Of a stretch of 64,000 nucleotides of DNA, positions 1 to 64,000 are shown piece after piece. Positions within the stretch are counted from its first letter, which is position 1, and each line of letters opens with the position of its first letter. This DNA comes from Clostridia bacterium (GTDB lineage: Bacteria > Bacillota > Clostridia > Oscillospirales > CAG-382), in NCBI GenBank assembly GCA_017466805.1, contig JAFTTN010000066.1, positions 38,722 through 102,721 on the forward strand, in the 5' to 3' direction. Below the pieces are notes generated by a model. The model was not told the DNA's origin. It searched no databases and saw only the letters and a program-made list of their open reading frames with translations. The position numbers and the translations under genes are program-made.

Positions 1-1601
1 CCGTGAGGAGGTGCACCGTAGCGGAATGCTTCGAGCAGGTAGCCGAATTTAACCTGTGCTTCTTCCTTCGAAAGTCCCAAAAGGTCGAATATTTTTGCCT
101 GAAGCGCAGGATCGGTTATACGGATAGATCCGCTCGAAAGCTCGATACCGTTCAGAACGAGGTCGTACGCCTTTGCGCGCACCTTGCCCTTATCGCTATC
201 GAGATATTCTATACATTCGTCCATCGGGCTGGTGAACGGATGGTGCATTGCAACCCATTCGCCCGATTCGTAATCGTATTCGAAGAAGGGCATTTCGACA
301 ACCCAGAGGAAGTTATAGCCGGTTCTTTCGATATTCAAACGGTTTGCCGCTTCAACGCGTAGCTGACCGAGCTGTGTAAGAACCTTATTGTTATCGCTAT
401 CGGCAAGAATAAGAAGGATATCGCCCTTTTCGCATTCTGCCGCAGTGTAAATAGCGTTCAATTCATCCTCGGTCATATGCTTTAGGAAGCTGCCGCTATC
501 GGTTTCGCCGCGTTTTACCCACGCCAAGCCCTTTGCACCGCAGCCCTTTGCATATTCGCCGAGCTTATCGATATCCTTGCGCGAAAGCTTTTCGGCATAG
601 CCTTTAAGATTAAGCGCACGGACCGAGCCGCCCGCTTCGATAGCAGACGAGAACACGGGGAAGCCGCAGCCTTTAAGTGCATCGGTAAGATTTATAATTT
701 CCATACCGAAGCGGAGGTCGGGCTTATCCGAGCCGAAGCGCTCCATACATTCACGGAAGGTGTAGCGGGGCAGAGGGGTGGGAATATCGACGCCCATGCA
801 ATCCTTGAATATATGCTTGATAAGTCCTTCGCCGACAGCCAATACGTCGTCGGTATCGACGAACGACATTTCCATATCTATCTGAGTAAATTCGGGCTGA
901 CGGTCTGCGCGGAGGTCTTCATCACGGAAGCAACGCGCGATTTGGAAATATTTATCGAATCCGGCAACCATAGAAAGCTGTTTATAAAGCTGGGGGGATT
1001 GCGGGAGCGCATAGAAGGAGCCCTTATGCACGCGGGAGGGAACGAGATAGTCGCGCGCGCCCTCGGGAGTGGATTTAATAAGAATAGGGGTTTCTATTTC
1101 GATAAAACCGTTATCGCAAAGATAATCGCGCACGGATTTTGCAACCTTTGCACGAAAGATTATATTATTCTGCAAAACCGGACGGCGAAGGTCGAGATAA
1201 CGGTGGGTTAATCTTAATTCCTCGTTGGTTTTGCAATCGTCGGTGATATCGAAGGGAGGAGTTTCGCTTTCGCCGAGTATACGCACGGACGAAGCGAAAA
1301 TTTCGATATTACCGGTAGGAATATCGGGGTTTTTGCTCGAACGCTCGCGCACTACGCCGGTTGCCGAAACGACGAATTCGGTTTTTAATTCAAGCGCCTT
1401 TGCGAAAACCTCTTTTTCGCTGTTTTCATCGAAGGCGAGCTGAACGATACCGCTTCTGTCGCGCAGGTCGACGAAAACAAGGCTGCCAAGATCACGCGCC
1501 TTTTTTACCCAGCCCATTACGCAAACGGTTTCGCCTATATTGCATTCTCTTAAATCGCCGCAATAGTGTGTGCGGCGTTCGTTTCCAAGTAGTTCTGCCA
1601 T
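1..1601 (-). CDS. aspS: Aspartate--tRNA ligase, N-terminal ~533 codons (3' end lies beyond the left edge)
   Basis: Missing from the ORF track because there is no stop in the window. Manual minus-strand translation from ATG 1601-1599 gives MAELLGNERRTHYCGDLRECNIGETVCVMGWVKKARDLGSLVFVDLRDRSG. Codons at the left edge read FGYLLEAFRYGAPPHG (class II motif 3 neighbourhood). It lies immediately downstream of hisS. Confidence 0.9.
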   Translation of the reverse strand, partial: MAELLGNERRTHYCGDLRECNIGETVCVMGWVKKARDLGSLVFVDLRDRSGIVQLAFDENSEKEVFAKALELKTEFVVSATGVVRERSSKNPDIPTGNIEIFASSVRILGESETPPFDITDDCKTNEELRLTHRYLDLRRPVLQNNIIFRAKVAKSVRDYLCDNGFIEIETPILIKSTPEGARDYLVPSRVHKGSFYALPQSPQLYKQLSMVAGFDKYFQIARCFRDEDLRADRQPEFTQIDMEMSFVDTDDVLAVGEGLIKHIFKDCMGVDIPTPLPRYTFRECMERFGSDKPDLRFGMEIINLTDALKGCGFPVFSSAIEAGGSVRALNLKGYAEKLSRKDIDKLGEYAKGCGAKGLAWVKRGETDSGSFLKHMTEDELNAIYTAAECEKGDILLILADSDNNKVLTQLGQLRVEAANRLNIERTGYNFLWVVEMPFFEYDYESGEWVAMHHPFTSPMDECIEYLDSDKGKVRAKAYDLVLNGIELSSGSIRITDPALQAKIFDLLGLSKEEAQVKFGYLLEAFRYGAPPH

Positions 1602-1613
1602 TTTATGCCTCGT

Positions 1614-2876
1614 TTATTTCTTTATCTCGTTAATTATAGCTTCGACGCTTAAGGATACCTTTACTCTTTCGCCGCCGCGCATATCACGCAGCTCGGCAAC
1701 GCCTTCGGCGATTTCGTTATCGCCAACGACGAGCACAAAAGAAGCGCCCGCTTTATCGGCGTATTTCATTTGCGCCTTTAGGCTTCTGCCGCAAATATCG
1801 GTTTCTGCCGCAACGCCCGCCTCGCGCAGAGCCTGTGCAAGCACGAATGCGCTGTTCGAAGCACCTTCACCAAGCGGTGCGATATATACGTCGCAACCGT
1901 TTTTGAGCTCGGGCACAAGATTTTCGTCCTTTAACGCTTGGATAAGACGGGTTATGCCCATACCGAAGCCGACAGCCGGCAATTCGGGCCCGCCGATAGA
2001 GGCAAGCAAGCCATCGTATCTGCCGCCGCCGCAAACAGTGCTTTGCGCGCCGATAGAATCGACGGTGAATTCGAACACGGTGCCGGTATAGTAATCGAGT
2101 CCGCGGACTATCGAAGGATCGACGACGTATTCCACGCCGCAGGCATCGAGAAGCTTTTTGAGCTTTTCGAAGTGGCTTTCACAGCCGCCGCACAGATGCT
2201 CGAGCGTTTTAGGTGCGTTTTTCGCGATACCCGAGCAGATCGGGCTTTTGCAATCGAGCACGCGAAGGGGATTTTTTTGCAATCTTTCGCGGCAGGTATC
2301 GCAAAGCTCGGATTCGTACTGCGCGAAATATTCAAGCAACGCCTTGCGGTAGCTCGGTCTGCATTCGGGGCAGCCGATGGAATTTATACGCAAGGTTACC
2401 TTGGTTAAGCCAAGCTTTTTGAAAAGGCTGTTTGCGAGCAAAATTACCTGTGCATCGGCTTCGGGAAGACTGCTTCCGTAAAGCTCGGTGCCGAACTGCC
2501 AAAATTCGCGGCTTCTGCCCGCTTGGGGCTTTTCGCGGCGGAAGAAATTTGAAAGGTAAAAAAGCTTTAGCGGCATTGCGCCGGCATACAAGCCGTTTTC
2601 AATGACAGAACGGGCAACGCCTGCCGTTCCCTCGGGACGAAGGGAAAGACTGCTCCCGTCCTTATCGATAAAAGTATACATTTCCTTACCGACGACGTCG
2701 GTAGTGTCGCCCACGCCGCGACAGAAAAGCTCGGTCGCTTCGAAGGTGGGCATTCTTATTTCCGAAAAGCCGTTGATGCGCGCGGTTTCGCGCACTGCGT
2801 TTTCGATATACTGCCAAAGTCCGATATCGGCAGGAAGGATATCGAGCGTACCCTTCGGCTTCTGTATTTTATTCAT
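1614..2876 (-). CDS. hisS: Histidine--tRNA ligase
   Basis: ORF 1614..2918. The likely true start is ATG 2876 (MNKIQKPKGTLDILP) with GGAG about 10 nt upstream. HisRS motifs LRPEGTAG and GGGRYDGL are present. Confidence 0.93.
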   Translation of the reverse strand: MNKIQKPKGTLDILPADIGLWQYIENAVRETARINGFSEIRMPTFEATELFCRGVGDTTDVVGKEMYTFIDKDGSSLSLRPEGTAGVARSVIENGLYAGAMPLKLFYLSNFFRREKPQAGRSREFWQFGTELYGSSLPEADAQVILLANSLFKKLGLTKVTLRINSIGCPECRPSYRKALLEYFAQYESELCDTCRERLQKNPLRVLDCKSPICSGIAKNAPKTLEHLCGGCESHFEKLKKLLDACGVEYVVDPSIVRGLDYYTGTVFEFTVDSIGAQSTVCGGGRYDGLLASIGGPELPAVGFGMGITRLIQALKDENLVPELKNGCDVYIAPLGEGASNSAFVLAQALREAGVAAETDICGRSLKAQMKYADKAGASFVLVVGDNEIAEGVAELRDMRGGERVKVSLSVEAIINEIKK

Positions 2877-2878
2877 AA

Positions 2879-3292
2879 TTATACTGCTCCTGATCCGCTT
2901 CTGATATTTGCGCGCCAATCCAAATCGCCCCTATCGAGAGCGAGAATAAGTGCTTCTGCCGTTGCAATATTGGTTGCAACGGGAATAGTGTATTTATCGC
3001 AAAGCTTAACCAAGTTAAGCTCGGTTTCGGTATATTCGGTATCGTTGTTCGTGTCGCGCAGGAGTATAAGCAGGTCGACCTCGTCATACGCGATTTTCGA
3101 AGCGATCTGTTCAACGCCGCCGTGCGAGCCCGAAAGCAATTTTTCTATATTTAAGCCGGTTGCTTCGGATATATATTTACCCGTAATAGCAGTCGAGCAG
3201 ATATTATGACGGGAAAGTATTCCGCAATATGCAATGCAAAATTCTGTTATAAGCTCTTTTTTCTTATCGTTGGCGATAATAGCTATGTTCAA
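2879..3292 (-). CDS. Methylglyoxal synthase-like (MGS fold) protein, catalytic residues substituted
   Basis: 137 aa, alignable end to end with MgsA (IAIIANDKKK, ATGLNIE, LSGSHGG, IPVATNIATAE). Relative to E. coli numbering it has His19->Asn, Asp71->Val and His98->Tyr. Confidence 0.75.
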   Translation of the reverse strand: MNIAIIANDKKKELITEFCIAYCGILSRHNICSTAITGKYISEATGLNIEKLLSGSHGGVEQIASKIAYDEVDLLILLRDTNNDTEYTETELNLVKLCDKYTIPVATNIATAEALILALDRGDLDWRANIRSGSGAV

Positions 3293-3295
3293 TTT

Positions 3296-4210
3296 CTATT
3301 CCTCCCTTATTTCCCGGTTTTCCTGCAGTGCGATTCCCTTGTACGCACCGCGTTTTTTCAGAGATTCCGCCCCTGCAAACAGAAGCACGCGTTTTCCGCA
3401 AAGCCTTTGGGCTATATTATAGAACGCCGCTTCCCATTTGCTCGCCTTCTTTTTCATATCGCCCATAAAGGCAAGCTCTGCCGCCTCCTGCGAGGCCTGA
3501 AGCTTTTCCCCATACGGAACGACGCCGAGCAGGCGCACCGAGGAGCGATTTATTATTTCAACAATATCGGGCAATTTGCCCTTTTCGGCGAAGCTTGCGC
3601 GGTAGCCGTTTACGACGAGCGAGAGCTTGCTTATGCCCATCATAGAAAGCCTTGCCGCTGTTTTTTCCGCCGCGCGAACAGAGGTTGATTGGTGGAGCGT
3701 GACTATTACCGCTTCGTCCGCAGTTGCGGCAAACGCCATATAATAGTCGGTCATTTCGGCGCAGGAATCGATGATTATATAATCGAAATCGTTCCGCACC
3801 TCGTTTATAAAGTCGGCAAACGCCGATTTGGGAATTTTTTCATCCGCAAGGTTCATCGGCGCGGGGATAAAGGAAAATCCGGTTCGATTCCTTACCTCGC
3901 ACATTGCCGCCGTCGGCGAGCATCTGCCGGTAAGCACATCGCTGCAGTCGAAAAGCGTTTCGCTTTCCAAGCCGAGCACCATATCCATACAGCGCATACC
4001 AAAATCGCCGTCGATAACCAAAACCTTGTTACCGAGCGCATAAAGCGTTGCCGCGAGATTAGCAGAAACGGTGGTTTTTCCGACGCCGCCCTTGAAGCCG
4101 GTGACAAATATCACTCTGCCCAGTGCCGACACCCCCCTTTTAACAAGCCTCTGTATAGACTCTATACAGTCATACACGATAATAATAACATTAATTGTGT
4201 CTATTGTCAA
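3296..4210 (-). CDS. MinD/ParA-family P-loop ATPase
   Basis: Deviant Walker A TGFKGGVGKTT, then MinD-like VIDGDFGMRCMD and DYIIIDS. The start is uncertain; the first ~25 aa of the ORF may not be translated. There is no minC/minE neighbour. Confidence 0.75.
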   Translation of the reverse strand: MTIDTINVIIIVYDCIESIQRLVKRGVSALGRVIFVTGFKGGVGKTTVSANLAATLYALGNKVLVIDGDFGMRCMDMVLGLESETLFDCSDVLTGRCSPTAAMCEVRNRTGFSFIPAPMNLADEKIPKSAFADFINEVRNDFDYIIIDSCAEMTDYYMAFAATADEAVIVTLHQSTSVRAAEKTAARLSMMGISKLSLVVNGYRASFAEKGKLPDIVEIINRSSVRLLGVVPYGEKLQASQEAAELAFMGDMKKKASKWEAAFYNIAQRLCGKRVLLFAGAESLKKRGAYKGIALQENREIREE

Positions 4211-4266
4211 GAAAAAAAGACTTTATTATGCTATTAAATTATAAGATTTTAACAAATTTTTTGTGA

Positions 4267-4293
4267 ACGAAAAAAGAGCGGCGGTGCCGCTCT
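4267..4293 (-). terminator. Rho-independent terminator after the TIR gene
   Basis: On the minus strand: AGAGCGGC-acc-GCCGCTCT followed by TTTTTTCG, 18 nt after the stop at 4311. Confidence 0.8.
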
Positions 4294-4310
4294 AAAAAGT
4301 ACAGGTATAG

Positions 4311-6287
4311 TCAGGCATCATCTTCGTCACAACTTAGATAGTCGTACTGCGACAATGTAACCTCCATTTGTTCTGGTAGTACGAGTATCTTTTTAACTAT
4401 CAAATCTTGCCGCAACCTGGCTGCCAATACTTTGCGTTTTTTTTCGACTTTGGTGACCATATCCGTTTTCCCTAAAATCCTATAAATGTATGCAAGACAA
4501 GAATATTTGTAGCACAAATCAAACTTCGTTGCAATAGAATTTTTTTCGCTCAGTAGTTTTTCTTGTATTATTATGGCTTTTTCATAATACTTTGCTGCTT
4601 TAATTCTATCTTTTGTTGACCCCTGCGGTGAATTATATAGTGCTCCAAGCCGTTCATAACACGATATTAGTGCATCGCAAACTCTTTTGGAGGTGTTCCT
4701 TTTGAACAAAGACTCAATAATGGAGCAAGCATATTCAAAATTTTTCGCTGCTGCTTTTAAATTTCCTTTTTCTTGGTGTATGTCTCCAAGTTTATTTATT
4801 GTTATTGCCATGTCCAACGCACGTATGTCCGTAGGAGCGTTTTCAAATAGACTCTTCGCCATTTTACACGATTTTATATAATAATATCTTGCTATTATTA
4901 TACTATCTTTATCTCCCTTTGAGCGATAATAATCTCCTATTCTTCCGTATACCACCGACAAATCTCTATATCTGCTCTCTGATTTATATTGCAAATCATT
5001 GCACAATGACAACGCTTGAAAATATTTCTTTCCTCTTAAATCTTCTCTTCCTATCGTTGCATAAAAATCCCCGCACCCTAAAATGTTTTCCAAAAGGGTT
5101 TTCGAATTATTTACATTTGGTTTGTCTTGGAATCGTCTTTTGAGTTCCTTTATTTTTAACAAGTCCCAAATCATGGCTGCACTTGAGGGCTTTCGAATCA
5201 CCCCATGTCCAATCTTGAACATCTCAATCATTTTATCGATTGCTTCGAGGTAGTTGGCGTTGGCGGCGTATTCGATCATTTCGAGGGCGCGGGCGTGGTC
5301 GACCTCGACGTCGATACCGTCGAGGTATGCCAAGCCGATTAGGTAATTGTGCTCGGGGGAATTATCGTTTTCGTCGCTGACAAACTTTTTTGCGGTGTTC
5401 AAAAGTGCCTCGGTCAATGCGGATTCATCGTCTGCATTAACGCAATCGGGAACGTTTGCATATTTTACAGCGAGTGCGTCCTTATCGGTATAGACGAGCT
5501 CGGTCGGAAGGATAGGCTTTTGCGCTTCTACCGCCATAGGATATTCGTGCTCTTCGATATAATTCTTATGCTTGACGCCGTTTTCGTCAACTCGCGGCTC
5601 GAGCAGGCTCGGCGTTACGGCAAGCACGAAAAGATCGCTTTTATTAAGCGCTTCGGCGATAGTTTTATTGAAGTTTTCGCCGGGGGTAAGAAATTCGTCG
5701 TACCAGATTGCGATATCGCGGCAGAAATCGTTTTTATGTATAAGCCGCATAAGGCGGTTTGCGTGGATTCTGTCTTTTTTGCGATAGCTTAAAAATATCT
5801 GCGCGTCGAACTCGGCACGGATACGCTTTATCGTTTTATCGTCAAGCAAAACCGAGGAAAGATATTTTTTAAGCTTTTCATCGTAGCTTATTGCGGTTGA
5901 ATCGATATTATACTTATCCAAAAACTGCAGGTCGCCGAATTTTTTATTGAAAAGCTCCTCAAGGCCGCTTTCCTGCATTAACGGAAGGACGGGGATTTTG
6001 TGCTCGAGCGCGAAGGCAAGCTCCTCGTCGAGCGCACGGTTAGGCTTTGTTAAAAGGCGGGTGGTTATCGGCATAACGAAAAGGTTCATTTTCGAAAGGT
6101 CGAAAAGGAATTCTTTATCACGGGCGCCGTCGTAATCCTCGTCGTAAAAGACGGCGCAGCTTCTGCCGTTCATAATTTCTTCGGAGATTTCCTTGAAATA
6201 GGGCTTGAAATCGTCCTTATGGCAGGAAAAATAGACCTTTGGGACACGGTCGCCTATTTGCTTTGGGACGTGTTTAAGTATTCCCAT
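4311..6287 (-). CDS. Tandem TIR-like domain protein with Sel1-like and TPR-like C-terminal repeats (658 aa)
   Basis: Domain 1, aa ~17-105 (KVYFSCHKDDF...MPITTRLLTKPNRALDEELAFA...IPVLPL). Domain 2, aa ~162-262 (IFLSYRKKDRIHAN...IAIWYDEFLTPGENF...SDLFVLAVTPSLL...YIEEHEYPMA), a TIR_2-like pattern. Sel1-like segment YLIGLAYLDGIDVEVDHARALEMIEYAA. Helical repeats continue to the C-terminus. Paralog of 13144..15654. Confidence 0.8.
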   Translation of the reverse strand: MGILKHVPKQIGDRVPKVYFSCHKDDFKPYFKEISEEIMNGRSCAVFYDEDYDGARDKEFLFDLSKMNLFVMPITTRLLTKPNRALDEELAFALEHKIPVLPLMQESGLEELFNKKFGDLQFLDKYNIDSTAISYDEKLKKYLSSVLLDDKTIKRIRAEFDAQIFLSYRKKDRIHANRLMRLIHKNDFCRDIAIWYDEFLTPGENFNKTIAEALNKSDLFVLAVTPSLLEPRVDENGVKHKNYIEEHEYPMAVEAQKPILPTELVYTDKDALAVKYANVPDCVNADDESALTEALLNTAKKFVSDENDNSPEHNYLIGLAYLDGIDVEVDHARALEMIEYAANANYLEAIDKMIEMFKIGHGVIRKPSSAAMIWDLLKIKELKRRFQDKPNVNNSKTLLENILGCGDFYATIGREDLRGKKYFQALSLCNDLQYKSESRYRDLSVVYGRIGDYYRSKGDKDSIIIARYYYIKSCKMAKSLFENAPTDIRALDMAITINKLGDIHQEKGNLKAAAKNFEYACSIIESLFKRNTSKRVCDALISCYERLGALYNSPQGSTKDRIKAAKYYEKAIIIQEKLLSEKNSIATKFDLCYKYSCLAYIYRILGKTDMVTKVEKKRKVLAARLRQDLIVKKILVLPEQMEVTLSQYDYLSCDEDDA

Positions 6288-6319
6288 TTTTTAAAATCTC
6301 CTTTTTGTGTTTTTGGAAT

Positions 6320-7522
6320 TTATGACAGATAAATATGCATTATAATTTCGTTTTTATTGCTGTAAAACTGCGGATTTTTATCGGAAAGGCCGGGGACTTG
6401 TTTATATTTTCCGTTATATACGATTTGGTCGACGGCTGTTTCGAGCGCGGATTCCGAGGCAAAGCGGATATGTATTATCTGCGCGCCCTTTTGCTCGGCA
6501 ACGGCGTTACAAAAGGCTTCGAAATCGTAGCTTTGCAGATAGCTGTTTTCGTAGACGAAGAAGTTATATTCATCCGAATCGCAGACCGGGATTTTGAAGG
6601 TCGGGTCGGGGGTATGGGTTTCGTAAAGCTTATTATCGGTAACGCAGAAATAGCCGTAGTTTGCGCCGTTGGGGGCGAGGAGGTTGCCGTTATCGTCCTC
6701 CAATTCGTTTTCGTCCCAGGTGACGTCGAGCCAATATTCGTCGCCGCCGAGCAGGATATAGTTCCAAGCGTGGCCGCCGCCCGCATCGCCCTCGACGTAT
6801 TCCGCGTCGACACCGAGCATACTCATTATAAGCTGAAAGCTTTTTGCATAACCGTCGCAAACGCAGACCTTATTTACAAGGCAGCCGTAGATTGTGTGCG
6901 ATTGCTGGCTGGAGGCGCGCTGGACGGTTTGGTTTATTTCCTCCAAGCAGACGTAATCGTATTCGGCGTTTACGACGAGGTAATCGTGAACGAACTTTGC
7001 CTTTTCGTAATCGTTTTCGAGCGTATCTGCCATTGCGGCGATACGCTTCGCCTCGGAAAGAGCGGCTTCGATATAGCCATCCTTATCGTTGGTGTACTGC
7101 CAATAATCGTAGCAGCCGGTTTCGATTATCATATTATATCCGATGCCCGCATATTCGCCGTTGCAGCGCCATCCGCCGTTCAGCCAAAAAAATTCGGGAA
7201 AATCGTAATACAGCGCGTCGTATGCTTGGTAAAGTGCCTCGACCGAGCGATCGTAATCGTCGGTATACACGGTAATCGTCGTATTACCCGCGGCGATACC
7301 CTTGCGGAGCTCGGAATAGAGCGATTTTTCGGTTGAATCGAGCTGATTATACATATTGCGATGCTCGGGCATACTATAGCCGATATCGGCGGTATCGTCG
7401 ATATTTATGCTGTAGCCGTAATCACCCGAGGCGCTACCGCCGTCGTCGGAGCTAAAATTCTTTACCGCGAAAGCGATACACGCGATAATTAAAACAGTAA
7501 AAAACAGGTTGCCCTTTTTCAT
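6320..7522 (-). CDS. Membrane-anchored transglutaminase-like cysteine protease family protein
   Basis: N-terminal TM anchor MKKGNLFFTVLIIACIAFAV. Transglutaminase-core Cys/His/Asp pattern CVCDGYAKSF...GGGHAWNYIL...WLDVTWDE. The start ATG overlaps the upstream stop (TAATG at 7520-7524). Confidence 0.75.
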   Translation of the reverse strand: MKKGNLFFTVLIIACIAFAVKNFSSDDGGSASGDYGYSINIDDTADIGYSMPEHRNMYNQLDSTEKSLYSELRKGIAAGNTTITVYTDDYDRSVEALYQAYDALYYDFPEFFWLNGGWRCNGEYAGIGYNMIIETGCYDYWQYTNDKDGYIEAALSEAKRIAAMADTLENDYEKAKFVHDYLVVNAEYDYVCLEEINQTVQRASSQQSHTIYGCLVNKVCVCDGYAKSFQLIMSMLGVDAEYVEGDAGGGHAWNYILLGGDEYWLDVTWDENELEDDNGNLLAPNGANYGYFCVTDNKLYETHTPDPTFKIPVCDSDEYNFFVYENSYLQSYDFEAFCNAVAEQKGAQIIHIRFASESALETAVDQIVYNGKYKQVPGLSDKNPQFYSNKNEIIMHIYLS

Positions 7523-8412
7523 TATTCGTCACCCCTCTCCATTGCTTCGAGATCGTCGAGAGTGGTATCCTCTTTATTCTTCAGCGCGGGATATTTTGCA
7601 CCGAGCAGACCGAATGCAACCTCATCGTCGACACGGTCGACGGCGGAAAGCCAGCGCAGATATACGAAGCTTACCGCAAAGATAACGAGAATTACCGCAT
7701 AATATATTGCGGTGACGGTTTCGGAATCGAAAAAGTGTGCAAAGCTGTAGAAGCCGTGAACGGCGATAGGCAAAGCGACGCTTACAACAAGCCAATGTCC
7801 GCTTTTTACGGTTTTTTCTATTTTTATAACGCCCTCGCATTCGAGAATTTTTTCCTTCTTTTTAGCAAGCAGCCACATATGCCATGCGGTATAGGCAACA
7901 CCCATAAGCACGCCGAAGATCATATGCGCGGGAACGCTTGTGACCGAACGAATGATAAAGGTATCCCAGCCGTCCATTATGGCAAAGCGCACGTTTTCCG
8001 CCGCCGCAAAGCCGAGCGACACGAACACGGCGTAAACCACGCCGTCGAAAAGGTGCGAAAAGTTTTTGTTTTTAAAGGTGATAAGATACAGAACGAGCCA
8101 TTTTGCCGATTCCTCGATAACCGCGACGGCAACAACACCGCAAAGCAGGCTGTGCTTTAGCTTTGCGCCCGAAGACAAAAAGGTGGCAACGCCGGTTAGG
8201 CTATATTCGATATCCGCGGAAAACGCTTTATCGAACAATCCGATTATTGCGTTTTCGGCAAGGATTGCGGGCAGATAGAGCACCGCACCCGCAGCGAAAA
8301 GCAAAAGCAGCAAGCCGAACGGTTCTTTTTCGACTCGATCCTTTGAATATACGTACCAGCACAAAAGCAGCGCGGGCACCAATGCAAGAAACGAAATTCC
8401 GATATAATTCAT
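7522..8412 (-). CDS. PrsW-family intramembrane protease
   Basis: Polytopic membrane protein with motifs VIEESAKW, GFAAAEN and PAHMIFG. The likely start is ATG 8412 (MNYIGISFLAL), preceded by AAAGGAGGAAATT. The ORF-track extension to 8592 looks non-coding. Confidence 0.75.
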   Translation of the reverse strand: MNYIGISFLALVPALLLCWYVYSKDRVEKEPFGLLLLLFAAGAVLYLPAILAENAIIGLFDKAFSADIEYSLTGVATFLSSGAKLKHSLLCGVVAVAVIEESAKWLVLYLITFKNKNFSHLFDGVVYAVFVSLGFAAAENVRFAIMDGWDTFIIRSVTSVPAHMIFGVLMGVAYTAWHMWLLAKKKEKILECEGVIKIEKTVKSGHWLVVSVALPIAVHGFYSFAHFFDSETVTAIYYAVILVIFAVSFVYLRWLSAVDRVDDEVAFGLLGAKYPALKNKEDTTLDDLEAMERGDE

Positions 8413-8473
8413 AATTTCCTCCTTTTTGCAACGGAATTCGGCAATATTCGCCAAGCAAAGCCGTTGCTTTAAT

Positions 8474-8502
8474 ATTGTAGCATAGTTACGTTTATTTTGC
8501 AA
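8474..8502 (-). promoter_or_regulatory. Sigma-A-type promoter of the prsW-like/transglutaminase-like/TIR operon
   Basis: On the minus strand: TTGCAA, 17 nt, TGcTACAAT (extended -10). It lies about 60 nt upstream of the 8412 start. Confidence 0.55.
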
Positions 8503-8660
8503 GGCGTAATATCTTTTTGTAAAAGCGCTTGGCGATAAAAAAGAATTTTCGGCGTCGGAGCGGCATACTGCGAAAATTGCGGTTATATCCAAGGGAATAT
8601 AGAAATATAATTAAAAAATGAAGAACGTTATTCCCGTGCCGCTCGAGCTTTGCGTTTTCG

Positions 8661-8693
8661 GCAAAGACTTGGCAAAGAAACGGTAAAGAAACG
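8661..8693 (+). promoter_or_regulatory. Three tandem 11-bp direct repeats abutting the hppA -35
   Basis: GCAAAGACTTG / GCAAAGAAACG / GTAAAGAAACG, back to back, ending 10 nt before the TTGACT -35 box. Confidence 0.45.
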
Positions 8694-8703
8694 CTATCGT
8701 TTA

Positions 8704-17410: not shown

Positions 17411-17704
17411 TTACTTTGATTTACACGGTTTGTCAAGCAGGTTTGCCTTTTCCCTTGCATCGACGTATTTACGCTTCGTTGCAGCGCCACCGCGAAGGTG
17501 GCGTTCGGCGCGGTTTCTTGCCAAAACGGCACAAACGTTTGCATAAAGCTCGTTATCGGTATGCTTTAACCGCTCGGTAAGGTCCTTGTGTACCGTGCTT
17601 TTGCTTATTCCAAAATGCTTTGCCGAGGCGCGCACGGTTGCACCGGTTGCGACGACGTATTCGGCGATTTCTGCCGCCCGCGACGATATTTCATCATTAA
17701 ACAC
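17411..17704 (-). CDS. spoIIID: Sporulation transcriptional regulator SpoIIID
   Basis: 97 aa with a GTG start and GGAG 8 nt upstream. It carries RAAEIAEYVVATGATVRASAKHFGISKSTVHKDLTERL and RHLRGGAATKRKY. Confidence 0.88.
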   Translation of the reverse strand: MFNDEISSRAAEIAEYVVATGATVRASAKHFGISKSTVHKDLTERLKHTDNELYANVCAVLARNRAERHLRGGAATKRKYVDAREKANLLDKPCKSK

Positions 17705-17754
17705 GTTATCAGCTCCATATAGGGTTTTGTTGATGTATATGATGAAAAGCAGAA

Positions 17755-17810
17755 AAATATTAAAAAGGCCGTTTTAAGCGAAGCGTTAATGCTTTTCGTT
17801 TAAAACGGTC
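17755..17810 (-). terminator. Rho-independent terminator after the flavoprotein gene
   Basis: Long hairpin GACCGTTTTAAACGAAAAGC...GCTTCGCTTAAAACGGCC on the minus strand, followed by TTTTTAATATTTTT. Confidence 0.75.
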
Positions 17811-17885
17811 TTTTTTTACCGGTATTTTATATGATGATATAATGCGCGGGTATGCTTTTTTGCGATAATCTATTACGGGGCGCGA

Positions 17886-19109
17886 TTATATACTATTGCC
17901 GGCGGTGAAGGCGGTGGAAAAGGCGATTTGCAGGTTAAAGCCGCCGGTATAGGCATCGACGTCCATTACCTCGCCCGCGAAATAAAGGCCGGATACGAGC
18001 TTTGACTGCATTGTTTTCGGGTCGATTTCGCGGCAATCGACACCGCCGCCGGTTACGATTGCTTCGTCGATCGGGCGGGTGCCGACGATTTTTATGGGAA
18101 TTGCTTTTAGAAGCGCGACGATTTTTGCACGCTGCTCTTTAGTTAGGCTATTGAGCTTGGTTTCGGGCGGGATTCCCGTTAGTTCGATAAACGGATCGAT
18201 CAGCTTCGAGGGAAGAAGCGCATTGAAGGCGTTTTTCAGTGCCTTATTGGGTATTTCCGAAAAATCACGCAGGAGCCGTTTATCGAGCGTTTTTTCGTCG
18301 AGTGCCGGCTTCATATCGATATAAAGCGTGCAGGGGTAGCTGTTTTGCAGGTGTGCCGACGCCGAAAGGATACAGGGGCCGGTTACGCCGAAATGGGTAA
18401 ACATCATTTCGCCCTGTTCTTCATACAACGGCTTTTTGCCGTCTTTATAAAACGAAACACCGACGTTTTTAAGCGAAAGTCCCATACAATCGCGGCAGAG
18501 CTTATCGGGCGAGACGAGCGGAACGAGCGAGGGACGTATTTTGGTTACGGTATGTCCGACGGATTCGGCAAGTCTGTGGCCGCTTCCGTCCGAGCCGGTT
18601 TTGGGGTAGGACGATCCGCCGCAGGCGATTATAACCGATTTTGCATAAAGCTCTTCCCTGCCGCAACGAACGCCTTTTACCGAATTGTTCTCTGTAAGGA
18701 CAGCCGTTACCCTTTTGTGCTGTATTTCGACGCCTGTGTTTTTACAAGCGGTAACGAGCGCCACGGTTATATCGTGGGCTTTATCGCTTTCGGGGAAAAC
18801 GCGGTTGCCGCGCTCCACCTTGGTTTTTACCCCCATCATTTCGAAAAACGCGACGGTATCCTCGCTATCGAAGCGCGAAATCGCACTCATTAAAAAGCGG
18901 GGGTTTGCGATAACGTTATTTAAAAACTCTTCACGCGGGCAGGCATTGGTAACGTTACATCTTCCCTTGCCGGTAATATCCAATTTTTTTCCGCAGCGGT
19001 CGTTTTTTTCCAAAAGCAACACGCTGTTGCCGTTTATCGCGGCGTTATAGGCGGCAAAAAGACCTGCGGGACCGCCGCCTACGACTATACAATCATACGT
19101 CATTATCAT
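17886..19109 (-). CDS. NAD(P)/FAD-dependent oxidoreductase, BaiN/HI0933 (YhiN) family
   Basis: The likely start is MIMTYDCIVVGGGPAGLFAAY (dinucleotide-binding GxGxxG). It also has GKGRCNVTN and a C-terminal GLYFAGEVMDVDAYTGGFNLQ. Confidence 0.8.
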   Translation of the reverse strand: MIMTYDCIVVGGGPAGLFAAYNAAINGNSVLLLEKNDRCGKKLDITGKGRCNVTNACPREEFLNNVIANPRFLMSAISRFDSEDTVAFFEMMGVKTKVERGNRVFPESDKAHDITVALVTACKNTGVEIQHKRVTAVLTENNSVKGVRCGREELYAKSVIIACGGSSYPKTGSDGSGHRLAESVGHTVTKIRPSLVPLVSPDKLCRDCMGLSLKNVGVSFYKDGKKPLYEEQGEMMFTHFGVTGPCILSASAHLQNSYPCTLYIDMKPALDEKTLDKRLLRDFSEIPNKALKNAFNALLPSKLIDPFIELTGIPPETKLNSLTKEQRAKIVALLKAIPIKIVGTRPIDEAIVTGGGVDCREIDPKTMQSKLVSGLYFAGEVMDVDAYTGGFNLQIAFSTAFTAGNSI

Positions 19110-19953
19110 AAACTTCGTTTTCTGCCCAGATTCGCTCGAGCACCGAGAAGCGCGATTGCGCTCTTTCGGGGTCGCGCCTGCCGATTTCGTGGATAAGCGC
19201 ATTGATAAGAGCGAGCGGAGCGGTTAGTGAATCGACAAAATTATCGCTTTCGTTATCTGCATATAAGGTTATATCGGCGGTTTTCGCTATAGGGCTGCGC
19301 GCGCTGTCGGTTATACCGAGCACGGTTGCGCCCGCACGCTTCGAAAATTCGAGCACGTCGACGGTTAGCTTGGAATATCGCGGGAAGGTGATGCCCAAAA
19401 CGACGTCGCCCTGCTTTACGCGGAACATCTGGTCGAATGCCTCACTGCCGATAACCGTATGAACGATATGAACGTTATCGAAAAGTATCGAAAGGTAAAA
19501 GTTCATAAATATCGCAAGGCTTGCCGCGCTTCTTGCACCGACGAGATAGATATTATTCGCGTTCATTATTGCCGTAACGAAGCTTTCGAAGCTTGCTTTA
19601 TCGGTTCGGCTTTGGGTTTTGCGAATGCTTTCTATATCCGAATTAAAGCTTGCCGAAAGGGTATCCTCGCAGTTGCGGTTCTTTAACAGTTCCATACGCT
19701 GAACGCTTGTTAGCTTACTTCTTGCGGCGTAGCGCAGTGCCGATTGCAGCTCGGGGTAGCCCTCGAAGCCGAGCTCGGTCGCATAGCGGACGATAGTTGA
19801 TTCCGAAACGCCAACGGTTTCGCTTAGCCTTGCCGCTGTCATATACGCCGCGGTGGCGTAGTTTTCGAGCAGGTAGGCACCGATTTTCTTTTGTCCCTTC
19901 GAGCATTTTTCGAGCCGTATGCTTATTCGTTCCAAAACGTTTTTGTTTTGCAT
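19093..19953 (-). CDS. MurR/RpiR-family transcriptional regulator (HTH + SIS domain)
   Basis: The likely start is MQNKNVLERI. The HTH is AARLSETVGVSESTIVRYATELGFEGY. The SIS region is IYLVGARSAASLA...VVLGITFPRYS. Confidence 0.8.
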   Translation of the reverse strand: MQNKNVLERISIRLEKCSKGQKKIGAYLLENYATAAYMTAARLSETVGVSESTIVRYATELGFEGYPELQSALRYAARSKLTSVQRMELLKNRNCEDTLSASFNSDIESIRKTQSRTDKASFESFVTAIMNANNIYLVGARSAASLAIFMNFYLSILFDNVHIVHTVIGSEAFDQMFRVKQGDVVLGITFPRYSKLTVDVLEFSKRAGATVLGITDSARSPIAKTADITLYADNESDNFVDSLTAPLALINALIHEIGRRDPERAQSRFSVLERIWAENEVYDNDV

Positions 19954-19973
19954 TATTTTCCTCTTATAAATGG

Positions 19974-20003
19974 GATTGCCGCAAAAGGATATTTGCGGCA
20001 ATC
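19974..20003 (-). terminator. 12-bp perfect hairpin between glyQS and the RpiR-family gene (weak terminator)
   Basis: GATTGCCGCAAA-aggata-TTTGCGGCAATC. The flanking T-tract is poor on the minus strand. Confidence 0.35.
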
Positions 20004-20016
20004 TTTAAAAGTGAAA

Positions 20017-21423
20017 TTAAAATCTGATTTTTTCCTCGATATACGCGCGTACCTCGGAAATGGGCATTCTTACCTGCTCCATAGTATCGCGGTCGCGAAT
20101 GGTTACGCAGTTATCCTCCAATGAATCGAAATCGTAGGTGATACAGAAGGGGGTACCGATTTCGTCTTCGCGGCGGTAGCGCTTACCGATAGAGCCTGCT
20201 TCATCGTAATCGCAGGGGAAATACTTGCAAAGCTCGTTTGCAAGCTCGTGCGCCTTTTCGCCAAGCTTTTTCGAAAGAGGAAGCACGGCTGCCTTGAAGG
20301 GTGCAAGAGCGGGATGTAAGCGAAGAACGGTACGGATATCCTCGGCGCCGTCCTTGCCGATATTTTCTTCGTCGTACGCATCGCAAAGGAAGGCAAGAAC
20401 CGAGCGTTCTACGCCGAGCGAGGGCTCGATAACGTAGGGAATATATCTTTCATTCTTTTCCTGATCGAAATAGGTAAGGTCGTTACCCGAGGTGTTTTGG
20501 TGCTGGGTAAGGTCGTAATCGGTTCTGTCGGCAACGCCCCAAAGCTCGCCCCAGCCGAACGGGAACAAAAATTCGAAGTCGGTGGTTGCTTTGGAATAGA
20601 AGCAAAGCTCTTCGGGATCGTGGTCGCGCAGGCGGAGGTTTTCTTCTTTAATACCGAGCGAAAGGAGCCAATCGCGGCAGAAGCCTCTCCAATATTCGAA
20701 CCATTCGAGGTCGGTGCCGGGCTGGCAGAAGAATTCAAGCTCCATCTGTTCGAATTCGCGAACGCGGAAGATGAAGTTACCGGGGGTGATTTCGTTACGG
20801 AAGCTCTTACCGATCTGACCGATACCGAAGGGGAGCTTTTTGCGGGTGGTTCTTTGAACGTTTGCAAAGTTTACAAAGATACCCTGTGCGGTTTCGGGAC
20901 GGAGATAAACGGTGTTCTTTGCATCCTCGGTAACACCTTGGAAGGTTTTGAACATAAGGTTGAACTGACGGATGTCGGTAAAGTTGTGCTTACCGCAGGT
21001 GGGGCATTTGATATTATGCTCCTCGACGAAGTCCTTCATTTCCTGCTGAGAAAATGCATCGATGGGCTTTTCGAGAGTATATTCGTTTTCCGCACACCAA
21101 TCCTCGATTAATTTATCTGCGCGGAAGCGTTCCTTACATTCGCGGCAGTCCATTAAGGGATCGGAAAATCCGCCGAGGTGACCGGAGGCAACCCAGGTTT
21201 GCGGATTCATAAGAATAGCGGCGTCAAGACCGACGTTATAGGGATTTTCCTGAACGAATTTTTTCCACCAAGCGCGCTTGATGTTATTTTTAAGCTCTGC
21301 GCCGAGAGGGCCGTAGTCCCAAGTATTTGCAAGGCCGCCATAGATTTCGCTGCCTGCGAAAATAAAGCCTCTGCCCTTGCAAAGTGCGACGAGCTTATCC
21401 ATTGTTTTTTCTGTATTTTTCAT
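20017..21423 (-). CDS. glyQS: Glycine--tRNA ligase (dimeric alpha2 type)
   Basis: 468 aa. It carries [50 protein letters not shown] and GVERS. Confidence 0.93.
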
Positions 21424-21467
21424 AGTTATCCTCCCGATAAAACTACCGTGATATAAAAATTCAGTAT

Positions 21468-21496
21468 ATTATACACTATTTTTTTGTATTTTGCAA
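21468..21496 (-). promoter_or_regulatory. Sigma-A-type promoter of glyQS
   Basis: On the minus strand: TTGCAA, 17 nt, TATAAT. This leaves only a ~45-nt 5' UTR. Confidence 0.5.
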
Positions 21497-21507
21497 GAGG
21501 GCATAAT

Positions 21508-21533
21508 ACGAGAGAGGAACTTTTTGTAAAAAC
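21508..21533 (+). repeat. Truncated copy (left arm only) of the ACGAGAGA hairpin repeat
   Basis: ACGAGAGAGGAACTTTTTGTAAAAAC without the complementary 3' arm. Confidence 0.5.
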
Positions 21534-21560
21534 ATATTCCCGACAAGTCTGTATAACTAA

Positions 21561-21643
21561 AAATGACACACTTTAAAACTTTTTAATCTAAAAAGTTTTT
21601 GAAAAGAGCACGAGAGAAACTTTTTTCAAAAAGTTTCTCTCGT
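21561..21643 (+). repeat. ACGAGAGA hairpin repeat, copy C (flank + hairpin)
   Basis: AAATGACACACTTTAAAACTTTTTAATCTAAAAAGTTTTTGAAAAGAGC, followed by ACGAGAGAAAC-TTTTTTCAAAAA-GTTTCTCTCGT (21610-21643). Confidence 0.8.
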
Positions 21644-21670
21644 CAGAGCGAAGACACATGGTCTATTTAC

Positions 21671-21886
21671 GCCCTTGAAAGAAAAAACAACACAAAAAAT
21701 CGAGCTTCATTTGAAAGTAGAAGTTCGATTTCTTTTTAATAAGGAATAAATATTTTTATTGTATTTTCAAGGGCTTTGAAGAAAAACTTCGACTGTCGTA
21801 GCATTCTACGCCGACGCTCGTTTTTCTTCAAAAATAGCCTCATTTCTCTCACTCTGGTTCAGTCTGTAGACTTTGTCTACAGACTG
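21671..21886. repeat. Array of nested and tandem palindromic hairpins
   Basis: GCCCTTGAAA 21671-80 pairs with TTTCAAGGGC 21765-74. AAATCGAGCTTC 21697-708 pairs with GAAGTTCGATTT 21720-31. TTTGAAGAAAAAC 21775-87 pairs with GTTTTTCTTCAAA 21820-32. CAGTCTGTAGA 21860-70 pairs with TCTACAGACTG 21876-86. Confidence 0.75.
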
Positions 21887-21920
21887 ACGAGAGAAACTTT
21901 TTTCAAAAAGTTTCTCTCGT
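21887..21920 (+). repeat. ACGAGAGA hairpin repeat, copy F
   Basis: ACGAGAGAAACTTTTTTCAAAAAGTTTCTCTCGT, identical to the copy C hairpin. Confidence 0.8.
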
Positions 21921-21941
21921 ATTTTCGTATTAGTGCATTAT

Positions 21942-24200
21942 CTAATTCATTTCGTCGGGTGTCATTTTGTTGACCTGCCGTTGAGCCATAACCAAGCGGT
22001 AATACCTGCCCTTGTTACGCATAAGCTCGTCGTGCGGGCCAACCTCTTCGATTTTGCCCTTTTCGAACACGACTATCTTAGTCGCGTTGCGCAAAGTGGA
22101 AAGGCGGTGGGCGATAGCTATAGTGGTTCTGCCGCCCGCAAGCCGCGCGATTGCCTCCTGTATCTGTTTTTCGGTTTCGGTATCGAGCGAGCTGGTTGCT
22201 TCATCGAGAATGAGTATGCGCGGGTTACGCAGTATCGCACGGGCGATAGCTATTCTTTGGCGTTCGCCGCCCGACAAGGTATTGCCGCGGTCGCCGACGT
22301 AGGTATTGTAGCCGTCGGGTTGACGCATTATAAATTCGTGCGCGTTGGCAAGCTTTGCGGCGCGAATAACCTCGTCACGCGTGGCTCCCGGCTTTGCATA
22401 GGCTATATTGCTGTAAATGGTGCCGTGGAACAGGAAGTTTTCCTGCAGCACCACGCCGATCCTCGAGCGGTAGGAATGCTGGTCGATATCGCGCAGGTCC
22501 TTGCCGTCGACGGTTATTGACCCCTCCGAAACGTCGTAAAGACGCAGAGCAAGGTTTGCGGCGGTGGTTTTGCCGACGCCGCTTCTTCCGACGAAGCCGA
22601 CCATTTCGCCGTTATTTATCTTTAGATCGATATTTTTAAGAACGTATTCGGCGTCCTCGTAACCGAAGGACACGTTTTTGAATTCGATATCGCCGTGAAT
22701 GCTTTCCAGCACCTCGCCGGTGCCGAAGCTATCGGTTTTTTCGTCCAAAAGCTCGGTTATTTTTGAAAGCGAGGTTGTTGCACGGGCGATACGGCGGGGC
22801 ACGAAGGACATCCAGCGTATCGGCTCGTACATCAAGCCGACGTAGGAAACTATCTGCATAAGGTCGCCCAAGGCGAAATTCGGGTTGCCCGAGGTGATAA
22901 ACGACGGGTCGCCGACAAGCTCGCAGCCGAGGAAGAAGATCACGGCGTATTCGCCGATACCGAGCAAAAAGCTTGCAAACGGCATTATCATATTCCAGGT
23001 GAGCTCGTTTTTCTTCGAAATCTCGGCAATACGCTTTGCAGCGGTATCGAATCGCTTTTCCTCGCGCTTTTCGGTGCCGTAGGTTTTAACCACGCGCATT
23101 CCCGAAAAAACGTCGTGCATCAGTGTACCCGCATCCGATTCCACCTGCCATTGACGGTGGTAGAGCTTATGTGTAAACCTATGCAGCGCGCGGAACATAA
23201 GCACGAGCAAAGGAATTGGAATGATTATTATAAGCGAAAGCTTCCAGTTGAAAATGAACAGAAAAACGGCGATTGCGCCGAGTGTGAGCGCCTGCTGAAT
23301 AAGGTTCGGCACCAGCCAGGTAATAAATTCGCGAAGCTCCTCGGTATCGCCCGAAACGCGCTGTATAAGCTCGCCCGCGCTGCGTTTATTCAAGCCCGAA
23401 AGCGAAAGCTCTTGGATTTTGCGATAGACCTCCTCGCGCATTTTGATAATAATATCCTTCGAAGCCTTTGCGATAACCAATCTTCTTACCGCAACGAAAA
23501 GCGCGCTCAAAAGTCCAAGTGCCGCCATTGCGATAACCAGCCAGATAAATCCGCTTTTATCCTCGGGCACGGGTGACGCCGCGATATAATCGTTTATTAT
23601 ATGCTTGTTCACTATCGGTAAAACCACCGATATTGCCGATACGCCGATTAACAAAAGTCCCGCAAATATAAGCCTTGCAAGGTGGGGCTTCATATAGGGC
23701 AGAAGCCTTGAATAGAGCTTGCGCTTATCGACGCATTTTTCGCAGGTTGTTCTGCCGCGGGCAAAGGGCTTGCCGCATTTTTCGCAGGCGGCGATTTTCG
23801 GATCGGGTATATTTTCGCCCTTGCGCGCACCCTCTAATTTTCTTGCGGCAGCGCGGAAAACCGTGGCAAGCTTCATATCGGCGCGACAAAGCTCGACTTC
23901 GCCTTTTTCGTTAGTTGCCTCGAGCGCGACACAGCCCCAAAGGCCGACAAACCTTATTTCCGAAAGCGAGGAGAGCGTATATTCCTTTAGCTCACCGCCC
24001 GATTCGAGCATATAAAGCTTATCGTCCGAGAGCGCGCAAACACCGACGGCTTTCGAATTATCGAAGGCGAGGTTATAGTTGAAGGTATAGGGCTTTTCGT
24101 CCTGCACCGATTTTAAAAGCTCCTTCCGAACGGCATCGAAGGGGTTCGGCTTCGGCTTTTTGCGGAACAGCTTTGAAAAAATTCGTTTTAATATCTTCAT
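21942..24200 (-). CDS. ABC exporter (fused TMD-NBD) with extra ~170-aa N-terminal domain containing a CxxC..CxxC zinc ribbon
   Basis: 752 aa. Zinc ribbon CEKCGKPFARGRTTCEKC, then six TM helices. Walker A GRSGVGKTT, signature LSGGERQR, Walker B ILILDEATS. Confidence 0.85.
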   Translation of the reverse strand: MKILKRIFSKLFRKKPKPNPFDAVRKELLKSVQDEKPYTFNYNLAFDNSKAVGVCALSDDKLYMLESGGELKEYTLSSLSEIRFVGLWGCVALEATNEKGEVELCRADMKLATVFRAAARKLEGARKGENIPDPKIAACEKCGKPFARGRTTCEKCVDKRKLYSRLLPYMKPHLARLIFAGLLLIGVSAISVVLPIVNKHIINDYIAASPVPEDKSGFIWLVIAMAALGLLSALFVAVRRLVIAKASKDIIIKMREEVYRKIQELSLSGLNKRSAGELIQRVSGDTEELREFITWLVPNLIQQALTLGAIAVFLFIFNWKLSLIIIIPIPLLVLMFRALHRFTHKLYHRQWQVESDAGTLMHDVFSGMRVVKTYGTEKREEKRFDTAAKRIAEISKKNELTWNMIMPFASFLLGIGEYAVIFFLGCELVGDPSFITSGNPNFALGDLMQIVSYVGLMYEPIRWMSFVPRRIARATTSLSKITELLDEKTDSFGTGEVLESIHGDIEFKNVSFGYEDAEYVLKNIDLKINNGEMVGFVGRSGVGKTTAANLALRLYDVSEGSITVDGKDLRDIDQHSYRSRIGVVLQENFLFHGTIYSNIAYAKPGATRDEVIRAAKLANAHEFIMRQPDGYNTYVGDRGNTLSGGERQRIAIARAILRNPRILILDEATSSLDTETEKQIQEAIARLAGGRTTIAIAHRLSTLRNATKIVVFEKGKIEEVGPHDELMRNKGRYYRLVMAQRQVNKMTPDEMN

Positions 24201-24772
24201 TACAAATACAGTTCTATCTTTTTAAAGCTTTTTCTATCGAGCTTGGCAACGTCTTCTATTCTGTAGCGGTTGCCGTCGACGTCGGTTATTATAAGCATAC
24301 CGCCGCCCACGCGCGCGATATTGCGATAGGTGTCGTGCATCGAAAAGGTCATATCTCCCCTATCGGTTTCGACCTCCCAGAAGGAATAATCGAGCTTTTC
24401 CTTTAAGGATTTTATTTTGTGCACGGTGGGACAGAGATATTTTCTGTCGAGCTCGACGCGGATTATTTCCTGTGCCTCGGCGGGAAGCGAATTCAAATCG
24501 CGTATCATCGCGTATTCGCGCCCGTCCTTGTTCAGCACCGATATATATTCGTCGGGGGTTTCGAACGGGAAGCAGCGGTGGAAGAAAACGCGTCCGAGAT
24601 CCTGCTTTACCGGAGTTTTATCCTGCTCGGCAACCAGATCGTCGGTTATTTTCGGCAGAACCGCCTCGAGCGCGGGAAAGCCGTTTGCCGTGCGGTAAAA
24701 GCGCGAATTATCGGCGGTTAAATAGGTTATCTCCGCAAGGTCAAGAAAATTATCGTTTTTGTTTTCGTTCAT
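24200..24772 (-). CDS. Small cytoplasmic protein, DUF1854-like (ABC-transporter-associated)
   Basis: 190 aa. It carries FHRCFPFETPDEYISVLNKDGREYAMIRDL, WEVETDRGDMTF and ITDVDGNRYRIEDVAKLD. The family name is recalled from memory, not searched. Its stop overlaps the downstream ATG by 1 nt (TAATG). Confidence 0.55.
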   Translation of the reverse strand: MNENKNDNFLDLAEITYLTADNSRFYRTANGFPALEAVLPKITDDLVAEQDKTPVKQDLGRVFFHRCFPFETPDEYISVLNKDGREYAMIRDLNSLPAEAQEIIRVELDRKYLCPTVHKIKSLKEKLDYSFWEVETDRGDMTFSMHDTYRNIARVGGGMLIITDVDGNRYRIEDVAKLDRKSFKKIELYL

Positions 24773-24797
24773 TTTTTATCTCTCTTTAATTATTGCA

Positions 24798-27098
24798 TTA
24801 TTCGCCGATGCCGACGGTTTTGAGCGCCTCTGCCTGAAGCTTATAGAGCTTATAATAAACTCCCTTTTGCTTTAGCAGCTCCTGTGCCGTGCCGCTTTCG
24901 GCGACGCGTCCGTTTTCGATTGCGATAAGCTTATCGGCATCGCGCAGGGTAGAAAGGCGGTGCGCGATGATAACTGTGGTGCGGTTTTCGGTTAATCGGT
25001 CGAGCGCCGATTGAATATTTCGCTCGGTTTGGGTGTCCATCGCCGCGGTGGCCTCGTCAAGAATTAAAATCTTCGGGTCACGCAGAAGCGCGCGGGCGAT
25101 AGAAATACGCTGTTTTTCGCCGCCCGATAGGTCTTTTTTGCCGAATCCGATTTCGGTATCGTAGCCGTCGGGATATTTTACGATAAAATCGTGTGCCGAC
25201 GCGGTTTTTGCCGCCGCGATAACCTGCTCACGCGTGGCGTTCGGGCAGGCGTAGCGGATATTTTCGAGAATACTGCCGCGGAAAAGATAGGTTTCCTGCG
25301 ATACTATCGCAATATTTTCGCGAAGGAAATCGAAGGGAAGGTCCTTTATGTTGACACCGTCGATATAAACACCGCCGGTTTTAACGTCGTAAAGCCTTGT
25401 TAAAAGGTTTGCAAGCGTGCTTTTTCCCGCGCCTGTCTGGCCAACTATACCGAGTGTGGTGCCGGCGGGGATATTGAAGCTTACGCCGTCGATAACCTTG
25501 CGGTTTTCGACGTAGGAGAAGGTTACGTCGCGGAATTCGACCTCGCCCTTGCATTCTTCGGGAATTATCGGGCTTTGCGATTCGCGCACCTCGGGCTGAG
25601 CATCGCGGATTTCGAAAAGGCGCTGTATTGCGTTAAGCGTTTCGCTCCACCAGTTCGAAACGTCGGCAAGCTGCTCGATAGGGCCGTAGATAAGCGAGAA
25701 ATAGCCGATGAACGCCATTAGACGTCCGTAGCTCATATCGCCGGTCGCGTTCATTACCTGCCAGCCGCCTACACCCCAAACGACGTAGGAGCCGATTCTT
25801 AACAGATAATACAAAAACGGGAAGATGCGCGCAGAAAAGGTTTGGATTTCGTTGCGCGATTCGGCAAGGTCTTTATTTCGCTTGCCGAAGCGGTTAAGCT
25901 CCTCGTCCTCACGCGAGAAGGATTTAACAACGCGCATACCGTTTAAAACGTCGGATACGAGCGAATTGAAGGAGCGGCGTTTTGAATAGCTTTTTGCGTG
26001 GAGCTTATCGAACGCGTTGAAAAGAAATTTAAACGCAAGGAAGAACACCGGAATTGTTACGAAGGTATAAAGCGCAAGCACGAGGTTTTGCGAAAGCATT
26101 ACGCACATTATTACGACGAGCTGAACTATATTAAGCACCAAATAGGGAAAGCCGTCGCAGAAGAACCAATAAAGCGTTAGGCTGTCGCTGTTTACCTGAG
26201 TCATAAGTCCGCCGGTTTGACGGTTTGTGAAAAAGCCGAGCGACAGATTGCTTATGGTATTGAATATCATTTTCTTTAAATCGTAGGTAACGTTTGCCGC
26301 AACAGTCGAGCTTATTGCGCCCGAAAGCAGATTTACGCAGAGCGCGGCTATACGCACGCCGACGATCAGAAGCACGATTTTTAATACGTCGAAAGCAACC
26401 GAATCGGGATTGGCGAGCACCTCGTCGTAAAGCTTTTCGCTACTGATATATGGGGTTATTACACCCAACCCCGCAATGAGTGCAAAAGCGATAAGCACCA
26501 TTGCAATAGAGCGCTTATAGCGGAAAAACAGCGAAGCAAGGCGTTTTACCAAGCGCGCCTTATCCATACAGTTCGGGCAGATTTTTAGCTCCTCGTCGGG
26601 ATAGCGTCTGCCGCATTTTTTACAAACGTGAAGCTCGTAGCTTTCTTCGCCGTAGGTCGACAAATCGAGCTTATTATCCTTTTTCAGCTCGCCGACGGCG
26701 CGGCAGAACACCGATGCGCCGTGCTTACACGCCGACGAAAAGTTGAACAAAAGCTTATCCTCCCCTTCGAACTCGGCGACGACTCTGCCGGTGGAAATAA
26801 GCTGTTCCGCCTTCGGCTCGCCTAAAGAGGAAAGCGCAAAGCGCTCGAAGCGGCTTACCTTAAATTCCTCGCTTCTTACCGATTCGCCGATTGCATTCCT
26901 GCCGGCAGAGGAAAATTCGATAATTCCCTCGGCGACGAACGCCGCTTCGGCAGAAAGCAGCACGAAGCAATCGCCGCGGCTGCCGTCGGCACGGAGGTCG
27001 CTGCGGAGTGCGATAAGGATTTCGTCCCAATCGACGCTTTCGGAAGCGAAATATTGCGATACCACTGCGGGTATCTTATCTACGTAAACGGTTTTCAA
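24798..27098 (-). CDS. ABC exporter (fused TMD-NBD) with extra ~190-aa N-terminal domain containing a zinc ribbon
   Basis: 766 aa with a TTG start. Zinc ribbon CKKCGRRYPDEELKICPNC. Walker A GQTGAGKST, signature LSGGEKQR, Walker B ILILDEATA. Confidence 0.85.
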   Translation of the reverse strand: MKTVYVDKIPAVVSQYFASESVDWDEILIALRSDLRADGSRGDCFVLLSAEAAFVAEGIIEFSSAGRNAIGESVRSEEFKVSRFERFALSSLGEPKAEQLISTGRVVAEFEGEDKLLFNFSSACKHGASVFCRAVGELKKDNKLDLSTYGEESYELHVCKKCGRRYPDEELKICPNCMDKARLVKRLASLFFRYKRSIAMVLIAFALIAGLGVITPYISSEKLYDEVLANPDSVAFDVLKIVLLIVGVRIAALCVNLLSGAISSTVAANVTYDLKKMIFNTISNLSLGFFTNRQTGGLMTQVNSDSLTLYWFFCDGFPYLVLNIVQLVVIMCVMLSQNLVLALYTFVTIPVFFLAFKFLFNAFDKLHAKSYSKRRSFNSLVSDVLNGMRVVKSFSREDEELNRFGKRNKDLAESRNEIQTFSARIFPFLYYLLRIGSYVVWGVGGWQVMNATGDMSYGRLMAFIGYFSLIYGPIEQLADVSNWWSETLNAIQRLFEIRDAQPEVRESQSPIIPEECKGEVEFRDVTFSYVENRKVIDGVSFNIPAGTTLGIVGQTGAGKSTLANLLTRLYDVKTGGVYIDGVNIKDLPFDFLRENIAIVSQETYLFRGSILENIRYACPNATREQVIAAAKTASAHDFIVKYPDGYDTEIGFGKKDLSGGEKQRISIARALLRDPKILILDEATAAMDTQTERNIQSALDRLTENRTTVIIAHRLSTLRDADKLIAIENGRVAESGTAQELLKQKGVYYKLYKLQAEALKTVGIGE

Positions 27099-27258
27099 TT
27101 CTTTACCTATAACCCTTTTTAATGAAAAAAATTAACCTAACGCTTTGATTTTACACCTCGAAAGAGCAAATTGCAATAGTTTATTACAAGGTTTCGAGCA
27201 ACTCAACCAACGATTGATATTTAGGTATTCCGCAAAGCAAACATATAGCGAAAAACCC

Positions 27259-27287
27259 TTGAAATATATAAAAAAGTATGATACAAT
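27259..27287 (+). promoter_or_regulatory. Sigma-A-type promoter of hom
   Basis: TTGAAA, 17 nt, TGaTACAAT. Confidence 0.55.
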
Positions 27288-27321
27288 GGGTTGATATTTA
27301 TAAAATTGGAGTATTATCGCT

Positions 27322-28371
27322 ATGACGAACATTGCCATACTCGGCTTCGGTACGGTCGGCGGCGGCGTTTACGAGGTTATATCCCGTGCGAGCAAGAAGC
27401 CGCTTAACGAGGTCAACATTAAATATATTCTCGATCTTCGCAGCTTTCCCGAGCATCCGCTCGGCGACAGAGTGACGACCGATTTCGAAAAGATTATTAA
27501 CGACGAAAGCGTTAGCGTAGTGGTTGAAACGATGGGCGGCGACGGCGTTGCCTACAAATTCAGCCTTGCGGCGTTAAAGGCAGGCAAGAACGTTGTTACC
27601 TCGAACAAGGCTGTGGTCGACAAATACGGCCGCGAGCTTGAGGAGGCGGCAAGGGAAAACGGCGTGGTTTACCTTTACGAAGCATCTGTCGGCGGCGGTA
27701 TTCCGATAATCGCACCGCTTAACAGCTGTTTTATGGGCGACGATATTTTGCGTGTTGCGGGCATTTTGAACGGCACGACGAACTATATTCTTACCCATAT
27801 GCAGAGCGAGGGCAAATCGCTCGAGGAAGCTTTGAAAACCGCACAGGAGCTGGGCTATGCCGAAGCAGATCCCCACGCAGACCTTGCGGGACTCGACGCG
27901 GCAAGAAAGATTGCAATACTTGCAGGCATTGCGCTTGATAAATATATTTCCTATGAATCGATCCCCCATATCGAAGGTATCGAAAACGTAACGAGCGAGG
28001 ATATTGCTCTTGCCGAACAGCTTGGCTGTGTTATTCGTTTGATAGCGGTTGCAGAACGAGTCGGCGACAAGGCAAGAATACTCGTTGCGCCCCATTTGGT
28101 TGGCAAGGACAGCCTTTTCCACGCAATCCGCGAGGCATTTAATGCAGTAAGCGTAACCGGCTCTGCCGTTGGCGAGGTTGTTTTCTACGGTCAGGGCGCG
28201 GGCTCGCTTCCCACCGCGGCGGCGGTTTGCGGCGATATAGAGCGAGCGATAAGCGGCAAGGCAAGTGCGCACGTACGCACGCAATGCGAGGACGGATTTA
28301 TTCTCGACGGCAGCGAAGGCGGCAAATTTATTACACTTGCAAACGGCAAGAAATACAGATATTTTGAGTAA
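27322..28371 (+). CDS. hom: Homoserine dehydrogenase (short form without ACT domain)
   Basis: 349 aa. It carries ILGFGTVGGGV, SNKA, ILNGTTNYIL and EADPHADLAGLDAARKIAIL. Confidence 0.88.
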   Translation: MTNIAILGFGTVGGGVYEVISRASKKPLNEVNIKYILDLRSFPEHPLGDRVTTDFEKIINDESVSVVVETMGGDGVAYKFSLAALKAGKNVVTSNKAVVDKYGRELEEAARENGVVYLYEASVGGGIPIIAPLNSCFMGDDILRVAGILNGTTNYILTHMQSEGKSLEEALKTAQELGYAEADPHADLAGLDAARKIAILAGIALDKYISYESIPHIEGIENVTSEDIALAEQLGCVIRLIAVAERVGDKARILVAPHLVGKDSLFHAIREAFNAVSVTGSAVGEVVFYGQGAGSLPTAAAVCGDIERAISGKASAHVRTQCEDGFILDGSEGGKFITLANGKKYRYFE

Positions 28372-28525
28372 AAAGAAAAATCAAGCTTCTTTGTTGTCGT
28401 TTTTTATCTTTTACGGATGCTACGCATCCTACAACCCCTCCGTCACGCGCGAGGTCGCGCGCGACACCTCCCCTTACACAGTGGAGGCAAATGTTAACCG
28501 TCCATTGCCGCAATCCTAAAGCAAA

Positions 28526-28629
28526 GCGACAATGATACACTATAAAAATTTTTGTCCTAAAAGTTTTTGGGAGAGAGCACGAGAGAGGACTTTTTTCAAA
28601 AAGTCCTCTCTCGTAATCTATTTTCGTTT
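28526..28629 (+). repeat. ACGAGAGA hairpin repeat, copy A (104 bp), left inverted repeat around the dockerin gene
   Basis: 102/104 identical to the reverse complement of 30917..31020. The hairpin ACGAGAGAGGAC-TTTTTTCAAAAA-GTCCTCTCTCGT lies at 28579-28614. Confidence 0.9.
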
Positions 28630-28635
28630 AAAAAT

Positions 28636-30720
28636 TCACCCAATAACAAACGTGCCGAAGTAATGGCGGCAGATAAGGATATAGTCGTATTGGTCTACCT
28701 TGCCGTCGCGGTTAACGTCGCCGCGAGTCATTTCGTCATCGGTAAGATAACGGGTGCCGAAATAGTGGCGCTTAACGAGAATATAATCGTACTGGTCGAT
28801 TTTACCGTCGTTATTGACGTCGCCGAGTGCATTCGAGGTCGCGCCATCGCTGCCGATAACCACCTTTTCGCTTTCGAGCGAGCCCGAAAGAACACTCACA
28901 CCTTCGCCCATTATTACGTCGGCGTAGATAGGCATAACCTTACTTTCCTCGTCGTAGTAAACCGAGGCAGCCGAAAGTCTGCCGCTTACAACATTAAGCC
29001 TTCCCTTTTCTATACCCTCGAGCAGATTAATGCCGAGCACGGCTGCTACATCAATATTCGAATTATTGATGCTTACGTCTGTTCCGAGTGCGGAGATTAC
29101 CTCGATAGCGTTATCTGCCATTACCGAAAGATCCGTATTCTTGAAGCTGACCTCGGCGGTATTCGTGGAATATATCGAAATACCGTATTCGGTTGCAGAA
29201 GCCGTCATATTACATTTATCGAACTCAACGCTTAAAGTGCCGACGCTGGATTCGTTGAATGCCGAAACAGCCATATAGCATTCGTTCATATCGAAGTCTA
29301 TATCGTATATGCCCCTGCCAAGCTTGAGCGAGCATTCGCCCAGCGAGGACGAAGCGAAATTAACCGCCTGTATGCCGTAGCAAGCGTGTATTGCGAGAGA
29401 ATCGTTATCGGTTGCACCGTGGATATCGAGCGTGCCGTATGCCACGATGCCTTCGGTTTCCTCGGATTCGGCAGTAAGAATATTTTCGCCGATAAATTCT
29501 ATTTCAAGCGGGCTGTAGGAGTATATAATTGCCGAATATTCGGATTCCCATTCGCTGCCTCTATCGTAAAGATATTCGCCGCCGTCGCCGAAGTATTCGT
29601 AATTATTAAGCACCAGCTTGCCGTTTTCGTAATAAGCGTAGCCGATATTTTCGGGTTCGGAATCGCTTACCGCATCTGCACCGTTTGCAAGGTAATCGCC
29701 ATCGGTGAGCGAAATGCCGCCGACCGTTACGTAGCGGTTTTCGGCGATTTTAAGCGTGGTTACAGTCGATTCGGTCTGCGAAACGGTATCGGAAAGCACC
29801 AAGCTGCCCTCGTATACCGGCGATTGCTCGGAAGTATTTTCGGGCACGGTTATATTAAGATATCCGCCGTTTACTTCTATATTGCCGAAATCGTCATCGC
29901 CCTCTCCCGCAACGTAGATAGCCGAAAAATTCTGTGTTGAGATTTCGACGGTTCCGTAATTCTGGCGATAAAGCGAGCTCTGTGTGCCCATCACTCCGAT
30001 ACCGCCCGCAACGCCGCACATATCGAGCACGCCGCCGTTTATATTAACCGTTGCAGTCGTATTTTCTACCATCGAAACGATATAAGCGCCCGCTTCTGCC
30101 GCATCGTCTATCGCTTCGATATAAACGCTTCCCGCGTTCATATTCAGCATAGCCTCGCCGAAAAATCCAAGTGCCGAAATGCCGACGCCGCCATTGCCGA
30201 GAATGAAATGATAGTTGCCGCCGTTGAAGTTTACTTCGCTTTTACCCTCGACCGATATCGAAGCAACGGCAGAGAAGGATTCGAGCTCCATAAGCCCGGT
30301 ACCGCTTAAATACAGCTCGCCGCGGGCAAGTATGCCGAATGCGTTTTCCGATTCGCAGGTGATATTGCATTCACCAACGGTAACTACGTTAAGGCTTCCG
30401 TTTGCATATATAAGTGCGTTTTGCTCGAAGCCTGTATCCAAAGCATATATCTGCGATTCACCCGTGAACTCGAAATTGGCAAGAATAAGATTGCCGTCGA
30501 AGAAATAGGCGTATCCGATATCCTCGTTCTCGACACGCTCGGTTGCTTCACCAAGGCTGACTGCTTCGGTATCGCCGTTGAAAAGCACGGTTTCGTCGCT
30601 AAGCTTTATACCGCCGATATACACGGTATCCGCCTCTGCCGCTTCGGTTGCAAGCGCGGTTGACGGCAGGACACAAAGCATTAACGCTGTCAAAAGAACG
30701 AAAGCGATTAATTTTTTCAT
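28636..30720 (-). CDS. Secreted dockerin-containing protein with internally duplicated beta-rich domains
   Basis: Signal peptide MKKLIAFVLLTALMLCVLPSTALA. Duplicated modules (IGYAYFFDGNLILANFEF and IGYAYYENGKLVLNNYEY). C-terminal tandem dockerin-like Ca-binding repeats GDVNNDGKIDQYDYILVKRHYFGT and GDVNRDGKVDQYDYILICRHYFGT. Confidence 0.8.
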   Translation of the reverse strand: MKKLIAFVLLTALMLCVLPSTALATEAAEADTVYIGGIKLSDETVLFNGDTEAVSLGEATERVENEDIGYAYFFDGNLILANFEFTGESQIYALDTGFEQNALIYANGSLNVVTVGECNITCESENAFGILARGELYLSGTGLMELESFSAVASISVEGKSEVNFNGGNYHFILGNGGVGISALGFFGEAMLNMNAGSVYIEAIDDAAEAGAYIVSMVENTTATVNINGGVLDMCGVAGGIGVMGTQSSLYRQNYGTVEISTQNFSAIYVAGEGDDDFGNIEVNGGYLNITVPENTSEQSPVYEGSLVLSDTVSQTESTVTTLKIAENRYVTVGGISLTDGDYLANGADAVSDSEPENIGYAYYENGKLVLNNYEYFGDGGEYLYDRGSEWESEYSAIIYSYSPLEIEFIGENILTAESEETEGIVAYGTLDIHGATDNDSLAIHACYGIQAVNFASSSLGECSLKLGRGIYDIDFDMNECYMAVSAFNESSVGTLSVEFDKCNMTASATEYGISIYSTNTAEVSFKNTDLSVMADNAIEVISALGTDVSINNSNIDVAAVLGINLLEGIEKGRLNVVSGRLSAASVYYDEESKVMPIYADVIMGEGVSVLSGSLESEKVVIGSDGATSNALGDVNNDGKIDQYDYILVKRHYFGTRYLTDDEMTRGDVNRDGKVDQYDYILICRHYFGTFVIG

Positions 30721-30763
30721 AATGATTCTCCTTTTCGTTTAGGGGTATTCCCCTGTTACAAGC

Positions 30764-30791
30764 ATTATAGCACAGATTTTTGTTTAATCAA
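30764..30791 (-). promoter_or_regulatory. Sigma-A-type promoter of the dockerin-protein gene
   Basis: On the minus strand: TTGATT, 16 nt, TGcTATAAT. It lies inside the inverted-repeat-bounded segment. Confidence 0.55.
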
Positions 30792-30916
30792 GTAGAAAAA
30801 TTTAACTTAATAATTTATTTACATTTTTCCGGAGCAGGCGAAAATTCATTTTCCCTTTTTTCTTTAAATTCTTTTTCTTGAAAAATGCGTTTATTATATG
30901 ATACAATAGGAACACA

Positions 30917-31020
30917 AAACGAAAATAGATTACGAGAGAGGACTTTTTGAAAAAAGTCCTCTCTCGTGCTCTCTCCCAAAAACTTTTAGGACAAAAATTT
31001 TTATAGTGTGTCATTGTTGC
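30917..31020 (-). repeat. ACGAGAGA hairpin repeat, copy B (104 bp), right inverted repeat around the dockerin gene
   Basis: Its reverse complement matches 28526..28629 at 102/104 positions. Confidence 0.9.
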
Positions 31021-31182
31021 TTCAAAACTAAAAAACAGTCAAAGGCGATAGCGTTTTATAATAAAAATCTATCTTCGCAACCTTGGACAACGAGTGAAAC
31101 GTGGCGCACAAGGTTGATGCGAATGCGCGGAGCTCACAAAAACCGACCGAAATGCTTGCATTTCGCGTCGAAAGCGCAGCGT

Positions 31183-31218
31183 AAAAAAACCGCGAGACCT
31201 CCCGAAAGGAAGTCTCGC
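31183..31218 (-). terminator. Rho-independent terminator after the MarR-ABC-ABC operon
   Basis: On the minus strand: GCGAGACTTCC-tttc-GGGAGGTCTCGC followed by GGTTTTTTT. Confidence 0.8.
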
Positions 31219-31240
31219 TAAAGTACCTTTTATTTTTATT

Positions 31241-33157
31241 TTAATCAAGCTCAAACGCGCCGGTATAAAGGCTGTAATACTGTCCCTTTTCGGCAATAAG
31301 CTTTTCGTGGCTACCGCGTTCGATTATTCTGCCCTGCGAAAGCACCATTATAACGTCGGAATTGCGAACCGTGGAAAGACGGTGCGCGATTACGAACACC
31401 GTTCTGCCGTGCATAAGACTGTCCATACCCTTTTGAACTATCGATTCGGTACGGGTATCGATACTCGACGTTGCCTCGTCAAGTATCATAACGGGCGGGT
31501 CGGCAACAGCGGCACGGGCGATTGCAAGAAGCTGTCTTTGCCCCTGCGAAAGTCCGCCTCCGTCGCCCTCGAGCATTGTATTATAGCCTTCGGGAAGCAC
31601 CGAAATAAAGCTGTCGGCGTTGGCAAGCTTTGCGGCGGCGATACATTCCTCATCGGTTGCATCGAGCCTACCGTAGCGGATATTTTCCATAACCGTACCC
31701 GTAAACAAATGGGTATCCTGAAGCACCATACCGAGCGAGCGGCGCAGGTCGGCTTTTTTTATTTTATTGATATTTATGCCGTCGTAGCGGATTTTTCCGT
31801 CGGCAATATCGTAAAAACGGTTGATAAGGTTGGTAATTGTAGTTTTACCCGCACCGGTTGCGCCGACGAAGGCGACCTTTTGGCCCGGCTCAGCATAGAG
31901 TGTTACGTCGTGAAGCACGGTTTTTTCGGGAACGTAGCCGAAATCGACCTCGACCATTCGCACATCGCCCTTTAATTCGGTATAGGTAAGCGTGCCGTCG
32001 CCATGGGGATGCTTCCACGCCCATATACCTGTGCGGCATTCGGCTTCGGTAAGCTCACCGTTTTCGTTATATTTCGCATTAACGAGGGTTACGTAGCCGT
32101 CGTCTGCCTCGGGCTCCTCGTCCATAAGCTCGAATATACGTTTTGCGCCCGCAAGCGCCATTATAACCGCGTTTAACTGCTGTGTTACCTGGTTTATCGG
32201 GTTTGTAAAGTTTTTGGAAAGCTGCAGGAAGGCAACCAAGCCGCCTGCGGTAAGGCTTTCGGTAGATATAACGAGCAATGCGCCGAGCGTTGCTACAAGT
32301 ATATACTGAAGGTGTCCCAGGTTGTTCGAAACGGGACCGAGTATATTTGCAAAAATATTTGCGTTTTTGGCGTTATCGCAAAGCTCGTTATTAAGCTTTC
32401 TGAATTCCTCTTTCGTTTTTTCCTCGCGGCAGAAGACCTGAACGACCTTTTGACCGTTTATCATTTCCTCGATATAGCCGTTTACCTGACCTACCGATTT
32501 TTGCTGCCGCACGAAGAATTTTCCGCTCTTACCGCCGATGGATTTAACGATAAGCATAGTTAAAAACGCAAAAACCACCACGAAAAGAGTTAACCACGCG
32601 TTTGTGGTAAGCATTGCGAAGAACACGGCAACGACGGTGCAAAGCGACGAAAAGATATGCGGAAGGCTTTGCGATATCATCATTCGCATCGTATCGGTAT
32701 CGTTGGTATAGCGGCTCATCGTATCGCCGAAGGAGTGGGTATCGAAATACTTTATCGGAAGCTTTTGCATTTTGGCAAACATCGTATCTCGGATATCCTT
32801 TAAAACCGATTGCGAAACGGTTACCATTATTCTGTTATAGGTAAAGGTAGAAAGTGCGCCGAGTATATACACCGCCGCAAGCACGAGCATTTCCTTTAAC
32901 AGCCCCGACATATCGGTGCTTTTTGCCTCGATAAGTGGTTTTATATAGCCGTCGATAAGGGTTTGAAGGAATTTCGAGCCGTAGACCCCTGCAAGTGCGC
33001 TGAAAATTATACACAGCACCACCAAAAGCAGACGCCATTTATACGCAAAAAGGTAGGAAAGAACACGCTTTACGGTTTTTGCATCGGGCTTTTGACCGGG
33101 AACGCGCACGCCCTTCATCGGTCGGATAGGCTCCTGCTGTTTTCTTTCTTCGCTCAT
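31241..33157 (-). CDS. ABC multidrug-type exporter subunit (TMD-NBD half transporter)
   Basis: 638 aa. Walker A GATGAGKTT, signature LSQGQRQL, Walker B VMILDEATS. Its ATG overlaps the upstream stop (ATGA at 33154-33157). Confidence 0.88.
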   Translation of the reverse strand: MSEERKQQEPIRPMKGVRVPGQKPDAKTVKRVLSYLFAYKWRLLLVVLCIIFSALAGVYGSKFLQTLIDGYIKPLIEAKSTDMSGLLKEMLVLAAVYILGALSTFTYNRIMVTVSQSVLKDIRDTMFAKMQKLPIKYFDTHSFGDTMSRYTNDTDTMRMMISQSLPHIFSSLCTVVAVFFAMLTTNAWLTLFVVVFAFLTMLIVKSIGGKSGKFFVRQQKSVGQVNGYIEEMINGQKVVQVFCREEKTKEEFRKLNNELCDNAKNANIFANILGPVSNNLGHLQYILVATLGALLVISTESLTAGGLVAFLQLSKNFTNPINQVTQQLNAVIMALAGAKRIFELMDEEPEADDGYVTLVNAKYNENGELTEAECRTGIWAWKHPHGDGTLTYTELKGDVRMVEVDFGYVPEKTVLHDVTLYAEPGQKVAFVGATGAGKTTITNLINRFYDIADGKIRYDGININKIKKADLRRSLGMVLQDTHLFTGTVMENIRYGRLDATDEECIAAAKLANADSFISVLPEGYNTMLEGDGGGLSQGQRQLLAIARAAVADPPVMILDEATSSIDTRTESIVQKGMDSLMHGRTVFVIAHRLSTVRNSDVIMVLSQGRIIERGSHEKLIAEKGQYYSLYTGAFELD

Positions 33158-34977
33158 TCCTTGTCATCTCCCTTCATCTGCGATTCGTATACCTCGCGGT
33201 AGATAGCGTTGGTCTTTAACAGCTCGTCGTGGCTGCCGATACCGTTTATTTCGCCGTTATCGATAACGATAATTCTGTCGCACGCCTGCACCGAAGAAAT
33301 ACGCTGTGCGATGATAAGCTTTGTCGTATCGGGAATAGAATTCGCCATTGTTTCGCGAAGCATATAATCGGTTTTGGTATCGACCGCGCTGGTAGAATCG
33401 TCCATTATTAATATTTTAGGGGTTTTTAGCAGTGCTCTTGCAATACAAAGTCTTTGCTTTTGTCCGCCAGAAACGTTCGTACCGCCCTGCTCGATATAGG
33501 TATCGTAGCCCTCGGGGAAGGACGAAATGAATTCATCGGCGCAGGCAGCGATACAAGCCTGCTTCATTTCCTCGTCGGTTGCGTTTTCGTTACCCCAGCG
33601 CAGATTTTCCTTTATCGTGCCCGAAAACAGCACGTTTTTCTGCAGCACCATTGCAACCGCATCGCGCAGGGTATGAATATCGTAATCACGCACGTTGTTA
33701 CCGCCGACAAGCACCTCGCCGTCGACGGTATCGTAAAGACGCGGTATAAGCTGAACGAGCGTTGATTTACTGCTGCCCGTACCGCCGATTATACCGATAG
33801 TTTCGCCCGATTTTATACTGAAATTAATATTTTTTAATACGTTTTTGCCCTCATGATAAGCAAAATTTACGTTTTTGAACTCGATACTGCCGTCGGGAAC
33901 GCTGTAAAGAGGGTTGCTTTCGGGGTTTTTAATCGTCGATTCCTCGTCGAGCACCTCGCAGATACGCTCTGCCGATGCACGCGACATAACGACGGTTACG
34001 AAAATCATCGAAAGCATCATAAGCGACATTAAAATCTGCATCGTATAGTTCAAAAGCGCGGTAAGCTCGCCTGTGGTAAGGCTTTCGCCGATACCTGCAA
34101 CGTTATAATTAACGATAATGCTTGCACCGAACCAGCAAACGAGAAGTATGCAGGCGTAAACGGTTATCTGCATAAGCGGCATATTATACGAAAGAATCTT
34201 TTCCGCCTTAACGGTATCCTCGTTTATCTCGCCCGAAACCTCGTTGAACTTTTCGATTTCCTCTTCCTCGCGCACGAAGGCCTTTACGACTCTTATACCG
34301 CGCAGGTTTTCCTGCACTACGCGGTTAAGCTTATCGTATCTTTTAAACATACGCTTGAATATCGGGTGTGCCTTTGTCATAATAAGCGTAAGTCCGATAA
34401 CCAGCACGGGAACTGCGGCGAGGAATATAAGCGCGAGCCTTGAATTAATGGTAAACGCCATTACCAGCGAAAAAATCATCATCGAAGGGCTGCGCACTGC
34501 GGTACGGATTATCATATGAAAGGCTTCCTGAAGTCTGTTTACGTCGGTGGTAAGGCGGGTAACCAGGCTTGAGGTAGAGAATTTATCGATATTTTTGAAC
34601 GAAAAATGCGATATACGTTCAAAAAGGCGTTCGCGCAGATTTTTTGCAAAGCCTGTGCTTGCAATCGCCGCGCTTCTGCCCGCTGCCGCGCCGAAAAACA
34701 GCGATATTACCGCACAAACGGCAATGAGTCCGCCGATAATAAGCACGTAGCGCATATCCGCCGCACTTTCGGGCCGGCCGATAAGGTTTTCGAAAAACCT
34801 GCTGATAAAATTGGTGCTTTCCTCGGAATTGCCCGAGGTGGGATCGATACAGTTTATTAAGAGTGCGAGAAGTATGGGGATTATAACCTCCATTATTACC
34901 TCGCCCATAATAAGCGTAGGTGAAAGAATTGCGTGCTTGATATAGCCTTTTACGCTTTGTCCGAGCTTTTTAAGCAT
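33154..34977 (-). CDS. ABC multidrug-type exporter subunit (TMD-NBD half transporter)
   Basis: The likely start is ATG 34977 (MLKKLGQSVKGY), overlapping the marR stop by 8 nt. Walker A GGTGSSKST, signature VSGGQKQR, Walker B ILIMDDSTS. Confidence 0.88.
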   Translation of the reverse strand: MLKKLGQSVKGYIKHAILSPTLIMGEVIMEVIIPILLALLINCIDPTSGNSEESTNFISRFFENLIGRPESAADMRYVLIIGGLIAVCAVISLFFGAAAGRSAAIASTGFAKNLRERLFERISHFSFKNIDKFSTSSLVTRLTTDVNRLQEAFHMIIRTAVRSPSMMIFSLVMAFTINSRLALIFLAAVPVLVIGLTLIMTKAHPIFKRMFKRYDKLNRVVQENLRGIRVVKAFVREEEEIEKFNEVSGEINEDTVKAEKILSYNMPLMQITVYACILLVCWFGASIIVNYNVAGIGESLTTGELTALLNYTMQILMSLMMLSMIFVTVVMSRASAERICEVLDEESTIKNPESNPLYSVPDGSIEFKNVNFAYHEGKNVLKNINFSIKSGETIGIIGGTGSSKSTLVQLIPRLYDTVDGEVLVGGNNVRDYDIHTLRDAVAMVLQKNVLFSGTIKENLRWGNENATDEEMKQACIAACADEFISSFPEGYDTYIEQGGTNVSGGQKQRLCIARALLKTPKILIMDDSTSAVDTKTDYMLRETMANSIPDTTKLIIAQRISSVQACDRIIVIDNGEINGIGSHDELLKTNAIYREVYESQMKGDDKE

Positions 34978-35449
34978 TTTCGTCCTCCTCGGGATTATAT
35001 GAATGTTCCTTTTCGGCACGTTCGATATTTGAATTAAGCTTTTCTAACACCGCGAAAAAGCTTTTCATTTCATCATCGCTAATTCCCTCGCGCAGAAAGG
35101 TTTCGAACGATTCGATATGCTTTTCGTGCCGTTCGTGAATAGAAAGCGCAAGCGGTGTAAGCTTGATTTTTTTAAGTCTTGCATCGTTTTTGTCGCGCTC
35201 ACGCACCAAAAGACCGTTTTTTTCCATTAGCTTTAATATTTCGGTCATAGTCGGGCGGCGCACCGAAAACTGCTTTTCGATATCGCGCTGGAAAACGTCG
35301 CGGTGGCGGTTATCGTAAAGATATCCGATTACCCAGCCGTGTGTACCGGTACAGGAAAAACCGCTTCTTGCCTTGCTTGCCTCGACTGCGCGCTTTATTG
35401 CAACCGAAAGGGTTCGCACGCAAAAGCCGATTGTTTCTTCGCGTTCCAC
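34970..35449 (-). CDS. MarR-family transcriptional regulator
   Basis: 159 aa. The winged-HTH region is FSVRRPTMTEILKLMEKNGLLVRERDKNDARLKKIKLT. It is the first gene of the ABC operon. Confidence 0.85.
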   Translation of the reverse strand: MEREETIGFCVRTLSVAIKRAVEASKARSGFSCTGTHGWVIGYLYDNRHRDVFQRDIEKQFSVRRPTMTEILKLMEKNGLLVRERDKNDARLKKIKLTPLALSIHERHEKHIESFETFLREGISDDEMKSFFAVLEKLNSNIERAEKEHSYNPEEDENA

Positions 35450-35537
35450 TATCTATTAGCCTCCTAACAATTAGTACCCTAACATTATATTCGTTTTTTC
35501 GCAAAAGTCAACGTATTTTTTATGAACGTTAAAAATA

Positions 35538-35566
35538 TTGACAAGAGTTTATTATTGGTGTAGAAT
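35538..35566 (+). promoter_or_regulatory. Sigma-A-type promoter of the ribokinase operon
   Basis: TTGACA, 17 nt, TAGAAT. Confidence 0.6.
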
Positions 35567-35607
35567 ATAGTTTGAAGATATATAAGATTATTTAAGAGGT
35601 GGACTGT

Positions 35608-36525
35608 ATGGCAAAGAGAATTCTTGTCGCAGGTAGCTCCAATATCGATTTTCTGCTCACAACGCCCTATATCCCCGCACCCGGCGAAACGCTTATTTCG
35701 GGCGGTAAATACGCATTTACACCCGGCGGCAAGGGCGCAAACGCCGCGATTGCCGCAAAAGCGATGGGCGCAGACGTTATATTCTGCTCTCGCGTGGGGG
35801 ACGATGCTTACGGCGACAGGCTTATTGCGCTTTTTAACGAGCGCGGAATAGACACGCGCTATATTAAGGTAGACCGTCTTGAGCAGACCGGGCTTGCTGT
35901 GGTTATGCTTGAAAAGAGCGGAACCAACCGTATTATCGTTTTCAGCGGTGCAAACAGCAAAATTTGCGATACCGACGTTGAAGCCGCTTTTTCGGCATAC
36001 CCCGATGCAGTTCTTACCCAATTCGAGATAAGGCCCGACGCGGTTATTGCCGCCGCGCGTACCGCCGCATACGAGGGAATCCCGTTTTTTGTTGATGCGG
36101 GACCTGCCGACGCCGAATTTCCGCTTGCGAAGCTCGAGCAGGTAGAAGTTTTCTCGCCCAACGAAACCGAAACCGAAATTTTAACCGGCATACGCCCCAA
36201 CAATTTGGAAAACTGCTTGCGCGCTTCGATTGCGCTTTGCAACAAGGTAGATATTAAATACGTCGTATTGAAGCTCGGCGAGCGCGGATGCTATATTTAC
36301 GACGGCAAATATTGCGACCTTATAAGTCCCTACGACGTACCGGTAGTCGATACCACCGCCGCAGGCGACGTATTTACCGCCGCACTTACCACCGAATATC
36401 TGCGCACGAACGATATTATTTCCTCGGCTAAATTTGCAAACGCCGCGGGTGCGCTTGCGGTAACGAAGCTCGGCGCGGTAAATTCGGTACCCACGCTGGA
36501 AGAAGTAAGAAAGCTTATCGGATAA
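35608..36525 (+). CDS. rbsK: Ribokinase (PfkB family)
   Basis: ATG 35608 is preceded by AGAGGTGG. It carries GGKGANAAIAAKAMG, PNETE and DTTAAGDVFTAAL. Confidence 0.85.
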   Translation: MAKRILVAGSSNIDFLLTTPYIPAPGETLISGGKYAFTPGGKGANAAIAAKAMGADVIFCSRVGDDAYGDRLIALFNERGIDTRYIKVDRLEQTGLAVVMLEKSGTNRIIVFSGANSKICDTDVEAAFSAYPDAVLTQFEIRPDAVIAAARTAAYEGIPFFVDAGPADAEFPLAKLEQVEVFSPNETETEILTGIRPNNLENCLRASIALCNKVDIKYVVLKLGERGCYIYDGKYCDLISPYDVPVVDTTAAGDVFTAALTTEYLRTNDIISSAKFANAAGALAVTKLGAVNSVPTLEEVRKLIG

Positions 36526-36549
36526 TTAAAAATTTTGGGAGAAAAGATT

Positions 36550-37482
36550 ATGTTTAAAATCGGTACTGTTAACATCGATACCTCGCACGCTCCGTCCTTT
36601 GCGGAAATTCTTTTAAAGGGTGACGAGGGCCGCTACACCGCGATCTACAACGACGGGTTCCGAACCGACGACGAGGTTAATACCTTTATCGAAAGGTTTG
36701 GGCTTGAAAAGCGCTACACCGACCTTTCGGAGATGGCAAAGAATATCGACATTGCATTTATTCAAAGCTGCAATTGGGACGATCACGTTAAGCAGGCTAT
36801 GCCTTTTATAGAAGCAAACGTTCCGGTGTTTATCGACAAGCCTATTGCCGGAAATCTTGCCGATTTAAAGACTTTTGAGCAGCTTGACAAGGAAGGCAAG
36901 GTAATTCTTGGCACAAGCGCGATGCGTTATACCTACGAGCACGAATCGTTTTTTGCGATTCCCGAAGAGGAGCGCGGCAATATTATTCATATATCGGTTA
37001 TGGTAGGTGTTGACGAATTCAACTATGCTATACACGCGGTTGAATCGATTATGGGCTTTATTGGCGATATAACCCCGATTTCCACCCGTTTTATCGGAAC
37101 GAGCACGGTTGGCGACGTTCCCTGTGACAGCTATTATATTGTATTTGAAAACGGCGCGACCGCCTGCTACCATATATGCAAAAAGGGCTGGCAGCCCTCG
37201 ACAGCGCTCGTTATGACGAGCAAAACCAGCTTTGCTTATAAAATAGACAGCAACAAGGTTTACGAAGCAATGCTGAAGCAGGTTTGCGCGTATATGGCAG
37301 GCAAGGAAAACAAGCTTGCAACCGTTAAGCAGATGACCGATTCTGTAAAAATTATGCTTGCCGGAATTAAGAGTGCCGCAAACGACGGCAAGACCGAGCT
37401 TATTTCCGAGCTTACCGAGGCAGACCCCTCGTTCGACGGCAAGGCATTCGAGGAATTTTACGCCGCATCGCAAAGAAAGTAA
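36550..37482 (+). CDS. Gfo/Idh/MocA-like oxidoreductase-fold protein with degenerate dinucleotide-binding motif
   Basis: The layout KIGTVNIDTSHAPSF...IDIAFIQSCNWDDHVKQAMPFIEANVPVFIDKPIAG follows the family pattern. It lacks GxGxxG and has DKP in place of EKP. Confidence 0.4.
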   Translation: MFKIGTVNIDTSHAPSFAEILLKGDEGRYTAIYNDGFRTDDEVNTFIERFGLEKRYTDLSEMAKNIDIAFIQSCNWDDHVKQAMPFIEANVPVFIDKPIAGNLADLKTFEQLDKEGKVILGTSAMRYTYEHESFFAIPEEERGNIIHISVMVGVDEFNYAIHAVESIMGFIGDITPISTRFIGTSTVGDVPCDSYYIVFENGATACYHICKKGWQPSTALVMTSKTSFAYKIDSNKVYEAMLKQVCAYMAGKENKLATVKQMTDSVKIMLAGIKSAANDGKTELISELTEADPSFDGKAFEEFYAASQRK

Positions 37483-37514
37483 ATTTATTTAAAGTTTATA
37501 GTACGAAATATGAT

Positions 37515-37633
37515 ACGAGAGGGACCACGAAGGTCCCTCTCGTGCTCTCTTCAAAACTTTTTGATTTATTATTTTTGAAGATTTTTTAGGAAAAAGCACG
37601 AGAGAATCCTTTTTGTAAAAAGGATTCTCTCGT
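37515..37633. repeat. Head-to-head pair of ACGAGAGA hairpin repeats (copies D1, D2) at a convergent gene junction
   Basis: D1 (37515-37543) is ACGAGAGGGACC-acgaa-GGTCCCTCTCGT. D2 (37598-37633) is ACGAGAGAATCC-TTTTTGTAAAAA-GGATTCTCTCGT. The shared flank motif AGAGC/GCTCT faces inward. Confidence 0.8.
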
Positions 37634-37650
37634 TATCTTTTAAAATATTC

Positions 37651-38277
37651 TTACTTCTTTTCGGGCGAGATTACGATTTTTCTGTCTGCGCCTTCGCCGA
37701 TAGAGCGGGTGGTTACGCCTGCGATGTTTTGGCATTCGGAATGGATAATTCTGCGTTCGTATGCGTTCATCGGTTCAAGCGCAAAGCTTCTTTTATACTT
37801 AAGCACCTTTTCGCTCATTCTTCTTGCTACACCGCGAAGCGTTTCTGCGCGCTTTTCGCGGTAGCCCTGAACGTCAACGGTAACACGGTAAAAGCTGCTT
37901 TTTTCGATATTTGCGGCGAGCGTTGCGAGGTATTGGAGCGAATCCAAAACGTCGCCTCTTCTGCCGATAAGGATACCGAGATTACCGCCGTTGATTGCAA
38001 TGGTAACGCCTTCCTCGTCCTTTTCGACGATTTCGACGCTTGCATCGAGGTTCATATTTTTAATAATATTTTCGATAAATTCGTAAGCCTTTAATGCGGG
38101 GGTCATTTTAAGCGAAACGCTTACCTTTGCATCGCTTGCACCGATACCCAAAATACCTTTTTTGGGCTCTTCAAGCACTGTGTATTCAACCTCTTCGGGA
38201 GTAACGCCGAGCTCGGTGCAGGCAGCACTTACGGCAAGCTCTATTGTTTTAGCCGTTGCAACGGTTTCTTTCAACAT
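37651..38277 (-). CDS. jag: RNA-binding protein Jag/KhpB (Jag_N, KH, R3H domains)
   Basis: 208 aa. It carries GRRGDVLDSLQYL and the R3H region LEPMNAYERRIIHSECQ. It lies downstream of yidC. Confidence 0.88.
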   Translation of the reverse strand: MLKETVATAKTIELAVSAACTELGVTPEEVEYTVLEEPKKGILGIGASDAKVSVSLKMTPALKAYEFIENIIKNMNLDASVEIVEKDEEGVTIAINGGNLGILIGRRGDVLDSLQYLATLAANIEKSSFYRVTVDVQGYREKRAETLRGVARRMSEKVLKYKRSFALEPMNAYERRIIHSECQNIAGVTTRSIGEGADRKIVISPEKK

Positions 38278-38297
38278 ATTTTTTACCTTTCGTTAAA

Positions 38298-39611
38298 TCA
38301 GTTTTCACCGTTTTCGTCGGAGCTGCCGTTTTCGTCTTCATCGACGGTAAGCATTTCGATACGGCGCGGTGTACGTTGTGTGGGATCGATAGTTTTTGTC
38401 TTTTTGGGCTGTTCGCCGCGAACGATCATATCGTCGTAGCTGTTATCGTCCTCGTCAACCTCGATAGTAATAACCTTCTTTTTCTTTTGCGTTGCCTTCA
38501 TAGCCTTCTTTGCCGCCGCAATATCCTCCTCGGTTACCTTGGGGATAGGCATGGTTTTTGCAAAGACAAAGGTTTGAACCATAGAAAGAAGAGTTCTCCA
38601 GATCCAGTATACACCGATAGCGGCAGACATACTGTATGCGAACATTGCCGAGATAAGAGGCATACCGACCTCCATAAACAAGCCGCCGCCAACGGGGTTA
38701 CCGTTTGCATCGGTCTGGTTTGCAGAGCCGGAAAAGCGTTTTGTGAACTTGGTAGAAATAAACGAGGTGAGGAATACGAGCAGAGGAACTATCATAAGCC
38801 AGATATTTCTGTTGAAATCGGGCTCGTTGATAAAGTTGAGGTTGCCGATCTTATAATCGGGAAGATCATCGGCGTATGCGGTGAAGGGAGCGAGCTTTTC
38901 GTTGAGGCTTACCGCCTTTTCCGCGCTGATTTTTCCTTCCTCGACAAGCTTATCGAGCTCTTCCTTACCGTCGATGATAAGACGGGAGATAGCTACGTCG
39001 GTATAAGCACCCTTGCCGTTTGCATAGTATTCTTCATCGTTATAGGTGAACTTAAACGCATCTGCAGGAGTTTCATCGTTAACCTTGGCAACGCCCAAAT
39101 CACTTTGATAACCACTGTAAATGCTTAAATATTCGTTGTATTCGTCGCCTTCGAAGGAATCCTTATTAAGCGAATCCTTTAATTCCTGATAATAAACGAC
39201 GGCATTTTTGGAATTTGCTTCCATATCGAAGTTTTCGATATTACTCGAATAAGCGATAGGTTCTCTTACGATTGTAAAAAGAATCATAATTATAGGAAGC
39301 TGAATGAGCAGAGGCAGACAGCCGGCAAATTGGTTGTATCCGTTTTGCTGATACATTTCCTGTATTTCCATCTGCATTTTTTGTTGGGTTGCTCTATCGG
39401 TTCTTCCCTTATACTTTTCGCGGATCGCCATTTCCATAGGCTTGACCTTTGCCATTTTGATCTGCGATTTATGCTGTTTTATTGCGAGCGGAAGAAGAAT
39501 AATCTGGAACGCAAGCGCAAAGAAGAACAGCGCGATAATGTAGTGGTTGCCCGAAATATAAAGGCAGCCCTTCATCAGATACGAAAAAATATCGTAAATA
39601 AAATCCATCTT
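38298..39611 (-). CDS. yidC: Membrane protein insertase YidC/SpoIIIJ family (long form with large extracytoplasmic insert and charged tail)
   Basis: The likely start is MDFIYDIFSYL. It carries the YidC core motifs QxKMxxxxPxM-like QIKMAKVKPMEMAIREKYK and GCLPLLIQLPI. Confidence 0.85.
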   Translation of the reverse strand, partial: KMDFIYDIFSYLMKGCLYISGNHYIIALFFFALAFQIILLPLAIKQHKSQIKMAKVKPMEMAIREKYKGRTDRATQQKMQMEIQEMYQQNGYNQFAGCLPLLIQLPIIMILFTIVREPIAYSSNIENFDMEANSKNAVVYYQELKDSLNKDSFEGDEYNEYLSIYSGYQSDLGVAKVNDETPADAFKFTYNDEEYYANGKGAYTDVAISRLIIDGKEELDKLVEEGKISAEKAVSLNEKLAPFTAYADDLPDYKIGNLNFINEPDFNRNIWLMIVPLLVFLTSFISTKFTKRFSGSANQTDANGNPVGGGLFMEVGMPLISAMFAYSMSAAIGVYWIWRTLLSMVQTFVFAKTMPIPKVTEEDIAAAKKAMKATQKKKKVITIEVDEDDNSYDDMIVRGEQPKKTKTIDPTQRTPRRIEMLTVDEDENGSSDENGEN

Positions 39612-39763
39612 TTTTCCTTTCCTGCGGCAGAAAAAATATACCGCGGGTTGCTGCGAAGGCAAAGCTTTCGCAATCGTATTATTCGATAATTGACGGCAGT
39701 TTTTAATACACCGCCGTATGCGTTATGCCAAAACAACCGCATAACAGGCTTTTTTTACCCTGC

Positions 39764-39991
39764 TTATTTCCTTTTTTTCGGCGGAACGGGATCGTAGCCG
39801 CAATTTTTATTAAAGGGGTTACACCGCAAAAAACGGTATAACGCAAGCAAAAGCCCTTTGAATACGCCGTGTATTTCTATAGCTTCGACGGCGTATGCCG
39901 AGCAGCTTGGGGTAAAACGGCAGCAACGGGGCTTGTATGGTGAAATATTCTTTTGATAAAACCGTATCAGATATATAAAAAACCTTTTCAT
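39764..39991 (-). CDS. yidD: Membrane protein insertion efficiency factor YidD
   Basis: 75 aa. It carries [27 protein letters not shown]. Its start overlaps the rnpA stop (ATGA). Confidence 0.9.
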
Positions 39992-40335
39992 AAAAGTGCC
40001 GCTTTTGACAATAATTCCTCGAGCTCGCTAACGACCACGGATACGTGAGCTTCGACACAAGGCTGGCGCGCGACAATGACGAAAATATAACCTTCTTTTA
40101 TAAACGGGTGGAAAACACGGTAGGCTTCGCGGATGATACGCTTTGCCCGATTTCGCTTGACCGCGTTGCCGCGGCTTTTTGATACGGTAATCCCGATTTT
40201 GTTAAGGTTTTTTTCACGCGTGTTTTTTAAAACGTACAGCGCGATATACTTGCCGGAAAAGCACCTGCCCTTTCGGTATGCGCGCGAGAACAGGTGGTTT
40301 TCCTTTAAAGTTTGTATCCTGCGTGTTTTTTCCAT
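39988..40335 (-). CDS. rnpA: Ribonuclease P protein component
   Basis: 115 aa, basic. It carries [23 protein letters not shown]. It lies downstream of rpmH. Confidence 0.9.
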
Positions 40336-40372
40336 TTTGAAAAACCTTCGGATAAAAGTTCGTTTTTAACGA

Positions 40373-40507
40373 TTAATAGGTGAGTCTTGCTCTGCCCTTT
40401 GCGCGTCTTCTTTTAAGAACCTTTCTGCCGTTAGCGGTAGCCATTCTCTTTCTGAAGCCGTGTTCTGCCTTTCTGTGTCTTTTCTTAGGCTGATATGTTC
40501 TAAGCAT
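40373..40507 (-). CDS. rpmH: 50S ribosomal protein L34
   Basis: Too short for the ORF track. Manual translation gives [44 protein letters not shown] (44 aa). GGAGG lies upstream. Confidence 0.95.
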
Positions 40508-40595
40508 TGGTATTGCACCTCCAATTATTATTCAAAAACAAGTAGTAATAGCCTTCTCTGCTCCCGTGGTCAGCAGAGCATAGCAACATATTATA

Positions 40596-40637
40596 TAACA
40601 AAAAATCCCCATTTGTCAAGTGTTTTTGGGGATTTTT
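40596..40637 (-). terminator. Terminator of the GT-C-like gene overlapping the rpmH promoter
   Basis: On the minus strand: AAAATCCCC-17 nt loop-GGGGATTTT followed by TTG. The loop contains TTGACA (40614-40619), which sits 16-18 nt upstream of TATATAAT, giving the rpmH promoter. Confidence 0.6.
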
Positions 40638-40648
40638 TATTAATTATG

Positions 40649-42211
40649 TTAAGCCGCTGTAAGATATATTGCAAGGCTCGAAACGGCAAAAATTGCGGTT
40701 AATACGATAAGCGATATACGCAGTATTTTATCGAACATTTTGTTGTTTTTATCTCTATCCTTTAACAAAAGCCCAATATATAGAGCGCCGAAAACGACGG
40801 TCATTGCGATATATCGGAAGTCCATAGTACAGAAATGAGCAAATTCAAAGCAGAATTTTATATAAGAAAAAATTAAAGTTGCAACGCAAACCAGAGTAAA
40901 AATCAGCTCGGTTTTGGTATATCCGCGCTCATCGTCGGTGGTTTTAAAGGCTTTTACAAGAGTATAAACCGCCGAAACGGTGGCAACTATTGCTATAATT
41001 ACGGCAGACCAAAAAAGCAGATTTGCAAAAAGCTCGCCGACTGTGCTGCCGAAGCCAAGATAATATTCTCCGAACACGCTTGATTTTAGCGCACCGAGCG
41101 GTATATTATATTCGTAATAATCGTAAATTCCAACCTTGCTTTTTATCATTCTGGCGGGATAAACGCCGATATCGAACACCGATGAAAAATCGAACATACG
41201 CTCGAAAAAGCTGCGGAAGCCGATATATTGCGAATGGGTATCGGAAAGCTTTGGAACGTAGGTAAAGGGAGTATCGAAGCGGATATAATTTCTTACCTGC
41301 CACCAAAGTGCGATAGGAACGCAAAGCACGCCGAAGGATGCAAACTGACCTATAAGACCGATTTTGTTTTTATACTGCTTTCCAAACAGCTTTACCGCAA
41401 AAAGCATTGCTACACCGATAGAAATTAAGCCGCCGGAAAGCTTTACACCCATCGAAAAACCGATTGAAAGAGCAAGCTTTAAAATAGTTGAAAGCTTTGG
41501 CTCGCGGTACCATTTAATTGCAAGGTCGACAGAAATAAGCGCAAGCAGGAGCGATAAAACGTCGTTATTTATACTGCCCGCAAGGATTATAAATGTAGGG
41601 TGGAACGCAACTATTGCAAAGGGAATTATTAACGCGATACCTTTTAGATTAAATTTTTTAAAAAGGTTATAGGAAACGAGCATTATCATACTCGAGCAGA
41701 AGAGCGAAAGCAGCTGTAGATTTTCCTTTGCCGCATCGATCGCAATACCTGCGGTGGTTTGCATATGCAAAAACAGCGAGCAAAGATAATGCCATACGGG
41801 CGGTTGATAGAATTGCCAGCTTACAGAATCGGGAAGCTTTACGTGGTTATAAAACTTTAAAATATAATCGAAGTGTCCGTTGGTGCCGCTTACATCGTGC
41901 TGACGAATAAGATATCCGGTAGATTGAATATAAACTACGCGGAAAAAGAACCCGACAACGAAAAGCAAAAATATAACCGTTTTTTCATCAAGCGGTTGAT
42001 TTTTAACGTACTTTACCGCAAGTATTGCAAAAACGAACAAGCCCGCAAGAATAAATATTGCTTGCGCGGGATAAGCAAACCAATCCTGCCAAAAGGTAAA
42101 TATATTAAATAAGCCGCAAAGCATACAGCTTATAAAAAGCAAAACGTATCTTTTTTCGTAAGCCTTTTCGAGCATTTTTATTCTTTCCTTTTCATACCTC
42201 TTTTTTTGCAT
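40649..42211 (-). CDS. Polytopic membrane protein, GT-C fold glycosyltransferase-like (PMT_2/ArnT-like)
   Basis: 520 aa with about 12 predicted TM segments. It has the family-like stretch FHPTFIILAGSINNDVLSLLLALISVDLAIKWY and an acidic first-loop motif RQHDVSG. The assignment rests on pattern only. Confidence 0.45.
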   Translation of the reverse strand: MQKKRYEKERIKMLEKAYEKRYVLLFISCMLCGLFNIFTFWQDWFAYPAQAIFILAGLFVFAILAVKYVKNQPLDEKTVIFLLFVVGFFFRVVYIQSTGYLIRQHDVSGTNGHFDYILKFYNHVKLPDSVSWQFYQPPVWHYLCSLFLHMQTTAGIAIDAAKENLQLLSLFCSSMIMLVSYNLFKKFNLKGIALIIPFAIVAFHPTFIILAGSINNDVLSLLLALISVDLAIKWYREPKLSTILKLALSIGFSMGVKLSGGLISIGVAMLFAVKLFGKQYKNKIGLIGQFASFGVLCVPIALWWQVRNYIRFDTPFTYVPKLSDTHSQYIGFRSFFERMFDFSSVFDIGVYPARMIKSKVGIYDYYEYNIPLGALKSSVFGEYYLGFGSTVGELFANLLFWSAVIIAIVATVSAVYTLVKAFKTTDDERGYTKTELIFTLVCVATLIFSYIKFCFEFAHFCTMDFRYIAMTVVFGALYIGLLLKDRDKNNKMFDKILRISLIVLTAIFAVSSLAIYLTAA

Positions 42212-42244
42212 TATAAGTTAATACGTCGCGATTGTCAAGGGCAA

Positions 42245-42297
42245 GTATATAATGTATATATAATATATATTATTATAACTTAACTTTATATATAAAA
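42245..42297. other. AT-rich tract upstream of dnaA (left part of oriC)
   Basis: GTATATAATGTATATATAATATATATTATTATAACTTAACTTTATATATAAAAA, almost entirely A/T. Confidence 0.5.
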
Positions 42298-42302
42298 AGG
42301 GG

Positions 42303-42331
42303 TTTACTTTTTTAAAAGACTGTGCTATAAT
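42303..42331 (+). promoter_or_regulatory. dnaA promoter
   Basis: TTTACT, 17 nt, TGcTATAAT. Confidence 0.55.
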
Positions 42332-42344
42332 TAATCGAATATGT

Positions 42345-42365
42345 GTATCCACATATTGTGGATGT
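42345..42365. promoter_or_regulatory. Inverted pair of DnaA boxes between the dnaA promoter and start codon
   Basis: GTATCCACA (8/9 to TTATCCACA) and TGTGGATGT (7/9 to TGTGGATAA), separated by 3 nt. Confidence 0.65.
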
Positions 42366-42393
42366 TTTTATAGATAAAAATTAAGAGGAAGTT

Positions 42394-43716
42394 ATGACTA
42401 ACGAGGAATTAAAGCAGATTAAATTATACGTGCTTGAAGAGCTTGCAAAAATCTATACCTCTACCTCTATGAATCTTTGGTTAAAGCCGATGAGAGTAGT
42501 ATCGGTAGAAGGAACGAGTGTTACCGTTTCGTTTCCCCAAAGCAAAAAAACCTTTGTCGAAACCACCTATTACGAAACTATAAGGCTTAAATTTTCCGAG
42601 GTTATCGGTTTACCGATCGAATTGAAAATTATTTCCGATGAGGAAGAAGCAGAGCTTTTACCCGAATTGGAGCAAAAGGTCGATTCGGCTTATAAAATAC
42701 GTTTTAATCCCGAATACACATTTGAAAACTTCGTAGTAGGTAAATCGAACCAGCTTGCACAGTCTGCCGCTTTGGCGGTTGCAAGACAGCCCGCAGAGCT
42801 TAATAACCCTTTGTTTTTATACGGACCTTCGGGCTTGGGTAAAACTCACCTTTTATTTTCGATTGTTAACGAAATTCGTAAAAATCACCCGAATTACAAT
42901 ATTTTATACGTTACCGGCGAAGAATTTACCAACGAGCTTATCGACTCGCTTGCGGTAAAAAAACCGATGCTGTTCCGCGAAAAGTACCGTAATTTAGACG
43001 TGCTTTTGGTTGACGATATACAGTTTATCGCGGGTAAGATGTCGGTGCAGGAGGAATTCTTCCACACCTTCGATTCGCTTTTTAAGCTTAACAAGCAAAT
43101 TATTTTAGCATCCGACTGTGCGCCGAAGGATATTAACAATCTCGAGGACAGATTAAAGAGCCGTTTCGTTATGGGCTTGGTTGCGGATATTCAACCGCCC
43201 GATTTCGAATTACGCGTTGCCATATTTAAACGCAAGGCGCGCGATTTCGGATACGAGCTCGACAACGACGTGCTATATTTCCTTGCGGGAGTTATAACGA
43301 CGAACATCAGACAAATAGAGGGTGCTTTGAAAAAGCTTAAAGCTCACACCTTTATTACCGGCGAAACTTGCGACGTTTTTGTTGCAAAAGAGGTTTTGAA
43401 CGAATTTTTTGCGGCGGAAAACAGCAAGGAATCGATTATCGACAAGGTATTTGATTATGCCGAAAAGCGTTACGGTGTTAAGCGCGAGGATATTAAAAGC
43501 ACGCGCAGAACCGCGGATATTATTGCTGCAAGGCATTACGCAATATATCTTATACGCAAAACCACGAATCTTTCGCAATCTGCGATAGCAAAGCTTTTTA
43601 ATAAAAAGGATCACACTACGGTTATTAATTCGATAAGCTTTATTGAAAAGAAGATGCAGAACGAGCCTTCGTTTGAACGCGAAATAAAAATGGTTATTGC
43701 CGAGCTTATCGGTTAA
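42394..43716 (+). CDS. dnaA: Chromosomal replication initiator protein DnaA
   Basis: 440 aa. It carries Walker A GPSGLGKTHLL, LVDDIQF, and the C-terminal DNA-binding helix region RRTADIIAARHYAIYLIRKTTNLS..DHTTVI. Confidence 0.97.
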   Translation: MTNEELKQIKLYVLEELAKIYTSTSMNLWLKPMRVVSVEGTSVTVSFPQSKKTFVETTYYETIRLKFSEVIGLPIELKIISDEEEAELLPELEQKVDSAYKIRFNPEYTFENFVVGKSNQLAQSAALAVARQPAELNNPLFLYGPSGLGKTHLLFSIVNEIRKNHPNYNILYVTGEEFTNELIDSLAVKKPMLFREKYRNLDVLLVDDIQFIAGKMSVQEEFFHTFDSLFKLNKQIILASDCAPKDINNLEDRLKSRFVMGLVADIQPPDFELRVAIFKRKARDFGYELDNDVLYFLAGVITTNIRQIEGALKKLKAHTFITGETCDVFVAKEVLNEFFAAENSKESIIDKVFDYAEKRYGVKREDIKSTRRTADIIAARHYAIYLIRKTTNLSQSAIAKLFNKKDHTTVINSISFIEKKMQNEPSFEREIKMVIAELIG

Positions 43717-43762
43717 AAAACAAGTGAAGCGCGAAAAGAAAAGAAACCTTTTTATAAACATT

Positions 43763-43786
43763 TATTAGTAGTATTAGTATTAGTAG
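43763..43786 (+). promoter_or_regulatory. DnaA-trio-like trinucleotide array (origin unwinding element)
   Basis: TAT TAG TAG TAT TAG TAT TAG TAG is followed by the short GC-containing spacer TCCG and two tandem DnaA boxes. An A/T-rich tract lies on the other side (43741-43762). Confidence 0.6.
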
Positions 43787-43790
43787 TCCG

Positions 43791-43808
43791 TGTGGAAACT
43801 GTGGAAAA
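43791..43808 (-). promoter_or_regulatory. Two abutting DnaA boxes
   Basis: TGTGGAAAC (7/9) and TGTGGAAAA (8/9 to TGTGGATAA). Confidence 0.65.
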
Positions 43809-43873
43809 GATATAATATAAGATACCGCAATCAAAATACGACTTTTTACGAGTGGACAGGCTGTGGTTTGGGT

Positions 43874-43903
43874 TGTGGAAAAGTTGTGTTTTTGAGTGGA
43901 TAC
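43874..43903 (-). promoter_or_regulatory. Further DnaA boxes in the dnaA-dnaN spacer
   Basis: TGTGGAAAA at 43874-43882 (8/9) and AGTGGATAC at 43895-43903 (7/9). Weaker TGTGG-containing sites lie at 43851-43870. Confidence 0.55.
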
Positions 43904-43975
43904 ACGGAAAACAGCAAAAAATATCGAAAGGAAATCCGTATTTTAACGTGCTACACGTTGACGGAATGAAGAAAA

Positions 43976-45094
43976 ATGAAATTTGTTGCGGATAAGAAAA
44001 CTTTATTATCGATGATAATTCCTGCGGCATCGGCGGCTTCGAACAAGACCACGTTACCCGCACTCGAGGGATTACTGTTTACCTTAAAGGACGATACCCT
44101 TACGGTTTGCGGTTACGACCTTGAAAAAGGCGTAAGAACTATGGGTACTGTTACTGCAATGGAGGAGGGCTCGGTTATTATTAACGCGCAAAAGATAACC
44201 TCTATTGTAAGAAACTTCCCCGATTGCGATATTTGTATTGAATCCGACGACAGAAATATGGTAAGAATTACCGGCGGTATGTCCGACTTTTCGATTCACG
44301 GCGTTACTGCAGAAATGTTCCCCGGACTTCCCGAATTGGGCGGTGAAAACGCATTTAACATTTCGAGAACGCTGATGAAGGATATTATAAACAGCACTGT
44401 TTTTGCGGTTGCACAGTCCGAAGCAAGACCTATACTTACCGGTGAGCTGTTTATGATTGAAAACAGAACGCTTACTTGCGTTGCGCTCGACAACTTTAGG
44501 CTTGCATTGCGCGAGGAAAAGAACTGCGTATTTGACAACGACAACAGATTTTCGTTTATTGTGCCGGGCAAAGCGCTTTCCGACCTTGCAAAGCTGCTTG
44601 ACGACGATGAAGAGCCTTTGAGAGTTGAGTTTACCGCAAAATATATTATTTTTAAGCTTGGAGATATTGTATTTTTCTCGAGATTGCTCGAGGGTGAATA
44701 TCTCGATTACAGAAGAGCGCTTCCGCAATCGAACAAGATTTTTGCAACTATTAACAGAAGCGATTTTATAGAATCTGCCGAAAGAGCAAGCTTGCTTGTT
44801 GATGAAAAGCTAAGAACACCGCTTCGCTGTAAATTTGAGGATAACAGTCTTAATATTTCCTGCAGCACGCAGTACGGCAGCGTTAATGATAATATAAGAA
44901 TCAAAAAAGAGGGCGACGATATAGAAATCGGCTTTAACAACAGATATTTGCTCGACGCATTGCGTGCCTGCAAGGATGAAAAGATTATCGCTTCGCTTTC
45001 GACTCCTTTGATGAGTATGATGATAGAGCCTGCCGAAAAGGATCCCGACAGCAGCTATAAATATCTCGTGCTTCCCTGCAAATTAAAGGATTAA
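43976..45094 (+). CDS. dnaN: DNA polymerase III beta sliding clamp
   Basis: 372 aa. It has a three-domain clamp pattern, a MKF..K..L start, LEGEYLDYRR and LVLPCKL near the C-terminus. It lies downstream of dnaA. Confidence 0.95.
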   Translation: MKFVADKKTLLSMIIPAASAASNKTTLPALEGLLFTLKDDTLTVCGYDLEKGVRTMGTVTAMEEGSVIINAQKITSIVRNFPDCDICIESDDRNMVRITGGMSDFSIHGVTAEMFPGLPELGGENAFNISRTLMKDIINSTVFAVAQSEARPILTGELFMIENRTLTCVALDNFRLALREEKNCVFDNDNRFSFIVPGKALSDLAKLLDDDEEPLRVEFTAKYIIFKLGDIVFFSRLLEGEYLDYRRALPQSNKIFATINRSDFIESAERASLLVDEKLRTPLRCKFEDNSLNISCSTQYGSVNDNIRIKKEGDDIEIGFNNRYLLDALRACKDEKIIASLSTPLMSMMIEPAEKDPDSSYKYLVLPCKLKD

Positions 45095-45144
45095 TTAAAA
45101 GATTATTTAAAATAATTATATCGCATATTGCGAACAAAAAAAGA

Positions 45145-46224
45145 ATGAAAATTCAACATTTATCGTTGCGTAATTTTCGCAATGCCGAGGAAAGCGAAAT
45201 AGGTTTTTCCCCGGGTGTAAACGTTATATGCGGTGCAAACGCCGCCGGAAAAACAAATATTTTAGAAGCAATATTCTATTTTGCGGCGGGAAAAAGCTTT
45301 AGAAACTGCAAGGACAGGGAGCTTATTAAATTCGGCTGTGAAAAGGGGCAGATAGGGATAAAATTTGCCACGCAGAACGTTGAATACGATATGTCGGCAA
45401 TACTTAATAAGAGCGGCAGACGTATTATTAAGCTCGGAAACAGCGTTCCGCTTAAAATGACCGAATATATAGGCAGATTCCGTGCTGTGATTTTCACGCC
45501 CGACCATTTAAGTCTTGTAAAGGGCTCGCCCGAAAACAGAAGAAGATTTTTGGATCTTGCTATTTGCCAATCGTTCCCGCGGTATGCGCCCACGCTTAAC
45601 GAATACAACCGTGTGCTTGCACAGAAAAATGCACTTTTAAAGCGCGGAAACGTTATTGACGAGCTTTTGCAGGTTTATAACGAGCGTTTGGCGTCGTTAG
45701 CAGCGGTAATTACGGTTAACAGACGCAAATACGTTTTAAAGCTTGAAGAGGAAGCAAAAAAATTTTTGCTTGATATGAGCGGAAGTAAGGAAAATTTAAC
45801 GCTTAATTATCAATCTCAGGCAGGCTTATTTGAAAGCCAGGACGAGCTTAAAGAAAAGTATTTACAGCTTTTTAATGAAAAGGCGGGCTACGAAAAAGAG
45901 CGTTATTTAGCCTTTTACGGAGCGCACAAGGACGATTTTGCGGTTTGTATAAACAAAAAAAGCGCAAGAATGTATGGCTCGCAAGGGCAGCAAAGAAGTA
46001 TAGTTTTGGCTTTGAAGCTTGCCGAGGGCGAGCTTTCGGCAAAGCTTACCGGGGAATATCCCGTATTTTTGCTTGACGATATACTTTCCGAGCTTGATAA
46101 GGACAGAAAGGAATATATACTTTCGCGCATAATCGACAGGCAGGTTATTATAACCGGCTGTGAAAGCGAAGTTTTTGAAAGCGAAGGTAAAATATTCGTC
46201 CGCGAAGGTAAAATAAGCTATTAG
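45145..46224 (+). CDS. recF: DNA replication and repair protein RecF
   Basis: 359 aa. It carries Walker A GANAAGKTNILEAI, signature GSQGQQRS and Walker B FLLDDILSELD. Confidence 0.95.
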   Translation: MKIQHLSLRNFRNAEESEIGFSPGVNVICGANAAGKTNILEAIFYFAAGKSFRNCKDRELIKFGCEKGQIGIKFATQNVEYDMSAILNKSGRRIIKLGNSVPLKMTEYIGRFRAVIFTPDHLSLVKGSPENRRRFLDLAICQSFPRYAPTLNEYNRVLAQKNALLKRGNVIDELLQVYNERLASLAAVITVNRRKYVLKLEEEAKKFLLDMSGSKENLTLNYQSQAGLFESQDELKEKYLQLFNEKAGYEKERYLAFYGAHKDDFAVCINKKSARMYGSQGQQRSIVLALKLAEGELSAKLTGEYPVFLLDDILSELDKDRKEYILSRIIDRQVIITGCESEVFESEGKIFVREGKISY

Positions 46225-46241
46225 GCTTTGGAGTAAAAAAC

Positions 46242-48498
<2,257 letters not shown>

Positions 48499-48745
48499 AG
48501 TAGCTTTGATTTCCCAAAAAACGCAAAGCGTTTTCGTGTAAACTGCGTTTTAATTAGATTTTTATTACATATATAACCAAGCTCTAAACAAAAAGCAAAA
48601 ATTGTGTTAGAGAAGATACCCACAAAAATAGTATGAAGGAGAGTTCCGTAATAAAGCAGGATTATAACGCTATGCTTCGAAGGTGGTTTTAACCGCGTTT
48701 GAAAGAAGCTAAAAAAAATCCGTTTTTATTGCGGGAACCGAAAAA

Positions 48746-51313
48746 ATGGCTCACGAATACGATTACAGTAATCACGAAGAACAGGTTATTCATAATATCG
48801 GTATAGAAAACGAAATAAAAAGCTGTTATATCGACTATGCAATGAGCGTTATCGTCGGCAGAGCTCTGCCCGACGTACGCGACGGTATGAAGCCGGTACA
48901 CCGCAGAATTCTTTACGCGATGTACGAGGACAGGCTTACCTACGATAAGCCCTTCCGTAAATCCGCAACAACTGTCGGTAACGTGCTCGGTAGATACCAT
49001 CCGCACGGCGACGCATCGGTTTACGACGCTATGGTTCGTTTAGGTCAGGACTTCTCTTTGAGATACGTTCTTATCGACAAGCACGGTAACTTCGGTAATA
49101 TTGACGGTGACCCCCCTGCAGCATACCGTTATACCGAAGCGAGAATGTCGAAGATTGCCGATGAAATGCTTGCGGATATCGAAAAGGACGTTGTTGATTT
49201 CGTTCCCAACTTCGATAATATGCGCAAGGAGCCGGTTGTGCTTCCCTCGCGCTTTCCAAACCTTTTGGTAAACGGCAGCGTTGGTATTGCGGTTGGTATG
49301 GCAACCAACATTCCCACCCACAATCTGCGCGAGGTTATCGAGGCGACCGAATATCTTATCGACCACCCCGATTGCACTATCGTAGACCTTATGCAATACG
49401 TTAAAGGTCCCGATTTCCCGACCTACGGCACGATTTACGGCACGAGCGGCATATATGAAGCGTATATGACCGGACGCGGCAAGATAAGAGTGCGTGCGAA
49501 GGCGCATTTTGAAGAAAAGCACGGCAGAACCAGCATTATTATTACCGAGCTTCCTTATCAGGTTAACCGTTCGATGCTGCTTGAAAGCATGGTTGAGCTT
49601 GTTAAGACCAAGCGTGTAGAGGGTATTGCCGATATTCGAAACGAATCCGGCAAGGCGGGTATGCGTATCGTTATCGACGTTAAGAAGGACGCTAACGCAC
49701 AGATTATTCTTAATCTGCTTTACAAATACACTCAGCTTCAGGATACCTGCGCCGTTAATATGGTTGCGCTTGTAAACGGCGTGCCCAAGCTGTTAAACCT
49801 TAAAGAAGTGCTTAACCATTACCTTGTTCACCGCAAGGAAGTTATTACAAGACGAGTTAAGTTTGATCTTGCAAAGGCAGAGCACGAAGCACATATTTAC
49901 GAGGGCTACAAAATAGCTATCGACAATATCGACGAGGTTATTGCGATTATTCGTGCAAGCGAAAGCATTTCTGACGCGAAGGCAAACCTTATGGAACGCT
50001 TTGCTCTTTCGGAAGCACAGGCACAGGCTATAGTCGATATGACTTTAGGTAAGCTTTCGGGTATGGAACGCCAGAAGATCGAAGACAGATTGGCTTATCT
50101 TTACAATTTGATTAAAGAGCTAAAGGAAATTCTTGCCGACGAAAGCAAGCTTGTTGCAATTATAAAGGAAGACCTTGAATTTATAAAGAGCAAGTACGGC
50201 GACGCAAGAAGAACCGATATTGTTGAAGCCGAAAACGATATTCTTATCGAAGACCTTATCGAGCGCGAAAGCTGTGTTATTACCGCAACGCGCGCAGGCT
50301 ACGTTAAACGTTTACCGAGCGACACCTATCAAGCACAGCGCCGCGGCGGCAAGGGTATTACCGCAATGGGCACGCGCGAGGAGGATTTTGTCGAGGACGT
50401 TATTATATCGCACAGCCACGATTTCTTGCTTATGTTCTCGAACACCGGCAGGGTTTATATAAAGAAGTGCTACGAAATTCCCGAAAGCACGCGTACCGCG
50501 AAGGGTACGAACCTTGTAAACCTTTTGTCGCTTGACAGCGAGGAAAAGATTACGGCTATCGTTCCGGTTACCGAATTTACCGAGGACCAGAACCTTGTGC
50601 TTATTACACGATTGGGCGTTGTTAAGCGTATTAACCTTATGGCTTATAAGACCAAGCGCCAGAACGGTCTTTATGCGATTACGCTCGACGAGGGCGATCA
50701 GCTGCTTTACGTTCTTAAATCAAAGGGTGAGGACGATATTATCGTTGCAACGAACCGCGGTATTTCTATTCGATTTACCGAAAACGACGTTCGCGAAATG
50801 GGCAGACACGCGCGCGGTGTTCGCGCAGTTACGCTCGACGAGGGCGATTACGTTGTCGGTGCGGGAATTATTCCCGACGGAAACGACGATAACGAGCTTT
50901 ATATACTTACTATTACCGAAAACGGATTCGGTAAACGCAGTGTTACCGGTGAATACAAGCGCCAGCACCGCGGCGGCAGAGGTCTTATATGCCACGGCGT
51001 AAGTGCAAAAACGGGTGCGCTTGCGGGCTTGAAGCTTGTTCGTGAAAACGAAGAAGTTATGCTTATTACCGACGGTGGCGTTATTATCCGTACACGTATT
51101 TCCGAAATACCGGTTTACGGCAGAAGTGCATCGGGCGTTATCGTAATGCGTCTTGAAGAGGGTGCAAGCGTTGCTCGCTTTGCCGTTGTCGACCCCGACA
51201 GCGAGGAAAGAGAAGGCGAAGCAGCCGAAAACACCGAAATTTTGGAAAACGGTGCCGAAAACGGCGAAATTACAGCAGAAGAAACCAATTCCACGGTCGC
51301 GGAGGAACAGTAA
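48746..51313 (+). CDS. gyrA: DNA gyrase subunit A
   Basis: 855 aa. It carries YAMSVIVGRALPDVRDGMKPVHRRILY, the active-site Tyr region AAYRYTEARM, C-terminal beta-pinwheel repeats and an acidic tail. Confidence 0.97.
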   Translation: MAHEYDYSNHEEQVIHNIGIENEIKSCYIDYAMSVIVGRALPDVRDGMKPVHRRILYAMYEDRLTYDKPFRKSATTVGNVLGRYHPHGDASVYDAMVRLGQDFSLRYVLIDKHGNFGNIDGDPPAAYRYTEARMSKIADEMLADIEKDVVDFVPNFDNMRKEPVVLPSRFPNLLVNGSVGIAVGMATNIPTHNLREVIEATEYLIDHPDCTIVDLMQYVKGPDFPTYGTIYGTSGIYEAYMTGRGKIRVRAKAHFEEKHGRTSIIITELPYQVNRSMLLESMVELVKTKRVEGIADIRNESGKAGMRIVIDVKKDANAQIILNLLYKYTQLQDTCAVNMVALVNGVPKLLNLKEVLNHYLVHRKEVITRRVKFDLAKAEHEAHIYEGYKIAIDNIDEVIAIIRASESISDAKANLMERFALSEAQAQAIVDMTLGKLSGMERQKIEDRLAYLYNLIKELKEILADESKLVAIIKEDLEFIKSKYGDARRTDIVEAENDILIEDLIERESCVITATRAGYVKRLPSDTYQAQRRGGKGITAMGTREEDFVEDVIISHSHDFLLMFSNTGRVYIKKCYEIPESTRTAKGTNLVNLLSLDSEEKITAIVPVTEFTEDQNLVLITRLGVVKRINLMAYKTKRQNGLYAITLDEGDQLLYVLKSKGEDDIIVATNRGISIRFTENDVREMGRHARGVRAVTLDEGDYVVGAGIIPDGNDDNELYILTITENGFGKRSVTGEYKRQHRGGRGLICHGVSAKTGALAGLKLVRENEEVMLITDGGVIIRTRISEIPVYGRSASGVIVMRLEEGASVARFAVVDPDSEEREGEAAENTEILENGAENGEITAEETNSTVAEEQ

Positions 51314-51865
51314 ATGGCATTGAAAACCTTTATTCTTGAAAACAGCTCTACCAAAAGACAGCGCCAGAGCGATATACAAAAGGCTGTCCGCGAGTATCTG
51401 AAAAACCCGAAGGCAAAGGTAGAATACGACGAAAAGGGCAGACCTACGCTTGCAAACCTCGAAAAGAAAATGAATATTTCGATTACCTGCTGCGGCAAGG
51501 TTATGCTTGTAGTACTGTTCGAAAAGGCGATTGGTATCGACGGCGAATATTTGCCCGATATTCTTAACGCCGAAAAGAAAATCGACCACACGACTATCGC
51601 GGAAAGATTCTTTTCCGAAGAGGAAATCGAATATCTTAACGATTGCCCGAGAGAGACAGAGGTTGAAAGCTTTGTAAAGATTTGGGTACGCAAGGAAGCA
51701 TATACCAAGGCTGCGGGCAAAACGATTGCGGAATTTCCGAACTTTTCTGTAGTTGAAAACTCGAGATTTGTCAAGAAGGTTCACAATATTTCGATAAAAA
51801 CCTTTGCGATTAAGTTTGAGGATTGCGAAAATTATTCATTTGCCATTGCCGGCGCACTCGATTAA
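51314..51865 (+). CDS. 4'-phosphopantetheinyl transferase superfamily protein (Sfp-like)
   Basis: 183 aa. It carries AIGIDGE and WVRKEAYTKAAG (the W/FxxKEAxxK motif). Its ATG follows the gyrA TAA directly. Confidence 0.65.
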   Translation: MALKTFILENSSTKRQRQSDIQKAVREYLKNPKAKVEYDEKGRPTLANLEKKMNISITCCGKVMLVVLFEKAIGIDGEYLPDILNAEKKIDHTTIAERFFSEEEIEYLNDCPRETEVESFVKIWVRKEAYTKAAGKTIAEFPNFSVVENSRFVKKVHNISIKTFAIKFEDCENYSFAIAGALD

Positions 51866-51892
51866 GTGTTTATACTGTATTTATAGAAATAA

Positions 51893-51975
51893 AGCGAGAG
51901 AACCTTTTTATAAAAAGGTTCTCTCGTACTCTTTACTAAAAATTTTCGTTTATAAAAATTTTTAGTGTATCGTTG
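51893..51975 (-). repeat. ACGAGAGA hairpin repeat, copy E (reverse orientation)
   Basis: The hairpin GCGAGAGAACC-TTTTTATAAAAA-GGTTCTCTCGT lies at 51893-51926. The flank ends in TAGTGTATCGTTGT, which is the reverse complement of the ACAACGATACACTA terminal motif. Confidence 0.75.
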
Positions 51976-52008
51976 TTACCGTTTATAATAACGTAGCAAC
52001 GATACACT
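51962..52008. repeat. 16-bp inverted repeat formed by two copies of the repeat terminal motif
   Basis: TAGTGTATCGTTGTTA (51962-77) pairs with TAGCAACGATACACTA (51993-52008), with 1 mismatch. Confidence 0.7.
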
Positions 52009-52035
52009 ATTTTTGTTTGTTTTGATATAAGCGGC

Positions 52036-54420
52036 TTAATTCAAGCTTTGAGCGTATTTAACGGTTGCCATAGCGTCGGCACCGAAGCAATCCGCACCGA
52101 TAGAAAGGGCGTAATCCTCGGTCAACACTGCACCGCCTACGATTATTTTCACATACGGCAGAGCGTCCTTTACGATTTTTACCGTTTCTGCCATTGCGGG
52201 AACGGTTGTTGTCATTAAAGCGGAAAGCCCAAGCAGGCGTGCGCCGCTTTCCTTAAGCGCGTTTAGCACGACTTGCGGCGGTACGTCTCTTCCGAGGTCG
52301 ATAACCTCGAAGCCATAGTTGGAAAGCAGGGTTGCAACGATATTTTTACCGATATCGTGGATATCGCCTTTTACAGTTGCGATAACGAATTTTTCGCTTT
52401 TTTCGCTTTTATTGTCCGACATTGCGGCGTTCACAGCCGAAAAAGCCGATTTTGCAGCTTCGGCGCCGCCCAAAAGGCGAGGCAGGAAGATTTTTTTATC
52501 CTCGTATGCGGTTCCGAGTGCATCGAGAGCGGGAACGAGGTCGCTTTCGATTATTTCGAGCGGAGATTTTGTTTTTAAAAGCTCGGTTGCAAGCTCTTTT
52601 GCTTTTGCCGACAGGCCGGTGAAAACGGCGTCAAAAAGCGTTATTTCGCGTTTTTCCGACGCGTTTTGTACAGAATCGGTTACTTCCTCGGTGCTGTATA
52701 CGAATTCGCGGGGCGGATTCTCCTGCTCGAGCACCAAACGCATATTTACGCTTGACGGATTAATTATTGCCGCAGACAGTCCGCGCGCCATTGCCGCGCC
52801 GAGAAACGATGCGTTTATTGCTTCGCGGTTGGGCATACCGAACGATATATTCGATACGCCGAGGACCGTAAGCTTATTTCTGTTTGAAAGCCGTTCGACG
52901 CAGGCAAGCGTTTTTTCGCCGCTTGCATTATCGGTTGCGACGGTTAGGGTAAGCGCATCGAAAAGCAATCTTTCGGTTGAAATACCGAAGGAAATTGCAT
53001 TGATTTCTATACGGTCTGCGATTTCAAGTCTGCCTTCGGCGGTATCGGGGATACCGTCTTCATCGAGCAGGAGCGCAACGCAAAGACCGCCGTATTTTTT
53101 GACTATTGGGAAAACGGCGTTCATATTTTCGGTTTTGCCGTTGACCGAATTGATTATTGGGATACCGTTATAGATTCTTGCCGCCGCCTCGAGTGCTTGG
53201 GGGTTTGCCGAATCGAGCTGAAGGGGTAGGTCGGTAACCTTTTGCAAGGCGAGCACTACCTTGGGCAGCATTTCGATTTCGTCGATTTCGGGGATACCAA
53301 CGTTTACGTCGAGAATATCGGCGCCGGCCTGCTGTTGTGCGACCGCTTCGGCACACAAGTAGTCCAAATCGTTATTTTTTAGTGCTTCTTTAAGCTTTTT
53401 TTTGCCTGTGGGGTTAAGTCTTTCGCCGATAACCGCGGTTTTTTCGCCAAAGGCGTAAAGGCTTGTACCCGAGCAAACGGTTATTTTTTTGAACTGCCGT
53501 TTAAGCTCGCAGTTTTTACCGCTTATTGCAAGTGCGACCTCTTTTATATATTCGGGCGTTGTTCCGCAGCAGCCGCCGACCGCGGCGATGCCGTTATCCG
53601 CAAGCGTTGCGGCGAAATCGAAAAAGCGTTGGGGAAGCACGTCGAAATAGGTTTTGCCGTTTTCATCGATTTTCGGCAAGCCTGCGTTTGCGTTAACGAT
53701 TATCGGTTTTCCGCTTGCTCTTGCAAGGCGGATTGCAATGCCCTCCATAATATCGGGGCCCAAGCCGCAGTTTACACCCAAAACGTCGACTCCGAGTGCG
53801 GTTAAATATGCCGCGGCAACCTCGGGCGTTGCGCCGGTAAGAGTTCTGCCGCTTTCATCGAAGGTTAGCGAAACGGCGACGGGAAGGCTTGTATTTTCCC
53901 TTGCCGCGATTACCGCCGCTTTACATTCGTACAAATCCGAAAAGGTTTCGAAGAATATTAGGTCTGCGCCCGCCTTTTCGGCGCCGATAACGGCGTCTTT
54001 AAAGGCGTTTACCGCTTCTTCGAATTCGAAATCGCCGAGCGGGGACATTAATTTGCCGGTAGGGCCGATATCCGCCGCGACGAATATTTGTTTTTTATAT
54101 TCGCTTGCCGCTTTTTTTGCCAAGGCAACGGCGCGCGCGACCTCTTGCTCTGCATTTAGATTATGGGGCGCGAGCTTAACCGAATTTGCGCCGAAGGAGT
54201 TTGTGGAAATAACGTCTGCACCCGCTTCGATATACGCGCGGTGCACAGAAATTACCGCTTCCTCGGCGGTTGTATTCATCATTTCGGGGATTTCGCCCGA
54301 CTTCAAGCCGCGCGCTTGGAGCATAGTGCCCATTGCGCCGTCGAAGACCAGCATTTTTTTGCCGATAACTTCGCAAAGGCCGGGTTTTCCTTTATTATCC
54401 GAATTATTTCCAAAAAACAT
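52036..54420 (-). CDS. metH: Cobalamin-dependent methionine synthase (Hcy-binding, pterin-binding, B12-binding domains; no AdoMet reactivation domain)
   Basis: The likely start is ATG 54420 (MFFGNNSD..MLVFDGAMGT). It carries the zinc-site region GGCCGTTPEY and the B12 motif GDIHDIGKNIV. Its ~795 aa ends after the B12 domain. Confidence 0.88.
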   Translation of the reverse strand: MFFGNNSDNKGKPGLCEVIGKKMLVFDGAMGTMLQARGLKSGEIPEMMNTTAEEAVISVHRAYIEAGADVISTNSFGANSVKLAPHNLNAEQEVARAVALAKKAASEYKKQIFVAADIGPTGKLMSPLGDFEFEEAVNAFKDAVIGAEKAGADLIFFETFSDLYECKAAVIAARENTSLPVAVSLTFDESGRTLTGATPEVAAAYLTALGVDVLGVNCGLGPDIMEGIAIRLARASGKPIIVNANAGLPKIDENGKTYFDVLPQRFFDFAATLADNGIAAVGGCCGTTPEYIKEVALAISGKNCELKRQFKKITVCSGTSLYAFGEKTAVIGERLNPTGKKKLKEALKNNDLDYLCAEAVAQQQAGADILDVNVGIPEIDEIEMLPKVVLALQKVTDLPLQLDSANPQALEAAARIYNGIPIINSVNGKTENMNAVFPIVKKYGGLCVALLLDEDGIPDTAEGRLEIADRIEINAISFGISTERLLFDALTLTVATDNASGEKTLACVERLSNRNKLTVLGVSNISFGMPNREAINASFLGAAMARGLSAAIINPSSVNMRLVLEQENPPREFVYSTEEVTDSVQNASEKREITLFDAVFTGLSAKAKELATELLKTKSPLEIIESDLVPALDALGTAYEDKKIFLPRLLGGAEAAKSAFSAVNAAMSDNKSEKSEKFVIATVKGDIHDIGKNIVATLLSNYGFEVIDLGRDVPPQVVLNALKESGARLLGLSALMTTTVPAMAETVKIVKDALPYVKIIVGGAVLTEDYALSIGADCFGADAMATVKYAQSLN

Positions 54421-54436
54421 AATATGCTCCGTTTCG

Positions 54437-55297
54437 TCAGATATTGCGAATATACGAAATATTACCGAGTATTTCTGCAAGCACGTCGGGCTTATTCATA
54501 GCGTAGATATGGATATTATTAACGCCGTTTGCGATAAGATCGATAATCTGCTCGGTTGCAAAAGCGATACCCGCTTGGCGCATAGCTTGCGGGTGCCCGC
54601 CGAAGCGTTCGACGATTTCGCGCAGGCGGCGCGGCACGGTTGTGCCGGAAAGCGATGCGCTTCGGCTTAGCTGGCGCGCATTGGTTATGGGCATAATACC
54701 CGCAATAACCGGAATATTGATCCCTTTGCGTTGAAATTTCGTCATAAACGAATACATTATATCGTTATCGAAGAACATTTGGGTGGTGAAAAACTCACAG
54801 CCGCTTTCTGCCTTTATTTTAAGCGCATCGATATCTGCGGAAACGCTTGCGGCTTCGGGGTGTCCCTCGGGATAGCAGGCACCGCCGATACAAAAATCGC
54901 CTTTTTGCTTGATTGCAACGGCAAGGTCGCTTGCGTGGGCATATACCCTTTTCGGCTCTCTGCCTTGGGGCATATCGCCGCGAAGAGCAAGAATGTTTTC
55001 GATACCGTTTGCCTTTAGCGAGCTTAGATAGCTGTTTAGCGATTCTTCATCTGAAGAAACGCAGGTGACGTGTGCAAGCGAGGCAACGCCGCAGCTTTCG
55101 ACTGCTTCTGCCAGCTCTGCGGTAAAGCCTGCGGTCGAGCCCGCCGCTCCGTAAGTGACGCTTATAAAATCGGGCTTAAGCGCCGCCATTTCGGTGACGA
55201 TTTTACGGCTTTGCTCTAATTCGGAGCCCAGCTTTGGCGGGAAAATTTCCGCAGAAACAGTTATTTCTTTTTCTTTTAAAACATCACTTATTTTCAT
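54437..55297 (-). CDS. metF: Methylenetetrahydrofolate reductase
   Basis: 286 aa. It carries VSAEIFPPK, FISVTYGAAGS, ALRGD and FFTQMFFD. Confidence 0.9.
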   Translation of the reverse strand: MKISDVLKEKEITVSAEIFPPKLGSELEQSRKIVTEMAALKPDFISVTYGAAGSTAGFTAELAEAVESCGVASLAHVTCVSSDEESLNSYLSSLKANGIENILALRGDMPQGREPKRVYAHASDLAVAIKQKGDFCIGGACYPEGHPEAASVSADIDALKIKAESGCEFFTTQMFFDNDIMYSFMTKFQRKGINIPVIAGIMPITNARQLSRSASLSGTTVPRRLREIVERFGGHPQAMRQAGIAFATEQIIDLIANGVNNIHIYAMNKPDVLAEILGNISYIRNI

Positions 55298-55378
55298 TTT
55301 TTAGTTTCGCGGCAGCGGTGAAGAGCTTTTTCGCCATTTGCGCGCGATACCTTTCTTTTTTTATTAAAGCTTGCTATA

Positions 55379-56104
55379 TTACAGCTTTTTAAATACGTAA
55401 TATTCCTTTTCGGCTTCCTCGCATCCGTCGAAGCCCTTGCCTCCGCTTAGCTTTACAAGCTCGAAGCCCTTTGCCGCGTTTAATATTTCTTCGTGTGTGT
55501 GCAGCTTTTGGAACTGCTGCTCGTATTCACGGTCGTAGCTGCCAAACTCGTTTTCGGTGAAAATATTAAGCTCGAATTCGCAGGTTTGCGTTTTTTCGTC
55601 GTAATAATTACGCCAGGTTAAAAATGCATCCTCGAACTCATATATAAAGCTATTATTGCCATACACGTTTTTATAGCGGTATTCGGTATTTACGTCGAAG
55701 ATAAACAAGCCGCCCGTTTCCAAATAATTATGCACCAAAACAAAGACCTGCTCGAGGTCTTTGCTTTTTTCTATGTAGTTTAGGCAATCGAACGAGGAAT
55801 AAATAGCCTGTACGGTGCCGTAAAGCTCGAATTCGCGCATATCCTGACACAAAAGCAGAGTATTGAAGCCTTCGTTACGCTCGCGCGCGATATTTAACAT
55901 TTCGGGCGAAATATCAAGCCCGATCATATCGTAGCCCTTTTGGGCGAGCAAAGCGGTTATTCCGCCTGTACCGCACCCCAAATCGAGCACCTCGCGTACG
56001 GGGATATCCGCAAGTGCAAAACATTCGCAAAGCATTTCGGCATAGGGCTTATACGCCTCGCCGTTTATTTCATCGTATAAATAGGCGAGAGCAGAGTAGC
56101 TCAT
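55379..56104 (-). CDS. Class I SAM-dependent methyltransferase
   Basis: Motif I VLDLGCGTGGITALLAQKGYDMIGLDISPEML. Its ATG overlaps the upstream stop (TAATG). Confidence 0.8.
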   Translation of the reverse strand: MSYSALAYLYDEINGEAYKPYAEMLCECFALADIPVREVLDLGCGTGGITALLAQKGYDMIGLDISPEMLNIARERNEGFNTLLLCQDMREFELYGTVQAIYSSFDCLNYIEKSKDLEQVFVLVHNYLETGGLFIFDVNTEYRYKNVYGNNSFIYEFEDAFLTWRNYYDEKTQTCEFELNIFTENEFGSYDREYEQQFQKLHTHEEILNAAKGFELVKLSGGKGFDGCEEAEKEYYVFKKL

Positions 56105-56391
56105 TATTCGGAAATGCGGTCGAGCACCATTGCGTAACCGTCGCTGCCATAGCGCAATGCGCGGTTAACACGGGTTATCGTTGCGGTGGAAAGGTGAGTC
56201 TTTTCGGCAATTTCGTTATAGGTGTTGCCGTCGCGGAGCATTTCAGCCGCGGTAAGACGTTTGCTCATTTCGGTGATTTCGCTGATAGTGCAAAGGTCGG
56301 AAAGGAAGCGATATGCTTCTTCAACCGAGCGCACGCTGACTATTGCAGCTGCAAGCTTATCCGTATTAGCGTCCTTTATTCTTTCGATCAT
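56104..56391 (-). CDS. TrpR-like YerC/YecD family protein
   Basis: 95 aa. It carries LCTISEITEMSKRLTAAEMLRDGNTYNEIAEKTHLSTATITRVNRAL. Confidence 0.75.
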   Translation of the reverse strand: MIERIKDANTDKLAAAIVSVRSVEEAYRFLSDLCTISEITEMSKRLTAAEMLRDGNTYNEIAEKTHLSTATITRVNRALRYGSDGYAMVLDRISE

Positions 56392-56394
56392 TTT

Positions 56395-58017
56395 TTAGTC
56401 CTCCAAATTAAATTCTATTTCATCCGCTTTAAAGGTTCCTTTAATAAAGCGGTAGGTATCGTTATAAACCGAATGCAGATATGGATCTTCGGATTTATAC
56501 GCTTTGTAGTAAACGTCGGGAACGCCGCCCTGGTAATACATATGCGCCGCGTCCTTCATATAGCCGGTTATTGCGCCTGCGGCATAGTATTTTTTGATTC
56601 GTTCGATATTCCATTCGGCTGTACCGCCAACCTCGAGCTCGATACACATTCCCAAAAGCTTTGCGGTGGATGCCGCATCGAAGAGACGGGAATCGGGCAC
56701 TGCCTGATTAAAGGCGTAGTTGGGCTGGTAGCAAACTACGTCGAAGCCGAGGTTATGCCAATCGTTATAGCCGGATGCGTGGAAATAGGGTATCCAGGTG
56801 GTAATAAGTCCCATTCCGCGAACGTAATCGGTGGTATAGCGGAGAAGCTCCAAAAGCTGATTATCTGCATAATTGATTTCTTCGGTAAACCAATAGTAGC
56901 CCTTTAGCTCGAGATGCTTATATTCTTTTTCGTTAAATCTTTTATATTGCTCGTCGATAAGCCATTTAAGTGCGGCTTTTCGATCCTCCACACAGGAGAA
57001 ATCGAGGTTTTTGCCGTCGATAACGCCGAATTCCTTAACCTCGGTAACCGGATAAAGAATCGAGAAATAAACGCTTACCTTATAGTCCTTTATTCCCAAT
57101 TTTTCGCCAACCTCGGCAACCGCGGCCTCGAGCGCGTCCATATTATAGCCATCTATGAACTGCGTATCGATATAATGCTGCCAATTTTTCTTGGTAAGCG
57201 GACGTTTTTTATATTTATCGTAAAGGAATGCAACGTATGGAAGGAAGAGGTAGCCGTCGAAGAGGGTATCCTTGATTTCGCCGTCTTCGATATATGCAAC
57301 GTGGGGAAGGAAAATTTCTTTTGTGATAGGTGCGACGTTTTCGTGACAGAAATATGCAAGCAAAACGTCCTTTGCACCGAGCGCGGAGGTGGAAGCAAAC
57401 GCGTTCGGGTATTCGCTTTCTTTTAATTCCTCGGGAACTATTTCGAATGCGCCCTCGGTATCGGTGCAACCGTAAAGCTCTAATTCATCGATCCATATAT
57501 GCGAGGATACGTTAAAATAAAACTTGATATATCTTGCCTTTAAGGGCTTTTCGAAATTTGTATTTTTGCGAATAAACGCCGGCGAGGTTTCCGAGCAGAT
57601 GCCGTTGATTTCGCCCGCCTTTTGCCAGCCTTCGCCATCTTCGGAGGCGAAAATTGTTATTCTCGGCGGAACGCCGACGCCAACCTCGTCCTCGCGCAGA
57701 AGGCTTAATCCCGCGCCGGTGATTTTGCAAACGCTTTCGAGGTCGTAAAGCAAGGCTCTTGCACAGCCACTTGTGAAATGGAAATACGCTTCGTCGAAGC
57801 AGCTTGCCTTTTCGGCGTATTTTCCGTCGGTAAGACAATTACAGTTCGCAGGGCTGTTGAACCATTCGGTAGTATGCTCGGGCATAATCTTTTCGTAATT
57901 CTTTATTTTTTGGGGAAGACCGAGCAACAGATTTTTAATATCCTTGTTTTTCTCAACTGCTTTTTCGGGAGTTTTAACAAGCTCAAAATCGCCGTAAAAG
58001 TCCACATTTACGTTCAT
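56395..58017 (-). CDS. Hypothetical protein: N-terminal discoidin/F5-8 type C-like domain + C-terminal DUF4855-like domain
   Basis: 540 aa with no signal peptide. The segment ARYIKFYFNVSSHIWIDELELYGC resembles the end of a discoidin-like domain. The C-terminal WIPYFHASGY..CYQPNY region is recalled as DUF4855-like (not searched). Confidence 0.4.
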   Translation of the reverse strand: MNVNVDFYGDFELVKTPEKAVEKNKDIKNLLLGLPQKIKNYEKIMPEHTTEWFNSPANCNCLTDGKYAEKASCFDEAYFHFTSGCARALLYDLESVCKITGAGLSLLREDEVGVGVPPRITIFASEDGEGWQKAGEINGICSETSPAFIRKNTNFEKPLKARYIKFYFNVSSHIWIDELELYGCTDTEGAFEIVPEELKESEYPNAFASTSALGAKDVLLAYFCHENVAPITKEIFLPHVAYIEDGEIKDTLFDGYLFLPYVAFLYDKYKKRPLTKKNWQHYIDTQFIDGYNMDALEAAVAEVGEKLGIKDYKVSVYFSILYPVTEVKEFGVIDGKNLDFSCVEDRKAALKWLIDEQYKRFNEKEYKHLELKGYYWFTEEINYADNQLLELLRYTTDYVRGMGLITTWIPYFHASGYNDWHNLGFDVVCYQPNYAFNQAVPDSRLFDAASTAKLLGMCIELEVGGTAEWNIERIKKYYAAGAITGYMKDAAHMYYQGGVPDVYYKAYKSEDPYLHSVYNDTYRFIKGTFKADEIEFNLED

Positions 58018-58060
58018 AGTGCAAAAATCCTCCTGCTTTTAAACATTAATGCGTTAGTTT

Positions 58061-58089
58061 ATTATACTATTAATTTTCTCACTTTGCAA
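58061..58089 (-). promoter_or_regulatory. Sigma-A-type promoter of the DUF4855-like/yerC/methyltransferase(/metF-metH) operon
   Basis: On the minus strand: TTGCAA, 17 nt, TATAAT. Confidence 0.55.
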
Positions 58090-58162
58090 GTCATTTTAAC
58101 AAATTAATGTGATTTTCTTGCAAATTGATAAACGAACATAGCGGTTATTCGGCACAGGCGTG

Positions 58163-58190
58163 AAAAAAAGAGGGGTAACACAACCCCTCT
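58163..58190 (-). terminator. Rho-independent terminator after pgk-tpiA
   Basis: On the minus strand: AGAGGGGT-tgtgtt-ACCCCTCT followed by TTTTTTTCA. Confidence 0.85.
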
Positions 58191-58211
58191 TTAATATAAG
58201 CTTTTCGGTTA

Positions 58212-58985
58212 TTAGCAAGCAGCGTTGATAATGGTAGCGAAATCGGGAGCTTTAAGAGAAGCGCCGCCGATAAGACCGCCGTCAACGTTTTCCTTGGAAA
58301 GAAGCTCTTCGCAGTTCTTAGCGTTCATGCTTCCGCCGTACTGAATGGTGGTAGCCTTTGCTACGCAATCGCAGTAAAGACCTGCAGCAACGTTACGGAT
58401 AATGCCGCAAACCTCGTCTGCCTGGTCGGCAGTAGCGGTTTTGCCGGTACCGATAGCCCAAACGGGCTCGTAAGCGATGATGATGTTCTTCATCTGCTCT
58501 GCGGTAACGCCCATAAGAGCGATCTTGGTCTGCATCGAAACGATTTCAGCGGTGATGCCCTGTTCGCGTTCTTCCAAAAGTTCGCCAACACAGAGGATAA
58601 CCTTAAGACCTGCTTCGAGAGCCGCGAGAACACGCTTGTTAACGGTAACGTCGGTTTCGCCGAAGTACTGTCTGCGTTCGCTGTGGCCGATGATTACGTA
58701 GTTAACGCCGCAAGCAACGAGCATATCTGCCGAAATTTCGCCGGTGTATGCGCCGCTCTTTTCCCAGTGGCAGTTTTCTGCGCCGATTTCGATAGGCGAG
58801 CCTGCTGCTGCTTTAACTGCAGCGTCGATATCAACGTAGGGTACGCAAGCGATAATGCCGCAGCCCGAGGTATCCTTGCCTTCGAGCTCTGCTTTGATAG
58901 CGTTGATAAGCTCTACTGCTTCCGCAGGAGTCTTATTCATCTTCCAGTTACCTGCGATAATAGCTTTTCTGAATTCCTTGTTCAT
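58212..58985 (-). CDS. tpiA: Triosephosphate isomerase
   Basis: 257 aa. It carries IAGNWKMN, IIGHSERR, AYEPVWAIGTG and YGGS. Confidence 0.96.
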   Translation of the reverse strand: MNKEFRKAIIAGNWKMNKTPAEAVELINAIKAELEGKDTSGCGIIACVPYVDIDAAVKAAAGSPIEIGAENCHWEKSGAYTGEISADMLVACGVNYVIIGHSERRQYFGETDVTVNKRVLAALEAGLKVILCVGELLEEREQGITAEIVSMQTKIALMGVTAEQMKNIIIAYEPVWAIGTGKTATADQADEVCGIIRNVAAGLYCDCVAKATTIQYGGSMNAKNCEELLSKENVDGGLIGGASLKAPDFATIINAAC

Positions 58986-59037
58986 AACTTATTAATCCTT
59001 TGTTAAAATAATCGTTAAATTTAAAGGTTTTGCGGGG

Positions 59038-59069
59038 TCAAGGAGTGCTTTTACAAAAGCACCCCTTGA
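59038..59069 (-). other. Intercistronic hairpin between pgk and tpiA
   Basis: TCAAGGAGTGCTTTT pairs with AAAAGCACCCCTTGA (one mismatch). There is no T-tract. Confidence 0.4.
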
Positions 59070-59087
59070 TTATTCGCGTCGAGAGCT

Positions 59088-60293
59088 TTATTTATCTGTC
59101 ATTGCGGCGATACCGGGAAGCTCTTTACCTTCGAGGTATTCGAGCGAAGCGCCGCCGCCGGTGGAGATGTGGCTCATCTTATCGCCAAAGCCGAGGGTGT
59201 TAACAGCTGCAGCAGAGTCGCCGCCGCCGATGATGGTGGTAGCATCGGTTTCGGCAAGTGCCTTTGCAACTGCGATAGTGCCTTCCGCAAAGATGGGGTT
59301 TTCGAATACGCCCATAGGACCGTTCCAAACGACAGTCTTGGCCTTCTTAACCTTGCTTGCATAAAGCTCGCGGGTTTTGGGACCGATATCGAGAGATTCC
59401 ATATCTGCGGGGATTTCGTCAACCGAAACAGCCTTGGTTTCTACGACTGCGTCGATAGGATTGGGGAATTCCTTGGTGATCATGCAGTCAACGGGGAGAA
59501 GAAGCTCTACGCCGTTTGCCTTTGCACGTTCAAGCATTTCCTTGCAGTAGTCGAGCTTTTCGTTATCTACGAGAGAGGTGCCGACTTCCTTGCCCTGTGC
59601 CTTAAGGAAGGTATAAGCCATACCGCCGCCGATGATAAGGCAGTCTGCTTTGGTGAGAAGGTTTTCGATAACTGCGAGCTTATCTGCAACCTTTGCACCG
59701 CCGAGAATGGTAACGAAGGGGCGAACGGGGTTATTAACAGCATCGCCGAGGAACTTGATTTCCTTTGCCATAAGGAAGCCGTTTGCGGATTCTTCAACGT
59801 AGGAAGCAACGCCAACGGTAGAGCAGTGTGCTCTGTGAGCCGCACCGAATGCATCGTTAACGAAGATATCGCAGAGAGAAGCGAGCTCCTTCGAGAAAGC
59901 TTCGCCGTTTTTGGTTTCTTCTGCGCGGTAACGGGTGTTCTGGAGAAGAACTACGTCGCCGTCTTCCATTTCGGCAACAGCCTTTTTAGCATTTTCGCCG
60001 ACTACACAGTCGTCAGCCGCGAAAACAACATCTCTTTCGAGTTTTTCTGCAAGACGAACTGCAACGGGAGCCAAAGAGTATTCGGGCTTGGGTTCGCCCT
60101 TGGGTTTGCCGAGGTGCGAGCAAAGGATAACCTTTGCGCCCTGATCGAGAAGGTATTCGATAGTGGGAAGTGCAGCAACGATACGGTTTTCGTCGGTGAT
60201 TACGCCGTTTTTAAGAGGAACGTTGAAATCGCAACGAACGAGTACGCGTTTACCTGCGACCTTGAGGTCTTCAACAGACTTTTTTGCGTTCAT
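59088..60293 (-). CDS. pgk: Phosphoglycerate kinase
   Basis: 401 aa. It carries [28 protein letters not shown] and STGGGASLE. Confidence 0.96.
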
Positions 60294-60364
60294 TTGTTTT
60301 TCTCCTGACTTTTATTGAAAATTTTTTGTTTTTTAGGTTTATTCGGAACAATCCAAATCAGCTT

Positions 60365-60393
60365 ATTATATACCAAAAATCTTTGTAAATCAA
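60365..60393 (-). promoter_or_regulatory. Sigma-A-type promoter of pgk-tpiA
   Basis: On the minus strand: TTGATT, 17 nt, TATAAT. Confidence 0.55.
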
Positions 60394-60428
60394 GGGGTTT
60401 GCGGATATTTTGGCTTGAATTCGTTATA

Positions 60429-61877
60429 TTACTTAAAATTTTCTTCGCAATACTTATTAAATCCGGCTTCGGCACGCGAAACAGAAGTGCCGAGCGCAGA
60501 TCCGAAATCGATATAATCTGCAACGGCAGTAGTGGTGGGCCTGCGTATTTCGCTTACCACGCTACCAAAGACATGCGCGAAATCGAAGGTTGCACTGTCG
60601 ATTATCGTTTGCAGCATAACGGTTTCTTTATTGTTGTTTAAATACTGTCCTATAAAGTGGGCAAGGTATGCATCGTGTATCGTTTTTCTGCCTGCAGCAC
60701 AAGTAGCTTGAAGCACTGCGGAAACGAAGTTTTTTCTTTCCTCGCTTGCGTTTTCGAGCGTTTTGGGGATTGCAAACACGTGTGCATCGGTGCTTACAAG
60801 ACAGTTATACCCGTTTTGCTCCTCGCTGTATTTGGGCATAGGCAAAACGCCGTATTCGCTTCCCTTTTGGGTTCCGTCGCGCAGTGCATAGAAATACGAA
60901 AGCTTATTGCTGAAGAATGCAAGCCTGCCGTTTGTAAACGCTTTCATCGCGTCGTTTGCTTCGAGCGGGAATTTTCCGCGTGTGTTATACACTTTAACAA
61001 GCTTTTGACATACCTCGCTGATTTGGTCGACGGAGAGAGAAAGCTTTACGGGATTTTTATAGGTGTCTGTAACGAGCTTTTGGCCGGTTGAGCCCCACAT
61101 TATTATAGGATAGGTTCCCTCGCCGTAATACATACCGAAGCCAAAAACATCGGTTTCGATATCTGCAGAGGATTTTTTGTATACTGCGGGCGCTGCCGCT
61201 CTTGCCGTTTCGTTGAATGCGTCCCAGGTCCATTTTCCTTGCATTACAAGGCTTTCGGGGTCTTTTCCGCCGATATTGTTAACAAGTTCGCGGCTGAAAT
61301 AAAGCACGTTGAGCTCGTCGTAATACTGTGCGGTCGGGTCGGGCAAAAGATACAGCGAACTGTTGGTTGCAAGGGTTTTTGCGTTATTTTCATCGAAATA
61401 AGCGCTTTCGACATTAAAATTCGGAAGCGTATTCATATCGAACAACAAGCCCGACGTTGCAAGCTTGGCGCTGTTTTTTGCCGATAGGCATATTAAATCG
61501 CAGTATTCCGTGCCCGATTCCACTGCCGATTTGAGCTCGTTTGTTAATCTGCTCGCGCTGATTTCTTTAATTTCGATTTTCGCGCCGTATTTATCCCACA
61601 AAAACGTATTGCGTTCCTCGACAGCCTTACTTACAGATCCCGATGCGGTTTCTTCGTTATAAAAAATGCTCGGTTCGTCTGTTGCGATTGTGAAGGTTTG
61701 CTCTTTGATTATTCCGTTTTCGTCTACTTCGATTGACGGAAGCTGACTTTCGAGCTCTTCGTATATACTTTGCGAGGATTCCGACGGCTGTGAAGTTTCT
61801 ATATATTCGACGTTTTCGCAGCCTATTGCAAAAATCAACGTTAAAGCAACAAGCAGTATTGCAATGATTTTTTTCAA
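60429..61877 (-). CDS. Extracellular solute-binding lipoprotein (ABC sugar-type SBP), no adjacent permease genes
   Basis: TTG start with GGAG upstream. The lipobox is LTLIFAIGC. 482 aa with an SBP family 1-like layout. Confidence 0.6.
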   Translation of the reverse strand: MKKIIAILLVALTLIFAIGCENVEYIETSQPSESSQSIYEELESQLPSIEVDENGIIKEQTFTIATDEPSIFYNEETASGSVSKAVEERNTFLWDKYGAKIEIKEISASRLTNELKSAVESGTEYCDLICLSAKNSAKLATSGLLFDMNTLPNFNVESAYFDENNAKTLATNSSLYLLPDPTAQYYDELNVLYFSRELVNNIGGKDPESLVMQGKWTWDAFNETARAAAPAVYKKSSADIETDVFGFGMYYGEGTYPIIMWGSTGQKLVTDTYKNPVKLSLSVDQISEVCQKLVKVYNTRGKFPLEANDAMKAFTNGRLAFFSNKLSYFYALRDGTQKGSEYGVLPMPKYSEEQNGYNCLVSTDAHVFAIPKTLENASEERKNFVSAVLQATCAAGRKTIHDAYLAHFIGQYLNNNKETVMLQTIIDSATFDFAHVFGSVVSEIRRPTTTAVADYIDFGSALGTSVSRAEAGFNKYCEENFK

Positions 61878-61895
61878 TTACATTCTCCATTCGAT

Positions 61896-61939
61896 TGTTT
61901 CACGTGGAACGTTTTGCGGTTGTTTCACGTGAAACGTTT
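61896..61939. promoter_or_regulatory. Tandem copies of a palindrome-containing 19-mer upstream of the SBP gene
   Basis: TGTTTCACGTGGAACGTTT (61896-61914) and TGTTTCACGTGAAACGTTT (61921-61939), 25 bp apart. The second contains the perfect 14-bp palindrome GTTTCACGTGAAAC plus AAACGTTT. Confidence 0.45.
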
Positions 61940-63380
61940 ATTTAACCGCGGGTTTTACTATAACCTTATCGTTTTCGGGGTCTATAGAGATCAATTCGAA
62001 TTGAGCAGAGGTTCCGAATTCGAATTCGTATCCCTTTGCATCGTTTTCGTTTATATATGCGAGAGTGCCGCAGCAAAGGTAAACGGGTATACTGCCGTCT
62101 TCCTTGCGGAACAACGGGAAGCCTTCGAAAATCTTTTGACTGCTATGCTCGAGATAATTGATTGCTGTAAGGCTGAAAAACCTATGATTTGTCGTATAAA
62201 CGAATTCCTCGGCGTTATTTGCTTCTTTTACAGCGTCGTTGATTATGGTGCGTTGGCGGTTAAGGTTGATATTTTTGGGGTTACCGGAAGCGGCGATGCT
62301 GATTTTCAGCGCACGCTGTGTAAGCAGATCGGTGTAACGTGTTGCGGGACGTACGAAGGAAACCACTTTATCCGATGCGCAATGCGAATTATAAATAGGC
62401 GCGGTGGAAAATTCGGCGCGCGGCATACCGAGCTGGACTGCTTCGCAGACGAATTCGTAATAGTGGGTACCCTTTGCCTGCTTTAATATTTCCGAGGTAA
62501 GACATTTTTCGTCGCAATCGCATTTTTCGATATTTAAAAGACTGCACAAGTATTCGGTAGCTTTATTGTTCAGCGAGCTTTGACCTACAAAAATGCAGGG
62601 CAAGCCGTTTTCGTACATATATTTTCCGATAGCTTCGGCGGCGAAATAACCGATTTCACGCACCATTGCACGTGCATCCGGCTCGGATTCAAGCGTGAAG
62701 GATATCGGGTTGCCGTTTGCATCGCGTTCGAATTTGCGGCGGAATACCGGGCAGTCTATCGCTCCGCGCTTGAGCCTTGCACTACAAAACAGAGCGGCAA
62801 GCTCATACATATCGGCAAGAATGGGAACGTAGGGCTGATATTTATCGCGAAGCATTAATACCGACGAGGTATCCTGCGCAAGACCGAATTGGTCGATTTC
62901 GTTATAGATACAGCGCTCGGCAACGCGAAGCACGCTTTCCTCGAATTTAACCGAAATCAGCGCTCCGTTGGGCGCAATGTCCAATAAAACGGACAATGCC
63001 AGCTTGTCGTCGCTCGGTGCAAGGTTGCAGATTTCGCGTGCGATAGCCTCGGGCAGCATATCGACGTTTACAAAGCCGTTGTGGACCGAAGCTCTGCGGC
63101 GGCGTGCCTCGATATCGAGAGGAGAGCCCTCGCAGACGTATTCGGCAACGTCGGCTATATGAACGCCAAGCTGCCAGCCGTATGCCGTTCGGTAAAGCGA
63201 AAGCGCGCATTCGGAGTATCCGTTGGGGCTATCGCCGAAGGAAAGCACGGTTTTACCGCGCAGATCAAGGCGCTTTGCAAGATATGATGACGGCTTCAGC
63301 CTTGCGGCTACGGCAGCCTGTTCTTTTACTGTTTTAGGGAAAACGCTTAATATAAGCTGTTCTTCAATATTGTTTTTCAA
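61938..63380 (-). CDS. RNB (RNase II/R catalytic domain)-like protein lacking the catalytic aspartate cluster
   Basis: 480 aa. It has clear RNB homology (LGVHIADVAEYVCEGSPLDIEARRRRASV...MLPEAIAREICNLAPSDDKLALSV). The region equivalent to TIDGxDxxDxDDA reads SFGDSPNGYSECA, and SPIRRY reads RPATRY. Confidence 0.7.
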   Translation of the reverse strand: MKNNIEEQLILSVFPKTVKEQAAVAARLKPSSYLAKRLDLRGKTVLSFGDSPNGYSECALSLYRTAYGWQLGVHIADVAEYVCEGSPLDIEARRRRASVHNGFVNVDMLPEAIAREICNLAPSDDKLALSVLLDIAPNGALISVKFEESVLRVAERCIYNEIDQFGLAQDTSSVLMLRDKYQPYVPILADMYELAALFCSARLKRGAIDCPVFRRKFERDANGNPISFTLESEPDARAMVREIGYFAAEAIGKYMYENGLPCIFVGQSSLNNKATEYLCSLLNIEKCDCDEKCLTSEILKQAKGTHYYEFVCEAVQLGMPRAEFSTAPIYNSHCASDKVVSFVRPATRYTDLLTQRALKISIAASGNPKNINLNRQRTIINDAVKEANNAEEFVYTTNHRFFSLTAINYLEHSSQKIFEGFPLFRKEDGSIPVYLCCGTLAYINENDAKGYEFEFGTSAQFELISIDPENDKVIVKPAVK

Positions 63381-63482
63381 AGCTGTTCCCTTTCATTATT
63401 ATATATATATTCAAATTAATTTTACTCATATTATTCTGCCGTGTCAAGTACACATTGAAACAAATCTGTGAATTTTCGTTGC

Positions 63483-63518
63483 AAAGAAAAACGGAAAGGC
63501 GTTTAACCCTTCCGTTTT
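63483..63518 (-). terminator. Rho-independent terminator after valS
   Basis: On the minus strand: AAAACGGAAGG-gttaaacg-CCTTTCCGTTTT followed by TCTTTG. Confidence 0.75.
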
Positions 63519-63526
63519 GCAATTAT

Positions 63527-64000
63527 TTAAAGCGATTCGATGCTTGCTTTGAGCTTCGCCGCAAGCTCTTGGAATTTCGCAAGCTTTTCTTTTTCGGCGT
63601 TAACCACCTTTTCGGGTGCTTTTGCCACGAATTCGGCGTTATTAAGCTTGCCCTGTGCGCGTTTTATTTCGTTTTCGGCGTTCGCAAGCTCTTTGGTTAA
63701 TCTTTCGCGCTCGGCTTCGGTATCGACGATATCGGCAAGCGGGAGGAAGATTTCGCAGGCGTTGGTTACTATTCTTACCGTGCCCTCGGTATCGCATTTA
63801 TCTACGACGGTAATACCCGATGCCGATGCAAGACGGGTGAAGAAGGGCTCTTTATTTGCAAAAAGCTCTTTTTCCGAGGTGGCGATAATAACGTTTGCCA
63901 ATCTCTTGGGAGGAACGTTCATTTCTGCACGGCGGTTGCGTATTGCGCGGATAGCGGTGAGCATAATATCCATATTGCGTTCTGCTTCGTGGAAGTTTAG
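63527..64000 (-). CDS. valS: Valine--tRNA ligase, C-terminal part (5' end beyond the right edge)
   Basis: The C-terminal coiled-coil signature reads AERERLTKELANAENEIKRAQGKLNNAEFVAKAPEKVVNAEKEKLAKF. The reading frame stays open to position 64000. Confidence 0.88.
   Translation of the reverse strand, partial: LNFHEAERNMDIMLTAIRAIRNRRAEMNVPPKRLANVIIATSEKELFANKEPFFTRLASASGITVVDKCDTEGTVRIVTNACEIFLPLADIVDTEAERERLTKELANAENEIKRAQGKLNNAEFVAKAPEKVVNAEKEKLAKFQELAAKLKASIESL

Follow-up and report, generated by a model that had tools for sequence, protein, structure and literature searches.

Three minus-strand genes follow one another head to tail in a 64,000-nucleotide stretch of the genome of a Clostridia bacterium (Oscillospirales; contig JAFTTN010000066.1), which we call the window. 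In order, they encode a PrsW-family protease, a transglutaminase (TGase)-like protein and a tandem-TIR protein (Table 1). Do these genes constitute a single system, in which envelope proteases are coupled to a cytoplasmic TIR output? A sequence-only reading of the window had proposed that they could, or else that they are unrelated neighbours. The proposal is not supported, since the TIR gene and the protease pair mostly occur apart. Most likely, the locus consists of a conserved protease pair behind which an immune-type gene has settled, and is not a new three-part system, because the TIR family does not accompany the two proteases elsewhere.

Table 1. Features of the window discussed in the text
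Feature	Position	Strand	Remarks
PrsW-family polytopic intramembrane protease, 296 aa	7522..8412	-	first gene of conserved two-gene unit
Membrane-anchored extracytoplasmic TGase-like protein, 400 aa	6320..7522	-	Transglut_core 1.6e-7
Cytoplasmic tandem-TIR/Sel1/TPR-like protein, 658 aa	4311..6287	-	member of very large Clostridia family
TIR domain 1, diverged, ~residues 15-125	5913..6245	-	hhalign vs domain 2; AF2 and Foldseek
TIR domain 2, ~residues 160-285	5433..5810	-	Pfam TIR_2 36.7 bits (cut-off 28)
Sel1-like repeat pair linking TIR module to variable C-terminus	5163..5375	-	Sel1 8e-9
Allele-specific C-terminal cassette, residues ~328-658, and terminator	4269..5304	-	weak TPR-like helical repeat
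Intrinsic-terminator-like hairpin and T-run	4265..4293	-	near-identical hairpin/T-run 3' of TGase region in TIR-less L085
Promoter-like site TTGCAA-17-TACAAT, TG-extended -10, 5' of PrsW	8474..8502	-	score 9/12
TIR-gene paralogue, 836 aa, 58% identity, canonical TPR array	13144..15654	-	7 kb away

Layout and signals of the locus

The PrsW gene starts with the ATG at 8412, preceded by AAAGGAGGAAATT. Its stop codon overlaps the TGase start in a TAATG at 7522. The 32-nt gap between the TGase and TIR genes (6288-6319) contains AAAGGAGA and no terminator-like site, and the TIR gene is followed by a hairpin, AGAGCGGCACCGCCGCTCT, and then a T-run (4293-4275). All structural statements of the sequence-only reading were thus found in place, and the overlap, the gap and the terminator uphold the operon-like layout that it had described. 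However, the "single good promoter" that it had assigned to 8474-8502 was not borne out, as the site scores only 9/12 and others exist. Because it is one of 21 promoter-like sites within 3500-9500 (9.5 expected from shuffles), it is weak evidence taken alone. A stronger site (11/12) lies just 5' of the TIR gene, at 6366-6339, and showed no conservation in the relatives examined. In this lineage the TIR gene appears to have settled after the TGase stop codon, ahead of the terminator of the pair, so that, judging by this arrangement, it is probably co-transcribed with PrsW-TGase as a passenger.

The window is core chromosome (gyrB/gyrA, YidC, tRNA synthetases), not a defence island. Among the ORFs scanned (1600-21400), the neighbours include HisRS, an MGS-like protein, a ParA/MinD-like ATPase, an H+-PPase, a histidine kinase with a response regulator, a CDF transporter and a YbaK-like protein. 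No ThsA, SIR2, SLOG, cyclase or STAND gene was present over the same range, in agreement with the claim that known TIR partners are missing.

The protease pair with and without the TIR gene

The initial calls of a PrsW protease and a membrane-anchored TGase-like protein proved correct. The first protein matches Pfam PrsW-protease at 1.8e-25 and the NCBIfam glutamic-type intramembrane protease (PrsW equivalog) at 112 bits (2.3e-32; the 225-bit cut-off is not reached), and it has an EE motif at residue 100 and several hydrophobic segments. The second contains the Transglut_core domain and one transmembrane (TM) segment only, at its N-terminus (residues 1-25); its Cys-His-Asp triad is intact, with C222, H251 and D266 invariant among 36 homologues. 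PrsW of Bacillus subtilis is the site-1 protease of the anti-sigma factor RsiW. The window PrsW falls in the same Pfam family; however, it is always paired with a TGase-like ectoprotein, and there is no sigma or anti-sigma gene among its scanned neighbours. A text search of the literature for PrsW together with "transglutaminase-like" returned nothing on such a pairing.

PrsW lies directly 5' of a TGase homologue in L005, L085, L086, L088/89, L090 and L175 and at 8 metagenome loci. Of these, L085, the more distant genomes L086 and L090, and the 8 metagenome loci lack the TIR gene. L085, a relative at 75% identity, shares the flanks and the terminator with the window locus, but its slot is empty; its alignment to the window stops at window position 6468, within the 3' part of the TGase gene, and restarts at the terminator (window 4291). 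No TIR gene was found 3' of the TGase gene at any of the 58 TGase loci having enough downstream sequence, and a profile search of 80 TGase-family loci recovered no TIR or DUF4062 gene. PrsW and the TGase-like protein form a conserved envelope pair, translationally coupled and separate from the TIR gene.

The full trio is confined to one narrow clade, consisting of the same species and of relatives whose TGase proteins are 74% and 58% identical. The sequence-only reading had made its proposal depend on recurrence of the linkage in other genomes. The trio does recur in four related contigs, L175, L005, L088 and L089, but none of the 78 TIR-family loci beyond its own clade has the PrsW-TGase pair, so that the linkage is essentially not conserved outside the lineage. 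Within the clade every member except L085 retains the trio, with junctions of 11-32 nt, and a lineage-specific functional link may therefore exist.

One form of such a link would be a relay, in which the envelope proteases sense damage or phage and release or modify a ligand that the repeat domain of the TIR protein detects, triggering TIR output. The operon-like arrangement, with no terminator between genes, and the short junctions kept in L175, L005, L088 and L089 fit this idea, as does a PrsW gene that independently adjoins a tandem-TIR gene in Lawsonibacter (L008), where the TIR is not of the window clade. In addition, giant membrane proteins with the same TGase ectodomain are encoded 1-5 kb from family genes at unrelated loci (L009, L048, L174). 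However, tblastn searches place PrsW next to a family gene nowhere but at the orthologous locus and in L008, and TGase homologues near one solely at the orthologous locus, L009 and L048. About 0.4-1.4 co-locations are expected by chance, not far below the number seen, and the L008 adjacency is absent from its nearest relatives, L035 and L041. Further points against a relay are the TIR-less slot in L085 and 10 other PrsW-TGase loci, the 0/80 result for TGase-family loci, the absence of the pair from all 78 TIR-family loci outside the window clade, and a paralogue in the window that has no protease neighbour. Finally, the sensor half of the TIR protein is swapped between strains whose proteases are 99% identical, which fits poorly with a ligand relay of co-adapted parts. 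We give the relay little chance. On balance, we favour two separate things that are adjacent: a PrsW-TGase pair and an autonomous TIR effector whose repeat sensor varies.

The tandem-TIR family and its variable sensor half

The TIR gene is a member of a very large, often multi-copy, fast-changing and self-contained family of gut Clostridia. A phmmer search with the 300-aa N-terminus (E<=1e-30) matched representatives of at least 1,548 clusters built at 50% identity; of the 150 matches listed, nearly all have the tandem TIR at the N-terminus, with lengths of 523-1,900 aa. More than 530 family loci are present in species-representative genomes, several per genome, and two or three TIR ORFs occur at 12 of 78 loci. 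Searches of phage and plasmid collections gave no matches. Pfam domains in 49 sampled members are TIR_2 (49/49), TPR_12 (42), Sel1 (33) and LRR_5 (2); none of the 49 contains an NTPase, protease or TM domain. No neighbour recurs, as 107 immediate neighbours span 153 Pfam families, none found in more than 3, and the 78 loci have no common neighbour. Most neighbours are ordinary metabolic genes, and few look defence-related. Family genes lie next to a TIR-NB-ARC-TPR protein in L008 and a TIR-LRR protein in L174, and at L171-173 three copies accompany a TraG/TrwB coupling protein and a protein whose match to Card1-like proteins is faint. The paralogue at 13144-15654, overlooked in the sequence-only reading, sits 3' of a cation-efflux gene and contains a tandem repeat of 141 bp x 7 (13330-14321).

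The sequence-only reading had claimed two TIR domains, each with a Glu, followed by Sel1/TPR-like repeats, and this description stands. The Glu residues are E89 and E248, in the motifs it had quoted; Sel1 is matched at 8e-9, and all TPR matches fall below the Pfam cut-offs. No TM segment or signal peptide was found in the 658-aa protein. Its first TIR domain is missed by Pfam, yet hhalign aligns it with domain 2 at a probability of 97.8% (E 4e-12), and the top Foldseek matches of an AF2 model of residues 1-150 (pLDDT 89) are TIR domains; nucleoside 2-deoxyribosyltransferase and CMP N-glycosidase folds are also matched. TIR domain 1 is real though diverged. Its Glu equivalent, E89 (codon 6021-6023), varies among 121 members (E 69, D 47, A 4, V 1). 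In domain 2, where the Pfam TIR_2 match is limited to residues 164-241 (6.8e-9), E248 (codon 5544-5546) is invariant (121/121), as is Y249, and P250 is kept in 120/121. The best PDB matches of the TIR2 profile belong to the AbTir NADase family (E ~0.002-0.005). E248 is a candidate for the catalytic Glu on the basis of its invariance and helix position, although the HMMER alignment to AbTir places the AbTir Glu four residues upstream. The closest structural and sequence matches of the module are the NAD-cleaving TIRs SARM1 and AbTir, and solved structures of Sel1-repeat proteins score 1e-32 against the family profile.

Alternatively, tandem-TIR/TPR proteins may be scaffolds or housekeeping or host-interaction enzymes, acting through TIR-mediated assembly or nucleotide/nucleoside processing, rather than immune proteins. 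The metabolic neighbours, the core-chromosome location, the nucleoside-processing folds among the structural matches and the lack of a strictly conserved Glu in TIR domain 1 are all compatible with such a role. However, the genes form multi-copy arrays, show presence/absence polymorphism, swap sensors within a species and differ in repeat number, all traits typical of conflict genes rather than of housekeeping genes; the top matches are NAD-cleaving TIRs, and export features (signal peptide, TM) are absent. Thus, we regard a non-immune role as rather unlikely.

The C-terminal half of the TIR protein is swapped between strains of the same species. The cassette has a GC content of 37-39%, versus ~50% in the flanks, and among 5.8 billion proteins no homologue was found except one at 42% identity. 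In L175, of the same species and with flanks 98.9% identical in nucleotide sequence, its place is taken by 3,052 bp that code for BspA-type LRR_5 repeats, giving a protein of 1,305 aa; a second strain of this species carries canonical TPRs in place of the orphan TPR-like C-terminus. The P0001 allele diverges after ~residue 357. The breakpoints fall in the Sel1 pair (~residue 327 versus L175, ~residue 357 versus P0001), and the N-terminal module is 97-100% identical among alleles, with all invariant residues present. L088 and L089 encode an identical TGase protein, yet their TIR proteins are 873 and 1,014 aa.

Could the 658-aa allele be a decaying recombination remnant with degenerate repeats, the 836-aa paralogue being the working copy? 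Its C-terminal 331 aa lack any true homologue and fall below every TPR cut-off, the C-terminal cap motif (ALCEQCPDIAIY...) common to the paralogue and the L005 and L088/89 copies is absent, and in the N-terminal tree the copy at the L005 locus is nearer to the paralogue (0.146) than to the 658-aa copy (0.229). However, a frame of 331 codons has stayed intact at 37-39% GC, where chance stops are estimated about every 15 codons, the N-terminal module keeps its identity to other alleles and its invariant residues, and a good RBS and terminator are still present. Decay is therefore improbable.

Known systems and a possible mode of action

Several immune systems resemble the window protein in part. 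Thoeris consists of a ThsB TIR sensor and ThsA or another effector. The window protein likewise has a TIR domain with a conserved Glu, and PADLOC gave weak matches to ThsB (2.2e-4) and SAVED-TIR (about 2e-4); however, no ThsA, SIR2, SLOG or other signal-receiving effector gene lies nearby, and TIR and repeat sensor form one polypeptide. STAND/Avs-type and TIR-NLR immune proteins combine a TIR, an NTPase and TPRs or LRRs. The N-terminal TIR and the C-terminal TPR or LRR sensor varying between alleles are similar, but the NTPase is absent from the window protein and from the sampled members, a contrast displayed in L008, where a true TIR-NB-ARC-TPR protein is the neighbour.

TIR-II, described as widespread, is a single-protein TIR+TPR system that depends on its TIR active site to protect E. 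coli from phage (Nat Commun 2024, PMC11350192). Here too, a single protein combines a TIR effector with a TPR array and has no obligatory partner. The likeness is one of architecture; the family of the window protein differs in having two tandem TIRs, the first degenerate, and a Sel1 pair, and its hosts are uncultured gut Clostridia. In DSR2 (PMC11850899), a SIR2 NADase is joined to an alpha-solenoid sensor that binds phage tail-tube protein. Its N-terminal NAD-consuming domain is restrained until the C-terminal helical repeat binds a phage protein; as a functional analogy only, the window protein would follow the same logic, although the effector fold of DSR2 is SIR2 rather than TIR. BcTir/BcTpr of Bacillus cereus also combines TIR and TPR parts, but as two genes without a tandem TIR; it is antiphage and produces a cADPR isomer, with the NADase activity residing not in the TIR protein but in the N-terminal part of its TPR partner (bioRxiv 10.1101/2023.05.26.542521).

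By analogy with TIR-II and with sensor-plus-NADase proteins such as DSR2, we infer that the TIR protein is an NADase with an immune role. Family proteins consist of a constant N-terminus (degenerate TIR, TIR with invariant Glu, Sel1 pair) and a hypervariable repeat array, usually TPR and sometimes LRR. The array may bind a protein or ligand, most plausibly from a phage or mobile element, and binding would lead to assembly of the TIR modules. TIR domain 1, itself non-catalytic, could then complete or gate the active site of its partner, TIR domain 2, which would cleave NAD+, resulting in depletion or signal production. The swapping of the sensor half between strains is a more interesting aspect of this locus than the trio.

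Gene order and transcription signals

Three head-to-tail genes on the minus strand, encoding a PrsW-type protein, a transglutaminase-like (TGase-like) protein and a protein with two TIR domains, are found where the sequence-only reading had placed them (see table), and their junctions agree with it as well. The PrsW gene starts with an ATG at 8412, which is preceded by an AGGAGG-type ribosome-binding site, and its stop codon overlaps the start of the TGase-like gene as TAATG at 7522. The TGase-like gene ends at 6320 and the TIR gene starts at 6287; the gap between them, which contains AAAGGAGA, lacks a terminator-like hairpin. The claimed terminator is present as a GC-rich hairpin with a T-run. 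The claimed promoter also exists as a site, but it is not the "single good" one, as it scores 9/12 and is 1 of 21 in the region. The region's best σ70-like match (11/12, TTTACA-16-TATAAT) lies inside the 3' end of the TGase-like gene, some 50 nt ahead of where the TIR gene begins. It was rejected as a separate promoter for the TIR gene, being within coding sequence and unconserved in L005 and L088/L089, compared loci that carry the same three genes. In the window, the trio is probably co-transcribed.

The window belongs to the core chromosome and contains gyrB, gyrA, YidC and several tRNA synthetase genes; the presence of gyrB/gyrA and YidC suggests a position near the chromosomal origin. GC content falls to 37-41% at 4001-5500 and 13001-14500, which are the repeat halves of the TIR gene and of a second tandem-TIR gene (the paralogue), while the housekeeping genes that neighbor both are about 50% GC. 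A dockerin-bearing protein is also encoded. In L175, a contig from the same species, a response-regulator gene is directly upstream of PrsW, whereas in the window H+-pyrophosphatase and histidine-kinase genes lie between the two; this difference reflects either a rearrangement or a contig-end effect.

Coordinates of features in the window and in compared loci on other contigs (L numbers)
Feature	Sequence	Coordinates	Strand	Remarks
PrsW gene	window	7522-8412	-	
TGase-like gene	window	6320-7522	-	
Tandem-TIR gene	window	4311-6287	-	658 aa
Gap between TGase-like and TIR genes	window	6288-6319		32 nt
Terminator (hairpin and T-run)	window	4293-4275		
Promoter site	window	8502-8474		
Promoter-like match	window	6366-6339	-	
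Tandem-TIR paralogue	window	13144-15654	-	836 aa, 58% identical, canonical TPR array
DNA tandem repeat of the paralogue TPR array	window	13330-14321		141 bp x 7, 82% matches
Dockerin-bearing protein	window	28636-30720	-	694 aa; no further Pfam match
YidC	window	38298-39662		
gyrB/gyrA	window	46531-51313	+	
Upstream regions compared	L175	12-832		
	window	8616-12994		
Exchanged segment of the TIR gene	L175	3939-6990		3,052 bp
	window	4269-5304		1,036 bp
Tandem-TIR gene	L088	7305-9926		873 aa
Tandem-TIR gene	L089	2724-5768		1,014 aa
PrsW homologue and tandem-TIR-TPR gene	L008	3765-10109		Lawsonibacter MAG
Three tandem family copies	L172	1417-8854		
Giant multi-TM protein	L009	12008-17443	-	
Giant multi-TM protein	L048	1135-6954	+	
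Giant multi-TM protein	L174	1-2210	+	
PrsW-TGase pair	window, L005, L085, L086, L088-L090, L175, L091, L095, L096, L103, L111, L122, L132			

The three encoded proteins

As had been called from the sequence, the first protein matches the Pfam PrsW-protease profile (1.8e-25; 90.1 bits versus a 23.5-bit cut-off). It is polytopic, with several hydrophobic segments, and has an EE motif at residue 100; by profile, polytopy and motif it is a PrsW-family intramembrane protease. It was rejected as an equivalog of the B. subtilis protein (the RsiW site-1 protease), scoring 112 bits versus the 225-bit NCBIfam cut-off, and no sigma/anti-sigma gene was found among the window neighbors scanned for a PrsW partner. 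The transglutaminase-like call also holds (Transglut_core, 1.6e-7; 32 bits versus a 23-bit cut-off). This protein has a single N-terminal hydrophobic anchor and a Cys222-His251-Asp266 triad that is invariant in 36 homologues; profile and triad place it in the transglutaminase-like cysteine protease superfamily.

The third protein contains no hydrophobic segment and is thus predicted to be cytoplasmic. Pfam recognizes its second TIR domain alone (TIR_2, residues 164-241, 6.8e-9; 36.7 bits versus a 28-bit cut-off), with no match for domain 1, together with a Sel1 match (residues 315-346, 8e-9) and TPR matches that all fall under the Pfam thresholds. The presence of two TIR domains, which had been claimed, is confirmed by domain-domain hhalign, AlphaFold models and Foldseek. 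In hhalign, the profile of residues 12-140 aligns with that of residues 158-290 (probability 97.8%, E 4e-12). AlphaFold (AF2) models, built from a 40-sequence alignment, have a pLDDT of 88 for residues 1-300, and a pLDDT of 89 with a pTM of 0.85 for residues 1-150. The best Foldseek matches of domain 1 alone are the TIRs of RPS4/RRS1, SARM1, BtpA, PdTIR and AbTir; the two-domain model also matches SARM1, RPP1, MAL and TIR-APAZ. By the profile threshold, which domain 2 passes, and by the flavodoxin-like fold predicted for both domains, the protein belongs to the TIR superfamily.

Each domain carries the Glu that had been pointed out, E89 (ALDEELAFA) in domain 1 and E248 (EEHEYPMA) in domain 2, and hhalign pairs the two. 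Among 121 family members, E248, which lies within a modeled helix (243-254), is invariant, and position 89 is E in 69, D in 47, A in 4 and V in 1 (non-acidic in 5). The best solved relatives of the TIR2 profile are the AbTir NADase group (E ~0.002-0.005). Because AbTir's catalytic Glu falls four residues (one helical turn) away from E248 in the HMMER alignment, we infer only that E248 is a candidate catalytic residue.

NCBIfam holds no model for the TIR protein. PADLOC yields weak ThsB/SAVED-TIR matches alone for it and no match for the PrsW or TGase-like protein; thus, the three do not constitute a catalogued system.

Linkage of the TIR gene to the PrsW-TGase pair

Although the domain calls of the sequence-only reading hold, its suggestion that the three genes could form a protease-TIR system, acting in phage sensing or envelope stress, is not borne out. 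The trio does not recur beyond vertical synteny, being limited to the window species and to relatives with 74% and 58% TGase identity.

What does recur is the pair. When genomic contexts were examined with the TGase-like protein (377 homologues) as the point of departure, PrsW was found immediately upstream, with an overlap or a distance of at most 3 nt, in L175 and in L005, L085, L086, L088/L089 and L090 (TGase identity to the window 74%, 75%, 61%, 58% and 47%, respectively). Among 58 metagenome loci that are more distant, 8 show the same arrangement, and these 8 are the closest TGase relatives within that set. The evidence favors the pair as a conserved envelope unit, one for which the text search that was run found no description: a query for PrsW with "transglutaminase-like" returned a single paper, on an unrelated topic. 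The overlapping arrangement is kept down to about 33% TGase identity.

Only the window, L175, L005 and L088/L089 have a tandem-TIR gene behind the pair. L085, L086, L090 and the 8 metagenome loci have none there, so the three-gene linkage is not conserved across these genomes. A tandem-TIR gene is found in 0/58 metagenome TGase loci with enough downstream sequence, and a profile search detected no TIR of any kind in 80 TGase loci. From the other side, the pair was not found in 78 TIR-family loci outside the window clade. L085 is instructive in that its flanks match those of the window: SpoIIID, PrsW and TGase-like genes, then ParA-like, MGS-like, HisRS and AspRS genes. The two stop aligning in the 3' part of the TGase-like gene (window 6468) and align again from window 4291, where the terminator stem begins. 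The intervening 179 nt of L085 are unrelated to the window, and a search of this gap for TIR-gene remnants found none. The break, with resumption at the terminator, indicates that the TIR gene is a presence/absence insert between the pair and the terminator.

A neighbor-joining tree built on the N-terminal module places both window copies and those of L005 and L088/L089 in one tight group (distances 0.15-0.28; all others ≥0.40). Thus, as judged from sequence comparison, vertical synteny within a single genus-level clade accounts for the linkage of the TIR gene to the pair. Within this group, the paralogue, which lies behind a cation-efflux gene with no protease nearby, has a shorter distance to the L005 locus copy (0.146) than the window locus copy has (0.229), which points to duplication with unequal divergence or exchange among paralogues. 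Taken together, the data favor a conserved PrsW-TGase envelope pair followed by a tandem-TIR sensor gene that is autonomous and hypervariable. With the protease-TIR system unsupported, no new class of defense system is claimed.

A looser connection was weighed against this reading, in which envelope TGase-like proteins, in small PrsW-coupled or in giant form, would generate or expose a signal upon phage attack or envelope damage and signal to neighboring cytoplasmic TIR or NIR (DUF4062) repeat proteins. It is kept alive by L008, a locus outside the window clade in which a PrsW homologue (38% identical) is directly upstream of a family gene, but this adjacency is missing from the nearest relatives, L035 and L041. 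It is also kept alive by three unrelated loci (L009, L048 and L174), where giant multi-TM proteins of 1,800-1,950 aa, whose C-terminal ~340 residues are homologous to the window TGase ectodomain, lie 1-5 kb from genes of the tandem-TIR family; the L009 giant protein shares an operon with a DUF4062 protein. Assuming 1-3 such genes per genome, 0.4-1.4 chance co-locations are expected in the 1.05 Mb examined, and the three seen are suggestive, not decisive, of a non-chance link. The reverse search, from TGase loci to TIRs, was negative. We consider such a relay very unlikely; if true, it would be an undescribed envelope-to-cytoplasm immune relay in gut Clostridia. L008 itself has no TGase, and its tandem-TIR-TPR gene overlaps by 4 nt a downstream TIR-NB-ARC-TPR (STAND-type) gene.

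The tandem-TIR family and its exchanged C-terminal half

With the N-terminal 363 residues as query, 595 proteins are retrieved that share 50-77% identity across the whole module. Clostridia MAGs are the source of most of them, and the named ones bear no annotation beyond TIR-domain or TPR protein. At a threshold of E≤1e-30, an exhaustive phmmer search gives 1,548 cluster representatives (clustering at 50% identity), and nearly all of the 150 listed representatives, which range from 523 to 1,900 aa in total length, have the tandem TIR at the N terminus. At least 530 loci are confirmed in species-representative genomes, with hosts that include Oscillospiraceae, Acutalibacteraceae, Lachnospiraceae and MAGs labeled Spirochaetes; several genomes occur twice among the best 80 loci. 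TIR_2 is present in all 49 sampled members, TPR_12 in 42, Sel1 in 33 and BspA-type LRR_5 in 2, and none of the 49 has an NTPase, protease or membrane domain.

Clustering of the four genes on either side of 72 loci revealed no recurrent neighbor except extra family copies. The 107 immediate neighbors span 153 Pfam families, none of them in more than three, and most are ordinary metabolic genes; two or three TIR ORFs are present in 12/78 loci. Defense-type neighbors are few in a PADLOC/Pfam check for a defense-island signal (two Card1-like, two nSTAND3 and some mad/PDC matches). A tblastn search of phage and plasmid collections with the tandem-TIR module found no match, and thus no sign that the module is phage- or plasmid-borne. 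A family member adjoins a TIR-LRR protein in L174. In L171-L173, three tandem copies lie beside a TraG/TrwB-type coupling protein and a protein of 1,051 aa that gives a faint Card1-like match, which suggests that these copies are carried on an integrative conjugative element.

The lack of a ThsA/SIR2/SLOG partner, noted in the sequence-only reading, is confirmed: none is present in the ORFs scanned from 1600 to 21400, and none is recurrent in the 78 family loci. Because neither ThsA nor another signal-activated effector gene is alongside, Thoeris was rejected. A STAND/Avs or TIR-NLR protein was rejected as well, because the window protein, the paralogue and all 49 sampled members lack an NB-ARC/NACHT/AAA NTPase. 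TIR-II, a single-protein TIR+TPR system that protects E. coli against phage and needs its TIR active-site residues, was described in a systematic E. coli study (PMC11350192) as more widespread than the other new TIR systems. The family is like TIR-II in combining TIR and TPR in one polypeptide (42/49 with TPR_12) without a fixed partner, a likeness of architecture in outline alone, as the window allele's own TPR matches are below cut-offs. Unlike TIR-II, it has a tandem TIR with a degenerate first copy, a Sel1 linker and another host range. The comparison favors the family gene as a variant of the known single-protein TIR-repeat kind, with a putative role in immunity.

The C-terminal half is where alleles differ. 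Over PrsW, the TGase-like gene, TIR codons 1-327 and all sequence downstream of window 4268, L175 (GCA_045546795.1) shares 98.9% identity with the window. From a breakpoint at about residue 327, inside the Sel1 pair, a different segment is present (see table), and the resulting 1,305-aa protein has six strong LRR_5 matches (BspA-type) in place of the TPR-like region. In a third allele, P0001, identity of ~97% extends to about residue 357, beyond which the sequence departs and forms a canonical TPR array. The TGase proteins of L088 and L089 are the same, but their TIR proteins differ in the number of near-identical TPR units, through either real copy-number variation or repeat mis-assembly. The C-terminal 331 residues of the window protein, encoded at 37-39% GC versus ~50% in the flanks, have no homologue among 5.8 billion proteins except P0001, which matches in part at 42% identity. 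A constant effector half joined to a modular, rapidly replaced binding half is how a conflict or immune receptor would be expected to look.

The family is thus very large and uncharacterized, with no fewer than 1,500 clusters (50% identity) in uncultured gut Clostridia; its effector half stays constant, and the sensor half joined to it is exchanged among strains of a single species. If its members are immune sensors, they would make up a major unannotated part of the defense repertoire of gut anaerobes and provide a natural experiment in swapping repeat sensors onto a fixed TIR module, and their built-in pseudo-TIR/TIR pair could shed light on the assembly of TIR active sites.
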